A DNA stretch of 32,000 nucleotides from Thiotrichales bacterium 19S3-11 (GTDB taxonomy: Bacteria; Pseudomonadota; Gammaproteobacteria; Francisellales; Francisellaceae). The translations under genes were made by a program, and so were the position numbers. Where the stretch lies: contig JAKJJU010000022.1 in NCBI GenBank assembly GCA_021713295.1, positions 13,401 through 45,400 of the forward strand, read 5' to 3'. How positions within the stretch are numbered: position 1 is the first letter of the stretch; each line of letters opens with the position of its first letter. Below the pieces are notes generated by a model. It was not told the origin of the DNA. It searched no databases and saw nothing but the letters and a program-made list of their open reading frames with translations. Below are positions 1 through 32,000 of the stretch, one piece after another.

Positions 1-2
1 CG

Positions 3-677
3 CCTGTAACGAATATTAATTTAAAGAACAATGAAACGGTTAATTTATTGTTATCATCGCATAATCCAAACCGTTTGTTCGTTAAAGGTGAAAAGATAAC
101 ACAAGCTGCCTGTCAACAAGGCTATTGTATTGCAAGCTATGATAAATCAGGCGGTGTGTATATCTCGTTAGGCTATCCAGCGCGTCTTTCAACAAATGGC
201 TTTAGTATTTTTATTGAGACAGATAGTGGCAAGCATTTTAGTGTTTTAGCTAAGGCTGATAATGAAGCAACAGGCAAAACAGTAGAATTTAGTGTATCAG
301 GTGGTACAAAAAAGGCACATGAATTTGAAAAAAAGAATCCTTATCAAGCTATTTTAGTTAAGTTAATAAAGGCTATGATCAATTACCATAATGGTGATCA
401 ACTAGATTATGGCTTATCAACACAAGCAATTGTTCAACCAGAGCCTCAATCAAGCGATGTTAAGGGCATTTTAATTATCCCTGTGCGGCTTTTTGTTTCT
501 GATAACTTCAAAGGCTATCAAGTTTTAGTTAAGAATATGACCGATAAGCCAATTGCTTTAAAAACAAAATCATTCTATCAGCCTGATATGGTTGCTGGTG
601 CATTAGAAAATACTATTTTAAAGCCTAAGTCCTCAACTTACTTTTACAGTGTTTATAAGGAGGTAAGCGATGCTTAA
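3..677 (+). CDS. traK: TraK, F-type T4SS periplasmic core protein; 5'-truncated by the window edge
   Basis: The frame is open from nt 3 with no stop (PVTNINLKNNETVNLL...), so the TTG at 48 in the ORF track is not the real start. It sits directly upstream of traB and overlaps it by 8 nt. The SxxNPNRLFVKGEKI motif and the position fit TraK of F-like operons. Confidence 0.75.
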   Translation, partial: PVTNINLKNNETVNLLLSSHNPNRLFVKGEKITQAACQQGYCIASYDKSGGVYISLGYPARLSTNGFSIFIETDSGKHFSVLAKADNEATGKTVEFSVSGGTKKAHEFEKKNPYQAILVKLIKAMINYHNGDQLDYGLSTQAIVQPEPQSSDVKGILIIPVRLFVSDNFKGYQVLVKNMTDKPIALKTKSFYQPDMVAGALENTILKPKSSTYFYSVYKEVSDA

Positions 678-2100
678 GCGATTAGTTAAAGATAAGAAAT
701 TAACACTCGATAATCCGAATAAGAGTAAATTTAAGCCGTTTATTTTAATGGGTGTTTTGGTTGTTGTATTTGTTTTAGGCTATCTTATTATGCAAGTGAT
801 GTTTCATCCAAAACAATTTAAGGTGAAACAAAAGAATGAAGCACCACAAGGCATCATTAAAGATAGCCAGTTCACAGAAGATGATATAACATCCGCTCAA
901 AAATACCAACAGGCAAGTATTGATAAATTAGAAAAAGCACTAAATCAACAATCAAAAACATTAGTGCAACTACAAAATACGTTAAAGACTGAAAGAGAGC
1001 GTAGCGAAAGTGAGAAAGACAGCTTAGTTAAAAACTTCACACAACAGATTAATCGTATTCAAGATGCCAAAACAAAGCCTTTAAGTTCATATGATCAAGT
1101 ACACACAACTAAAAAAGCTACTCAACCTATGCCTAAAGGTCAACGAATTGATGGTACAAACACGAATGATCAAGCGTTAGGTCATAATGAAGTTAGTTAT
1201 AATCCTGATAATATTGTTCCAATGGTGCAAAGCTTTAATAATCCATTCATTGCTAAAGAAGAAGCACAAAGAAAAAGCTATCAACGTAGCTATCAAAACT
1301 ATGTGCCAACAGGTACATTTTGCCGTGCTGTTTTATTAGGTGGTGCGGATGCCAGTGCTGCGGTTGATGGTCAAAGTGATACCTCCCCAATTCTATTTAA
1401 GATAACCAATAACTGCACCTTACCGAATGGTAAGCATTCAAAGCTTAAAGGTGCAATGATTACCGCATCGGTTTATGGTCGTATTTCATCAGAGAGAGGC
1501 GAGGTAAGGCTTGAGAATATCTCTTTAATTCATAAAGATGGTACAATTTTAGATATGCCTGTTGAGGGTACAGCCTTTGACATTGGTGGTAAAAATGGCA
1601 TTCGAGGTATTCCAGTTTTAAGAAATGGTAAGATCATTGAAATGTCCGCTGCATCAGGCTTTTTATCAGGTATTGGCGGTGCAATTAGTCAATCATCACA
1701 GACAACCTCAACCTCTGCTTTAGGTTCAACAACTACTTTAACAGGTGGTGATGTCTTTAAGGCTGGCTTGGGTCAAGGTGCTGAAACAGCTTTAGGTAAG
1801 ATTGCAGATTATTATATTAAGCTTGCAGAGCAGTATTCGCCAATCATTCAGCTTAATGCTGGCGCTGAAGTTGACATTGTCTTTTTAAAAGGTTTTCCAA
1901 TTGAAGAAGAAAAGATGATTAAGCGTTATACCAATGCAGTTAATACCCAACGTCAAGGTGAAAAGGCAGCTAAAACAGTACAGAGTATACAAGTGCCAGT
2001 TAATCCATTAGCTGCACAAATTCCTAAGCCGTTTAGTCAAACTCAAAGCTCAAGTTATAACAATTCATTCGATCAAATTACACAAGATCACTTGAAATAA
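670..2100 (+). CDS. traB: TraB, F-type T4SS inner-membrane/core protein (VirB10-like)
   Basis: 476 aa (as I recall, F TraB is of similar length). N-terminal TM helix, coiled-coil segment and conserved C-terminal beta domain. Sits at the traK-traB-traV position. Confidence 0.9.
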   Translation: MLKRLVKDKKLTLDNPNKSKFKPFILMGVLVVVFVLGYLIMQVMFHPKQFKVKQKNEAPQGIIKDSQFTEDDITSAQKYQQASIDKLEKALNQQSKTLVQLQNTLKTERERSESEKDSLVKNFTQQINRIQDAKTKPLSSYDQVHTTKKATQPMPKGQRIDGTNTNDQALGHNEVSYNPDNIVPMVQSFNNPFIAKEEAQRKSYQRSYQNYVPTGTFCRAVLLGGADASAAVDGQSDTSPILFKITNNCTLPNGKHSKLKGAMITASVYGRISSERGEVRLENISLIHKDGTILDMPVEGTAFDIGGKNGIRGIPVLRNGKIIEMSAASGFLSGIGGAISQSSQTTSTSALGSTTTLTGGDVFKAGLGQGAETALGKIADYYIKLAEQYSPIIQLNAGAEVDIVFLKGFPIEEEKMIKRYTNAVNTQRQGEKAAKTVQSIQVPVNPLAAQIPKPFSQTQSSSYNNSFDQITQDHLK

Positions 2101-2111
2101 GGATACACACA

Positions 2112-2507
2112 ATGAAGAAACTATTTTTTTTGTTATTGCCAAGTCTCTTTTTAAGTGGCTGTGCTGCAATGAATAATGACTTTGATTGTAACAAGATTGG
2201 CGGTATTAAAGGTTGTGTCTCGCTAGATGAGGTTAATAGCATGACCGATCAAGGCACATTAGGTCAAAAGCAATCAACTACAACAAATACGACAACGAAT
2301 CGTAACATTTCAGGCTATTTAAATGGCATTCCTAATATCGGTGAGCCTGTACGCTTTGGTGATACGATTCAACAAATAACCATTTTTCCTTATGAAGATA
2401 CTGACGGTAATTATCATGAGGCATCGGTTATTTACAGTGTCTTAAAACAATCCCATTGGATAGCGCATCCACCTAAAGCAATTCAAACCAGTGATTTAGA
2501 GGATTAA
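2112..2507 (+). CDS. traV: TraV, outer-membrane lipoprotein of the F-type T4SS core
   Basis: Signal peptide with lipobox LFLSGC, followed by the Cys-containing FDCNKIGGIKGC motif typical of TraV. Lies between traB and traC. Confidence 0.85.
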   Translation: MKKLFFLLLPSLFLSGCAAMNNDFDCNKIGGIKGCVSLDEVNSMTDQGTLGQKQSTTTNTTTNRNISGYLNGIPNIGEPVRFGDTIQQITIFPYEDTDGNYHEASVIYSVLKQSHWIAHPPKAIQTSDLED

Positions 2508-2511
2508 GACA

Positions 2512-5235
2512 ATGGCATTTTCAGTTCTCAATAAATTAAAACGTAAAAAAACCGATGCAATTGAGCAATTACATCAAGGGCTAGATTCGGGTATCCCTAG
2601 CTTTCATCATCAATTACCTTATCGTTATTTTGATCAAGAGAAGGGCATATTCATCAATGAGTATAAGTCGTTAATTGGTAATCAAGTAGGCTATGGCTTT
2701 GCAAGAGAGATAGCAACGTTATCGGGCAGTAGTCGTATTATACCTGAAAGTCTAAACGATATGATTTGTAAAAAATTACCAACGGGCAAGAAATGGGGCT
2801 ATCAATTTGTTTTAACCGCTGATCGAAAAGTATCTGATTTAATCGAAACGAATCGACGCTTACATTCACAATCAGGTGGTGCTTATGCCAAGCTTGCGCA
2901 ATATCAAGCAGATATGGCAAATAAAGCCATTGTTGATGGCTTTAACAATGGCTTTGGTAAGTCAGCTCGATTTGACCTTAAAAATTATCGTTCTTTCTTT
3001 TTTGCTTATACAACAGGCAATGACCTTGAAAAGCTCTTAACTGTAAAAGAAGAAACTGAAAACGATTTGGCTTTATTAGGCACAAGTTTTCGTGATATGG
3101 ATGCAGAAGATTTAATTGCTTATATGCATCAGATTGTCAATCATAACCGTAATGATACCTCAATAAGTACCGTTAATTATAACCCTTATGATGAGATTAA
3201 CTCACAAGTCTATGATCAAAAAACAACGATTGACAAGGTGAATAAGAACTTTATTGATATTAAGTTTTATGATGATACAACACACTATTTAGCTGATAAG
3301 CCTATAAAGACACGTATTGTTTGTTTAACGTTAAATAAATTACCAAGTGAATTCTATCACTGGGAATTAGAAAAGTATTTAACCTCGATTAGAAGTAGTG
3401 GCTTATCGTTAGGGTGTCCTTTTTTATGGTCGGTTAATTTTCAGATTGAATCAAAGGCAAAATCTGAGACAGATACCAATGCAAAGATATCAAATTTAAC
3501 ACGTTCCATTGAAAGTGGTTTAGGTAAGTTTTTTCCTTATCTTCGTGACCAACTAGAAGAACAGCGAGAAGTACAAAGAGGATTAGCTGGTGATATTTAT
3601 CGGATTTGTAATTTTTCAGTTGATTTGATTTTATTTAGTGATGAGGCTAATTATAAACGTGATATTTCAACAGCAGAACGTTTATTTAGAGATGGTTTAG
3701 AGCTAAGAAATACTGAGTGTATGCAAAATCAAACCTTTCTTTCTATTATGCCGTTTCAGTATGCACGCTTTAGTAAAGATCGTAAAAAAATTGCCACATC
3801 CCACCGTGCTAAATCATCTAATGTTGCTAATATGCTACCGATATTAGGCGCTTATAAAGGCTCATATGACACCAACAAAGCATCAGAATATCGAGGGTTA
3901 AGCTATGGCTTATTAACACCAACAAGAACCAATCAAATTGCTTTTTTCAATCCGTTTATCATGGGTAGTGATTCATTTAATGTCTGTATTGCAGGTGTGA
4001 TGGGTTCGGGTAAATCAGTGTTTGCTCAATGTGTTATTTTATCGATTATCTCAATGGGTGGTGTTGTTTGGGCATTCGATAAGGGTGGCTCTTATCGAGA
4101 TATGTGCCGTGCTGTTGGTGGTCAAATGATTAATGCATCAGCCTTATACTTAAACCCATTTTCACACCTTGATTATGAGAAAATGAAAAATGACCCTGAG
4201 TTATTAAGCGACCCTGATTTTTCAGCAGAAGCAAGCTTTCAAAACTCAATTGCAATGATTACTGATTTATACAGTATGATCGGTCGCCCAACAGAGGTTG
4301 TCAGTGATTTTGAAAAGTCATTTTTAAACGGTTGTATTACGCGCGCCTATCATAAAAAGAAGATGCAAACCTTAGTTGATGATGTGGTCAATGAGATTGA
4401 ATTAAGCCTCTTAGAAGATGAAAAGAAAGGCTTACCATTTGATCAACGTAAGGCAGATTGGGTACATTATTTAACGCCTTATATGACAACAGGGTCATCG
4501 CCTGAGGTCTTTAATAAGCCATCAAAGCTTGACCCGAATGCATCGTTTATTTGTATTGAAACAGAAGGTGTGCCTAAAAACTTAAAAAATCCTGTGATGA
4601 TGGCATTAACCATTGATATTGATAATCGCATTATCTTATCGACAAGCGCCCAACCTAAAGCTTTAGTTGTTGAAGAGGTGAGTCAGTTATTAAGGATGGA
4701 CTCAAAAGCATTAGAGAATAAATTTTCAGAAGGTGCAGCAACCTATCGTAAGAAAAAGGCAACGTTAATTACCATTACACAGCTAGTATCTGAATACTTT
4801 GATACGCCGTTATTACAAACAATCTATAGCAAAAGTGAATTAAAAGTTGTTATGCGCCAAGGTGATGAATTTGAAACGTTTGCAAAAGATAAAAAGCTTT
4901 TTGAAGAGAGCGATATTAAGAAAATTCGCTCATTTAAAAAGTCATCAGAGGCTTTATTTGCAAGTTTCCTATTCAAAAACGATCAGGCAACGTCAGTGCA
5001 TCATTTCTACCTTGACCCATTCGCTAAGGTTTTAACCTCTACAAAAACAGAAGATATGGAAGCCATTAAACGCTATCGAAAATCAGGTTTAAGCGTTGGT
5101 GATGCCGTTGAGCGAGTGATGTGGGATTACTACGGTGATGAGGCACAAAGCTTAGTTGATTATCGCAACAAATTACAAGAGCAAAAGCAATCAGAAGATG
5201 ATTTTGCAGTCATTGAACGTGCAGCAAATAGTTAA
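2512..5235 (+). CDS. traC: TraC, VirB4-family T4SS ATPase
   Basis: 907 aa with Walker A GVMGSGKS and a Walker B-like LVVEEV. The size and position match F TraC. Confidence 0.95.
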   Translation: MAFSVLNKLKRKKTDAIEQLHQGLDSGIPSFHHQLPYRYFDQEKGIFINEYKSLIGNQVGYGFAREIATLSGSSRIIPESLNDMICKKLPTGKKWGYQFVLTADRKVSDLIETNRRLHSQSGGAYAKLAQYQADMANKAIVDGFNNGFGKSARFDLKNYRSFFFAYTTGNDLEKLLTVKEETENDLALLGTSFRDMDAEDLIAYMHQIVNHNRNDTSISTVNYNPYDEINSQVYDQKTTIDKVNKNFIDIKFYDDTTHYLADKPIKTRIVCLTLNKLPSEFYHWELEKYLTSIRSSGLSLGCPFLWSVNFQIESKAKSETDTNAKISNLTRSIESGLGKFFPYLRDQLEEQREVQRGLAGDIYRICNFSVDLILFSDEANYKRDISTAERLFRDGLELRNTECMQNQTFLSIMPFQYARFSKDRKKIATSHRAKSSNVANMLPILGAYKGSYDTNKASEYRGLSYGLLTPTRTNQIAFFNPFIMGSDSFNVCIAGVMGSGKSVFAQCVILSIISMGGVVWAFDKGGSYRDMCRAVGGQMINASALYLNPFSHLDYEKMKNDPELLSDPDFSAEASFQNSIAMITDLYSMIGRPTEVVSDFEKSFLNGCITRAYHKKKMQTLVDDVVNEIELSLLEDEKKGLPFDQRKADWVHYLTPYMTTGSSPEVFNKPSKLDPNASFICIETEGVPKNLKNPVMMALTIDIDNRIILSTSAQPKALVVEEVSQLLRMDSKALENKFSEGAATYRKKKATLITITQLVSEYFDTPLLQTIYSKSELKVVMRQGDEFETFAKDKKLFEESDIKKIRSFKKSSEALFASFLFKNDQATSVHHFYLDPFAKVLTSTKTEDMEAIKRYRKSGLSVGDAVERVMWDYYGDEAQSLVDYRNKLQEQKQSEDDFAVIERAANS

Positions 5236-5246
5236 GGATTTTCAAA

Positions 5247-5585
5247 ATGAATCGATTATTAGGATTTATATTATTCGCAGTTATCCCCCTTATATTAATA
5301 TTCATGCTTATGATACAGCAATTAGATCATCATCAGAGAATCACAAGCGTTAATATTTCACAAATTATTCAAGATTTTTCAACTAAAGTTGCCTCACTAC
5401 ATGGCAGTGATGATGATAAAAAGAAATTATCTGAAAGCTTCTCAAAAGCATTAAGTGCATCAATTGATGAGTATGCAAAGACGCATAATCAAACGATTTT
5501 TGTTAATAAAGCAATTGCTTCAAATGTTTTAGATGTCACAGGCGATATTGAATCTGACGTATTTAAAAAGATTAAATTGTTGTAA
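5247..5585 (+). CDS. trbI: TrbI-like small bitopic membrane protein
   Basis: 112 aa with one N-terminal TM helix. The C-terminal pattern (LSESFSKALSASIDEY...IFVNKAI...DVTGDI) parallels remembered F TrbI (LSEAQSKALSARF...ILVSPAV...DITREI). Located between traC and traW, as in F. Confidence 0.65.
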   Translation: MNRLLGFILFAVIPLILIFMLMIQQLDHHQRITSVNISQIIQDFSTKVASLHGSDDDKKKLSESFSKALSASIDEYAKTHNQTIFVNKAIASNVLDVTGDIESDVFKKIKLL

Positions 5586-5595
5586 GGATAGGGTG

Positions 5596-6300
5596 ATGAT
5601 GCGTTTACTTATCATTGTAGCTTTAAGCTCTTTTGCTTCATTAGGCTATGCAAAAGATTTAGGTCAGTACGGTCATGTATTCCCAATTGTTGAAGAAAAC
5701 ATGCTTGATTGGATATATGCACGCCTTAATCATATGAAAGAGTCAGGCGAATTAAAGAGGCTTGAAGATAAAGCAATTGTTGAAGTTAAAAAGCATATAA
5801 GACGCCCAAAGCCTACGAATTTAGGTGTAACGACTAAGCCTCGCACCTTCTATAAAACACCTGAATTTGTCCTACAAGCGGATATTAAAGATAGCTTTGG
5901 TCATGTACTGTATAAAAAAGGCTTAAGCTTTAATCCGTTAGATGCTTCAACCTATCCTGAATCAGTTAAAGCTTATCATCCAAAAGCACCTGACTATAAA
6001 GTCATTTGGTTATTTTTCAATGGCGATGATAATCGAGAGGTTAACTTTATTCAAAAAGAGCTTATTCAGTTAGATAAGGCAAATAAGCCATACAAATTAA
6101 TCTTAACAGGCGGTGATATAAAGGTTGTTTCTCACTATTTAAAACGCCGTGTTTACTTTGATCTTTATGGCTATTTTAGCCGTTATTTTAACCTTATCTA
6201 TGTACCAAGTATTGTCCAAAAAGATGGTGTTAGATTCAAGATACAAGAATTTGATGTATCAAATGAATCTTCAAAATTAAAGGATAAGACTAATGCGTAA
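5596..6300 (+). CDS. traW: TraW, periplasmic pilus-assembly protein
   Basis: The start is moved to the ATG ATG at 5596, downstream of AGGATAGGG; this gives the signal peptide MMRLLIIVALSSFASLGYA. Motifs DLGQYGHVFPIVEENML, SGEL, FFNGDD and RVYFD match remembered F TraW (DLGTWGDLWPVKEPDML, SGEM, FINGDD, RVYFD). Confidence 0.85.
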   Translation: MMRLLIIVALSSFASLGYAKDLGQYGHVFPIVEENMLDWIYARLNHMKESGELKRLEDKAIVEVKKHIRRPKPTNLGVTTKPRTFYKTPEFVLQADIKDSFGHVLYKKGLSFNPLDASTYPESVKAYHPKAPDYKVIWLFFNGDDNREVNFIQKELIQLDKANKPYKLILTGGDIKVVSHYLKRRVYFDLYGYFSRYFNLIYVPSIVQKDGVRFKIQEFDVSNESSKLKDKTNA

Positions 6301-7300
6301 GTTATTGATTATTATCTTATCTCTTTTTGCTCATAATAGCTTTGCTGTCATTGGTGCTTGTCAAGGTCGTTTCATTAATCCAATTAGCGATATTTCATGG
6401 GCGAGTATTTTTCCTTTAACGATTGGCAAAGTGCCAGTTATCCCAAGTGCATTAGGTTTACCTGATACTGAAAATCCAACCTCTCCAGTTGTGGGTTGCA
6501 CGATGGAAGCACCACCTTATTATCGTATTGGTATGACGCTTGGATATTGGGAGCCATATGCCTTAACGGATGTGACACGCATTCCGTATTGCATGGTAAA
6601 TATGGGCTTTCAAATGTCAATGGGCATTAACCAACAACAAATAGGTGGTGATTCTATTGCAACAGGTGCAAATGAAACCAATGACAGCCAATTTTTTCAT
6701 GTTCATTGGTACAAGTATCCAGTTGTCTATTGGTTACAGTTAATTGAGTCATCTGCCTGTCTTTCAAGTGATAACTTTGATATTAGCTATATGAGCGAGC
6801 TTGACCCATTATGGGATGATGAAGTTGCAGCGTTTATTATGAACCCTGAAGCCATTTTATTTGGTAATCCCATTGCACAATTAGCTTGTATTCCTGAATC
6901 AGTATTAACCTCAACGAATATGTCATTGCCCATTGATGCTTTGTTTTGGTGCGCTGGTTCGCAAGGTTCAATGTATCCATTAACAGGTGATGTTAGCCAT
7001 AACTATTCGGATGTATCGAATGCTGCACTTTTAACTGAGAGAATGAATTTTAAGATGCATCGAGAGGGCTTAATCACTGAAACAGTTGGTGAGTGGCCTG
7101 CTATTTGTTATCAATATTATACGCCGATTCTACCTAAATCACGTTATCGCTATCAGTGGTCAAATGTTGTACCTGAGCCTTATATTTCGCATCCATATAC
7201 GACAACAACTGTGATCTCTGAATCAGGTAAAAATAACCCATCCAGTGCTGATAATTACGGTTTGGTGAATTTTAGAAAACGAAATTGTGTCTTTATGTGA
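6293..7300 (+). CDS. traU: TraU, periplasmic pilus-assembly / DNA-transfer protein
   Basis: 335 aa with a signal peptide. CQGRFINPISDISWASIFPLTIG is the characteristic TraU N-terminal motif. Overlaps the traW stop by 8 nt. Confidence 0.9.
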   Translation: MRKLLIIILSLFAHNSFAVIGACQGRFINPISDISWASIFPLTIGKVPVIPSALGLPDTENPTSPVVGCTMEAPPYYRIGMTLGYWEPYALTDVTRIPYCMVNMGFQMSMGINQQQIGGDSIATGANETNDSQFFHVHWYKYPVVYWLQLIESSACLSSDNFDISYMSELDPLWDDEVAAFIMNPEAILFGNPIAQLACIPESVLTSTNMSLPIDALFWCAGSQGSMYPLTGDVSHNYSDVSNAALLTERMNFKMHREGLITETVGEWPAICYQYYTPILPKSRYRYQWSNVVPEPYISHPYTTTTVISESGKNNPSSADNYGLVNFRKRNCVFM

Positions 7301-7304
7301 GGTA

Positions 7305-8015
7305 ATGATGAGATTTTTATTCGTGATGCTATTAAGTATTGGTTTAAATATAAGCTATGCAGCTAATTTAGCGAATCAACAAACGATTAATACACTTAAT
7401 GATCGTACCTTATCAAAGGCATCAAACTATCAAAGTTATGCCTTAAGCTTACAAGATCAAGCAATACAGAATCAAGGTTACGTTAATGATTATGCCAAAA
7501 AATTAGGTAATGATGGCTTATTAAAGCTACGTCAATTTAATCAAATTCAAGCAACTTATGCGCATAATCAAGCAAAAGAGAAGCCGTATCATGGCTTAAT
7601 TATTTTTGCATCGTTAGGTATGCCAAACACCTCATTAAAGGCATTGATTAAGCAAGCAGATCACTATCAAGTGCCTATTATTATTCAAGGTCTTTATGAA
7701 AATAGCCTTACTAAAACAGCTAAAAAGCTATTTCAATTAATTAAGCCTGAACAGAAAGGCGAAGCTTACCAAGGTGGCATTATGATTGACCCTACTTGGT
7801 TTCGTTTTTATAACATTCAAAAAGTACCTGCCTTTGTAGTTACTGAACAATTAACACCGTGTGATTTAGAGAAAGGTTGTAAGCGCAAAGCTTATGACAT
7901 TTTATACGGCAATATCTCATTAAGTGATGCATTAAACGTATTTAAAGCAAAAGGTTCGCCTGAATTAAAACCCATCGTTGAAGAATTCATCAAAAGAGGT
8001 AACAGCCATGCGTAA
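7305..8015 (+). CDS. trbC: TrbC, periplasmic pilus-assembly protein
   Basis: The start is moved to the ATG at 7305 (or 7308), just after GAGGT; this gives the signal peptide MMRFLFVMLLSIGLNISYA. Carries the IFASLGMP...VPIIIQGL motif typical of TrbC. Located between traU and traN. Confidence 0.75.
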   Translation: MMRFLFVMLLSIGLNISYAANLANQQTINTLNDRTLSKASNYQSYALSLQDQAIQNQGYVNDYAKKLGNDGLLKLRQFNQIQATYAHNQAKEKPYHGLIIFASLGMPNTSLKALIKQADHYQVPIIIQGLYENSLTKTAKKLFQLIKPEQKGEAYQGGIMIDPTWFRFYNIQKVPAFVVTEQLTPCDLEKGCKRKAYDILYGNISLSDALNVFKAKGSPELKPIVEEFIKRGNSHA

Positions 8016-9951
8016 GTTAGCTTATCTTGTAATCCTATCTTTAACTGCCAATACATACGCTGATTCAAGACAAGATACATTTGATCAGTATTCTAAAGAT
8101 TATGAGAATATCTCATCAAATTTAATTCATTCAGGCGCGCTAAATAATAAGATTAATCCGAATGATTATGCAAAAGATTACACCGATCATCCAAAAGAAA
8201 TGGATTACTATGGCAATCCTGATCAAATGCAAGATGATAGCCAAAGCCAATTTATCCATGATAAAGAGACAAAAGCCACAGCAGATAAATACAAAAATGG
8301 CGCATATAAAAATTTAGTCAATCCGAATAGCCCATCAATGAAACATGCAGCGGATATTATGCAATATAGCTATGAGTATTCGCATGGGATATCAACCGAT
8401 AAATTCGATTGCCAATCAGGTAAAAGTTGTCGTTGGACGACAGAACCAAAAAGTTGTGAGATATCACAAGATTTCACAACCACGTGTACGCGCACACCAA
8501 TTGTTAAAGTTGATTATGAAGATGTCGGTAGTTGTAATCATTATGTGATTAATGGTACAAACATTCAAATTGTATCAGGTGCTAATTCAGAAGGGTTTTG
8601 TCAAGTTGGAATCCAACATTGGCAAGCATCTGCTATTAACAAAAGTATTGATGAAAGCCATAATTCATCCATTCAGACACCAGCTAATTATACGAATGTT
8701 AAGATTGTACTATTTAGCTATATGACAGGTCAGTTTGAAAATACTTCTGCTGGTACACATGAGTCAATTTCAGGTTTAGGTAGTATCCATGTTGGTACAA
8801 TGTATTCAAAAGGCTATTATGAAAACTCACTTAATGTACCTCAATCAAAATCAGTTGATACTCATTCCTTTTCAATCAGTCTAGGTTTTGCAACAGGTCG
8901 AGGTTTGAATACCGTATTTTATGGTACATTCGTTGAATATCCAAAGAAACAGCCTTACCCACATGTAACAGGCTATCAAGAAAACTGCCAAATTCCTGAT
9001 ACCAGCCAATGCACTAAAACAGCAGAAAAATGTACGATTGATGGTAGTACACGTTACTTTGATGGCTTGCCGTTATATGAAAACTGTTGGCAATATGAAA
9101 GTAGTTTGACCTGTTCAAGTGGTCATGTAGATACCTGTACGGATATGTCAGAATGTGACCCGACAGGTCAAAGCTGTATTTTAAAAATTGCAGATACATG
9201 CACTCGATATAAGCGCACCTATGCTTGTCCTAAACATGTTTGTGATGGTGAAAGTGTCAGTTGTGGCAGCTTAAAAGGCGATATCATCAATGATCGAGAT
9301 AATCCAAAAGAAAGTGAAGAAGACTTTGATCAGGCGGTTGCTGGTTTAGCTGCTGCTTCTGCTGCTGGCAATGGCATTAAAGATCAAAATACATTAACAC
9401 CTGAAATCTTCAAAGGTAAATCGGCATCTTGTGGTAAAGCTGGTTTGGATGTCTATGACTGTTGCGATGATGATAGCAGTATCATTTTACATTGCAGTGA
9501 AGATGATAAGGCACTTAAAAAGGCTCGTGATAAGGGCATTACAACGTATGTTGGTGAGTATTGCGCTAAAAAAGATCCCGTCAATCTAATGTGTTTAGTC
9601 ACACGCAAAAGCTATTGTGTTTTTCCATCAAAACTTGACCGTATTGTTCAAGAGCAAGGCAGAAAAGATCAGTTAGGCATTAGTTTTGGTGATGCTGAAA
9701 ATCCGAATTGTCGCGGTTTGAGTATTGATGAATTTCAAAAGCTTGATTTAAGTACGATGGATTTAAGCGCAATCTATGATGATTTAGTCATTGCATCACC
9801 ATCAACAGGTGATATCTCATCTGATATTTCAAAGGATTATGACAAAGGTAAAAAGATACCTGAATTTGATGATACAGACACACACGATGCACAGCCTGAA
9901 TCGCCATTAGATGATAAAAGTACCGATAGTTACAAAGGAAAGAATCGATGA
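8008..9951 (+). CDS. traN: TraN, Cys-rich outer-membrane mating-pair stabilisation protein
   Basis: The start is moved to the ATG at 8008 (AGAGGT RBS, ATGCGTAA overlap with the trbC stop); this gives the signal peptide MRKLAYLVILSLTANTYA. Many conserved cysteines, including C-terminal CCDDD and CxxxxxxC blocks typical of TraN. Confidence 0.85.
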   Translation: MRKLAYLVILSLTANTYADSRQDTFDQYSKDYENISSNLIHSGALNNKINPNDYAKDYTDHPKEMDYYGNPDQMQDDSQSQFIHDKETKATADKYKNGAYKNLVNPNSPSMKHAADIMQYSYEYSHGISTDKFDCQSGKSCRWTTEPKSCEISQDFTTTCTRTPIVKVDYEDVGSCNHYVINGTNIQIVSGANSEGFCQVGIQHWQASAINKSIDESHNSSIQTPANYTNVKIVLFSYMTGQFENTSAGTHESISGLGSIHVGTMYSKGYYENSLNVPQSKSVDTHSFSISLGFATGRGLNTVFYGTFVEYPKKQPYPHVTGYQENCQIPDTSQCTKTAEKCTIDGSTRYFDGLPLYENCWQYESSLTCSSGHVDTCTDMSECDPTGQSCILKIADTCTRYKRTYACPKHVCDGESVSCGSLKGDIINDRDNPKESEEDFDQAVAGLAAASAAGNGIKDQNTLTPEIFKGKSASCGKAGLDVYDCCDDDSSIILHCSEDDKALKKARDKGITTYVGEYCAKKDPVNLMCLVTRKSYCVFPSKLDRIVQEQGRKDQLGISFGDAENPNCRGLSIDEFQKLDLSTMDLSAIYDDLVIASPSTGDISSDISKDYDKGKKIPEFDDTDTHDAQPESPLDDKSTDSYKGKNR

Positions 9952-10697
9952 GAGGATTATTATTTTTTGTTCTTTTAAGTATCTCAAGTATAAGCTTTGC
10001 AGCCTATGGGTCGAAAGGCTGGCATTGGTATGATATCAATGTCGATTACAGTGATGATGCACCAAAGGTAACACAACAAGTTATTGAAAAGCCGATTTCA
10101 TATAGTCAGCAATTAGAAGCCTTTCATCAGTATTACAACGAAGTTCAGGCAAAGGCAACGATTACGAATAATGTTAAGGATGTTGCGTATGCTGCTTTAT
10201 TACGTAAGTGGATTGTTGAAAACTCCATTAAAAATGGTCAGGCAATGAAAGAGGCGTTGCTTGAATATCCTCAATTATCAGCAAGCGTTAAAAACCCAAC
10301 AACGGATTTAGCGCGTCAACTTGTTTTTCATCAGAACCAAGAAAAAGAAGATCGAGCCATTAGAGAATTATCAAAATCATATGGCTTATTTTTCTTCTAC
10401 AAAGGCAAAGATATCTATGCCAATGCAATGGCTAAATCCGTTCAAGAATTTGCCGATGAATATGGTATTGCCTTAATTGGTTATCCAGTTGATGGTTATG
10501 CAATATCAGACATCAAAAATAATAAAGCGTACCACAATGAGATGACTGTTTTAGGGGTTAAGGCGTTACCTGCACTTTTTTTAGTCAATCCAAGAAAACG
10601 CCAAGCCTTGCCATTAACCTATGGCTTTGTCGCAGAAGATACCATTAAACAACACTACGTTGATATTGCCACTAACTTTGGAAAAAGAGAGATTTAA
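9948..10697 (+). CDS. traF: TraF, thioredoxin-fold periplasmic pilus-assembly protein lacking CXXC
   Basis: 249 aa with a signal peptide and the GWHWY motif near the N-terminus, as in F TraF. ATGA overlap with the traN stop. Confidence 0.85.
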   Translation: MRGLLFFVLLSISSISFAAYGSKGWHWYDINVDYSDDAPKVTQQVIEKPISYSQQLEAFHQYYNEVQAKATITNNVKDVAYAALLRKWIVENSIKNGQAMKEALLEYPQLSASVKNPTTDLARQLVFHQNQEKEDRAIRELSKSYGLFFFYKGKDIYANAMAKSVQEFADEYGIALIGYPVDGYAISDIKNNKAYHNEMTVLGVKALPALFLVNPRKRQALPLTYGFVAEDTIKQHYVDIATNFGKREI

Positions 10698-10698
10698 A

Positions 10699-11274
10699 AT
10701 GAGATTTTTATTTAGTTTTGCCGATTTGTCCAAAATCTTTAGAGTCATAAGTTTTATGCTTGTAATTTTAAGTTTAAGTCACATTAGCGTTGCGTCAATT
10801 TCAATGACAGAAATACAAGCGCAGACAGATAAAGCCTTATCACAAAGTGAAGTTAAAAAAACACCGAACGTTACACCGCAAGCATCAAAAGCTAAGGTAG
10901 TATCAGCACCTCAAGCATCAAGTTTAATCGGTCAGTTAGCATCCAATGGCTATGCACTAATCTACTTTTTTGATTCAAAGTGTCCGCATTGTCAACGTTT
11001 TTCGCCGATTGTTAAAGATGTTGCAATGACTTACGGCTTTAAGGTCTATGACTTTAGCTTTGATAATCAAGGTTTGGCATCTTTTGAGCATCCTGCACCC
11101 GTCAATAAAGCAATCTATCAAGCTTATTACGGCAATATTGCACCATTTTATCCTGTCTTAATTTTACAGAATGTTAACGATATGAGTTTTTATGTTTTAT
11201 CAAAAGGTGAAATGCCCAAAGGTTTACTTATCCAGCAGTTAGAAACGTATGCTAAGGAGCTTATTAATGCTTAG
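10699..11274 (+). CDS. trbB: TrbB, periplasmic thiol:disulfide isomerase (DsbC-like)
   Basis: The start is moved to the ATG at 10699, 1 nt after the traF stop. Hydrophobic signal/anchor segment and a thioredoxin motif CPHC (FFDSKCPHCQRF). Confidence 0.8.
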   Translation: MRFLFSFADLSKIFRVISFMLVILSLSHISVASISMTEIQAQTDKALSQSEVKKTPNVTPQASKAKVVSAPQASSLIGQLASNGYALIYFFDSKCPHCQRFSPIVKDVAMTYGFKVYDFSFDNQGLASFEHPAPVNKAIYQAYYGNIAPFYPVLILQNVNDMSFYVLSKGEMPKGLLIQQLETYAKELINA

Positions 11275-12673
11275 AAAACTTATATCAAGTACAACATTGA
11301 TGCTGCTATCATCATTAAGTTTTAGTGCTTCATTATCGGATGACTTAAATAGTTACGCCAATGATATTGGTTATGCCAATGTAACAGGTGCAAGTGCTTC
11401 TATGATGCAAGAGGGCGGTTATTTAACTGCTGGTAGTGGTTATCTTGCAACAGGCGTTAAAAACTTACAGCTAGCGCATGTTCAAATGCCGAATATTACA
11501 GCAGGTTGTGGTGGAATTGATTGGACGTTTGGCGGTTTAAGCTTCATAAGCTCCGATCAATTGACTCAATTTGCTCAAGCAATCATTCAAAATGCTGCGC
11601 CTTATACGGTTGATTTAGCCTTACAGACATGGGCGCCTCAAATTAAATCAGCCAAAGATAAATTTGTTTCTATCGCCAATGAAATTAACAATACTAATAT
11701 TTCTTCTTGTCAGGCAGCACAGTTAGCCGTTGGTGGTGTTGCTGGCTGGTTTGCCGATGATGAGCAAAAGAAATTCATTTGTCAGTCTTACAAATCTCAA
11801 AATAATAAAGCATCAGGTTGGCTATCAGAGCAACAAGGTTGTTCATCAGGTGATGCTGACAGTGCCAATGAGTCTGCAAAGAAAGATTCAAATTTAAAAG
11901 ATATGGTCAAAGCTAACCGCAATATTGTTTGGTATCAATTTATGCAAAATAGCTTTTTAGCGGATAATCCTGAAATTGCAGAATACTTAATGTCAATGAC
12001 AGGTTCAGTGATTTATCCAGCTAAAAGCGGTGATACGGTTGCACCACTTAAATTATCACCGTTAATTGTTGATAGTAATACGGCTGGCTTCAAAGAATTA
12101 CTTTATGGAACAACGGATAAAACAGACGTACAAGTCTATGAATGTGACAGTCACGATGCAGAAGGCTGTAAGAATCCTAAGATTGTAAAACTTAAAATTG
12201 ATCAATCAAAAGCAATGGTTAAAAAGGTTCAAGTACTCCTTGAAGATATCGGTACAAAGTTTAGTAATGATGAAGCTATGACCGATGAAGAATCCAATCT
12301 TTTAGATTCGGTTGATTTTCCGATTGGTGCAATCCTTCAAAATGAAATTAGAGCGGGCTGGCCACCTCAATATCCGCAATATGCTGATATTATAAGCCGT
12401 GTCGTTCTAGCTAATTATATCAGTCAAATTTTAATCTCTGCCCGTACAGCAATTGCAAAAAATAAAGCTGCAAGCACCGATGAAGACTTCAAAAGCATTG
12501 TTAAAAACTTAGAGAATGCACAGACAATCATTTTAAATAATTATCAAACTCGTGCTTATGATGCTTTAAAGCAACGATCAGATTTAGTGATGCGCTCAAT
12601 TGAAGTTCAAAACTTAGTTGTTGGTGGCTTATCGTCACAGACAAAAGATAACTATAGCTTTCAAGGAATCTAA
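11267..12673 (+). CDS. traH: TraH, periplasmic pilus-assembly protein
   Basis: The start is moved to the ATG at 11267, 7 nt after AAGGAG (11254-11259). Signal peptide present. ANVTGA...AGCGGIDWTFGGLSFIS...NAAPYTVDLAL matches the conserved TraH N-terminal block. Confidence 0.9.
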   Translation: MLRKLISSTTLMLLSSLSFSASLSDDLNSYANDIGYANVTGASASMMQEGGYLTAGSGYLATGVKNLQLAHVQMPNITAGCGGIDWTFGGLSFISSDQLTQFAQAIIQNAAPYTVDLALQTWAPQIKSAKDKFVSIANEINNTNISSCQAAQLAVGGVAGWFADDEQKKFICQSYKSQNNKASGWLSEQQGCSSGDADSANESAKKDSNLKDMVKANRNIVWYQFMQNSFLADNPEIAEYLMSMTGSVIYPAKSGDTVAPLKLSPLIVDSNTAGFKELLYGTTDKTDVQVYECDSHDAEGCKNPKIVKLKIDQSKAMVKKVQVLLEDIGTKFSNDEAMTDEESNLLDSVDFPIGAILQNEIRAGWPPQYPQYADIISRVVLANYISQILISARTAIAKNKAASTDEDFKSIVKNLENAQTIILNNYQTRAYDALKQRSDLVMRSIEVQNLVVGGLSSQTKDNYSFQGI

Positions 12674-12675
12674 TT

Positions 12676-15492
12676 ATGTATGAGATTTGGGTAACCTCAC
12701 AAGCTGCGATTATGAAACATGTACTTGATGGTATTGCTGCTTTTTTTAATCGAGATGGTGGCTCATTAATGTTGTATGTGTCATCGGTCTTTGGCTTTTT
12801 AATTCTCATTGGTCGTTACATTATGAAGCCAAGTATTAAAGAGGTAATGATTTGGTTATCAATCTTAATGATCTTGCCTTTTGCTATGATTCAGTACAAA
12901 GATACAGCAAGAATCTATGATACGACTGACCCATTAGATATTTATACCGTTGATCACATACCATTTGGTTTGTTATTTCCGCTATCGATTATCACAAGCA
13001 CAATGCATTCAGTTATCAATACTGCCGAAGATGCACTTCATCAACCAAATGACCCAACCTATACAAAGACAGGGATGGTTTATGCCTCAAAATTATTTGA
13101 TGAAATGAAGTCATTAAAACCATCGGCTGCCTTATCTTCTGCGTGGTCAGAATTTATTTATCAATGTATCGACCCGAATGTGCGTGTTCGTAATCGTTAC
13201 ACCTATGATGATTTATTTAACGCGCCTGATATGATGACATTTTTGAAAGATCACACGCAAGATGGCTTTAATCGTGTGCATATTCCTTGGTTAGGGTCGC
13301 CAAGTTCAGAAACTTCGTGGCCTCGCTGCTTAACGGCATTAAATGCGATCGATGCTAAATATCAAAGTGAATTACCTCAATTTTATACAACGATGGGCGC
13401 ATATGACCCACTAAATAAAGTTAAAACATCAGTAGAAATTCAAAACGATATTAACGGTGTTTATGGATATTTCCTTGGTATTTCATCATCAGCACAAGAA
13501 AACATGATGCAAAACTTAATGATTAATGCCACTAAAAATGGCTTTAAAGATATTGCATCAAAGCATAATCAAACGGCTGCTGCATTTAATTATGCTTATA
13601 CACAAAATGAAATGTCCTCAATGGCTTCATGGGTGACAATTGGCATGATGGCAACGGAATATATACCAATGCTGCAAACGATCGTATTAATGATTCTTTG
13701 CTGTGCCTTTATTCCGATTACTTACCTTGCACTCATTCCAAGTTATACGATGCGCATATTAATTAAATACATTGAAAGTATCATTTGGGTAACAAGTTGG
13801 GGCTTATTTTATGTGTTTATCAACTTCATTATGACAAGTTTTATGAGCTATAGCGTTGATTCTTTTGTGGGTCAATGGCATGGCATTACGATGTCAAATT
13901 TAGATGCAACATCAGGTTTAATGTCTAAATATGCAGCATTAACAGGCTATTTTTTGATGTTTACACCTTATTTAGCAAGGTTAGTTGTATTAGGCGCAGC
14001 GAATACATTTAGTGGTTTAACGACTTCCTTACAATCAAATATTGCAGGTAATGCAGCAACAGGCTCACGAGTAGTCGCAACAGGTGATGTTCAAATAGGC
14101 AATACGAATGTTGCCAATCATAGTGCTAATAATGCTCATTTCAACAAGCAAGATTTTGATCATAACTTACGTTATGGTAATGAATCGATGTCAACGTTAA
14201 ACGGTGGTATGCAATCAGTCGATGCTCAAGGTAATCAATATCACGATAACCGTGTCTCTGGTTTGGCAACGCATCTTAGTCAATCAGAGGCAGTGGCACG
14301 AGGCTTTCAAAGAAGCATTGCCGAACATGAAAATAACGCATTTTCAGCAAATCAAAATGCGCAGCAATCTTGGAATGCAGCCTTAAATACACTATCAGGC
14401 GTTAATGAAAACGAAGCAATCAGAGCAAACTTACAAGCAAGTCATGGCACTAGTAATAGTATGAATACCGATCAAGCTTATGCAACGATGGTTGATTTGG
14501 CGCATCGTTATGGGAAAGACAAGAACGAATCTTTTAGCCATGGTCATACAACTAATGAAGGCATAAAAGGAAATATAGGAACTAGTAAAATTCCATTTTT
14601 AAGGATGTTAGGTGGTATTGACGCTCATGCTGGTATTGATTTTAATCAAAACTGGTCAAGCAGTAGTAGCAGTAGTAGCGGTATGTCAGTTCAAGATCAA
14701 GAAAACTATCGCAAAGCTCAATCCGTACTACAGAGTTCAACAAGATCAGAAATAGCATCAGCAGAAAAGCATTTAGGCGTTGATAAAAATCATTCTATTC
14801 AATCAAGCTTATCTGAAACGAAATCTTATTCTGAAACGGCAGCAAGAGAGCATCGCTTAGCTTTAGATGATCAAAAGGCAGCTAACTATGCGCAAAATGA
14901 AGGCGCATCTGTTCAATATAATGATATTCCTCAATTTGAATCTTGGTTAGCAAATAAAATAGGTGCAGTTGAAGCGAACAATTATCTTAATAGTCCTCAA
15001 TTACAAGGGAGTAGTGAATTTAAAGGCTATGTTAATCAATATGAGTCGATGGCATCAGAGAAATTTAAATCTGAATATGTGGCTAACCAAACAGGCATCA
15101 AAGATCAGTCAATGACTGATATTAATGCACAAGGCAATCAACAATTATCACAGGCTAGGGCATCTATAACAGAGCAAAATGCACAAAATAATAAAGTAGT
15201 TGATCAAAGCCATAAAGCAGATAAAGCTCAATTTACAAATAAAGTTCAACAATCACCTTACGGTAATCCATCATTCAACCCTGATAAGCCAGCAACCTTT
15301 AATCAGCAGAAGGTGATACCACCTAAGATGATTGTATCGGTTGATGAGCATGGCAAACGCTTAACAAAACAAACCGATGCTATTAGAGCAGAAGTAAAAG
15401 ATGAGGTCGGTACAAGTGAAAAATCTAAATTACAGCCAAGCGATAAATCAATATTAGAAGATTATCAAAAAACAAAAATGATGTTTATGTAG
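12676..15492 (+). CDS. traG: TraG, polytopic membrane protein for pilus assembly, mating-pair stabilisation and exclusion specificity
   Basis: 938 aa (as I recall, comparable in size to F TraG). Multi-TM N-terminal half and an N/Q/S-rich C-terminal half. Follows traH. Confidence 0.9.
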   Translation: MYEIWVTSQAAIMKHVLDGIAAFFNRDGGSLMLYVSSVFGFLILIGRYIMKPSIKEVMIWLSILMILPFAMIQYKDTARIYDTTDPLDIYTVDHIPFGLLFPLSIITSTMHSVINTAEDALHQPNDPTYTKTGMVYASKLFDEMKSLKPSAALSSAWSEFIYQCIDPNVRVRNRYTYDDLFNAPDMMTFLKDHTQDGFNRVHIPWLGSPSSETSWPRCLTALNAIDAKYQSELPQFYTTMGAYDPLNKVKTSVEIQNDINGVYGYFLGISSSAQENMMQNLMINATKNGFKDIASKHNQTAAAFNYAYTQNEMSSMASWVTIGMMATEYIPMLQTIVLMILCCAFIPITYLALIPSYTMRILIKYIESIIWVTSWGLFYVFINFIMTSFMSYSVDSFVGQWHGITMSNLDATSGLMSKYAALTGYFLMFTPYLARLVVLGAANTFSGLTTSLQSNIAGNAATGSRVVATGDVQIGNTNVANHSANNAHFNKQDFDHNLRYGNESMSTLNGGMQSVDAQGNQYHDNRVSGLATHLSQSEAVARGFQRSIAEHENNAFSANQNAQQSWNAALNTLSGVNENEAIRANLQASHGTSNSMNTDQAYATMVDLAHRYGKDKNESFSHGHTTNEGIKGNIGTSKIPFLRMLGGIDAHAGIDFNQNWSSSSSSSSGMSVQDQENYRKAQSVLQSSTRSEIASAEKHLGVDKNHSIQSSLSETKSYSETAAREHRLALDDQKAANYAQNEGASVQYNDIPQFESWLANKIGAVEANNYLNSPQLQGSSEFKGYVNQYESMASEKFKSEYVANQTGIKDQSMTDINAQGNQQLSQARASITEQNAQNNKVVDQSHKADKAQFTNKVQQSPYGNPSFNPDKPATFNQQKVIPPKMIVSVDEHGKRLTKQTDAIRAEVKDEVGTSEKSKLQPSDKSILEDYQKTKMMFM

Positions 15493-15518
15493 GATAAAGC
15501 AATGGAAAAATTTATATT

Positions 15519-15932
15519 TTATTGGAATGTAAAGTGTTTAGATAAATATTGTTTAATTATTGGCATTCCAGTTTTGTATGCGCATAAGTATCCAATTGCA
15601 GTACTAATAGGAATCATTACAAAAGGGGCAAAAAAACCAGCTGGAGGCCATCCAGATTTAGCCATATCATCAAAATTTGCATTTGCCATTGAAATAAAAC
15701 AAATAATAAAACTTAGAATTGAAAAAATAATACAAAAAAGAAACAACATAGCCCAACGCTTCTGCTCATCGGTAATAACAAGCTTATCTTCTTCATCTTT
15801 GACGATTTTAACCTCGGTGGCACATTTAGTACTTATCTTGTCACTTTCTTTCATAAAATCAGCTATTTTATGCGCTAATTCAGGGTCAGTTTCAGCAATT
15901 TTTAATAATCGTTCAGTTTGGCTATTTTCCAT
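15519..15932 (-). CDS. Hypothetical two-TM membrane protein encoded antisense to the operon at the traS (entry exclusion) position
   Basis: The minus-strand ORF has host-like codon usage (tta, aaa, gaa, att). It has an AAGGA RBS 8 nt before the ATG at 15932 (MENSQTERLLKIAE...). N-terminal helical soluble part, then two TM helices. It is fully overlapped by a + strand ORF (15502-16026), so the call is uncertain. Confidence 0.45.
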   Translation of the reverse strand: MENSQTERLLKIAETDPELAHKIADFMKESDKISTKCATEVKIVKDEEDKLVITDEQKRWAMLFLFCIIFSILSFIICFISMANANFDDMAKSGWPPAGFFAPFVMIPISTAIGYLCAYKTGMPIIKQYLSKHFTFQ

Positions 15933-16055
15933 CGCATTTATCCTTTTCATTTCAAGAACTAACTTGATGCGAATTATAACACAGATTGATCAAAATATCT
16001 ACAAAAACACTTATTTGGTTCATTAATTTCATTAACAACAAGGAGCATTTTAATA

Positions 16056-16808
16056 ATGAAAAAACATATCAAAACAATCACATTAACTAGCATTATGGTT
16101 TCAACCGTTGGTTTAAGTGGCTGTAGCGCAATAAGTACCGAAATGAAGCATCACAGTTTGCAAACTGACTCTAAGATGTCGAATACCATATTTTTAGATC
16201 CTGTGCCTGATAATGAAAAGGTTGTTTATGTTCAAGTTAAGAATACGTCAACACAGAAAATGCCTGATTTGAAAAAGGCTATTTCAGAAAAATTAACTGC
16301 TTCGGGTTGGACTGTGACAAATGATGTTTCAAAAGCATATGATCTCTTACAAGTTAATGTGCTACAAGTTGGTAAGGCGCAAGATCAACAAGCTGTTTGG
16401 CAGACAATGCAAAAAGGTTATGGTGCTTTAGCATTAGGTGGCTTAGCTGGTGTTGCTGGTGGTTATATGACAAATAGTGTTGCTGCTGGTGTTGGTATTG
16501 GCTCGGTTGCAGCTTTAGGTTCATGGGTCGCTGATTCACTCGTTGAAGATGTTACCTACTCTATGATTACGGATGTGCAAGTTTCTGTTCGTAGCAAAGA
16601 TGCTAAAGTTACACAAGTGACTAACTCTAACCTTGCTCAAGGTAGCCAATCACAGACAAAACAAGTCGTAGAGCAAAAGACTGATTGGATAAGATATCGT
16701 ACACGGATTGCCTCATTAGCTGATCAAGTCAATTTAGACTTTGAAGATGCTGCACCTAAATTAGTTCAAGAGACATCAAAAGAAATAGCTGGAATTTTAG
16801 TAGGTTAA
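16056..16808 (+). CDS. traT: TraT, outer-membrane lipoprotein for surface exclusion / serum resistance
   Basis: Lipobox VGLSGC. Co-linear similarity to remembered F TraT throughout: MSNTIFLDP vs MSETIWLEP, VQVKNTS vs LQIKNTS, VEDVTYSMITDVQV vs VEDVNYTMITDVQI, NKVNLKFEEAKP vs DQVNLDFEDAAP. AAGGAG RBS at 16040-16045. Confidence 0.92.
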   Translation: MKKHIKTITLTSIMVSTVGLSGCSAISTEMKHHSLQTDSKMSNTIFLDPVPDNEKVVYVQVKNTSTQKMPDLKKAISEKLTASGWTVTNDVSKAYDLLQVNVLQVGKAQDQQAVWQTMQKGYGALALGGLAGVAGGYMTNSVAAGVGIGSVAALGSWVADSLVEDVTYSMITDVQVSVRSKDAKVTQVTNSNLAQGSQSQTKQVVEQKTDWIRYRTRIASLADQVNLDFEDAAPKLVQETSKEIAGILVG

Positions 16809-16856
16809 GGAGTTTTTAATATGCATATAACTAAAGAATTAAAAAGGTGACAACTA

Positions 16857-17936
16857 ATGACTAGGCTATTTATTATTTGTATTACTTTTTTTTGTATAAG
16901 TTCACTTAGCTATTCGATGAATAAAGAAGACTATATCCATACTTATAATTGTTCTATTAATTTAGCAAAAAAAGGTGATACGAACGCACAATATAATTTA
17001 GGTTATCTTTATGAACATGGGTTAGGTGTCAAAGGAAATTATCAAAAAGCAATCTATTGGTATAGAACTTCAATTAAAGGTGGTAATAATACAGCATTAT
17101 TTAATTTAGCGCGTATGTATGAGCATGGATTAGGCGTTAGAGAAGATCATCAAAAAGCATTTCAGTTATACTTAAAATCTGCAAAATTAGGTTATGCTAA
17201 TTCTCAATTGCTTTTAGGTTCAATGTACTTTTTAGGCAAAGGCATTAATAAAAATTATGAAAAGGCATATTTCTGGTATGAAAAAGCTGCTCATCAAAAT
17301 AATATTTTAGCGCAGCGGAATCTAGGTCTTTTATATTTAGATGGTATTGGTGTTAAAAAAGATGATCAGAAAGCTAAGCATTGGTTAGAGTTAGCCTATA
17401 AAAATGGTGATGTTGAATCTAAACGCATATATGAATCTGACAAAAAAATTAAATCATATGGTAAATATATTGGTTATTTTGTTGCTGGTTTGCTTGTAGT
17501 TTCTTATATTTTATTATTAATTTTCTTATTTCGTCTTGGTCGATCAATTAAAGATAAGCGACTTAAAAATTGGTTTGTTTGGTTAAGCTTAGTTCCAGTT
17601 ATTAGTATAATATTTTATTTATTATTTATTTTTAAACTAAGGTCGGTGTTAAAGTCTATTTGTTTAGACAAAGATACAACATGCTTTAAACAAATCAAAT
17701 CATTTAATCAATACATTATAATACACTTATGCTTTATGATTTCTTTAGCTATCTCTACTTGGTTATTTATTTTTGTAGATGGTATCAGTCCTAATAGTCG
17801 TTATTTAGCAATTGTCTTACTATCAGTTCATTGCTTTTTTTATTTAGTAGTCCTAATTTTAACCGTCATTGTTATTGTGAAATCAATACGTTTGAGAAGA
17901 GAAATTTTAAAAATAGGAGCGAGGCAATCAAAATGA
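16857..17936 (+). CDS. Sel1-repeat (SLR/TPR-like) protein with signal peptide and C-terminal four-TM domain
   Basis: Five tandem repeats of the Sel1 signature (A.YNLG.LYE.G.GV..N..KA..WY...A..G). N-terminal hydrophobic signal. Four hydrophobic helices after about residue 205. Not a canonical F tra gene. Confidence 0.8.
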   Translation: MTRLFIICITFFCISSLSYSMNKEDYIHTYNCSINLAKKGDTNAQYNLGYLYEHGLGVKGNYQKAIYWYRTSIKGGNNTALFNLARMYEHGLGVREDHQKAFQLYLKSAKLGYANSQLLLGSMYFLGKGINKNYEKAYFWYEKAAHQNNILAQRNLGLLYLDGIGVKKDDQKAKHWLELAYKNGDVESKRIYESDKKIKSYGKYIGYFVAGLLVVSYILLLIFLFRLGRSIKDKRLKNWFVWLSLVPVISIIFYLLFIFKLRSVLKSICLDKDTTCFKQIKSFNQYIIIHLCFMISLAISTWLFIFVDGISPNSRYLAIVLLSVHCFFYLVVLILTVIVIVKSIRLRREILKIGARQSK

Positions 17937-18112
17937 AAACTAAATTAAACACAAAAGGTTTTTCAAAAAAAGTGTATAGCAAAGATGAAGTTAAAGCGAT
18001 TCTTGATTCGTTGGATACACGCTTTTTCTTTCGCTCACCATCTAAATTAAAAGAGCCAACGCAATCTAAAAATGATGAGGTTAATAAGCATCAAAGTAAG
18101 GTGAAGTCATGA
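17933..18112 (+). CDS. Hypothetical 59-aa basic protein, translationally coupled between the Sel1 gene and traD
   Basis: The ATG at 17933 overlaps the Sel1-gene stop (ATGA) and follows AGGAGCGAGG. Its own stop overlaps the traD ATG (ATGA at 18109-18112). No recognisable domain. Confidence 0.4.
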   Translation: MKTKLNTKGFSKKVYSKDEVKAILDSLDTRFFFRSPSKLKEPTQSKNDEVNKHQSKVKS

Positions 18113-20061
18113 GCGATAAAACAAAATCATTTATACGAGGCGGTCAGCTATTTTTGTATAAATCAAGAATGTTTGTTCAAGTCAGTAAGCGTATTGGAAA
18201 GTGGGCGATTTTAATTTATTTGTTATTGGTCTTATTTTTAATTGCTTATTTGACAGGCTTTAATGATCTAAGAATCATGAGCGTTCAAGTTTACTCAACT
18301 TTATTAAACAGTGTGGGCTTAGGTGCAACACATATTTGGACAAGTCCTGAAAATCCAGCCTTAAGTTTTAATGCACATGATATTGCAACGAATTCAATCG
18401 ATCAATCTTATGCATGGGATGCATGGGGCAGATTTAAAATGCATCTGATTTGGTCATTGATCTTTGGCGGTGTCATCTACCTTATCGTTATACAGTTATT
18501 TATGAACTTCTTTGTTAAGGTTGGTAATAAGCACAGTAAAGATCAATTAATTTCAGGTACACGATTAGCAGTTAACATTAAAGAGACGATTAAATCAGTG
18601 AAACGTTCAAAAAATGGCGCAAGTGATTTAAAAATTGCTAATGTTTTACCAATTCCTAAATTATCTGAGTTTCAAGGATTTCTTTATCATGGTTCGACAG
18701 GTTCAGGTAAATCACAAGCGATTATGAGATTTTTAGATGAAATTAAACGTTCAGGTGATGCAGCAATTATCTACGATAAGGAGTGTACTTTAAAGCCGTT
18801 CTTCTTTGATTGTGAAAAAGACATTGAATTAAACCCATTATCGACACTATGTGCTAATTGGGATATTTGGCAAGAATGCGAAACACCAATAGAAATGGGT
18901 GCTTTGGCAACGTATTTGATGCCTAAATCAATTCAAGGCAGTGACCCTTTTTGGGTGGATGCTGCGCGTACCATTTTCACAAGTGTTGCATGGGAAATGA
19001 GACATCAAAAAGATCGTTCATTGATTAAGTTATTGCAAACGCTTTTAACAACCACATTAGATGAAATGCGTAACGTTTTAAAGGGGACAGAATGTGAAAA
19101 CTTAGTGAATGAAAACATTGAAAAAACTGCCATTTCAATTAGAGCAGTTATATCAACGTATACGAAAGCTTTACGATTTATGGAAGGCTTAAATAAAGAT
19201 GAAACTAAAAAGCCTTTTGCCATTAAGAATTGGGTTAAGTCACAATTTGAATCAGAAGAAGCCAAAAGATCATGGTTATTTATTACTTCACGCGCCAATA
19301 TTCACGGTGAGATTAAGCCTTTAATTTCAGCATGGATTGGTATGGCAATGAAAGGGATACAAAGCTTACCTGTTAATAATAAGCGTAGGTTTTGGGTCAT
19401 TATTGATGAGATGGCAAGCTTAAATCGTTTAGAGGATTTTTCAGATATTGCAGCAGACATTCGTAAATTTGGTGGTTGTATTGCTATTGGGATTCAATCG
19501 ATTAGTCAGTTAGATAATCTCTATGGTCGAGATGAAGCAATGGCAATTATTGATCTACTCAATACTGTCATGTACTCAAGATCACCCAAACAAAAAATTG
19601 CTGATTGGGTATCACATGATTTAGGCGAACAGATCATTGAAGAGGTTAGAGAAAGCCAATCATACGGACCGAATGCCATTCGTGATGGCAATACCATTTC
19701 ACGTCAACGAGTGACAAGGCGTACTGTTGATGCTGGCACAATCATGCAATTAGAAGATTTAGAGTTCTTTGTACGTTTAGTTGGCAATCATCCGATTACT
19801 CGTTTGAAACTAGATTATGTATCAAACCGTAAGGTGTTATTAGAGCAAGCATTAGTTGAAAGAGCGATTGATTGGGATGCGATCAAAAAGATTGAGCTTA
19901 AGGCAGAAGAAATTGAAGCTCACCCTGACTGTGATAAATCAATTAAAGATGAGCAATTATCAGGTGATGAAAATAATTACAATCAATCTTCTAATGAAAA
20001 AATACACAATCAAGATGAGTCTGCGATTGTAGCATCAAATAATGAAAAAACGCGAATGTAA
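18109..20061 (+). CDS. traD: TraD, type IV coupling protein (VirD4/FtsK-like ATPase)
   Basis: 650 aa with two N-terminal TM helices, Walker A GSTGSGKSQ and Walker B VIIDEM. Located directly upstream of the relaxase gene. Confidence 0.92.
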   Translation: MSDKTKSFIRGGQLFLYKSRMFVQVSKRIGKWAILIYLLLVLFLIAYLTGFNDLRIMSVQVYSTLLNSVGLGATHIWTSPENPALSFNAHDIATNSIDQSYAWDAWGRFKMHLIWSLIFGGVIYLIVIQLFMNFFVKVGNKHSKDQLISGTRLAVNIKETIKSVKRSKNGASDLKIANVLPIPKLSEFQGFLYHGSTGSGKSQAIMRFLDEIKRSGDAAIIYDKECTLKPFFFDCEKDIELNPLSTLCANWDIWQECETPIEMGALATYLMPKSIQGSDPFWVDAARTIFTSVAWEMRHQKDRSLIKLLQTLLTTTLDEMRNVLKGTECENLVNENIEKTAISIRAVISTYTKALRFMEGLNKDETKKPFAIKNWVKSQFESEEAKRSWLFITSRANIHGEIKPLISAWIGMAMKGIQSLPVNNKRRFWVIIDEMASLNRLEDFSDIAADIRKFGGCIAIGIQSISQLDNLYGRDEAMAIIDLLNTVMYSRSPKQKIADWVSHDLGEQIIEEVRESQSYGPNAIRDGNTISRQRVTRRTVDAGTIMQLEDLEFFVRLVGNHPITRLKLDYVSNRKVLLEQALVERAIDWDAIKKIELKAEEIEAHPDCDKSIKDEQLSGDENNYNQSSNEKIHNQDESAIVASNNEKTRM

Positions 20062-20177
20062 TCTTAAGGGGTATTTTTTTTGAAAATGAGTAGTAAAAAT
20101 TTACCTCCATAAATGAGCAATATGAGTTTTTCTCAATCGTGCTAATGCAATTGTTCATTTAAATTAACTCGTTGAAA

Positions 20178-20199
20178 TATGGCTATTTAAATAGCCATA
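20178..20199. repeat. Perfect 22-bp palindrome TATGGCTATTT/AAATAGCCATA in the traD-traI spacer
   Basis: Read directly. Lies 42 nt upstream of the traI ATG and is not followed by a T-tract. Probable protein-binding site or RNA structure. Confidence 0.6.
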
Positions 20200-20240
20200 G
20201 GCGAACTATGCCCAAAATTCAGTCAAAAAGGAGCATCATT

Positions 20241-23200
20241 ATGTTATCAATTGGCATTGTTACTTCATCAATGGATATACACAAATATTTCATCGATAAA
20301 GATAACTACTACTTAACCGATAAATCAGAGATTAAAGAATCATCACGATTTTATGGCAAAGGTGCTGAAGCTTTAGGCATTAAAGATAAGGTAGTTGAAG
20401 AAAAACTATTTTTAGATTTACTAGAAGGTCGATTGCCTAATGGTCAACAAATAGGTGTTAGCGGTAAAAGTCACAGGCCAGCAACCGATATTACCTTATC
20501 AGCGCCAAAGTCATTTTCAGTGATGGGCTTAATTGCTGGTGATGATCGCCTAAAGGATGTTCAAAGAAAAGCAGAAGAAAAAGTTTATAGTAAAATTGAG
20601 TCACTTTATGCAGAAGCTAGAAAAACGGTTAACGGAGTTACCTCTTATGAAAAGACAGGTAATTTAGTTATTGCCTTGTTTCCTCACTCATCATCAAGAG
20701 AGAAAGATGCTCAAATGCATACGCACGGTGTTATTTTAAATATGACTATGAGAAATGATGGACAGTGGCGCGCATTATCTTCAAGACAAAAGACTGATTT
20801 AATCAATATTGAGCATGGTTTTAGGGAATTAATTTATCAAAATCAGCATTACTTAGGCATGATTTATAATAGTGAGTTAGCCAAAGGTGCAATTGATTGT
20901 GGTTATGAGCTTGAAGTTTTAGACAAATATGGCAATTTCAAAATCAAAGGTTTATCGGATGAGTATTTAAAAAGCCAATCAAAAAGACGTGAACAAATTT
21001 TAGATATGGCGAAAGAAAAAGGTACAATGACACCTAAAGCTTTAAGTGCTTTCTCTAAAGCATCACGTAAAATTAAAGAGGCTGTTACACCTGATAAATT
21101 AAAAGAAGCATGGCAAGAAGATGCCAAAGCGCAAGGTGTTGATTTAAAAAAAGTGCTTGATCAGTCAATTCAGCGAGTTAATGATAAAGGCAATCAGCAT
21201 ACACAATCTGTATCAAGTTCATTACATAAAATCAGTCAAAATGCTAAAGAGGCAATTAATGATGCCATTACGCATTTATCGCAGTTTTCAGTTAAGTTGC
21301 AGCATGGCGATATTGTAAGACAAGCCTTTATTTTTGGTGGTGGTGTGATCAACCATGAAGAATTAGAACATATTATTGAAACCAAACAAAAACAACGAGA
21401 ATTAATTGGATTATCTGACCAATACTACACAACGAAAGCGTTAATTACAGAAGAAAAAGCATTTAAAACGGCAATGAAGCAAACAAAAGCTGTTTCATGG
21501 TCAAAAGATATTGCTCAATCTGGATTGATTGCTGAAAGTTTAAAAAGTAATGATCGTATACAGATTATCAATACCAAAGGCTTAAAAAATGAAACGAATC
21601 TAATCAATGATGCGGTAAGAATAGTAGAAGCAAACGGTTTAAATGCTTATGTTTTGCATCCGAATCAATCACGTCTAAATCTCTTAAAAGAAGATGTCAC
21701 AAGAGATAAAAAGAATATTTGGCAGTATTTTAAAAACTATTTTAAAGGTGATCTATTACAAACAACAGGTAAGTTTGAACATGAATATAAGGCTAGGTTA
21801 AATAGTCCGTTTAGGTCAAAGAAACAAGATATGATCTTTGTTACTGACAGTCAAAAACTGTCTTATGAAGGATTAAGTAAGCTTAATGATTTAGCCGAAA
21901 AAGGTAATGCTAAGCTGATTCTGTTAAATAACACGGAATCAACACAAGGTTTTAGAAGTGGTAACCCAATTAAAGTATTACGTTCATGTGGTGTTGCTGA
22001 ATATAACTCAAAGACAATTAAAAAAGAGGTCTTAGTTGAGATTACACAAGCCGTACAAACCAATAAATTATTAGCTGAACATTACACTTCAATTGATAGA
22101 GATAAACGCAATTTAATACCGATTGTTGCATCAACGAACAAAGCACAGACAGATTTAACGCATCTAATTCGCAATCATTTAAAAGATCAAGGCGAATTAT
22201 CCATTCAGGAATATAACTATCAAACTTTATCAACGAAAGGCTTAAGTGACACTGAAAAGAAATATTTAAAATGCTATTCAGTCGGTGATCTAATTACGTT
22301 AAAGCCATTCACTAAAGATCAACAAGCGTATCTTATCAGTGACATTGATAAGGAAAATAAAACCTTATCGCTTATTTCAATTAATGCTAAAGATAATAAA
22401 ACTTATCAGTTATCACACGATGATCTATTAAAAACAGAGTTTCAAATTAACAAAAAACAAACACTTTCAGTGTCAGTCAATGATCGTTTAATGGCGACTC
22501 GTAACCTTTATATTAAAGCTAACCATTTAAGCAATGAACGAGTTAAAATTGATAAAAATAGCGTTATTGAAGTTGAATCAATTGCTAAAGATGGCTTAAG
22601 AATTAAGCATAATGAGCAAAGTTTATGGCTTTCAAATGAAGCATTAAAAGCATCAATGCTTGATCATGGTTATGTCATTAAACCGCATCAATTAGACAAA
22701 GAATTTAATCAGGTGTTTACTTCATTATCTGGCTATCAAGTTAATCAAAATAGTATTGGTGAATTAAAAGAATATGCAAAAAATATTCATCTATTTACGG
22801 ATAACAAAGAGAAAGCATCAAAATCTTTAGATTCAGAAAATATTGTTTGGGTTGCAACTGATATAAAGGCTCTACAAAAAAACACCAGTTACAACCCAAC
22901 AGTAAGGAATGACTTGTCAATCGAAAAGGACTTACAAGTAGTAGCTAATGCCCTATCACATGGGTGTGTTAAATCAACAGAGAAAGGGCAATTAACCACT
23001 CCTAAAGATCATACAAAAACATTGCTTAATACACAAGATGATCACAATAATATTAATGCCGATGCACGCTCTAATCAAAGTGTCACCAAAGGAATAGATG
23101 TCGTGCATACGGCAGTTTCCTATGGTATCGCAAAGTTAAGTGAAAAAGAAGCTTCTTTTTCAATGGAAGATTTACTTAAAGAATCAATGACCTATGCATT

Positions 23201-26200
23201 AGGTTATACGACAGGTGATGAAATCGAAAAAGTCATTGATGAAAAGCGCGCTAACGGTGAGCTATTAATTAATGATCGTCACGTCACAACGAAAGCAATT
23301 TACGAACTTGAGAAATCAATTATTGATAATATAAGTGATGGTCACAATCAGGTTCAATCAGTTGTTAATGAGTTACCTAGTTTACGTGAAGGTCTCACTC
23401 AAGGTCAAAAAGATGCAATATCGCTGGCATTAACAACAAAAGATCGATTCATTGGCATTCAAGGTTTAGCTGGTACTGGTAAAACAACCATGATGAAAGA
23501 ATTAAGAGAAAAAGCTGAATCAAATGGCTATGAAATTGTTGGTATTGCACCAACACATAAGGCGGTTCAAATGTTAGATGGGTCAATGAATGAAAAATCA
23601 TCAGGTGAACGCTTTAGAAATGCTGGTATTCCAGTCATGACCGCACATGCCTTTATCAACCAAGAATTAGACAAATACAATGATAAAACGATCTTTATTA
23701 TTGATGAGTCTTCAATGATTGGTAACCGCTTATATCATGGCATCCAACAGAAGACAAAAAGCTTAAATGCTCGAACAATTTTTGCTGGTGATATCAAGCA
23801 ACAAGCTGCCATTGATCAAGGAAAACCGCAAGAGTTGAGCCTAAATAATGGCTTAAAATATGCCTCAATGAATGAAATTATACGTCAACGTAATAGTCCA
23901 GTTTTAAAGAAAAGTGCTGAGTTAGCTGCCAGTGGTAAGGCATCTGAATCATTAACTAATTTAGAAAAAATAAACCCATTTGATCATATCAAACGTAAAA
24001 ACTATTATGCTAGTTCAACTGAATCTTTCGTTGAAATTGCGCCTGATAAAGACACAAAAGGCAATGTAATTTTAGGTGATGATGACAAACCTAGGTATAA
24101 CAACCTATATCAAGCGATTGCTAATGATTACTTAACAAGAGTTACAGAGCAAAGAGGTCATACCGTTGTTATTGCTAAAACCCATAAATCACGTGCTGTC
24201 ATTGATGAAAAAATAAGAGATGGCTTAATCAAAGAAAGTGTGATACATAGCTCACAACCAGTAACAAGGCTTGCATCAAAAGATTTAGAAAAGGTTGATT
24301 TATTAATTGCTAAAAACTACGAGGTCAATGATATTATTAAGTTTGATCGTAGCTTTTCAATCGCTAAGAAGGGCGATTTAATGAAAGTAACTGATATTAA
24401 TAGTGCAGATAATAAGCTTACTATTTTCAATGAAAAAGATGGCAATACCTATACGATCAACCCTGCTAAATTAGCAACCAATGCTCAAATATCTCTTTAT
24501 CAGCAAGTTGATGCTAATTTAGGTATTGGTGATAGAGTTCGATTAAGAGTAAGTGATATTCCACGTGGTTTTACAGGTGGTCTTGAATACAAAGTTGAAG
24601 CAATTAAAGGCGACTATGCAACACTTAAAAATGACACAGATACCTTAAAAATCAACCTAAAGAATAGAGAAGATCAGATATGGGATTATGCCTATACCAA
24701 TACAACGTTTAGTGTTCAAGGTGATACCAAAAAATATGCAATTGGTCTTGAATTATTTGAAAATGATAGAGGAAACTACATTCAAATCACACGCGCTAGC
24801 GAACATGCAATTATCTATACTAGTAATAAGGCAAAGTTATTAACACAACTAGATGACGAGAAGGTTAAGTATGAAGCCAGCAAACGATCGGCGTATGAAC
24901 TCTTTGGTCAAAATAAAGAAAAAAATGCATCCAGCAAACAATCGGTATATGAATTCGTTAATCAAAAGAATGAAGACAAAAACCTTAAAATCCATGATCA
25001 AAAGGCTCAAGAAAGCCAGCCAGTTCATGAAAAGAAAACAAGTGAAATAACGCTAACTAAACCGAAAATCAAACCAGTTTTAGCAGATGATTTAAAGCCT
25101 CTTTTGAAAGAAAGATCAGAAGAATTAGCCATACATTTATTAGGTGAGCCTAATCAACAACTATCAAATCGTAGTCAATTAAGGTTCGGTCACAAAGGCT
25201 CATTATCAGTAACTATTTCAGGTCAGCATCAAGGAAAGTGGCGCAATTTTGAGACAGGCGAGCAAGGCAATGCTCTTGATTTAATTAAGGCAGAAATGAG
25301 CTATTCTAATTTTAAAGATGTCTTAAATTATGCTAAAAACTTCTTAAATTATGAGCCAACAAGTGAGCCAGTTAAGCAAGAATCAGTTGAGAAAGTAGCA
25401 AAAATTGATCTTGAAGAAACACAACGAAAAGAGAAAATGAAACAATATGCTACTAAATTATTTAACAATTCTAAGCCAATTAAAGGCACGCTAGCTGAAA
25501 AATATTTAAGCCAATCAAGAGGATTAAATAACTATCATAATGCCGATATTCGATTTTTACCTGCTATTTCTGGCTATGCTAAAAACAAAAAAACAGGTGA
25601 ATTTGACATTAAAGTCTATACACCAGCAGTCCTTGCATTTGCCAAAGATAAGGATAATCAAATTAACCATGTACAAGTGATTAGGCTTGATAGAGACGGT
25701 AATAAAAACAAAGAAGTTAAGATTGCTAAGCAAACCTATGGCTCAATGAATAGCTTTGCTGTTGAGTTAAATAACAAGGCAAATAAAGAAGTAACCTACC
25801 TTACAGAAGGCGTTGAAACGGGTTTATCAATCCTAAATGTTAATAAAAAAGCGGATGTTTTAGCTGTCTTAGGTAAGTCAAATTTTGCTAATATTGACCT
25901 AGAAAAGATAGCTGATAAGGTTATTTTGGCACTTGATAATGACGGTATTAGCAAAACTTTTTCTGATAAAACAATTGTAGATGCTGTCACACGATTACAA
26001 GAAAATGGTAAAGATGTACAAATCATTATGCCTGAAAAACCTAAGTCTGACTTTAACGATGTTTTAAAAAATGAAGGCTATCAAGCACTTTCAAAACAGA
26101 TTAATCAATCCTTATCAGCGAAAGATTTAAATCAAGTATCACTAAAATTAGCCAGTGATCATTTAATTAAATCTGAAAATATTACCTTAAATCAAGCTTT

Positions 26201-26435
26201 ATCTTTGATTGATAAAGACATTAAATATAAAGATTTTGATGCCCATAATAAAGTAAAAATCAATGATATTGATCACAAGTTACTTAAAAATATTGACCAA
26301 AATTATGCTATTAAAACTGATAAAAATCTTAATAAACAGATTGATACTGTCCTAAATGAGCAAGTTAAATATGATCAAATTGAAAATATTTTACCTGAAA
26401 AGACGCTTAAAATAGATAAGGAAATGGAACTTTAA
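20241..26435 (+). CDS. traI: TraI, MOBF relaxase-helicase with an additional C-terminal primase-like/Toprim module
   Basis: The start is moved to the ATG at 20241, 7 nt after AAGGAG (20228-20233). The N-terminus is co-linear with remembered F TraI: Y16, DKDNYY, LLEGRLPNG, HRPATDITLSAPKS, GNLVIALFPHSSSRE..AQMHTHGV. Helicase Walker A GLAGTGKTT (23463-23489) and FIIDESSM. C-terminal ~330 aa: RFGHKGSLSV..GKWRNFETGEQGNALDLI (cysteine-less primase finger-like), then Toprim YLTEGVETG and ALDNDG. Confidence 0.93.
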   Translation: MLSIGIVTSSMDIHKYFIDKDNYYLTDKSEIKESSRFYGKGAEALGIKDKVVEEKLFLDLLEGRLPNGQQIGVSGKSHRPATDITLSAPKSFSVMGLIAGDDRLKDVQRKAEEKVYSKIESLYAEARKTVNGVTSYEKTGNLVIALFPHSSSREKDAQMHTHGVILNMTMRNDGQWRALSSRQKTDLINIEHGFRELIYQNQHYLGMIYNSELAKGAIDCGYELEVLDKYGNFKIKGLSDEYLKSQSKRREQILDMAKEKGTMTPKALSAFSKASRKIKEAVTPDKLKEAWQEDAKAQGVDLKKVLDQSIQRVNDKGNQHTQSVSSSLHKISQNAKEAINDAITHLSQFSVKLQHGDIVRQAFIFGGGVINHEELEHIIETKQKQRELIGLSDQYYTTKALITEEKAFKTAMKQTKAVSWSKDIAQSGLIAESLKSNDRIQIINTKGLKNETNLINDAVRIVEANGLNAYVLHPNQSRLNLLKEDVTRDKKNIWQYFKNYFKGDLLQTTGKFEHEYKARLNSPFRSKKQDMIFVTDSQKLSYEGLSKLNDLAEKGNAKLILLNNTESTQGFRSGNPIKVLRSCGVAEYNSKTIKKEVLVEITQAVQTNKLLAEHYTSIDRDKRNLIPIVASTNKAQTDLTHLIRNHLKDQGELSIQEYNYQTLSTKGLSDTEKKYLKCYSVGDLITLKPFTKDQQAYLISDIDKENKTLSLISINAKDNKTYQLSHDDLLKTEFQINKKQTLSVSVNDRLMATRNLYIKANHLSNERVKIDKNSVIEVESIAKDGLRIKHNEQSLWLSNEALKASMLDHGYVIKPHQLDKEFNQVFTSLSGYQVNQNSIGELKEYAKNIHLFTDNKEKASKSLDSENIVWVATDIKALQKNTSYNPTVRNDLSIEKDLQVVANALSHGCVKSTEKGQLTTPKDHTKTLLNTQDDHNNINADARSNQSVTKGIDVVHTAVSYGIAKLSEKEASFSMEDLLKESMTYALGYTTGDEIEKVIDEKRANGELLINDRHVTTKAIYELEKSIIDNISDGHNQVQSVVNELPSLREGLTQGQKDAISLALTTKDRFIGIQGLAGTGKTTMMKELREKAESNGYEIVGIAPTHKAVQMLDGSMNEKSSGERFRNAGIPVMTAHAFINQELDKYNDKTIFIIDESSMIGNRLYHGIQQKTKSLNARTIFAGDIKQQAAIDQGKPQELSLNNGLKYASMNEIIRQRNSPVLKKSAELAASGKASESLTNLEKINPFDHIKRKNYYASSTESFVEIAPDKDTKGNVILGDDDKPRYNNLYQAIANDYLTRVTEQRGHTVVIAKTHKSRAVIDEKIRDGLIKESVIHSSQPVTRLASKDLEKVDLLIAKNYEVNDIIKFDRSFSIAKKGDLMKVTDINSADNKLTIFNEKDGNTYTINPAKLATNAQISLYQQVDANLGIGDRVRLRVSDIPRGFTGGLEYKVEAIKGDYATLKNDTDTLKINLKNREDQIWDYAYTNTTFSVQGDTKKYAIGLELFENDRGNYIQITRASEHAIIYTSNKAKLLTQLDDEKVKYEASKRSAYELFGQNKEKNASSKQSVYEFVNQKNEDKNLKIHDQKAQESQPVHEKKTSEITLTKPKIKPVLADDLKPLLKERSEELAIHLLGEPNQQLSNRSQLRFGHKGSLSVTISGQHQGKWRNFETGEQGNALDLIKAEMSYSNFKDVLNYAKNFLNYEPTSEPVKQESVEKVAKIDLEETQRKEKMKQYATKLFNNSKPIKGTLAEKYLSQSRGLNNYHNADIRFLPAISGYAKNKKTGEFDIKVYTPAVLAFAKDKDNQINHVQVIRLDRDGNKNKEVKIAKQTYGSMNSFAVELNNKANKEVTYLTEGVETGLSILNVNKKADVLAVLGKSNFANIDLEKIADKVILALDNDGISKTFSDKTIVDAVTRLQENGKDVQIIMPEKPKSDFNDVLKNEGYQALSKQINQSLSAKDLNQVSLKLASDHLIKSENITLNQALSLIDKDIKYKDFDAHNKVKINDIDHKLLKNIDQNYAIKTDKNLNKQIDTVLNEQVKYDQIENILPEKTLKIDKEMEL

Positions 26436-26758
26436 GCACTCTGCATACCTTCAATATAAGCATCAGAATTTGACTCAATCATATGAATTAATGTCTTAGC
26501 ATCAAAAAAATTACCTGTTGTTTTACTACGTTCAAAAACGCAATTTAGAATTTCTTTAGCAAGGTAATTGTTCTCTAGCACCATCTTTACAATTGGGTCT
26601 TCTACTTTTTCATCTGCTTTTTTAGTGCTAGCTTCATGAACTTTTAAGCCTAATTCAATCATATCAATGGCAAAATTTAGTTGTCCCTTCTCATCAGAAT
26701 TACAACTTTCTTGAATTTTTTGCCATATATTTGTGCCAATATCTAATGTTATTTCCAT
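26432..26758 (-). CDS. traM: TraM-like relaxosome accessory / signalling protein
   Basis: 108 aa. ITLDIGTNIWQKI....AIDMIELGLKVHEAS parallels remembered F TraM VNLYISNDAYEKI....ASMLLELGLRVHEAQ. It lies next to the predicted oriT. Confidence 0.6.
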   Translation of the reverse strand: MEITLDIGTNIWQKIQESCNSDEKGQLNFAIDMIELGLKVHEASTKKADEKVEDPIVKMVLENNYLAKEILNCVFERSKTTGNFFDAKTLIHMIESNSDAYIEGMQSA

Positions 26759-27225
26759 CTATTTTTGTCCTTTTCAATTGGTATTGTTTTCATATTTCTA
26801 TGATTTATTGAGCAATGAAGTGTATCATAATTGTAAGTTTGAAATGCTCCATATGTATTTTTAAGTGTCTCATCAACCGATGATTTTACTACATTGAATA
26901 ATTGCTTATTGTCATTTCTAGCGTATATTAATTCTTGTGTATAGTTAGATACAATTTGCATATCACAAGCCATATTTGGAATACTAACATGAATCTGTTC
27001 TAGCATTTTTTTCATCTTTAAGATTTCAGAATTAAGATCAATTTTTTTATCGTTTGATTGTGATTCTTGATCATTCATTCTTTCGCGAATTAATAATTTC
27101 ATTGCACTTGTTAATAATGGTTTTGAGTTAACATTAAATAAATTATTTTCAATTGCTAACTTTTCTAAAAATGTTTTTTCCTCTCTAGTTAATCGAATCG
27201 AAGTAGGTGGTATTTTGTTATCCAA
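26749..27225 (-). CDS. Ribbon-helix-helix DNA-binding protein; candidate TraY-like relaxosome accessory factor / autoregulator
   Basis: TTG start at 27225, 8 nt after AAGGA. The N-terminus TSIRLTREEKTFLEKLAIEN has the beta-strand/helix pattern of RHH proteins (compare F TraY LTMRLDDETNQLLIAAKN). It is the first gene next to the palindrome array and overlaps the traM-like gene by 10 nt. Confidence 0.55.
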   Translation of the reverse strand: MDNKIPPTSIRLTREEKTFLEKLAIENNLFNVNSKPLLTSAMKLLIRERMNDQESQSNDKKIDLNSEILKMKKMLEQIHVSIPNMACDMQIVSNYTQELIYARNDNKQLFNVVKSSVDETLKNTYGAFQTYNYDTLHCSINHRNMKTIPIEKDKNRWK

Positions 27226-27260
27226 AGTTCATATCCTTTTATCAAAATTGAAAAATCAAA

Positions 27261-27516
27261 GTATCACAATGTGATGCACTATTATATTTTATCGTATCAC
27301 AATGTGATGCGCAATACATTTCACTTATTTTTAAAAATATAAATCACATATAAAATATATAGTTAAATGTGTATCACAATGTAATAATTTGTATTGCTAT
27401 GTGATGCGCTTTGAGTTAGTTCTGTCATACTCATGTAATACTTTATGTATCACAATGTAATCTATTGAGATAATTAACTAATTTATATACGTTTTATTAA
27501 TATTACTCTGTGATAC
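27261..27516. promoter_or_regulatory. Operator array: repeated 13-bp palindrome ATCACA-A-TGTGAT within GTATCACAATGTGATGC
   Basis: Two perfect 17-mers at 27261-27277 and 27294-27310 (33-bp spacing). Variants at 27371-27385, 27391-27407 and 27447-27461. Half-sites at 27423-27430, 27434-27441 and 27509-27516. Confidence 0.8.
27286..27314 (-). promoter_or_regulatory. Sigma70-type promoter for the RHH/traM operon
   Basis: On the minus strand: -35 TTGCGC (27314-27309), 17-nt spacer, -10 TAAAAT (27291-27286). The spacer is filled by palindrome copy 2, and copy 1 lies just downstream of the predicted start. This is an autorepression-like layout. Confidence 0.55.
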
Positions 27517-27601
27517 AAGATTATCTGTATATTATTTAAACATTTTAAAGTATTTAAAATAAGCTAAAATCTATGATATATATAGTCTTTTTTGAATAAA
27601 C

Positions 27602-27726
27602 AAAGGCAAAATCAATTGCGTGATGTGTGGGTGCTTTCTCTCGGTATCAGGTAATGTTAAATTCTAATGCGTATCCTCTGGAATCTTTAAAGGCTTCGTT
27701 TGCCAACTGAACACAAAAGGCAAAAT
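27602..27726 (+). other. oriT: oriT core with predicted nic site (T27628|G27629) on the + strand
   Basis: 27616-27637 TTGCGTGATGTGTGGGTGCTTT compared with remembered F TTTGCGTGGGGTGT|GGTGCTTT and R100 TTTGCGTAGTGTGT|GGTGCTTT. Flanked by an 11-bp direct repeat AAAGGCAAAAT (27602-27612 and 27716-27726) and an inverted TTTGCC (27699-27704). Confidence 0.7.
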
Positions 27727-27742
27727 TTCTACGCCGATTGAG

Positions 27743-28054
27743 TGAAAATTAATAATACAAATATCTCAACTTTTGAAAACTTAAAATTCAAAAAAATGTA
27801 TCATCTAAATTTTGAAAATAACAAAAATAGATAACTTAAAAATGATCAATTTGAACAAACTGAATTTTGATTTTTTGCTTATTCTTAATTTTTAAAATTA
27901 ACCCATTTTTGAAAATTACAGGGACGATATTTTAACAATTTATAACTATCAAAATCGCTAAAATTAAAATCATAGCTATTGAAGAATTTGAAAATCTTAA
28001 TGAAAACTTAAATGCAAATGACAACCACCTAAAATGCAACCTCGATGTGAAAAT
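27743..28054 (+). repeat. Seven same-orientation TGAAAAY heptamers (mostly TTTGAAAAT) in the first ~430 nt after the predicted nic
   Basis: Copies at 27743, 27774, 27813, 27910, 27989, 28001 and 28048. My rough base-composition estimate gives well under one copy expected by chance. Confidence 0.6.
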
Positions 28055-28144
28055 CCCCCTGCTTTGGTTGGTGCTTTTAGTCCAGCTAAAATATTATTTT
28101 ATATACTTCTTTAAATATTATTATATTTATTTTTTTAAATAGTT

Positions 28145-28369
28145 TTAAAATTCTTTCTCACTGACCTTTGAGAAAACTGATTTTTTCTCTTGCTCAAACT
28201 CAAACAAATAATGATCTAACTCTTTCTTAGTTTGAAATCTTTTAAGAACAGTATAAGCAACACCTAAACCTTGGACGTCTTCCATAAAAATATATTCACC
28301 ATCTTCTCTATCAATGACGTAATACTCAAACTTTTTTTCATCTCTGTTAATAATACTTAGTTTAACCAT
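28145..28369 (-). CDS. Hypothetical 74-aa acidic protein, second gene of the J-domain operon
   Basis: ATG at 28369, 9 nt after AGGA and 11 nt after the J-domain gene stop. No recognisable domain. Confidence 0.5.
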   Translation of the reverse strand: MVKLSIINRDEKKFEYYVIDREDGEYIFMEDVQGLGVAYTVLKRFQTKKELDHYLFEFEQEKKSVFSKVSEKEF

Positions 28370-28380
28370 TTTTATAATCC

Positions 28381-28884
28381 TTAAATAGCTTCTAAATAAT
28401 TTTTATTTTCATTCATTTTTGTACTATTAAATTTCTCTCTTATTTCCTCCATACTCCACTCTTGATTATTATTTCTATGTTTTTTGCCTTTGGCTTGTTC
28501 AGGACGATAAAACCACATTTGCTTTTTTCTTGCCCATTTAAAACCAGCCTGTTTAATTATTTCTTTATGTGCTTTAGTCTCACCTGACAGCCACACCCAT
28601 AACCCACATATTTCTATAACAATACCAGTTAAATTTTTAACGGCATTTAACGCTGTGTTTAAAATTTCTGGGTATTCTGTCATTTGAATATTTTCAAAAA
28701 CTTCGATTTCTTCAATATCTTTTAAAATTTCATAAGCACAATTAATTACTTTCATCATTTCAATACCTGCTGGGTTTCTATCAGGATGAAATTCTTTTAC
28801 TTTTAATCGATAAGATTTTTTAATATCACTAGCTGTAACCTTTCCTTGTAAACCTAAAATTAATGCAGCTTCAAACTTGTTCAT
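28381..28884 (-). CDS. J-domain (DnaJ-like, HPD motif) protein with a W-rich basic C-terminal domain
   Basis: The start is moved to the ATG at 28884, 6 nt after AGAGG. J-domain helices II/III flank the HPD motif (ASDIKKSYRLKVKEFHPDRNP...MMKVINCAYEILKD). No Gly/Phe or zinc-finger regions. The C-terminus reads GLWVWLSGETKAHKEIIKQAGFKWARKKQMWFY. Confidence 0.8.
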   Translation of the reverse strand: MNKFEAALILGLQGKVTASDIKKSYRLKVKEFHPDRNPAGIEMMKVINCAYEILKDIEEIEVFENIQMTEYPEILNTALNAVKNLTGIVIEICGLWVWLSGETKAHKEIIKQAGFKWARKKQMWFYRPEQAKGKKHRNNNQEWSMEEIREKFNSTKMNENKNYLEAI

Positions 28885-28925
28885 TTTCAACCTCTATGTT
28901 ATTTTATTTTGTGTTGCCACACTTC

Positions 28926-29015
28926 CTTTTTGAACAAGCCATATGCGAATCTTTGAAAGGGTGGCTTGCCACTTGCGTAGCCCTTGCAAAGATGAGTGTG
29001 CTTGTTATAAAAAAG
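28926..29015. promoter_or_regulatory. Imperfect ~90-nt hairpin carrying -35 TTGCAA / -10 TATAAA; candidate Frpo-like single-strand promoter (and a rightward dsDNA promoter)
   Basis: Hand-paired stems: 28926-31/29010-15, 28933-39/29000-06, 28949-55/28987-93 and 28957-61/28981-85 (25 bp). There is an internal loop in the spacer and a 3-nt bulge inside the -10. -35 at 28984-28989, 16-nt spacer, -10 at 29006-29011. Confidence 0.5.
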
Positions 29016-29086
29016 ACATATTAATTAGTCGCTTACGACACAATCCTTTGTTGGCTTAAACGGTGTTAATCAGCGTTCTAATTAGC

Positions 29087-29104
29087 TTTGTACACGTGTA
29101 CAAA
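29087..29104. promoter_or_regulatory. Perfect 18-bp palindrome TTTGTACAC/GTGTACAAA upstream of the ParB-like gene (parS-like or operator)
   Basis: Read directly. It shares the CACGTG core and T/A-rich arms with the chromosomal parS consensus TGTTTCACGTGAAACA. It lies 17 nt upstream of a candidate -35 TTGATT (29121-29126), with -10 TAAATT (29144-29149). Confidence 0.55.
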
Positions 29105-29192
29105 ATTACTTTTATTACAGTTGATTGTTATTTTAAATGATGTTAAATTGAATTTATATTTAAGTATTTAATTCAATATATTAAGGAAGAAT

Positions 29193-29948
29193 ATGGATAT
29201 TATCGAAATCAATCCCCAACTTTGTAAACGTTGGCAATTTGCTGACCGATCTAACTTTGAATTTGGCGATACTCTCAAACTCGGTACTGACATCAAAAAC
29301 AACGGTCAAGTTGAGCCTGTTATTGTCAGAAAATCAAATGATTCTAAATTTAAGTATGAGGTAATTGCTGGTAGCCGTCGTCATCGAGCTTGTCTTGAAA
29401 CTGACATACTAATGAAAGCTATCGTTAAAAATATCTCTGATCAAGAAGCTTTCTTTATGCAGCTTAGGGAAAATGAGAAGCAACCTATTTCAGACTATTC
29501 ACGTGGAATGAATTTCAAAAAATTAATTGATAGCGGAAAATCAACAGTTGAAGAGTTGTCAAAAATCAATCAATGCTCAAAAGAGAAAATATATCACCTA
29601 CTCTCATTTGCAAGCGTACCAACACAAATATGGGATGCTGTTGCTAACATGAGCAAAGTCTCTTGTCGTTCTGCTAGTACAATCAATGCCCTTGCTAAAA
29701 AAGGTGATCAATACGTCAGTGCTTTAATTGATATTGCAGAAGAAATCAGAAAAGGCGCTGGGAGCAGAAAAATTGAAAACTTAGTTAATACCATAGTCAA
29801 CGGTGAGCAAAAAATTGATGACCAAAGACAAATTGTATCTAAAGAGGGTAATGTGATTGGTAAGTGGGTTAAAAATACAATTGTTTTTGACAAATCTTTT
29901 ACAGTAAACCAAAAAGATATTGAAGATTTATTAACCGAGTATCTTTAA
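29193..29948 (+). CDS. ParB/Srx-fold N-terminal domain protein (orphan ParB-like; no ParA in the window)
   Basis: AAGGAAG RBS. VEPVIVRK....YEVIAGSRRHRAC is the ParB box II / arginine-patch pattern (GxRRxRA). A probable HTH follows (STVEELSKINQCSKEKIYHLL). Confidence 0.75.
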   Translation: MDIIEINPQLCKRWQFADRSNFEFGDTLKLGTDIKNNGQVEPVIVRKSNDSKFKYEVIAGSRRHRACLETDILMKAIVKNISDQEAFFMQLRENEKQPISDYSRGMNFKKLIDSGKSTVEELSKINQCSKEKIYHLLSFASVPTQIWDAVANMSKVSCRSASTINALAKKGDQYVSALIDIAEEIRKGAGSRKIENLVNTIVNGEQKIDDQRQIVSKEGNVIGKWVKNTIVFDKSFTVNQKDIEDLLTEYL

Positions 29949-30106
29949 AAACAAGCACAGTAATTCCACCCGTGGCATCATTTCTCTCTCTATTCTTTTA
30001 AGTACTGTGCCTGTACTTGCATACTAAGTTAATATCTATATGATATCAATCGTGTTATTCATATATTTTCATGATATATTTACTGTATATTTTTGGATTT
30101 AAGCTC

Positions 30107-30322
30107 ATGATTAGACTTGAAACTAACAAACGCTACTATTTAATTAACTTGACCAAAGATTTATTTGATCAGTGGTGTGTTGTTTGTACATGGGGTTCTA
30201 AGCTATCAAGATTAGGAAATCAACAAACTCATCTGGTAGACAATGAAATATCAGGTCAAAGCCTAATTGCAAAAATCATTAAAACTCGCAAGAGTCATGG
30301 CTATGAAATTATCGAAGATTAG
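30107..30322 (+). CDS. Small WGR-domain-like protein
   Basis: KRYYLINLTKDLFDQWCVVCTWGSKLSRLGNQQTH....AKIIKTRKSHGYEI follows the WGR-domain pattern (rYY.l.l..dLFg.w.v.r.WGRiG..G.......K.k.GY). The start is uncertain: 30071 in the track, or the ATG at 30107. Confidence 0.5.
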   Translation: MIRLETNKRYYLINLTKDLFDQWCVVCTWGSKLSRLGNQQTHLVDNEISGQSLIAKIIKTRKSHGYEIIED

Positions 30323-30383
30323 TACATTAGTTCGTTAAATAATGTTATAATATAACCAACTGTTTTACTTTAAATTTATTACT

Positions 30384-31337
30384 ATGATTGTTAGAAAAAA
30401 TAACACAGACGTTAACAAGCCAAAGTACGACCAATACTTTAAATTCAATTTAGAAAAAAAAGAAATTGCCGAGGAAATTATCAGGTCTGTTTTACCTAAA
30501 GAATTAATTGAGTTTGCTGATTTCTCAAAAATGAAGCTTGAACAAAGTGAACATATTGATGAAGAGCTAAGAAAATTAATTACTGACGTGCTTTGGAGTA
30601 TACCAATTAAAGGCGAAAAGGCTTATATATACATCCTTGCAGAACACGAAAGTAGCCTTAAAAATCATCACTTACTACCTTTTAGGTTTCATAAGTATAT
30701 GATTCGTATTATGGAAAAGCACATTGCTAAAGGTAATAAAAAGTTACCTATTGTCATACCCGTGTTGTTTTATCATGGTGCAAAACAAGGATACCCTCAC
30801 AGCCTATCAATCTTTAATTGCTTTGAAGATAAAGAGCTTGCAAAAAAATATGCATTCCAAGATATCACATTAGTTGACCTTACCGTCCTAGATGAAAAAG
30901 AAATTGCTCTACAAGGATTTCGATTTTTCTTTCAATTGGTGTTAAAATATTCAAGAGACAAAGAATTAGCCAAACGATTAGTAGATATACTAGAAAAATA
31001 CCCTAATCTGGCAAATTATTTTGATGGTAAAGACTTTAAAGATGCATTTGTTCAATTATTAATGAGTTTAGATTTAGACTCTAAACATACTGCTAGAGAA
31101 ACTTTAAAGAAATTAGATGATTTAACTGGAGCTGATATTATGACGCTACGTGAACAATGGGAAGCTAAGGCTACTAAAAAAGGTGTTAAACAAGGGCGTA
31201 TTCAAGAAAAACAGGAAACGGCTAGGAATATGTTGGCTAAAGGTTTAGATACTAAATTGGTTGCCGATTGTACTGGTCTTGAACTTGAGACTGTTCTTGA
31301 GCTTAAGAAAGATGTTGATAATCAGAAGAAAAGATAA
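30384..31337 (+). CDS. Rpn-family (YhgA-like) PD-(D/E)XK recombination-promoting nuclease / 'putative transposase'
   Basis: FKFNLEKKEIAEEIIRSVLP...ITDVLWSIPIKGEKAYIYILAEHESS...LLPFRFHKYM...LPIVIPVLFYHG is the characteristic Rpn N-terminal nuclease core. It has the repeated helical C-terminal tail. Preceded by an extended -10, TGtTATAAT, at 30343-30351. Confidence 0.8.
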   Translation: MIVRKNNTDVNKPKYDQYFKFNLEKKEIAEEIIRSVLPKELIEFADFSKMKLEQSEHIDEELRKLITDVLWSIPIKGEKAYIYILAEHESSLKNHHLLPFRFHKYMIRIMEKHIAKGNKKLPIVIPVLFYHGAKQGYPHSLSIFNCFEDKELAKKYAFQDITLVDLTVLDEKEIALQGFRFFFQLVLKYSRDKELAKRLVDILEKYPNLANYFDGKDFKDAFVQLLMSLDLDSKHTARETLKKLDDLTGADIMTLREQWEAKATKKGVKQGRIQEKQETARNMLAKGLDTKLVADCTGLELETVLELKKDVDNQKKR

Positions 31338-31381
31338 ATAATTATGTAACGCTACATCATTATATTTGTGATTTTTCAAAT

Positions 31382-32000
31382 TTAGCTGACATGTTTAATA
31401 TTCCAATAATTTGATAAATATTCTTCAATTTTACGGTAATTATCATAAGATAATTCAATCTTACCTTCTGGGCTTCCCAAATCCCTAACCCAATCCATAA
31501 CGAAATTATCAAGGCGCTTCTTTCTATTTTTTGCTGCTAAACGATTACTTAAAGTGCTGCCATAGTCTTTTCTATCACATCTAATTAAACGTAATAGTAA
31601 TCTAAATGATCGATAGCTGGCCTCCACATTTGTCGCCATTCCGCCAAAAATTATGCGATGTTCATTAAATAAGTGACGACTTAAAAAAACATGAGCAGTG
31701 CCAAAGCATTCATCTACATAACTAGCTATATCTGAACCATAATAAATTCCTGCTCTGCGTGTTAAATTAATTTCTTTACTCTGAACTATTTTAGATTCAT
31801 CAAACTTAATGACTTTACTGTCTGCTTCTACCAGTTGCTTGCGAAATTTTTCAATCCCTTCACATGTATAGTACATATCAAAACCATAATCTTTTGTTTT
31901 TTGAATACTATTCTGAAAAATCTTGCCTATGTTCCTATCATTACATGTCAAAATTTGTTTTGATTTTTCTGCTTCTTCTTCTTTTTTAATCCGTTGTTTT
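31382..32000 (-). CDS. Hypothetical protein, N-terminus cut by the window end (possibly DUF2786-type leading-region protein)
   Basis: The minus-strand frame stays open upstream of the TTG at 31951 to the window edge (…KQRIKKEEEAEKSKQIL-TCND…). The family assignment comes only from a vague recollection of similar plasmid proteins. Confidence 0.5.
   Translation of the reverse strand, partial: KQRIKKEEEAEKSKQILTCNDRNIGKIFQNSIQKTKDYGFDMYYTCEGIEKFRKQLVEADSKVIKFDESKIVQSKEINLTRRAGIYYGSDIASYVDECFGTAHVFLSRHLFNEHRIIFGGMATNVEASYRSFRLLLRLIRCDRKDYGSTLSNRLAAKNRKKRLDNFVMDWVRDLGSPEGKIELSYDNYRKIEEYLSNYWNIKHVS

Follow-up and report, generated by a model that had tools for sequence, protein, structure and literature searches.

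A DnaG-superfamily primase module at the C terminus of an F-type MOBF relaxase–helicase (TraI) encoded by Thiotrichales bacterium 19S3-11

The plasmid primases TraC1 and SogL are exported to the recipient and prime complementary-strand synthesis there (PMC5512222). RP4 TraC1 and R64/ColIb SogL fall in the same primase clade as the module described here (a Toprim_3 domain bearing the DaN- motif and EG(Y/V)xT), but unlike it they are separate polyvalent proteins, unlinked to a relaxase or helicase, and SogL lacks the finger-like ribbon that our module has. In the RAGE elements, TraA_Ti of Rickettsia bellii and its kin combine a relaxase, a RecD-like helicase and a C-terminal DUF7146/Toprim_3 module; the primase domain of the R. 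bellii protein was noted in 2015, with the suggestion that it primes in the recipient (PMC4564193). The primase linked to R1162 MobA is required for efficient mobilisation, according to work cited in PMC12857230. In F, TraI's C-terminal domain (CTD) is essential for transfer and has been described as a TraM-interaction platform (PMC12117103).

The TraI encoded in the window (the whole 32-kb stretch of DNA analysed) shares with F/R1 TraI (1756 aa, in line with the roughly 1750 aa given in the original prediction) the relaxase and both helicases, vestigial and active, and its order reads, from the sequence, as TrwC relaxase, vestigial helicase/ssDNA-binding region, active SF1B 5′–3′ helicase, linker and primase module. 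It scores 1239.9 bits against the equivalog model TIGR02760 (curated cut-off 929.85) and is an F-type MOBF relaxase/helicase of that family, with nicking and unwinding predicted. The traI CDS (20241..26435, + strand) is a single uninterrupted ORF, open from 20172, and translation from the ATG at 20241 gives 2064 aa plus stop with no internal stops, the length originally claimed; this start is supported because position 1 of TIGR02760 aligns with TraI residue 1 in the NCBIfam profile. That an assembly error or frameshift joined traI to a separate toprim gene is barely credible: one Piscirickettsia plasmid record does annotate the region as a separate ‘toprim domain-containing protein’ adjoining traI, but here the ORF is unbroken, GC content is flat across the junction (0.335/0.334), and TrwC relaxase, helicase and module occur together, in an identical full-length architecture, in at least 54 independent clusters at 50 % identity. 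Moreover, the module is spanned by the curated TraI model itself (TIGR02760, 1960 positions), to positions 1508–1947 of which the C-terminal 511 aa of TraI align on their own. Since dozens of homologues share the same continuous architecture, a frameshift or two-gene artefact, which the original prediction had raised as a possible refutation, is excluded.

The TrwC-type (MOBF) relaxase domain (20280..21131, + strand, residues 14–297) matches Pfam TrwC (E 5.5e-66), NCBIfam MobF (E 8e-67) and the relax_trwC model (284 bits, cut-off 145.5), and its sequence contains the tyrosines of DNYY as well as a histidine motif, H..HTH. The AAA_30 P-loop core of the SF1B helicase (23394..23969, + strand, residues 1052–1243; Pfam E 3.8e-39) has the Walker A sequence GLAGTGKTT. 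A Lys/Gln/Glu-rich linker (24876..25145, + strand, residues ~1546–1635, assigned from the sequence) runs from the helicase to the primase module; the AF2 model covers only its last 35 residues (1601–1635), the first ~10 of which are poorly predicted, while residues 1615–1634 form confident helices (H15–24 and H26–34). In concept this protein resembles RSF1010/R1162 MobA-RepB′, where a primase is likewise covalently joined to a relaxase, but there the relaxase is of the MOBQ class and a helicase is lacking; its RepB′ primase is not known to belong to the Toprim/DnaG type. A fusion of the MOBQ MobA/RepB′ type is ruled out for TraI, in which the relaxase is TrwC, Pfam gives no MobA_MobL match and the primase is of the Toprim type. 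Proteins of the Rickettsia TraA_Ti type also differ from this MOBF (TrwC) protein, having a MOBQ (MobA/MobL) relaxase and no vestigial helicase.

Residues ~1636–1950 are confirmed, by profile, profile–profile and fold comparisons, as a primase core of the DnaG/T7/P4-alpha/Sog type, so that the predicted primase-type C terminus, in frame with a MOBF relaxase–helicase, is upheld by Pfam, hhalign and Foldseek alike. The interval first proposed (25060–26435) reaches from the last part of the linker through the complete module and tail, and every string quoted for it is present in the translation: LRFGHKGSLSVTISGQHQGKWRNFETGEQGNALDLI at residues 1647–1682, YLSQSRGL / IRFLPA / PAVLAF at 1755–1800, TEGVETG at 1855–1861 and LDNDG at 1898–1902. 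The module begins with a zinc-less primase-finger-like ribbon plus two helices (25146..25346, + strand, residues ~1636–1702; hhalign, Foldseek) and continues with DUF7146 (25434..25766, + strand, residues 1732–1842; Pfam E 3.5e-16, 59.9 bits against a cut-off of 27), after which comes Toprim_3 (25797..26078, + strand, residues 1853–1946; Pfam E 2.2e-15, 57.3 bits, cut-off 27.2). The domain scan suggested at the outset thus returned TrwC, AAA_30, DUF7146 and Toprim_3, the last two so far above their Pfam cut-offs that the match is far beyond chance. DUF7146 is the N-terminal subdomain of the DnaG-type RNA-polymerase core; it holds motif II (YLxxRG), which hhalign aligns with DnaG ‘YLekRGL’. A helical, low-confidence C-terminal tail (26079..26432, + strand, residues 1947–2064, ~118 aa; AF2 pLDDT mostly <50) terminates in ...KEMEL, a conserved acidic/hydrophobic motif present in 74/173 homologues against a background of 0.3 %.

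In hhalign the module family profile aligned with P4 alpha primase residues 33–312 (probability 96.5 %, E 7e-10), with E. coli DnaG residues 48–371 (95 %, E 3e-8, bringing motifs II, IV, V and VI into alignment) and with SogL residues 178–377 (93.7 %). The 148-sequence module HMM gave 38.6 bits for P4 alpha, 33.5 for IncL/M TraC (a plasmid protein annotated ‘DNA primase TraC’, not RP4 TraC1), 33.3 for DnaG and 29.7 for SogL. As for the structure prediction proposed earlier, the AF2 model of the C-terminal region (280 residues with pLDDT ≥90) resembles primases: each of its 27 best PDB matches in Foldseek (E 3.5e-7 to 2e-3) is a primase of DnaG, T7, T4 or Twinkle.

In hhalign the finger-like ribbon (pLDDT >90) aligns with the Zn ribbon of P4 alpha and with the DnaG CHC2 finger, and in Foldseek it matches 1d0q with a TMt of 0.62; the ribbon-like fold is kept, the four Cys/His zinc ligands are absent and Cys occurs nowhere in the module. 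Among the 148 homologues the finger segment contains no Cys in 127 and four in none. The original prediction of a CHC2-like finger without cysteines therefore stands, but not its likening to P4 alpha, in which a zinc ribbon with all four Cys is retained (E 1.9e-18 for Pfam Zn_Ribbon_Prim); SogL, for its part, is fingerless. The homology of P4 alpha (residues 33–312) with the module is collinear, from the finger through the core to the Toprim; its primase, however, lies N-terminal to an SF3 helicase and serves origin-dependent replication, not conjugation. Distant relatives of the module are also found at the N terminus of P4-family D5-type helicases (P0015, P0019–P0024). Given that SogL has no zinc domain, a four-ligand zinc domain does not define the plasmid subgroup, and given that SogL is an established active primase (PMC5512222), the lost ligands are no argument against activity. 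The zinc domain selects the template initiation site in DnaG and T7, and in the form without ligands found here the initiation chemistry may differ.

We show that the Toprim metal-binding site is complete and strictly conserved. Across the 148 homologues (one per 50 %-identity cluster, sharing about 30–50 % identity overall), Y1755, L1756, R1760, E1856, G1857, D1899, D1901, P1931, D1937 and N1939 are invariant, and K1822 and K1830 of DUF7146 are near-invariant. E1856 (25806–25808, + strand) aligns with DnaG E265, and D1899 and D1901 (25935–25943, + strand) with D309/D311; the DFND motif (D1937-F-N1939-D1940; 26049–26060, + strand), in which an aromatic residue is kept in 130/148 homologues and the final D in 146/148, is the counterpart of DnaG D345/D347. 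Invariance of the Glu, DxD and D-x-N residues at such low overall identity is hard to explain without catalysis. The ‘DaN-’ motif before strand 4 is a synapomorphy of active mobile-element primases (Iyer et al. 2017, PMC5512222), a signature that DFND matches, and on these motifs we place the module among the mobile-element DnaG-type primases (the Toprim_3 clade of P4 alpha, TraC1 and SogL). Toprim domains are common to nucleases, RecR and topoisomerases, and weak Foldseek matches of the AF2 model to gyrase and RecR exist (E 0.07–0.1, none of these Toprims reaching below 0.07); it is nonetheless very improbable that this one is nuclease- or topoisomerase-like (as in OLD, RNase M5, RecR or topoisomerase) and serves strand processing or anti-defence, because every strong fold and profile match is a primase, the matches extend over the finger-like ribbon and over the N-terminal subdomain that bears motif II and is specific to primases, and the DaN- primase synapomorphy is found in the module.

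Upstream of traI lie TraB, C, U, N, H, G, T and D genes, an F-type T4SS operon. Downstream, a convergent TraM-like gene (26432..26758, − strand), whose stop overlaps that of traI, matches Pfam Tra_M at E 2.2e-5 (its 24.9 bits falling short of the 27.7-bit cut-off) and NCBIfam TraM at E 8e-4; its product is probably a relaxosome accessory protein. A putative oriT (27261..27638, + strand) consists of GTATCACAATGTGATGC repeats, in five direct copies and one inverted (27261–27517), and an F-like motif, GCGTGATGTGTGGGTGCTTT (27618–27638, + strand), which is a candidate nic by analogy with the F nic sequence. The repeats had been proposed as possible partners of the primase just after nic, but they sit on the TraM-like-gene side of the nic motif and resemble sites at which accessory proteins bind rather than sites of priming. 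The leading region yielded neither a primase recognition site nor an ssi site.

Considering these features together, we favour as probable a four-part TraI whose DnaG-superfamily module, set behind a flexible linker, primes complementary-strand synthesis on the T-strand in the recipient, and we infer that this is its likeliest role, entailing primer synthesis, export of TraI and action in the recipient cell. TraI would nick oriT, keep its covalent bond with the 5′ end of the T-strand, leave unfolded with the DNA via the T4SS (export that we assume by analogy with F TraI and TrwC) and regain its fold inside the recipient. It is reasonable to suppose that priming activity is thereby brought in on the 5′ end of the T-strand, where the tethered primase would put RNA primers on the incoming single strand; host DNA polymerase III could then start the complementary strand without a recipient primosome or an ssDNA promoter. 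Because the module almost always shares a polypeptide with a helicase (98/99 multidomain representatives), we further suggest that the 5′–3′ helicase moving on the T-strand may take the primase with it over the template, the two forming a travelling primosome in one chain.

The F protein bears on a different role. F residues 1480–1755 fall on TIGR02760 positions 1671–1947, where our module sits, but F TraI has no finger-like ribbon and none of the Toprim Glu (D-N in place of E-G), DxD and DFND, and Pfam detects no Toprim in it. Four weak but concordant lines make the F CTD (TraI_C, PDB 3FLD, ‘novel fold’) look like a degenerate remnant of the primase core. It has weak collinear similarity to DUF7146 and the first Toprim strand–helix; an F-only profile scored 32.8 against the module profile in hhalign (column-shuffle null 14.0 ± 2.5, maximum 21.7); and an F-only HMM found matches in register, five at E ≤0.01 (best reversed control 0.28). 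In 6/54 module proteins Pfam TraI_C (PF07057) has a match that overlaps DUF7146 (best E 2.1e-7), and it had no match at E ≤0.1 in full-length TraI or its C-terminal 511 aa. 3FLD is the sole non-primase among the top 37 Foldseek matches of a sub-domain model (pLDDT 94.5), with low TM-scores (0.24–0.37). The module HMM did not match F TraI, the A1 profile did not align to the F CTD and a PDB profile search did not find 3FLD. If the relationship is true, F lost primase activity, rather than the window TraI gaining it.

As the F CTD is essential without the Toprim active site, our module could also have a non-catalytic relaxosome role. We consider it rather unlikely that the module serves chiefly as a platform of the relaxosome, structural or regulatory, binding the TraM-like protein, TraD or ssDNA, with its primase chemistry dispensable or vestigial. 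The essential F CTD, an apparent degenerate homologue of DUF7146/Toprim-start without catalytic residues (PMC12117103), the TraM-like gene directly downstream of traI and the conserved extreme C-terminal motif, suggestive of a docking peptide, speak for such a platform; however, the Toprim Glu, DxD and D-x-N are invariant in 148/148 homologues, and F, without these residues, shows what relaxed constraint looks like.

Less likely still is a primase for vegetative replication in the donor, like RepB′ at RSF1010 oriV, without action in the recipient and either translated within TraI by chance or made also from an internal start. The genes for RSF1010 MobA/RepB′, Sog and TraC each yield two product forms, and the 32-kb window shows no replication initiator; but no Met codon occurs from the helicase up to the module's first conserved block, and the module is found on the relaxase–helicases of many unrelated elements and adjoins conjugation genes on Rhizobiales plasmids, so that it is tied to transfer and not to one replicon type.

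The original prediction held a primase on an F-type TraI to be unusual, a view that gives way before the inclusion of the module in TIGR02760, the at least 54 clusters carrying the fusion and the RefSeq TraI proteins of Legionella, Piscirickettsia, Vibrio and Shewanella plasmids that have it too. The DUF7146/Toprim_3 module is also present on MobA/MobL-type relaxase–helicases (Pfam on P0062, P0081, P0093, P0139 and P0155), showing that the fusion recurs in two unrelated relaxase classes. The relaxase–helicase–primase design is therefore common, and the gene in the window is a normal example of a kind that has been little studied; no experimental study of long TraI proteins with the module was found in the searchable literature. 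The same domain order (TrwC, helicases, DUF7146, Toprim_3) occurs in TraI of Legionella pneumophila (WP_021436866, 1956 aa) and of Vibrio vulnificus pC4602-1 (WP_011988397, 1924 aa) and in the long TraI of Piscirickettsia salmonis, Shewanella baltica and Cysteiniphilum. On F-type T4SS plasmids the long traI genes likewise follow traD, and Legionella traI likewise has small convergent genes downstream. The module is 46–49 % identical to those of Piscirickettsia and 37–42 % to those of Legionella; what sets the window TraI apart from these proteins is its sequence alone, the closest protein being that of Thiotrichales bacterium 19X7-9 (93 % identical), and the linker and tail of the 2064-aa protein are slightly longer than in its long-TraI relatives.

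Sequence, predicted fold and active-site conservation together support well the core of the original prediction, namely that the window TraI unites a MOBF relaxase, a helicase and a primase-type module on one chain. Within an F-type transfer operon in which TraB, TraC, TraU, TraN, TraH, TraG, TraT and TraD were identified (NCBIfam and Pfam), traI is the last gene, a single long ORF on the + strand (20172/20241–26435) that runs from the ATG at 20241 through 2064 aa with no internal stop, and whose translation contains every sequence string quoted in that prediction. Pfam places a TrwC relaxase at residues 14–297 (E 5.5e-66), an AAA_30 helicase at residues 1052–1243 (E 3.8e-39), DUF7146 at residues 1732–1842 (E 3.5e-16) and Toprim_3 at residues 1853–1946 (E 2.2e-15). 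Against the curated TraI equivalog model TIGR02760 ('TraI_TIGR', 1960 positions) the protein scores 1239.9 bits (cut-off 929.85), and since its C-terminal 511 residues alone map to positions 1508–1947, the curated definition of the family already includes the region that had been taken for an add-on. Considering that the ORF is continuous, that the TIGR02760 alignment begins at residue 1, that GC content stays flat from the helicase into the C-terminus and that dozens of homologues share the same uninterrupted architecture, a frameshift or two-gene artefact is excluded, and we give next to no credence to the fusion being a product of assembly.

The module (a finger-like ribbon, DUF7146 and Toprim_3; residues ~1636–1950) is, as a family profile, collinear with residues 33–312 of phage P4 alpha, the experimentally defined primase part of that protein, from the zinc ribbon to the end of the Toprim (hhalign 96.5%, E 7e-10), and aligns with residues 48–371 of E. 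coli DnaG (hhalign 95%, E 3e-8) and 178–377 of R64-type SogL (hhalign probability 93.7%). The alignment with DnaG places YLSQSRGL at motif II (YLekRGL), TEGVET at motif IV (E265), LDNDG at motif V (D309, D311) and SDFND at motif VI (D345, D347). An HMM of 148 module sequences scores P4 alpha at 38.6 bits, IncL/M TraC at 33.5, DnaG at 33.3 and SogL at 29.7; PDB chains gave no match to the single module sequence, and B. subtilis DnaG as the sole match to the module profile (E 0.0011). Moreover, the best 27 PDB matches of an AlphaFold2 model of residues 1601–2064 (pLDDT of at least 90 at 280 residues) are all DnaG-type primases (E 3.5e-7 to 2e-3), including T4 gp61, Twinkle, T7 gp4 and the DnaG cores of S. 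aureus, B. subtilis, P. aeruginosa, E. coli and M. tuberculosis, and the N-terminal ribbon of the model is matched by the isolated DnaG zinc-binding domain 1d0q (TMt 0.62). Since these 27 are all primases, and the Toprims of gyrase and RecR appear only at E of at least 0.07, we argue that the module is, on its predicted structure, a primase-type Toprim enzyme, of neither the nuclease nor the topoisomerase type. The profile scans and structure prediction proposed for the C-terminus at the outset thus find it primase/Toprim-related; the reading of its Toprim as one of a nuclease or topoisomerase was ruled out by top fold and profile matches to primases only, and a nuclease activity of the module appears very improbable.

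Across 148 homologous modules (one per 50%-identity cluster, mostly 30–50% identical to that of the window), residues Y1755, L1756, R1760, E1856, G1857, D1899, D1901, P1931, D1937 and N1939 are invariant, and D1940, K1830 and K1822 are kept in 146, 145 and 143, respectively, which is, at the level of sequence, the look of purifying selection on catalysis. The DFND of the window module is the 'DaN-' signature, a synapomorphy of catalytically active mobile-element primases, labelled Toprim_2, _3 and _4 in Pfam (Iyer et al.; PMC5512222). Judged by these residues, the primase of F-type TraI proteins that carry the module is apparently active. The finger (residues ~1636–1702) forms a small ribbon plus helices in the predicted model and aligns on the C4 ribbon of P4 alpha and the CHC2 finger of DnaG, with N, L, N and T at the ligand positions. 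It was correctly foreseen that the cysteines are absent (there are none in the whole 464-residue C-terminal region); the accompanying comparison with P4 alpha fails, as that protein matches Zn_Ribbon_Prim at E 1.9e-18. The finger segment has no cysteine in 127 of the 148 homologues and four in none of them, the CHC2 Pfam model touches 3 of 54 relatives, and CPVH is retained in two distant stand-alone relatives (P0026 and P0027); the finger is strongly conserved regardless, as R-(Y/F)-G-x-K-G-S-L ... G-x-W-x-(D/N)-F-E-T-G-x-x-G-N-x-x-x-L-I. Since no finger at all is present in SogL, whose activity as an exported primase is established (PMC5512222), the missing zinc is no argument against activity of the module.

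The fusion is not rare, contrary to what had been supposed: it is part of TIGR02760, it occurs in several genera, and of 173 collected homologues 54 combine a TrwC-like relaxase, a helicase and the module (44 have helicase and module; a relaxase without detectable helicase was seen once). The survey, based on tblastn of plasmids and a search of representative proteins, located the module among 72,556 plasmids within genes annotated 'traI: conjugative transfer relaxase/helicase TraI' in Piscirickettsia (46–49% identity), Legionella, Cysteiniphilum, Vibrio and Shewanella, and as a stand-alone 'toprim domain-containing protein' in Rhizobiales and Rhodobacterales; an exhaustive search of 1.84 billion cluster representatives returned 3377 matches at E ≤ 1e-3, 262 of them at E ≤ 1e-30. 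The TraI proteins of Legionella pneumophila (1956 aa) and of V. vulnificus pC4602-1 (1924 aa) have the same four Pfam domains as the window TraI, whereas F TraI (1756 aa) has TraI_C in place of DUF7146/Toprim_3. Among the scanned proteins without a TrwC match, five of MOBQ type (P0062, P0081, P0093, P0139 and P0155; 1600–2100 aa) carry a MobA/MobL relaxase and an AAA_30 helicase with DUF7146 and Toprim_3 at the C-terminus, so the module is found fused to relaxases of two unrelated classes. Rickettsia TraA_Ti is of this same type (a 2015 paper drew attention to its primase domain; PMC4564193), and a 'Toprim region' is listed for TraI in a paper on the Orientia mobilome (PMC10732058). Recent reviews present MOBF relaxases as joined to a helicase and mention primase fusions for MOBQ alone (PMC12857230, PMC6362355), and within the searchable literature we found no paper on the MOBF version. 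The architecture is known to databases and common in nature, barely discussed and without an experimental study within searchable papers, and the window traI is an ordinary representative of this database-defined, experimentally neglected kind. Its closest protein (93% identical) is from Thiotrichales bacterium 19X7-9, and a search for related loci with the window protein yielded that contig and no other; megablast searches, with traI in E. coli genomes and with traD–traI in the plasmid collection, gave no match, hence no close DNA relative there.

Two variants deserve mention. Seven relaxase–helicase–module proteins of 1300–1420 aa (P0061, P0063, P0075, P0084, P0108, P0162 and P0168), which a rough NJ tree does not group into a single clade, apparently miss part of the vestigial-helicase region and so have a TrwC-like size plus primase. 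The record of one Piscirickettsia salmonis plasmid (NZ_CP013764.1, match H1) gives the module region its own annotation beside traI, as a separate 'toprim domain-containing protein', which suggests a frameshifted or split copy there.

Relaxases enter the recipient covalently attached to the 5' end of the T-strand. By analogy with TraC1 and SogL, which are exported and prime complementary-strand synthesis in the recipient (PMC5512222), and with R1162, whose mobilisation needs the MobA-linked primase (cited in PMC12857230), the window TraI would most likely enter the recipient with a primase of its own that is tethered to the template, and this primase would start the complementary strand on the T-strand. 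Since the module nearly always accompanies an SF1B helicase, and does so in two unrelated relaxase classes, we propose a travelling single-chain primosome, in which the helicase moving 5'–3' on the T-strand would haul the primase along, giving distributed priming. That a module carried on relaxase chains serves vegetative replication seems decidedly unlikely. Should priming by the module take place in the recipient, these elements would bring their own start for the complementary strand, covalently tethered to the DNA, with a wider host range and a shorter vulnerable single-stranded phase; the F-type TraI proteins with the module are a large and taxonomically broad share, including those of the pathogens Legionella, Piscirickettsia and Vibrio. 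E1856 and D1899/D1901 offer a simple point-mutant set to probe how establishment in the recipient begins. The helicase-coupled primosome model adds to the interest, as does a testable fossil-primase idea for F TraI's C-terminal domain (CTD).

Several weak lines of evidence, concordant with one another, suggest that the F CTD is probably homologous to the primase core, as a degenerate copy. F residues 1480–1755 map to TIGR02760 positions 1671–1947, the same columns as the window module. Pfam TraI_C, which spans F residues 1465–1622 (PDB 3FLD; 9066–9539 of L004, our record with F TraI), matches 6 of 54 module proteins at E ≤ 0.01 and covers residues 184–336 of the homologue P0016, over DUF7146 and the start of Toprim_3, at E 4.9e-7. 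Moreover, a profile of 14 F-like sequences only is collinear with the 148-sequence module profile over 138 columns, pairing F 1470–1608 with window TraI ~1726–1878 (window 25416–25874; DUF7146 and the first Toprim strand–helix) and laying vLRQAGL..RFIAP on YLSQSRGL..IRFLPA and LLADNMQDGVRIA on YLTEGVETGLSIL; this alignment scores 32.8, compared with 14.0 ± 2.5 (maximum 21.7) for 60 column shuffles (hhalign, z about 7.6) and 13.6 for the reversed profile. The F-only HMM matches module sequences in the same register, five at E ≤ 0.01 (best reversed control 0.28). In a PDB fold search with a model of residues 1722–1885 (pLDDT 94.5), 3FLD chains rank 11 and 13 and are the only non-primases among the top 37 matches, the next unrelated match having a probability of at most 0.23; TM-scores to 3FLD are low (0.24–0.37). 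The link surfaced solely with TraI_C, profile–profile comparison and the 3Di fold search: the 148-sequence HMM did not match F TraI, the PDB profile search with the module did not find 3FLD, the Pfam scan of the window TraI gave no TraI_C match, and hhalign of a shallow 28-sequence profile against the single F TraI C-terminus aligned the helicase end and nothing beyond. The 3FLD structure was reportedly published as a novel fold.

In the alignment the F CTD has D-N at the Toprim E-G site and lacks DxD and DFND, and so would be catalytically dead. This poorly characterised domain is described as a TraM-interaction platform (PMC6439144, PMC12117103) and is essential for transfer (PMC12117103); the accessible literature (PMC6439144, PMC12117103) makes no mention of a primase for it. 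The module would offer a natural explanation for the origin of this enigmatic, essential domain. That the module, too, is mainly structural, with a relaxosome role like that of the F CTD, we regard as unlikely; the window module retains the E-G, DxD and DFND sites.

Finally, considering jointly an F CTD that is a dead primase remnant, a travelling primosome and a loss of finger zinc that is an adaptation to passage through the T4SS, we suggest a combined reading that is possible, if somewhat short of probable. The ancestral F-type TraI would have been a relaxase–helicase–primase; F-like plasmids would have given up self-priming for host RNA polymerase at ssDNA promoters, and F/R1 would have retained the dead primase-core domain to serve as a platform of the relaxosome. 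The primosome on the recipient T-strand would be formed by the helicase and the primase of a single exported chain, and the fact that the finger has universally lost its zinc ligands would fit unfolding and refolding through the T4SS. In a star-like NJ tree of the relaxase and helicase parts, the short TrwC-like forms are not a monophyletic group and F TraI does not fall outside the sequences that bear the module; this tree does not decide between gain and loss of the module.

The extreme C-terminus of TraI (residues 1947–2064; window 26079–26432) carries a conserved acidic/hydrophobic motif, ...KEMEL in the window, REMEREL in Legionella, DRELER in Vibrio and IEREIY in many others. The pattern [ILMFVP][DE]x[DE][ILF..] or ..E-R lies within the last 8 residues of 74 of the 173 homologues, as against 0.3% of random 8-residue windows, and F TraI has MERDM 15 residues before its end. 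TraM or TraD may dock on this motif as a peptide, or it may signal export. Two small − strand genes converge on traI: one at 26432–26758, whose stop codon overlaps that of traI and which is weakly TraM-like (Pfam Tra_M E 2.2e-5, under the gathering score), and one at 26749–27225 that has no family. On the Legionella plasmid, traI is followed by a pair of convergent small ORFs (106 and 149 aa) comparable in size to these, there after an extra small +-strand ORF.

An intergenic region of 24–28% GC contains six copies of GTATCACAATGTGATGC 20–77 nt apart (27261–27517), five direct and one inverted, to which the TraM-like protein or other accessory proteins of the relaxosome probably bind. A candidate F-like nic motif, GCGTGATGTGTGGGTGCTTT (27618–27638), closely resembles the F oriT nic region, GCGTGGGGTGT|GGTGCTTT; a second GGTGCTTT copy (28069–28076) lies 440 nt to the right of the candidate. 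If 27618–27638 is nic, the + strand rightwards would be the leading end and enter first, and the repeats would lie on the side transferred last, beside the TraM-like gene, like the TraM and TraY sites of F. The idea that this array of 17-mers works with the primase was dropped on account of that position, solely by analogy with F oriT. The presumed leading-region side encodes a DnaJ-domain protein (28384–28890, − strand), a ParB_N protein (29193–29945), a small WGR-domain protein (30071–30319), a YhgA-like (Transposase_31) protein (30384–31334) and a DUF7168 protein (31385–31951, − strand). Within the transfer operon, between traT and traD, lies a gene for a 359-aa Sel1/TPR-repeat protein (16857–17936, + strand), whose sole matches are weak ones to Sel1-repeat families (MerG, MotX, AlgK and ExoR).

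Follow-up and report, generated by a model that had tools for sequence, protein, structure and literature searches.

In IncF plasmids the order of the transfer genes is oriT-traM-traJ-traY-traA and onwards. The F recognition sequence at nic, TTTGCGTGGGGTGTGGTGCTTT, is the oligonucleotide used for F TraI36 by Hekman et al., with nic lying between T141' and G140' (PMC2504302). The scissile phosphate of F is positioned by an intrastrand three-base interaction of T-1, G-2 and G-4, and TraI reads mainly the 5' side of the site, substitutions at +1 being tolerated in transfer (PMC2504302). We found TTTGCGTGGGGTGTGGTGCTTT in the record of plasmid F (NC_002483) on the strand opposite traM, and the R100-type sequence, TTTGCGTAGTGTGTGGTGCTTT, in an IncFII plasmid (L004). 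Both nic sequences cited in the original prediction agree with the plasmid records and with PMC2504302. As regards discrimination between the two, exchange of TraI residues E153, Q193 and R201 shifts F towards R100 specificity (Harley and Schildbach 2003, as used in PMC3245843).

Here we describe a comparable locus in a stretch of 32,000 nt (∼35 % G+C; the window, meaning the whole of the DNA analysed), in which an F-type tra operon fills positions 1-26435 of the + strand and ends with traD and traI. From sequence comparison, we consider it very probable that 27226-27760 is the oriT of an F-type conjugative element and that a motif within this region is the nic site of its TraI (Table 1). The most likely scissile bond is that between 27628 and 27629, which we propose with somewhat less assurance than the oriT itself. 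Our search of the literature found no nicking or mobilization experiment for any member of the clade.

Table 1. Features of the predicted oriT and of the regions on either side of it (positions in the window)
Feature	Position	Strand	Basis or detail
traD, coupling protein	18109-20061	+	Pfam TrwB_AAD_bind, E 1.5e-100
traI, MOBF relaxase and helicase with C-terminal DUF7146 and Toprim (primase-like)	20241-26435	+	
108-aa probable distant TraM homologue	26432-26758	-	Pfam Tra_M (below cut-off), sequence profile matching TraM structures
158-aa protein of an unannotated family: RHH-like N-terminal segment, helical hairpin, disordered tail	26749-27225	-	Alignments, AF2 model
Six palindromic iterons, GTATCACAATGTGATGC and variants	27261-27517		At 27261, 27294, 27371, 27391 and 27447; inverted copy 27502-27517
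Promoter-like site ATCACA-16-TATAAT, overlapping the iterons, upstream of the 158-aa gene	27281-27308	-	Promoter scan
Conserved block AAGCTAAAA, ∼60 nt 5' of the nick	27561-27569	+	Nearly invariant, 8 sequences
Conserved block TTTGAATAA, ∼30 nt 5' of the nick	27591-27599	+	
Conserved GGCAA; GCAA (27606-27609) can pair with TTGC (27616-27619)	27605-27609	+	
Predicted TraI recognition sequence 5' of nic, ATTGCGTGATGTGT	27615-27628	+	F match, conservation
Sequence 3' of the nick, GGGTGCTTTC, with which the transferred strand is predicted to begin (5' end)	27629-27638	+	
Conserved block CTACGCCGATTGAGTGAAAATT, ∼100 nt into the leading region	27729-27750	+	
Predicted leading region, first into the recipient	27629-32000	+	Orientation logic from F, PMC11541004
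74-aa ORF	28145-28369	-	
J-domain gene	28381-28890	-	
ParB_N gene	29193-29948	+	
WGR gene	30071-30322	+	
YhgA-like transposase gene	30384-31337	+	
DUF7168 gene	31382-31951	-	

The relaxase and the tra operon

The tra genes of the window form a complete set of long ORFs, with traI, traD and the accessory genes intact. The traI ORF opens at a TTG at 20172, and the ATG at 20241 (MLSIGIV...) aligns with the N-terminus of F TraI; the protein is 2087 or 2064 aa long, respectively, and the public annotation has 2064 aa. Its Pfam domains are TrwC (E 5.5e-66), an AAA_30 helicase and, at the C-terminus, DUF7146 and Toprim. The relaxase had been described as clearly F-TraI-like, and the comparisons agree: the best solved-structure match of the relaxase domain was F TraI (1p4d, E 6e-49), with TrwC (1omh) at E 4e-43. 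The domain is 35 % identical to that of F, and the catalytic Tyr, Asp and His residues are kept, with Y16, Y23, Y24, D81, H146, H157 and H159 all conserved relative to F TraI and Y17 replaced by phenylalanine.

The C-terminal DUF7146 and Toprim_3 domains (25400-26435 in the window; compare 16964-17977 in L001) were also found in most relatives, and in the Piscirickettsia salmonis plasmid p1PS1 they form a separate gene directly after a shorter traI. To our knowledge, a relaxase that brings its own primase into the recipient is unusual among F-type systems. Additionally, the tra operon includes a gene for a 359-aa Sel1-repeat protein (16857-17936), placed between traT and traD, where P. salmonis has unrelated small genes. 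At the end of the operon, traI (+) and the TraM-like gene (-) share four bases at their stop codons (26432-26435), leaving no space for a terminator between the convergent units.

Sequence and conservation of the candidate nic site

On the + strand, positions 27615-27638 read ATTGCGTGATGTGTGGGTGCTTTC, i.e. ATTGCGTGATGTGT followed by GGGTGCTTTC. The original prediction had placed an F/R100-like nic core at 27616-27637; the core is indeed present, the first A and last C of the quoted sequence each lying one base outside that interval, which itself reads TTGCGTGATGTGTGGGTGCTTT. This 22-mer is single-copy in the window with up to three mismatches allowed. From -13 to -1 the site is identical to F at 11 of 13 positions, and the same count was obtained for R100. 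For the 11 nt immediately 5' of the nick, the nine matches to F that had been claimed were recovered (mismatches at -6 and -5), and nine positions likewise match R100 (mismatches at -7 and -6). The 3' side corresponds, again as predicted, to F GGTGCTTT with one extra G. The window site has the core TGCGT-N7-nick ending in GTGT/G (the slash marking the nick), and T-1, G-2 and G-4 are all present and invariant across the 11 related sites.

When judged by resemblance to F alone, the match is weak and not significant: an F-like 13-mer (≤2 mismatches) occurs once in the window, and at least once in 22 of 100 shuffles. The significance of the site therefore rests on its position, strand and conservation. 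That motif identity alone cannot identify a nic site is also evident from the P. salmonis plasmid p3PS6, in which an exact F 11-mer, GCGTGGGGTGT (L014, 24735-24747, minus strand), lies within a G+C-rich IS30-like transposase fragment and was discarded as a chance occurrence. A further partial likeness was seen ∼440 nt into the leading region of the window, where TTTGGTTGGTGCTTTTAG (28062-28079) contains an F-like 3' half of nic (TGGTGCTTTT, 10/10 against F). It has no 5' recognition half, is probably a product of chance and was rejected as a second site.

Relatives of the element were found by a reference-genome scan and by look-ups of homologues of both small accessory proteins; DNA searches of PLSDB with the oriT region, near and distant, gave nothing useful. 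In PLSDB, the plasmids of Piscirickettsia salmonis came closest, their relaxase domains sharing 55-58 % identity with that of the window. Our alignment comprises 11 sequences, namely the window and 10 related elements from P. salmonis plasmids, Cysteiniphilum (two), Fastidiosibacter and metagenomes or MAGs. Compared with each other, the relaxase domains of these elements are 54-68 % identical and the accessory proteins 25-50 %, whilst the remaining intergenic DNA is unalignable. Every element for which enough upstream DNA was available has the sequence TGCG(T/A)G(A/G)TGTGT on the strand opposite the 158-aa-type gene and 280-400 nt upstream of it. At this syntenic place the 14-mer is identical or differs by one or two mismatches in the 10 relatives; in p3PS6, which reads ATTGCGTGATGTGT/AGAGCTAATC, it is identical. 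GCAA and TGCG.G.TGTGT are invariant in the 11-sequence alignment. Within the 1.15-kb intergenic region of the window (27226-28380), 12- and 14-mers covering 27615-27630 were the only ones to recur (≤1 mismatch) in all four lineages tested, and none of 300 shuffles yielded a 14-mer shared by four lineages. [quoted passage not shown] The motif is under strong purifying selection in these lineages, the flanks of which have diverged completely.

On the 3' side, the +1 base is G in 9 of the 11 sequences and A in the other two, with no conservation further 3'. The GGTGCTTT resemblance is not kept even in the closest relative, L015, where the 3' side reads GGGGCTTTC and the T of GGTGC is lost. Conservation is one-sided, stopping where F is nicked, as expected of a relaxase site given that F TraI reads mainly the 5' side. 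Both this boundary at GTGT and the distance of 7 nt from TGCGT to the nick support the cleavage point originally predicted, between 27628 and 27629. Alternatively, the region could be oriT with the scissile bond shifted by one or two bases (TG/GG or GG/GT), a reading that we regard as improbable. Its appeal lies in the extra G relative to F, which would allow the F register to be set from 3' of the nick, as the 3' half aligns with F GGTGCTTT only when one G is skipped; furthermore, the predominance of G at +1 amounts to weak conservation one base past the predicted nick. In disagreement with such a shift are the loss of the 3' half in relatives (L015 included), the 7-nt spacing between TGCGT and the nick in both F and R388, and the invariance of the U-turn bases G-4, G-2 and T-1, all of which set the register from the 5' side.

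A variant of the module was observed in L024 (8234-8294) and in L025 (MAG GCA_964352985.1), both accessory genes being present and the core, GTTGCGAGATGTGT/GG, having A at -8. In these a DUF932 gene is found on the leading side, as in F, and NRPS and MFS genes stand in the place of traI, with no traI within 9 kb of the module. The element concerned may be mobilizable or rearranged.

Organization of the predicted oriT

The motif is located ∼390 nt upstream of the minus-strand accessory genes and on the opposite strand, with the iterons in between, a layout shared by the 10 relatives. F has the same geometry: with its nic strand taken as +, traM is on the minus strand at a distance of 309 nt to the left, and the leading region extends to the right (NC_002483). 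The accessory genes converge on traI and are transcribed away from the motif, and throughout the clade the oriT module follows traI instead of heading the tra operon. This clade-wide gene order upholds the original proposal of an oriT downstream of traI, not upstream of the tra operon; a location at the head of the operon describes IncF plasmids rather than defines a nic site. In the complete plasmid p3PS6, the region upstream of traA contains two hypothetical genes and cargo genes, with no traM, traJ or traY and no second motif; the search of this plasmid returned nothing within two mismatches of the 13-mer save chance matches in coding sequences. By analogy with p3PS6 only, a second site would not be expected at the head of the element's own tra operon either. 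The further claim that the + strand is transferred and the right-hand side is leading follows from the F geometry and fits the orientation of genes to the right: the 74-aa ORF, the J-domain gene and the DUF7168 gene lie on the minus strand, and genes past the end of the window are oriented likewise. The predicted transferred strand would thus be their template, which is the orientation expected for leading-region genes (PMC11541004).

Of the two accessory proteins, the 108-aa one is probably a distant TraM. It scores 24.9 bits against Pfam Tra_M (PF05261), below the cut-off of 27.7, and 6/6 relatives match the same family, also below the cut-off; many of its 68 homologues carry a precomputed PF05261 assignment. 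A profile of 43 sequences of the family matched TraM structures of pED208 (3on0, 4.5e-4) and R1 (1dp3, 4e-3), as well as 4qpo (9e-3), and Foldseek with the monomer model gave no match. The 158-aa-type gene is the neighbour of the motif in every element. Pfam and PDB sequence searches with the 158-aa protein gave no significant match (NikA-like, E 0.98), and Foldseek with its AF2 model, which has a pLDDT of ∼90 over residues 10-50 and an N-terminal two-helix unit preceded by IRLT, gave no fold match. We presume it to be a relaxosome accessory protein and TraY analogue with a putative RHH domain; no TraY or TraJ homologue was found. The family is otherwise ∼30 % identical, and yet its C-terminal tail, MKTIPIExDKNxWK (26749-26790), is invariant and predicted by AlphaFold to be disordered. 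The tail looks like a docking peptide for another component of the relaxosome or T4SS.

Between the accessory genes and the motif, eight of the nine window matches in the iteron search fall within 27261-27517, and none of 100 shuffles reached nine matches. Every relative has its own lineage-specific palindromic iteron, GTAxxAC-N4/5-GTxxTAC, in the same place. The iterons are probably bound by the TraM-like protein, the 158-aa protein or both, and their lineage specificity is the pattern expected if such sites co-evolve with TraM-like or RHH proteins, as in F sbm. As promoter-like matches are not enriched over shuffles in such AT-rich DNA, the promoter-like site, which overlaps one pair of the iterons, is only a candidate promoter.

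It is also conceivable that the F-like motif is itself a double-stranded operator or promoter element, of the accessory operon or of a leading-region gene, with its likeness to F coincidental and nic elsewhere. In favour of this it may be said that an F-like 13-mer is expected in ∼1 in 4 shuffled windows and that exact F cores do arise by chance. We nevertheless hold it to be very unlikely, considering that the motif stands beyond all the iterons and far from the start codon, that its strand and side are those expected from F, that it is conserved on one side only, up to the place where F is nicked, and that the intergenic regions offer no other candidate. Just as improbable, in our judgement, is that the region is a disused relic, the element being defective or mobilized from another origin. 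In favour of a relic, the type given by PLSDB/MOB-suite to the related P. salmonis plasmids is 'mobilizable' and not conjugative, and L024 carries the module with no traI nearby; the intact and open tra genes of the window, and the strong purifying selection on the motif despite fully diverged flanks, argue against it. A nic site in the traD-traI spacer is made improbable by the lack of conservation of the spacer, in which P. salmonis has a dsbA gene, and one upstream of traA by complete p3PS6, where the motif has no close copy among the cargo genes that precede traA.

With the motif taken as nic, several further elements surround it. The TTTGAATAA block is possibly an IHF-type or accessory-protein site, its counterpart in L010, read by eye, fitting YAANNNNTTGATW. 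The GCAA/TTGC inverted repeat (4 bp, -3.2 kcal/mol) pairs in the ssDNA folds of lowest energy for the window and 5/10 relatives; as both arms are invariant, they provide no covariation evidence for a hairpin. It looks like the counterpart of the F inverted repeat GCAAAAAC/GTTTTTGC 5' of nic. Some relatives have a second hairpin, mutually exclusive with the first, in which the recognition sequence would fold on itself: such a fold is possible in L010 (17632-17653; ACACACCA-TTGCG-TGGTGTGT, 8 bp), L013, L016 and L026, with the A or G at -6 paired by T or C in the partner arm. It is weak in the window (27611-27628, ATCA/TGAT) and absent in P. salmonis.

The original prediction had also pointed to AAAGGCAAAAT direct repeats and an inverted TTTGCC bracketing the site. 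These are present, with exact copies of AAAGGCAAAAT at 27602 and 27716 and TTTGCC at 27699-27704, and a third exact copy of AAAGGCAAAAT occurs at 3453, within a tra gene. Chance can account for them, however: seven copies were counted with ≤1 mismatch against 3.1 expected, 6 of 100 shuffles reached seven, and within the first copy only GGCAA is conserved. They were accordingly set aside as independent evidence. On the leading side, eight elements have the CTACGCCGATTGAGTGAAAATT block at a fixed +101 to +111 nt 3' of the predicted nick, within leading DNA that is otherwise unalignable, and a loosely similar sequence, GGAGTGGGTTAAATT, occurs in F at about +45. An Rfam scan of 26400-29200 returned nothing credible.

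Proposed mechanism, specificity and comparison with known systems

By homology, the HUH relaxase domain of TraI would bind the + strand as ssDNA at (A)TTGCGTGATGTGT, the GTGT end forming a U-turn as in F TraI and TrwC, and Tyr16 would cut between T27628 and G27629 and stay on the 5' phosphate of G27629. The TraM-like and 158-aa proteins may bind the six iterons, repress their own promoter and assemble the relaxosome, which would hand the site to TraD. The + strand would then leave 5' to 3' from 27629, the right-hand side being first into the recipient and the tra operon, ending with traI, being last. Within the operon traA would enter before traI, the reverse of the order in F. In the recipient, TraI would rejoin the strand at the regenerated site. 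The mechanism as such is already known; what is added is the rearranged placement of the module, a different accessory protein in place of TraY/TraJ, and a primase-fused TraI. The locus provides a precise predicted oriT and nick for an F-type plasmid family that includes plasmids of the salmon pathogen P. salmonis, in a little-studied host group of marine and fish-pathogen bacteria. Mobilizable vectors, prediction of leading regions (where anti-defence genes cluster) and better oriT annotation become possible as a result.

With respect to specificity, the site combines an F-like G at -7 with an R100-like T at -5, and has A at -6, where F and R100 both have G. The -6 base is A in the window, P. 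salmonis and L013, and G in L010, L011, L022 and L026; one element of the clade has A at -8. At the specificity residues the window TraI has D153/Q193/N201, compared with E153/Q193/R201 in F and D/R/Q in R100, and is a mosaic. A distinct specificity variant of the F family is therefore plausible. No clean covariation was seen between TraI residue 201 and base -6, N201 occurring with both A and G. A bolder reading, in which the primase-fused TraI clade is an orthogonal F-family specificity class with -6 as discriminator, and 27729-27750 is the site at which the Toprim domain, brought in with TraI, primes complementary-strand synthesis in the recipient, strikes us as doubtful. In any case, the F/R100 model of ssDNA discrimination by relaxases is extended by these mosaic residues and by the natural variation at -8, -6 and +1.

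Among known elements, the P. salmonis plasmids p3PS6 and p1PS1 share with the window the order traD ... traI (Toprim fused or adjacent), two small minus-strand genes, the intergenic region and a J-domain gene. They differ in their iterons (GTATTACCAAAGTAATAC), their 3' flank (AGAGCTAATC) and their proteins, which are 29-58 % identical. No oriT is annotated in these plasmids, and the literature searched held no description of one. R388 (MOBF11, TrwC) has the same HUH relaxase fold family and the same spacing of TGCGT plus 7 nt before the nick (GGTGCGTATTGTCT/A, PMC4176350), with 9/12 bases before the nick matching by hand count, and a hairpin 5' of or across the recognition sequence, as in R388, is possible in L010, L013, L016 and L026. 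In R388, however, TGCGT lies in the proximal arm of IR2, a strong hairpin recognized by TrwC, which is weak or absent here; moreover, the R388 accessory protein is TrwA, and its oriT heads the trwABC operon. The likeness to F, R1 and R100 (MOBF12) extends to the relaxase family, the core TTGCGTG..GTGT/G, the U-turn bases, which are the same (-4 G, -3 T, -2 G and -1 T), a putative inverted repeat, GCAA...TTGC, on the 5' side of nic (4 bp here and 8 in F), a nic that lies opposite in strand to a TraM-like gene and precedes it by 300-400 nt, the interval holding repeated sites for protein binding, and a leading region 3' of nic. Unlike these plasmids, the window has no traJ or traY and a 158-aa protein in the oriT-adjacent position, its module follows traI in convergent orientation whereas that of F heads the tra operon, and its TraI carries a C-terminal primase-like domain.

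Follow-up and report, generated by a model that had tools for sequence, protein, structure and literature searches.

The stretch of DNA analysed here, referred to as the window, comprises 32,000 nucleotides of contig JAKJJU010000022.1 from Thiotrichales bacterium 19S3-11. It carries a large relaxase gene, an F-like nic region and, beyond the latter, two small genes coding for a J-domain protein and for an acidic protein of 74 amino acids (aa), both directed toward nic (Table 1). In the C-terminal part of the TraI relaxase, the precomputed Pfam domains DUF7146 and Toprim_3 are found. Between TraI and nic lie a TraM-like gene and a gene for a 158-aa protein, the synteny of which is the same in a Piscirickettsia plasmid. 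On the far side of the J gene a divergent parB-like gene is located, to which no ParA gene adjoins. No near-identical DNA to the window was found in PLSDB, and an Rfam scan of the whole window gave no match. A sister plasmid from strain 19S11-10, which has the same oriT, does without the J gene.

Table 1. Features of the oriT-proximal part of the window; positions are counted from its first nucleotide.
Feature	Position	Strand	Basis or remark
TraI, MOBF relaxase-helicase, 2087-aa ORF	20172..26435	+	TIGR02760, 1239.8 bits
TraM-like gene	26432-26758	-	Tra_M E=2.2e-5, below Pfam cut-off; NCBIfam TraM weak
158-aa gene	26749-27225	-	transcribed away from oriT, like the TraM-like gene (together 26432..27225)
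22-nt repeat, five copies, palindromic core ATCACAATGTGAT	27261..27468	.	probable sites for relaxosome accessory proteins
F-like nic region TTGCGTGATGTGT / GGGTGCTTT	27616..27637	+	F/R1 oligonucleotide comparison
Acidic 74-aa orphan ORF	28145..28369	-	ORF list; 11 nt 3′ of the J gene
167-aa J-domain protein gene	28381..28884	-	ORF list, Pfam, 39-sequence alignment, AF2 model
Basic Trp-rich C-terminal module, residues ~85-130	28495..28632	-	alignment, predicted secondary structure, pI
J domain, residues 1-65, HPD at 33-35	28690..28884	-	Pfam, alignment, family profile, structural superposition
90-nt imperfect T-strand hairpin between J gene and divergent parB-like gene	28926..29015	+	folding
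Promoter-like TTGCAA-N16-TATAAA, sigma-70-like, in hairpin 3′ arm	28984..29011	+	sequence
ParB_N-domain (parB-like) gene, 251 aa, divergent	29193..29948	+	Pfam, NCBIfam

The nic region was recognised by comparison with the oriT oligonucleotides of F and R1, GCAAAAACTTGTTTTTGCGTGGGGTGT^GGTGCTTTTGG (PMC5422253, PMC3074121); its letters, TTGCGTGATGTGTGGGTGCTTT on the + strand at 27616-27637, form a motif that is also conserved in the sister plasmid. The nick is predicted near 27628-27630, and the 22-nt repeats are probably binding sites of relaxosome accessory proteins. If transfer proceeds as in F, the leading side would lie 3′ of nic, and the J gene and the 74-aa ORF, situated 0.5-1.3 kb 3′ of nic, fall on this predicted first-transferred side. 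With nic read on the + strand and both genes coded on the - strand, the T-strand would be their template, while the lack of any ORF of at least 40 aa between 27226 and 28145 supports the pair as the first coding unit after nic. On both points, the position directly after nic and the orientation toward oriT with the T-strand as template, the original prediction is borne out.

J domains dock on DnaK (Hsp70) via their HPD motif and trigger its ATPase. For the J gene of the window, the ATG at 28884 gives a product of 167 aa, and an alternative TTG start at 28890 would extend it to a 169-aa ORF (28381..28890, - strand); the ATG is preferred because the homologues begin with MNKF. Pfam DnaJ (PF00226) matches residues 9-62 of the 167-aa protein with E=1.7e-12 and 47.7 bits, against a cut-off of 27.8. 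Among 39 aligned homologues, H33 and P34 of the HPD motif (residues 33-35) are invariant, and D35, R36 and N37 are at least 90% conserved. Moreover, the family profile matches solved J domains among the PDB sequences (E=1e-13), and the AF2 model of the protein (pLDDT 86) places helices at residues 18-31 and 40-54 (pLDDT >93) in the helical hairpin fold of a J domain, which superimposes on PDB J domains with an rmsd of 1.4-2.2 Å over 51-57 residues. The J domain with an intact HPD that had been claimed for this protein is therefore genuine; the same profile and structure searches gave no fold match for the C-terminal half. The protein is not a canonical DnaJ of class A or B: with TIGR02349 the alignment is confined to the J domain and reaches 39 bits, where the cut-off is 377. 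Its best PHROG match is a family annotated as function unknown. With its two domains it falls into class C (type III) of the J-domain proteins, and its relatives form a large family found on plasmids.

J-domain proteins determine where Hsp70 acts. The Trp/Lys-rich C-terminal module of the original prediction was confirmed: LWVWLSGETKAHKEIIKQAGFKWARKKQMWFYRP occupies residues 95-128 and is the best-conserved part of the family (W96, W98, G101, T103, K111, K121 and W124 are invariant in the 39 homologues), and its core is basic, with a computed pI of 9.7. The AF2 model predicts a strand-strand-helix-strand-strand arrangement. Used alone, the module retrieves 1,723 clusters at 50% identity, and its profile matches 2,436 clusters at 90% identity, nearly all of which also contain PF00226. 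It is found stand-alone, duplicated, or joined to a Peptidase_M78 (IrrE/CapP-like) protease. The C-terminal module is a portable domain, presumably one for targeting, whose most likely ligand is DNA or a protein bound to DNA. It has no match in Pfam, nor did family profiles match it to any PDB sequence, and Foldseek searches of PDB and BFVD returned J-domain matches or noise, with no match to the fold of the module.

A lead came from ZorC of type I Zorya, whose dsDNA binding requires its C-terminal globular domain (PMC11946911). The likeness to this domain covers about 35 residues at the end of the PADLOC ZorC model; it is weak and short, and homology is not established. The window protein matches the model with E=1.3e-3, and 52 of 150 family members match at about positions 540-574 of 575 (best E=7e-6, typically 15-17 bits), whereas the C-domain profile retrieved no ZorC chain among the PDB sequences.

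Reuse of the C-terminal module also bears on what a small J-domain protein may do in a host cell. Rki (ORF057w) of the T4-like phage RB43 combines a J domain with an unrelated region and, in an HPD- and DnaK-dependent manner, stabilises sigma-32 early in infection (PMC3486835). If the window protein acted in the same way, it would engage DnaK, stabilise sigma-32 and raise the level of chaperones and proteases, with no client on the plasmid. Both proteins are small, encoded by mobile elements and built of an N-terminal J domain followed by a non-DnaJ region, and the window gene sits in an early-entering region, consistent with early action via the host DnaK. Nevertheless, the likeness is one of general build, Rki belongs to a phage rather than a plasmid, and the sigma-32 effect is Rki's own. 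The occurrence of the basic module on its own and with a protease is more easily reconciled with targeting than with a function directed at sigma-32, and we regard heat-shock reprogramming of this kind as very unlikely.

Directly downstream of the J gene, the 74-aa ORF has the properties that had been ascribed to it: the spacer spans 28370-28380 (11 nt), and the protein is acidic, with a computed pI of 5.2 and a net charge of -3.4. The two genes are presumably co-transcribed. Only two close homologues of the 74-aa protein were found; tblastn against plasmids gave no match, and neither did Pfam (E up to 10), NCBIfam, PHROGs or PADLOC. Its AF2 model (pLDDT 74) consists of four strands and one helix, with noise only in the PDB fold search, so that the profile and structure searches yielded neither a family nor a fold. 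In the sister plasmid, the 74-aa ORF is kept beside oriT, with unrelated genes in place of the J gene. Both genes are found together again in four metagenomic contigs; these are nearly identical to the window, and their J proteins show 98% identity.

This layout, a J protein with a basic second half followed after 11 nt by a small acidic ORF, and its recurrence in the four contigs recall CbpA and CbpM of Escherichia coli, where the gene of CbpA, a DNA-binding J-domain co-chaperone, is followed by that of its modulator CbpM. By analogy, the second half of the window protein may bind DNA, and the 74-aa protein would be a dedicated modulator that binds the J domain and switches the co-chaperone off. 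Yet the window protein lacks the C-terminal domains of CbpA (16.2 bits with model NF007618, the cut-off of which is 403), a CbpM/MerR-type match was not obtained for the 74-aa protein, and the predicted fold of the latter is not helical. Moreover, it is not conserved together with J: the four contigs are too closely related to one another, it persists in 19S11-10 where J is missing, and other genes lie downstream in most family members. A CbpM-like inhibitor is accordingly extremely improbable. In fact, the earlier view of the 74-aa protein as a partner of J did not hold up. With so few homologues, survival after the loss of J and no match to the HMM of the ~180-aa protein family that usually lies downstream, it was rejected as a conserved partner; it is a lineage-specific, oriT-proximal orphan and not a dedicated partner of J.

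Upstream of the J gene, the 311 nt around the hairpin fold with z=-3.7 relative to shuffled sequences, and when non-overlapping 100-nt windows of the + strand are ranked by stability, the hairpin falls within the top six. The -10 element of the promoter-like sequence in its 3′ arm is partly unpaired in the folded form. Close relatives of the window (L015-L018), whose J proteins are 98% identical, share the outer stem but have an entirely different sequence in the inner ~55 nt. The hairpin and the promoter spacing are preserved in spite of this replacement, with TTGACA-N16-TATAAA at the same hairpin position. Judged from its sequence, the promoter would fire toward the J gene as a single-stranded hairpin and would face parB as a duplex. 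Since the same promoter faces parB in the duplex, the inverted repeat could be an ordinary promoter or operator. Another sigma-70-like site, directed leftward, lies upstream of the J gene at 29228-29199.

The upstream hairpin that had been put forward as a sign of early expression in the recipient is therefore real and of Frpo-like geometry, but it is rare at other loci of the family. A Frpo-like hairpin directly 5′ of J was detected at 8 of 87 family loci, against 4 on the control strand, and four of those eight loci are near-identical relatives of the window; long hairpins at other family loci were seen as well, in a survey that had no control comparison. As a family-wide trait the hairpin was rejected on these counts.

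Full-length homologues of the J protein, annotated as "J domain-containing protein", are present in about 2,500 PLSDB plasmids (2,530 records with at least 80% query coverage). Carriers include IncX1 and IncX4 plasmids, both checked, and plasmids of Acinetobacter, Piscirickettsia and Enterococcus; the replicon types are IncX1/IncX3, IncX4, rep_cluster_734, rep_cluster_1027 and rep_cluster_715. Some sources name family members "CbpA". The window protein is homologous to the family in both domains and has the core WxW...G.T...K...K..W intact. Among the plasmid records with a match, 2,219 of 2,712 were typed as conjugative, while a match over 80% or more of the protein was present in only about 5 of 50,697 phage records; apart from phages, phage-plasmids, non-mobilizable plasmids and chromosomes contain homologues too. 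J-domain proteins on plasmids have been noted earlier with "function unknown" (PMC4207749), and no functional study of the family was found in the literature searched. The suggestion of an undescribed module stands insofar as no functional characterisation was found; the gene itself is common, annotated and previously noted. The window protein belongs to a known, common and uncharacterised plasmid family and is not unique.

Family members often lie near transfer genes. In at least 30 of 80 species-level loci, a gene for a coupling protein, a relaxase or VirB4 lies within 10 kb, and the J gene is directed toward the presumed oriT in the IncX1, IncX4, A. baumannii MOBF, Piscirickettsia and Glaesserella backbones. 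However, where a MOBF relaxase could be detected, J is oriented or placed differently in about half of the cases; in four loci J is divergent from a TrwA-like/T4CP/MOBF operon and in four others it lies downstream of the relaxase. The homologues are thus near a relaxase, a coupling protein or oriT in many unrelated conjugative backbones, as a survey suggested with the original prediction would look for, but the orientation is not general, and a fixed direction toward oriT was rejected for the family on account of these mixed geometries. The gene directly 3′ of J codes for a conserved ~180-aa protein in 27-29 of 99 family loci; it is unrelated to the 74-aa protein, and its family has no match in Pfam, PHROG or PDB.

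DnaK and DnaJ activate the initiators P1 RepA, F RepE and R6K pi. The J protein may likewise be a co-chaperone for vegetative replication or maintenance, working in donors and established transconjugants by letting DnaK activate the initiator, in which case its closeness to oriT would be incidental. In IncX4, no other gene separates J from the replication initiator and the origin region. The homologues in non-mobilizable plasmids, phage-plasmids and phages, the mixed orientation of J relative to the relaxase genes and the leftward sigma-70-like site at 29228-29199, which could give ordinary expression from the duplex, agree with such a role. On the other hand, the family is spread over several replicon groups with the C-terminal domain conserved throughout, which argues against a replicon-specific client; its linkage to transfer genes is strong and recurrent, and the window gene is located at oriT, with no replication gene among the window products examined. 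We consider a purely vegetative function unlikely.

Perhaps the protein enables DnaK to disable a defence or SOS component of the recipient, or acts as a decoy that distracts defences sensing the DnaJ-DnaK cycle. Anti-defence genes for which the T-strand is the template are over-represented in leading regions (PMC11541004), an E. faecalis plasmid has its J homologue adjoining ssb and an AcrIIA9-family gene, and at least one defence protein, bNACHT25, needs DnaJ co-chaperone activity (PMC12169576). The resemblance of the C-terminal domain to the end of a Zorya component model would also fit. Nonetheless, known anti-defence families gave no match, there is no defence component that could be named as the target, and in the supplementary tables of the leading-region survey DnaJ is represented by just one family of 5 members. 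The sequences of the J family also vary very little, contrary to what an arms race would lead one to expect. An anti-defence effector is hence highly improbable.

As the best explanation of the whole, we favour a specialised DnaK co-chaperone that acts early in plasmid establishment, and we give it about an even chance of being right. The J domain would dock on the host DnaK and trigger its ATPase, and the C-terminal module would set the place where DnaK works, through DNA or a DNA-bound protein. The gene would enter the recipient early, with the T-strand as template and a sigma-70-type promoter exposed on the single-stranded hairpin. J protein made in the new transconjugant could then bring the recipient DnaK to a nucleoprotein complex on the incoming plasmid for remodelling, with the relaxase, a replication initiator or SSB-coated DNA as candidate clients. 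The early role is proposed because of the J domain, the targeting module, the leading-region position and the hairpin promoter, while a link to conjugation is supported by the proportion of carriers typed as conjugative (2,219 of 2,712) and by the transfer genes near at least 30 of 80 loci. The scarcity of near-full-length matches in phages, the direction of J toward the presumed oriT in several backbones and the E. faecalis homologue beside ssb and an AcrIIA9-family gene agree with it, and phage Rki sets a precedent for early action through DnaK. The mixed orientations, the rarity of the hairpin, the parB-facing direction of its promoter in duplex DNA, the homologues in non-conjugating elements and the absence of J from the sister plasmid speak against a role in establishment, as do the weak ZorC likeness and the lack of a fold match for the C-terminal domain.

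A more specific form of this proposal is a dedicated conjugation-establishment effector, which would tether the recipient Hsp70 to the incoming DNA or its nucleoprotein cargo and, in this plasmid, be expressed from a promoter switched by strandedness: in the T-strand hairpin the promoter would serve the J gene, and once the second strand has been made its -35 and -10 elements would drive the parB-like gene in the opposite direction. We hold this form to be doubtful.

Should the role in early establishment be correct, conjugative plasmids would commandeer the main chaperone of the recipient in the first minutes of establishment, a step of which no description was found in the literature searched, and the tethering effector, if true, would give conjugation its first described case of chaperone hijacking. 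This would extend to the IncX1 and IncX4 plasmids with homologues, including the mcr-1 plasmid examined. If the gene serves replication or maintenance only, the result would be an ordinary one. Since the family is present on thousands of sequenced plasmids, among them IncX1/IncX4, Acinetobacter MOBF and enterococcal ones, the hypothesis is open to testing in E. coli by available methods. The portable, probably DNA-associated targeting domain, the conserved ~180-aa partner and a putative hairpin promoter, the structure of which survived a full sequence swap, are worthy objects of study.

The closest known counterparts of the window protein are the other members of this plasmid family, for example those of IncX plasmids. 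WP_001025387 of the IncX1 plasmid pMAS2027 and WP_001025395 of the IncX4 plasmid pMCR1-NY are 43-49% identical to it over 92-94% of its length and share the two-domain build and the invariant residues, and their genes belong to co-oriented arrays that run toward relaxase accessory and relaxase genes. In IncX, J heads a 3-4 kb array at its promoter end and the gene for the conserved ~180-aa protein comes next, whereas in the window the latter gene is absent and J lies closest to oriT.

Finally, the locus resembles the leading region of F, with Frpo and its zygotically induced genes (ssb, psiB and yfjB/herB). In both, the genes lie just past nic, at its predicted site in the window, and have the T-strand as template. 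Frpo is a long imperfect hairpin with -35 and -10 elements in one of its arms and the -10 partly unpaired, and the hairpin of the window, with its promoter-like elements, is predicted to have the same geometry. HerB has been described as a leading-region protein able to reprogramme the host (PMC13370423). The products of F-like leading regions are an SSB, an SOS inhibitor and a ParB-like protein, whereas that of the window is a co-chaperone.

The 167-aa J protein belongs to a very common plasmid J-domain family, which is annotated but functionally unexplored. Its J domain occupies the N-terminal 65 residues (47.7 bits in Pfam, where the cut-off is 27.8; E=1.7e-12) and carries the HPD motif at residues 33-35. 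Across the aligned homologues H33 and P34 never vary, and conservation of D35-R36-N37 is 90% or more. Solved J domains were retrieved by the family profile (E=1e-13), and the AlphaFold model of the protein (pLDDT 86, pTM 0.72) superposes on them at 1.4-2 Å. The original prediction of a J domain with an intact HPD motif is therefore borne out. Identity with canonical DnaJ, CbpA or DjlA was rejected, as those full-length models score far under their cut-offs. Through its J domain the protein would recruit DnaK and presumably stimulate it; that it serves as an Rki-like reprogrammer of the heat-shock response appears improbable.

The protein had also been thought possibly undescribed, a claim overturned by tblastn, which found homologues in 2,712 PLSDB records, of which 2,530 matched over 80% or more of its length and 2,219 are typed conjugative. 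Hosts include Escherichia, Klebsiella, Acinetobacter, Enterococcus, Salmonella and Piscirickettsia, and only about 5 of 50,697 phage records gave a match of that extent (80% or more). At metagenome scale, the profile of the Trp-rich C-terminal module (C-domain) retrieved 2,436 clusters at 90% identity, nearly all with a J domain. Literature searches found no functional study of the family, and the only DnaJ family in the supplementary tables of a leading-region survey has five members.

The C-terminal half is basic (core pI 9.7), is predicted by AlphaFold to fold as strand-strand-helix-strand-strand and contains the family's most conserved residues, E91, G94, W96, W98, G101, T103, K111, K121, W124, I148 and R149. 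Searched alone, the C-domain gave 1,723 clusters at 50% identity. A J domain passing Pfam was present in 89 of the best 150 matches; those lacking one are partly truncated gene calls, and partly genuine stand-alone proteins of 80-100 aa. Moreover, the C-domain is duplicated in tandem in one match (P0101), fused to a Peptidase_M78/CapP-like protease in another (P0063), and part of a fusion that looks nuclease-like on inspection by eye alone in a third (P0052). Independently of one another, 52 of the 150 proteins match the PADLOC ZorC model over its final ~35 positions, a weak link (best E=7e-6; E=1.3e-3 for the window J protein) that was not reproduced in a search of PDB sequences. ZorC requires its C-terminal globular domain for dsDNA binding (PMC11946911). 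Taking its basic charge, its recurrence as a module alongside effector domains and the possible ZorC link together, the C-domain looks like a targeting domain, one that probably binds DNA or nucleoprotein and is coupled in this family to a DnaK-recruiting J domain.

The window sequence is contained in a 50.9-kb plasmid-like contig of "Thiotrichales bacterium 19S3-7" (GCA_021713265.1), and its features are listed below. The J gene ATG is the start used by homologues too, and plausible ribosome-binding sites precede both the J gene and the 74-aa ORF on direct reading. TraI, called as 2064 aa in the source assembly against a 2087-aa ORF in the window, has a TrwC relaxase and helicase domains followed by a C-terminal DUF7146 and Toprim_3, a primase-like region; by joining relaxase and primase, such a protein could start synthesis of the complementary strand in the recipient. 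The DUF7168 product is called as 340 aa in the window's own contig against 189 aa in the window.

Features of the transfer and leading regions (window positions unless a locus is named)
Feature	Position	Strand	Remarks
F-type transfer operon	48-26435	+	ends with TraD, then TraI
TraD	within 48-26435	+	TIGR02759, 658 bits
TraI, MOBF relaxase-helicase	20172-26435	+	2087-aa ORF; TIGR02760, 1240 bits
TraM-like gene	26432-26758	-	converges on traI, directed away from non-coding stretch
158-aa gene	26749-27225	-	converges on traI, directed away from non-coding stretch
Non-coding stretch	27226-28144		920 bp
22-nt repeat, five copies	27261-27468		GTATCACAATGTGATGC..., palindromic core ATCACAATGTGAT; between 158-aa gene and nic motif
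nic motif region	27605-27637	+	GGCAAAATCAATTGCGTGATGTGTGGGTGCTTT
Second, partial nic-core copy	28067-28077	+	GTTGGTGCTTT; 440 nt beyond main motif, just downstream of 74-aa gene
74-aa ORF	28145-28369	-	11-nt spacer after J gene
J gene	28381-28884	-	167 aa from ATG; far side of non-coding stretch from TraM-like gene
Imperfect hairpin	28926-29015	T-strand (presumed)	90 nt
Candidate promoter	28984-28989, 29006-29011		TTGCAA, 16-nt spacer, TATAAA; 3' arm of hairpin
Perfect palindrome	29089-29102		14 bp, TGTACACGTGTACA; between hairpin and parB
ParB_N-domain gene	29193-29948	+	251 aa; divergent from J gene
Sigma-70-like site	29228-29199	leftward	
Small WGR-domain protein	30071-30322	+	further leading-side gene
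YhgA/Transposase_31 protein	30384-31337	+	further leading-side gene
DUF7168 protein	31382-31951	-	further leading-side gene
~170-210-aa downstream protein	L001 1829-2377; L013 6065-6607; L064 10527-11123		examples from homologous loci; 24 or more further loci in alignment A8

The nic region has the TTGCGTG, GTGT and GGTGCTTT blocks in common, and in the same order, with the F/R1 substrate of TraI studies, GCAAAAACTTGTTTTTGCGTGGGGTGT^GGTGCTTTTGG (PMC5422253, PMC3074121). As in F, the + strand reads through antisense accessory genes, repeats, nic and then the next antisense genes. By this likeness the + strand is probably the T-strand, nicked near 27628-27630, and higher-coordinate DNA would enter the recipient first. 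Since no ORF of at least 40 aa lies between the nick and 28145, the J gene and 74-aa ORF would make up the leading region's first coding unit, with the T-strand as template, as originally predicted. The 22-nt repeats are probably bound by either the TraM-like protein or the 158-aa protein. In the sister plasmid of strain 19S11-10 (L009), the repeat part of oriT has diverged, while the nic block and the partial nic-core copy are conserved. The AT-rich spacer from nic to the 74-aa gene contains repeated TTGAAAA(C/T)-type motifs and differs between the two plasmids by a ~140-bp insertion/deletion at 27790-27925.

The predicted hairpin upstream of the J gene does fold on the presumed T-strand: the surrounding 311 nt give z=-3.7 against shuffles, and by stability the hairpin ranks in the top six of the + strand's non-overlapping 100-nt windows. 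Folding pairs the -35 element and leaves part of the -10 unpaired; as the 3' arm is the non-template strand, transcription would pass down the stem into the J gene, a logic followed by Frpo single-strand promoters (PMC11541004). No convincing duplex promoter was found near the J gene. Four metagenomic contigs (L015-L018) share the ParB/J/small-ORF layout (J 98%, ParB 91% identical) and the hairpin flanks and outer stem (95-100% identical), whereas the inner ~55 nt are wholly different. Their T-strand still forms a hairpin (-18 to -20 kcal/mol), with TTGACA exactly 16 nt ahead of the same TATAAA. Structure and promoter geometry have thus survived sequence replacement, which argues for hairpin function. 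In duplex DNA the candidate promoter faces parB, and the element may instead be an ordinary promoter or operator, although arms of 35-40 nt are long for a simple operator. The nearby 14-bp palindrome reads TTGACACGTGTCAA in L017 and L018, with symmetric changes that retain it; this suggests that a dimeric protein, perhaps the ParB-like one, may bind there.

The supposed pairing with the 74-aa protein fared less well. Profile and structure searches, which matched the J domain, gave neither family nor fold for this acidic protein (pI 5.2), which has two close homologues only. In 19S11-10 (L009 1-8000, JAKJJR010000021.1) the 74-aa gene and oriT/nic region are ~90% identical to the window, and homology ends at the gene's ribosome-binding site; the place of the J gene is taken by an unrelated 130-aa ORF upstream and a gene cluster that encodes several acetyltransferases, two APH phosphotransferases and one methyltransferase. 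With few homologues, persistence without the J gene and other genes downstream elsewhere, the ORF was rejected as a J partner. A CbpA/CbpM-like pair is likewise largely excluded by this persistence and by the low CbpA score.

The gene directly downstream of J varies across the family. The commonest (27-29 of 99 loci, gap 1-105 nt) encodes a conserved ~170-210-aa protein with the motif HSIGCSxTK..IAxDIxRRLLP, found in IncX1, IncX4, Glaesserella and many Bdellovibrionales, among others, and absent from the window; it matched nothing in Pfam, PHROG or PDB, nor did its HMM match the 74-aa protein. A chromosome-sized Bdellovibrionales MAG contig of 3.04 Mb (CBDCLX010000002.1) has at least 7 J-family copies (L053, L061, L072, L073, L078, L082, L092), most followed by this same ~180-aa protein, as would be expected if these predatory bacteria carry a multi-copy element.

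One check proposed at the outset was whether homologues lie beside oriT in other plasmids, and this is partly so. In six proteobacterial backbones the J gene reads toward the presumed oriT: the window, IncX1 pMAS2027 and IncX4 pMCR1-NY (in both the first gene of a co-oriented array that runs as far as taxA/ddp1 and the relaxase), A. baumannii pZ198-1 (MOBF, MPF_F), a Piscirickettsia plasmid whose synteny is exactly that of the window, and a Glaesserella F-type plasmid. Across a survey of 80 species-level genomic loci, geometry was mixed: four were window-like, three had a co-directional relaxase operon after J, four were divergent from a TrwA-like/T4CP/MOBF operon and four lay downstream of the relaxase. 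Further copies are found in phages, phage-plasmids or chromosomes. A transfer gene lay within 10 kb of J in 30 of the 80, a lower bound with T4CP, MOBF, MOBP and VirB4 as the only seeds. Of 87 loci scanned for an Frpo-like hairpin immediately upstream of J, only 8 gave one, compared with 4 for the control strand. Association of the family with transfer regions is strong; a leading-region gene templated by the T-strand describes the window and several backbones and is no general rule.

The evidence best supports reading the J protein as a specialised co-chaperone of DnaK: it would be made early in the transconjugant, its J domain would recruit DnaK, and a nucleoprotein complex on the incoming plasmid would be remodelled. 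A co-chaperone of vegetative replication or maintenance, suggested by the IncX4 J gene adjoining replication genes, is less likely. In an E. faecalis plasmid the J gene adjoins ssb, a nuclease and an AcrIIA9-family gene; an anti-defence effector has a slim chance of being the right description.

The window offers an unusually clear leading-region setting for a family member, with a candidate single-strand promoter. Its ParB_N gene, which also lies in the leading region and has no adjoining ParA gene, encodes a protein reminiscent of F's ParB-like leading-region protein YfjB/HerB (PMC13370423). Unlike leading-region genes that have the T-strand as template, it would have the sense of the T-strand itself and could be expressed only once the second strand has been made.

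Follow-up and report, generated by a model that had tools for sequence, protein, structure and literature searches.

The window, that is, the whole 32-kb stretch of DNA analysed here, harbors a predicted F-like (MOBF) oriT, as indicated by a nic-region motif, a TrwC-family relaxase, a weak Tra_M match and five direct repeats. The nic-site motif TTGCGTGATGTGTGGGTGCTTT, at 27616-27637 of the + strand, occurs just once in the window. It is the counterpart of the F nic sequence TTGCGTGGGGTGT^GGTGCTTT, from whose 21-nt core it differs by two substitutions and one inserted base, and 100 shuffles of the whole window yielded a single match. The relaxase (E=5.5e-66) also has DUF7146 and Toprim_3 domains. 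A TraM-like gene on the - strand (26432-26758) matches Pfam Tra_M with an E-value of 2.2e-5 and a score of 24.9 bits, under the 27.7-bit cutoff, and beside it five direct repeats GTATCACAATGTGATGC (27261-27468, + strand) are candidate TraM-binding (sbm-like) sites of the oriT. The orientation of the nic motif makes the + strand the predicted T strand, transferred first into the recipient, and everything rightward of the motif would be leading region. This prediction supports the initial annotation, which had taken the + strand as the transferred one. In F the same motif is found on the strand that serves as template for traM and the leading genes, and the layout of the window matches, its TraM-like gene and J-domain operon sharing a template strand in the same way.

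The J-domain gene occupies 28381-28895 of the - strand, stop codon and RBS included, with its ATG at 28884 and an AGAGG RBS at 28891-28895. It matches Pfam DnaJ (E=1.8e-12), the source contig has the same protein called there, and its homologues occur on 2696 PLSDB plasmids, the J-domain gene being widespread on conjugative plasmids. It is followed in the operon by a 74-aa ORF (28145-28369, - strand) with no family match. A ParB_N-domain gene (29193-29948, + strand) diverges from this operon, and between the two, 1.3 kb 3' of the nic motif and inside the predicted leading region, the + strand carries an interrupted hairpin at 28926-29015 that points into the J-domain gene, the first of its operon.

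Folding with DNA parameters returned this single interrupted hairpin (28926-29015) as the minimum free energy (MFE) structure of 28920-29022 on the + strand, and the MFE pair list reproduces the fold that the initial annotation had read from the letters, namely, an interrupted hairpin with a -35 that is 5/6 paired, a 16-nt spacer and a bulged ATA in the -10. The -35-like hexamer TTGCAA (28984-28989, + strand) lies on the 3' arm with G28986 as its sole unpaired base, and the spacer that separates it from the -10 takes part in an internal loop (28942-28948 opposite 28994-28995). The extended -10-like element TGT-TATAAA (29003-29011, + strand) has its TGn (29003-29005) directly before TATAAA (29006-29011), in which T29006 is paired with A28933, A29010 and A29011 are also paired, and A29007, T29008 and A29009 are bulged opposite G28932, so that the key second-position A is unpaired. 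Compared with the sigma-70 consensus (TTGACA, 16-18 nt, TATAAT), TTGCAA agrees at 4/6 positions, the 16-nt spacing is in range and TATAAA agrees at 5/6. A strict sigma-70 scan omits TATAAA because the conserved final T of the -10 (T6) is missing, while A2 and the TGn are present, and the site passes once T6 is relaxed. In the 141-nt region around the hairpin the + strand folds with -21.2 kcal/mol (z -3.50) and the - strand with -21.6 kcal/mol (z -3.43), and none of 200 shuffles was as good in either case. The hairpin structure in the window is confirmed. [quoted passage not shown] Just outside the 5' base of the main hairpin lies a small 4-bp hairpin GTGTTGCCACAC (28911-28922, + strand), which would either form the stem-loop at the 5' end of the predicted transcript or serve to stop a primer. 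A counterpart is found at the same place at a related locus, L010, and in many members of the family described below, and a small hairpin also lies downstream of the duplex promoters in the J-gene homologues.

With the -35 and -10 on the 3' arm, the part copied by RNA polymerase would be the 5' arm, and the geometry proposed earlier is right in that the predicted exit near 28923 leads through the small hairpin to the RBS at 28891-28895 and the ATG at 28884. The earlier failure to find a duplex promoter for the J-domain operon was likewise borne out, since there is no sigma-70-like site within 200 nt upstream. Five close J-gene homologues without the hairpin motif (L009, L011, L144, L145 and L146) all have a canonical duplex promoter, TTGAC[ATG]-16/17-nATnAT, located 40-91 nt upstream of the J gene. 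No such site exists within 200 nt in the window or in L010, where the motif occupies the promoter's place, although a degenerate -10, CATATG, remains in the window. The J genes of the window and L010 are 57% identical and the motif has the same position and orientation in both, while the arm sequences are unrelated; the 3' arm of L010 reads TTGTCA-16-TAAGCT, with TAA unpaired. The canonical promoter thus appears to have been swapped for the hairpin in front of the J-domain gene. A protein-based search for related loci in genome contigs, using the J protein as query, returned only distant Chloroflexi relatives, none of which has the motif.

The apex of the hairpin contains a conserved core (28957-28986, + strand) made up of AAGGG, the small hairpin TGGCTTGCCA and CTTGCGTAGCCCTTG, in that order, with the mini-hairpin sequence GCGTAGC at 28975-28981. 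Searching with the pattern AAGGGN{9,13}CTTGCGNAGCCCTTG, we retrieved more than 120 contigs from metagenomes and 6 from IMG/VR, with the motif set in at least 66 distinct flank contexts, which range from 30% to 78% GC and come from gut, sludge, soil and freshwater metagenomes. Because the collecting pattern fixed the core sequence, its conservation is partly by construction. The members share a three-part tip (AAGGG, small hairpin, CTTGCGNAGCCCTTG) set on long arms that are free in sequence yet complementary, and the window has the core, the small hairpin, CTTGCGNAGCCCTTG and the long complementary arms on one strand. Covariance model (CM) R1, built from other sequences with the window and L010 left out, recovered 28927-29016 on the + strand only, with 48.1 bits and E=1e-10, and found no second copy in the window or the rest of the contig. 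The small apical hairpin is 88% paired, and 5/5 of its pairs covary. Covariation over the structure scores 0.352, whereas shuffles gave 0.156, with 0/500 attaining the observed value, and sliding the partners gave 0.13-0.16; double-sided changes are seen in 30/36 pairs, with the outer arm columns degraded by indels. The motif strand is more stable than its complement in 46/65 families (p=3e-4) and accommodates 81 G.T pairs, compared with 41 on the other strand; the family element is strand-specific. Among its apical loops C(GNA)G triloops and GCGNAGC predominate, and the small apical hairpin has such a triloop in 24/66 families.

The hairpin is one copy of a widespread and hitherto uncatalogued family. 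Neither the window hairpin nor 9 family loci matched Rfam 15 at the gathering score, only chance snoRNA/microRNA-type matches appeared at E<=10, and the ssDNA-candidate motifs DUF1874, ARRPOF, GEBRO and PAGEV (Weinberg 2017) covered by that search gave no match. A full-text search of the literature for the core sequence returned no paper. In PLSDB, megablast of 26400-30400 and blastn of 28895-29045 gave nothing useful, and the consensus core occurs there on two uncultured rat-gut plasmids only; among phages it has chance partial matches only, and in complete E. coli genomes none. Several known classes of element were considered and rejected: an integron attC site has its conserved part at the ends, whereas here it is at the tip; an intrinsic terminator was dropped, as no T-run follows the hairpin; a ParB parS site or operator was dropped, as the arms covary rather than stay conserved; and a REP/MITE element was dropped, as the family spans phyla and has the tip alone in common.

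Small rolling-circle plasmids and inovirus-like genomes carry family members, most often on the strand that is sense for Rep. The motif occupies the Rep/coding strand of a 1.9-kb circle with a Rep_trans gene (L037), a 4.4-kb circle with a G2P-type Rep (L081), a Rep_1 replicon (L088) and a further replicon with a G2P-type Rep (L108), and in L089, which is inovirus-like and has genes for Zot, coat and RC Rep, it is intergenic and on the coding strand. Many other copies are in settings where no single-stranded stage is apparent, among them about 18 contigs with the motif next to the 3' end of IS256-family transposase genes, a divergent region of a tailed phage (L138), a Rep3 theta plasmid (L140) and chromosomal-looking loci. 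Naive counts of ORF strands around the members were uninformative, because GC-rich contigs give spurious ORFs on both strands. Directly 3' of the core there is always TTGNNN, in about half of the families TTGAC, which also appears on the mirror strand because it is part of the covarying palindromic stem. At the correct -10 offset TGnTA is found in 12/66 families, compared with 1.2 expected and 4/66 on the mirror strand, and family-wide the -10 PWM score is weakly higher on the motif strand than on its mirror (p=0.09), a less clear outcome than that of the positional TGnTA test, the -10 signal being present only in a subset of the family; an automated analysis of stem ends was too noisy to place the -10. 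In 14/61 families an SD-bearing gene on the opposite strand starts no more than 100 nt past the 5' base, compared with 6/58 for the mirror geometry.

Taken together, the fold, the strand and the presence of the family on rolling-circle plasmids and filamentous phages point to a start site for RNA polymerase on ssDNA as the most likely function. From the observed structure, its conservation, strand and position and the missing duplex promoter, we infer that RNA polymerase recognizes the element, where it starts and that the RNA serves as mRNA, and we put the probability that the hairpin is an RNA-polymerase entry site active in ssDNA, Frpo-like in function rather than ancestry, at about 0.5. 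The element would act while the strand that carries it is single-stranded. Pairing of its arms would restore the -35 (TTGNNN directly 3' of the tip) and the spacer in duplex form. The -10, carried by the 3' arm, would stay partly unpaired, much like that of an already opened promoter, and host RNA polymerase would start there and transcribe the 5' arm outward. RNA from the hairpin would prime synthesis of the complementary strand in rolling-circle plasmids and filamentous phages. On the present plasmid this RNA would start near 28923, pass through the small 5' hairpin and the RBS and continue into the J-domain gene and then the 74-aa ORF, so that the two genes might be expressed, and/or the stretch primed, before the plasmid is double-stranded, and expression of the J-domain operon would drop once the hairpin is absorbed into duplex DNA. 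A priming (sso/ssi) role has at least as much support as mRNA synthesis. Against a start by RNA polymerase on ssDNA we count the equal stability of the two strands of the window hairpin, the missing final T in TATAAA, the weak family-wide preference of the -10 PWM score for the motif strand, a promoter-like site on the - strand (29228-29199, TTTACA-18-GATAAT) that could drive the J-domain operon in duplex DNA, the motif's orientation opposite to Rep on a RepB-type replicon (L086) and a RepL replicon (L125), a contig with two copies in opposite orientations (L139), and the many members without an obvious single-stranded stage.

Among the alternatives, one that we consider unlikely though worth keeping in mind is that the element only primes, as an sso/ssi-type primer site used by RNA polymerase or by the relaxase-fused primase, with the J-domain operon expressed later from a duplex promoter. 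The members on rolling-circle plasmids and inovirus-like genomes favor this explanation, since an RNA antisense to the genes there can only be a primer, and so do the small hairpin right after the predicted start, which could stop a primer, the DUF7146 and Toprim_3 domains of the relaxase and the candidate - strand promoter just mentioned. The motif nevertheless sits exactly at the promoter place of the J-gene homologues, with no duplex promoter within 200 nt; the SD-bearing genes on the complementary strand in 14/61 families begin 16-74 nt past the 5' base; priming at 1.3 kb from the 5' end would yield a copy of just that short stretch; and the two roles are not exclusive, as Frpo has both (PMC11541004).

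We see a smaller chance that the element works in rightward RNA of the forward strand, for instance within the 5'-UTR of the ParB-like mRNA or as a stabilizer of that mRNA, as a small RNA, or as a terminator or insulator carried by mobile elements. The strand asymmetry of the family would fit RNA equally well as ssDNA, the motif strand is mRNA-sense on the RC replicons, many contexts have no ssDNA stage, and a weak rightward promoter, TTGTTC-17-TATTTT, lies at 28879-28907. These points are offset by the absence of an Rfam 15 match and, in our site scan, of a T-run 3' of the hairpin or a terminator-like site in the region; by C(GNA)G triloops and GCGNAGC loops, which are typical of DNA mini-hairpins; by neighbor genes that are mutually unrelated across the family, which argues against a gene-specific cis-regulator; and by the position-specific TGnTA signal, which an RNA element leaves unexplained.

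It is less probable still that we are looking at an ordinary control region of duplex DNA, in which TTGCAA-16-TATAAA drives the ParB-like gene as its usual promoter and a protein binds the inverted repeat as an operator for the divergent genes. In duplex DNA the hexamers and the TGn extension do point to the ParB_N gene, operators are common in divergent intergenic regions, and a perfect palindrome lies nearby at 29087-29104. Operators keep their arm sequence, not their pairing, but the arms of this family covary, with the tip alone conserved in 66 contexts that have no common neighboring regulator, and in the window they are imperfect and bulged. The ParB-like gene moreover has nearer promoter-like sites at 29132-29160 and 29153-29182, and same-strand gene starts just past the 3' base are rare (6/58). 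The suggestion in the initial annotation that the element switches its target toward the ParB-like gene as ssDNA becomes dsDNA is speculative. The least probable explanation, a passenger palindrome (mobile or an insertion target, e.g. IS256-type) that is functionless for the plasmid and has its hexamers by coincidence, draws on about 18 contigs with the motif 90-130 nt beyond the 3' end of IS256-family transposase genes, on several copies in both orientations at some loci and on the frequency of promoter-like hexamers in the AT-rich DNA (10 found, 6.1 expected), and is countered by the arm covariation, which speaks for selection on the fold, by the 57% identical J genes of the window and L010 with the same motif place and orientation, unrelated arms and no canonical promoter, and by the lack of a transposase adjoining the motif in the window.

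Establishment of a plasmid in a new host depends on expression and priming from the incoming ssDNA. To our knowledge, the known ssDNA signals are few and sequence-defined, namely, Frpo on enterobacterial plasmids, the sso types on Firmicute plasmids and the Ff minus origin. The present family adds a compact motif of about 90 nt that can be searched by covariance model. Should it serve as an entry site for RNA polymerase or primase, it would offer a handle on leading regions and transferred strands in uncultured plasmids, the concept of the ssDNA promoter would reach well beyond Enterobacteria, and a single portable module shared by plasmids, phages and conjugative elements would be suggested. 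The J-domain case is a local test of whether leading genes are wired to fire solely in the single-stranded phase. More tentatively than the entry-site function itself, we suggest that the family may be a new, phylum-spanning class of ssDNA initiation signal, a new sso or ssDNA-promoter type, whose mini-hairpin tip would be read by a universal host factor (RNA polymerase or primase), which would be portable among rolling-circle plasmids, filamentous phages and conjugative plasmids, and which here would have replaced the J-operon promoter to give expression from ssDNA only.

Several established ssDNA initiation systems resemble the hairpin in part. The Ff minus-strand origin is a promoter-mimicking hairpin on the packaged strand from which sigma-70 RNA polymerase makes a primer. 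The member on the coding strand in the intergenic region of the inovirus-like genome recalls this arrangement, whereas the origin of M13/f1 has two hairpins, B and C, and the family a single hairpin with a conserved tip; with filters off, the best R1 match on M13 scored 7.2 bits (E>1). The tip, which has GCGTAGC in the window and usually two copies of GCGAAGC in the family consensus, resembles the GCGNAGC / GCGNNAGC DNA mini-hairpins of G4 oric, RSF1010 ssiA and the phage N4 vRNAP promoters, although these sites are read by DnaG, RepB' or the N4 polymerase and their overall architectures differ. GCGNAGC-type mini-hairpins occur at ssDNA initiation sites, resist SSB and mark entry sites for primase or polymerase (PMC13037366).

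RNAP-primed sso elements (ssoA, ssoU and ssoT, together with ssoW and ssoL), an established precedent (PMC5703833), are likewise orientation-specific folded ssDNA read by host RNA polymerase. They are exchangeable between Rep families, and the new family is found on Rep_trans, Rep_1, RepB-type, RepL and G2P-type replicons. The window hairpin differs from them in lying upstream of a gene and within a conjugative leading region. ssoA is defined by an RSB, 5'-TTTATGCCGAGAAAA, and a CS-6, 5'-TAGCGT/A, within a folded stretch about 160 nt long (PMC6395029); no RSB within 3 mismatches was found near the hairpin and no TAGCG (CS-6) in 28926-29016. Run with filters off, R1 gave nothing above 9 bits on pE194, pT181 and pUB110, its best score on pUB110, which carries ssoU, being 8.3 bits (E>1).

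Frpo, the other established precedent, acts both as a promoter and as a priming site (PMC11541004). Samuel et al. define Frpo/ssi homology by BLAST E<1e-6, and in the comparison proposed earlier with F Frpo and ColIb-P9 ssi, blastn-short of 28850-29100 against F ssiD, F ssiE and ColIb Frpo1 (sequences from PMC11541004, supplement 4) gave only chance words of 7-9 nt at E>=0.6; R1 found nothing in F 50-68 kb. A further hallmark of Frpo/ssi elements is that transcription and priming from ssDNA depend on RNA polymerase and are stimulated by SSB. Frpo moreover extends over about 330 nt, whereas the window hairpin has about 90 nt, a conserved three-part tip that Frpo is without, an AT-rich host and a J-domain protein downstream in place of ssb, psiB or ardA. 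The Frpo-like design put forward in the initial annotation thus stands as a hairpin with a -35/-10 arm and an open -10 but fails in sequence kinship and length, and "Frpo-like" denotes functional analogy only. Within that analogy, the 3' arm carries both the -35 and the -10, the latter partly unpaired, as in Frpo/ssi; the hairpin lies in the predicted leading region on the T strand indicated by the nic motif, as do the elements of F (ssiD) and ColIb-P9 (Frpo1-3); and that T strand is the template of the downstream leading genes, so that, as with Frpo/ssi, a burst of expression and/or priming before conversion to duplex would be expected.

We consider the interrupted hairpin at 28926-29015 (+ strand), between the J-domain gene and the ParB_N gene, most likely to be a site where host RNA polymerase enters DNA specifically in its single-stranded state. 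Its placement would let it drive transcription of the J-domain operon from the T strand as that strand comes in, and priming of complementary-strand synthesis may be a further role. Folding with DNA parameters returned a single interrupted hairpin for this interval, in agreement with the initial annotation, which had described a 25-bp interrupted hairpin with a 5/6-paired -35, a looped 16-nt spacer and a bulged -10. On the + strand, five of the six positions of the -35 TTGCAA (28984-28989) are paired, the 16-nt spacer contains an internal loop, and in the -10 TATAAA (29006-29011) T29006, A29010 and A29011 are paired and A29007-T29008-A29009 form a bulge facing G28932. Sigma-70 flips out the A at position 2 of the -10, and this base is unpaired in the hairpins of both the window and L010, another J-gene locus with the motif. 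A TGT directly before TATAAA makes this an extended -10, and the strict promoter scan of the window did not list it because it lacks the conserved last T. The 141 nt around the hairpin fold stably on both strands (+ strand, -21.2 kcal/mol and z -3.50; - strand, -21.6 kcal/mol and z -3.43; 0 of 200 shuffles as stable), and the hairpin ranks in the top 0.28% of all 100-nt windows in the 32-kb sequence. Folding energy alone does not discriminate between the two strands in the window.

The window belongs to a 50.9-kb contig with 34% GC, in which the gene order begins with transfer genes on the + strand. The TrwC-type relaxase-helicase (20172-26435, 2087 aa) carries a fused C-terminal DUF7146 + Toprim_3 primase module, with which the protein itself could prime the T strand after entry into the recipient. 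Where the coupling-protein gene gives way to the relaxase gene, a short intergenic stretch holds a very stable hairpin pair (20106-20205, -17.6 kcal/mol per 100 nt), the third most stable in the window. Next, on the - strand, come a weak TraM-like gene and an ORF of 158 aa, then the non-coding oriT region of 900 bp, a 74-aa ORF and the J-domain gene (28381-28884, with its ATG at 28884), again on the - strand, and, beyond the hairpin, the divergent ParB_N gene starting at 29193. A perfect 18-bp palindrome, TTTGTACACGTGTACAAA (29087-29104), between the hairpin and the ParB_N gene and a half-site-like copy, CTTTGTAAACGT (29220-29231), just within that gene form a candidate target of the ParB-like protein, either an operator or a parS-like site. 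Beside the TraM-like gene, the oriT region has five direct repeats of GTATCACAATGTGATGC (27261-27468), reminiscent of the sbm arrays to which TraM binds in F-type oriT. The + strand has an F-like nic motif, TTGCGTGATGTGTGGGTGCTTT, at 27616-27637, which departs from the F nic core TTGCGTGGGGTGT^GGTGCTTT by one inserted base and two substitutions; it is the sole such match in the window, and 100 shuffles gave 1 match. Since the nic sequence in F lies on the template strand of traM and the leading-region genes, the + strand of the window should be the transferred strand, the leading region should extend rightward from ~27632, the J-domain operon should be read from the T strand toward oriT, and the hairpin should enter the recipient after ~1.3 kb. 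The strand assignment of the initial annotation is well supported by the motif and the F layout, with cleavage itself predicted. The nic-core 9-mer GGTGCTTTT recurs on the same strand at 28070-28078, ~440 nt 3' of the nic motif, where it might act in secondary nicking or in termination, or be there by chance. The ~500 bp from the nic motif to the first leading-region ORF (27640-28145) are very AT-rich and non-coding, with many short direct and inverted repeats, and farther along the leading side of the plasmid, in the source contig beyond the right end of the window (L001, 1-314), there is a ~135-nt tandem duplication upstream of a GGDEF-domain gene.

Near-consensus duplex promoters of the form TTGAC[ATG]-16/17-nATnAT (9-11 of 12 matches) lie 40-91 nt before the start of five motif-less J-gene homologues (L009, L011, L144, L145 and L146), followed in L009, L011, L144 and L146 by a small hairpin and then the RBS. 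In contrast, no qualifying promoter exists within 200 nt upstream of the J gene on the coding strand in the window or in L010; therefore, the duplex form of the operon is without an obvious nearby promoter. Alignment with the homologues indicates that the window retains a crippled -10, CATATG (versus CATACT and GATAAT), as well as the downstream GGCTTGTTCA block, and that the motif tip stands where the homologues have the -35 and spacer. In the hairpin form, the -35 and -10 from the 3' arm point into the J operon. Judged from sequence, this apparent promoter replacement is the strongest local evidence for transcription of the operon from the hairpin; we infer that RNA polymerase would bind there and start near 28923, and that the RNA would be used as messenger. 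The earlier statement that the operon has no convincing double-strand promoter holds for these 200 nt; farther away, a promoter-like site on the - strand (TTTACA-18-GATAAT, 29228-29199) is a possible duplex promoter for it, in an AT-rich region where such sites are near chance (10 found versus 6.1 +/- 2.8 expected). The proposed switch, by which the hexamers would serve the ParB-like gene once the DNA is duplex, is speculative, with geometry permitting it. Homologues of the J-domain protein (~47% identity) occur in 2696 PLSDB plasmids, 2209 of them conjugative, and in IncX1 pMAS2027 the J gene occupies a leading-region position, upstream of oriT-ddp1-relaxase and transcribed in their direction. 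These proteins look like an unstudied, widespread leading-region gene family.

The closest J-domain homologues share just 55-60% identity; in L010 (57%), a hairpin lies upstream of the J gene in the same orientation as in the window, with unrelated arms and a nearly identical tip. The pattern common to both, AAGGGN{9,13}CTTGCGNAGCCCTTG, recovered more than 120 metagenome contigs among the matches listed and 6 IMG/VR contigs, and in almost every match the core is set in long complementary arms of differing sequence. The 108 full-context instances comprise at least 66 distinct flank families, with GC from 30% to 78%. We aligned 56 representatives, leaving out the window and L010; the alignment supports the fold, and from it we built a covariance model, R1. 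R1 matches the window at 28927-29016 on the + strand (48.1 bits, E=1e-10), with no further match in the window or the rest of the source contig. Invariance of the core is partly by construction, since the search pattern fixed its sequence; diverged extra copies recovered by R1 retain GCTTGCGNAGCCCTTG.

Several members sit on small replicons with a single-stranded stage. The motif strand is the same as that of Rep in a 1.9-kb Rep_trans circle (L037), a 4.4-kb circle with a G2P-type Rep (L081), a Rep_1 locus (L088) and a further G2P-type locus (L108), the same as that of the Mob_Pre relaxase in L022, and the same as that of all genes in an inovirus-like locus encoding a Zot-like protein, a virion protein and an RC Rep (L089); in Ff-type phages the coding strand of all genes is the packaged strand. 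It is opposite in a RepL plasmid (L125) and a RepB-type circle (L086), and a 2.2-kb RepL plasmid (L139) has one copy per orientation. The two copies in L139 (1317-1407, -; 2137-2227, +) point outward and flank one ORF, an integrase fragment, as do those in L044 (10104-10194, -; 10557-10649, +) around one ORF; these pairs fit none of the explanations offered. Recurring neighbours are mostly mobile-element genes (transposases, integrases, RepL, Rep_trans), so the family is a portable module of mobile elements. Its link to ssDNA replicons is clear but not exclusive: the motif also occurs in a divergent region of a tailed phage (L138), on a Rep3 theta plasmid (L140) and at chromosomal-looking loci. 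In ~18 contigs among the matches listed, it lies on the strand opposite to IS256-family (Transposase_mut) genes, 90-130 nt beyond their 3' ends, and may belong to the IS end or mark a favoured target for insertion; these loci include L016, L023, L045 and L074, and the elements show no sign of a single-stranded stage. Our confidence in polymerase entry is moderate, mainly because this reading does not account for such non-ssDNA contexts, especially the IS256-type association.

That the hairpin serves priming only, a role in keeping with the ssDNA replicons above, is less likely, and the family carries promoter-like and gene-start signals to be set beside it. TTGNNN directly follows the core in all families and TTGAC in about half, although TTGAC also occurs on the mirror strand because it lies within the covarying, nearly palindromic stem GTCAAGGG...CCCTTGAC. 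A general -10 PWM scores the motif strand marginally better than the mirror strand (p=0.09), and the -10 signal is sharply positional. In 16 of 66 families a TA begins at offset 19 or 20 from the core, which gives a spacer of 16-17, versus ~2.5 per offset elsewhere. The extended form, TGnTA at offsets 18-21, occurs on the motif strand in 12 of 66 (1.2 expected; Poisson p ~6e-9), of which ~8 are independent since some are related, and on the mirror strand in 4 of 66; the window and L010 fall within the TGnTA subset. In 14 of 61 families, the complementary strand has an SD-preceded gene start at a distance of 16-74 nt past the 5' base, versus 6 of 58 for the mirror geometry. The genes so placed are mutually unrelated (J-domain, HNH and DUF7706 twice each, DprA-like and PDDEXK_3 once each), as would suit an initiation module of general use, not a regulator tied to one gene.

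An RNA element transcribed from the forward strand would share the polarity of the motif, and we rate it lower still. GCGNAGC sequences, which form extraordinarily stable DNA mini-hairpins (PMC13037366), are present in the tip (as GCGTAGC in the window), and 24 of 66 families also have a C(GNA)G triloop as the small apical hairpin; as a lead, not a test, these loops would suggest folding as DNA rather than RNA. A duplex operator is improbable. Main-helix G.T pairs number 81 on the motif strand and 41 on the complement across families, 46 of 65 families fold more stably as the motif strand (p=3e-4), and R1 scores 40-50 bits lower on the reverse strand; therefore, the functional form is a single strand of motif polarity, which in the window is the + strand, the predicted T strand. 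A palindrome carried as a passenger on mobile elements deserves the least credence, with 64% of cells paired in the 56-member alignment versus 51% in shuffles, a covariation score of 0.352 versus 0.156 (0 of 500 shuffles reach it) that falls to 0.13-0.16 when partners are slid out of register, and an apical hairpin that is 88% paired with 5 of 5 pairs covarying.

Polymerase entry on single-stranded DNA invites comparison with known elements. Frpo and ssi are ~330-nt GC-rich structures, and the likeness to them raised in the initial annotation did not extend to sequence, as the window has no similarity to either and R1 finds no match in the F leading region. ssoA is defined by RSB and CS-6 (PMC6395029), and the hairpin contains neither; R1 with filters off gave nothing above 9 bits in pE194, pT181, pUB110 or M13. 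No Rfam 15 family matches, which also covers the ssDNA-candidate plasmid motifs of Weinberg 2017 since all are Rfam families. A full-text literature search found no paper containing the core sequence, and the consensus core is absent from complete E. coli genomes and present in only two PLSDB plasmids, both uncultured gut. Among ssDNA initiation sites, G4 oric, RSF1010 ssiA and the N4 promoters have GCGNAGC mini-hairpins (PMC13037366). In function, the hairpin would fall into one class with Frpo, the RNAP-primed sso and the Ff minus origin (PMC11541004; PMC5703833), and it most likely belongs to a separate, widely distributed structural family of its own.
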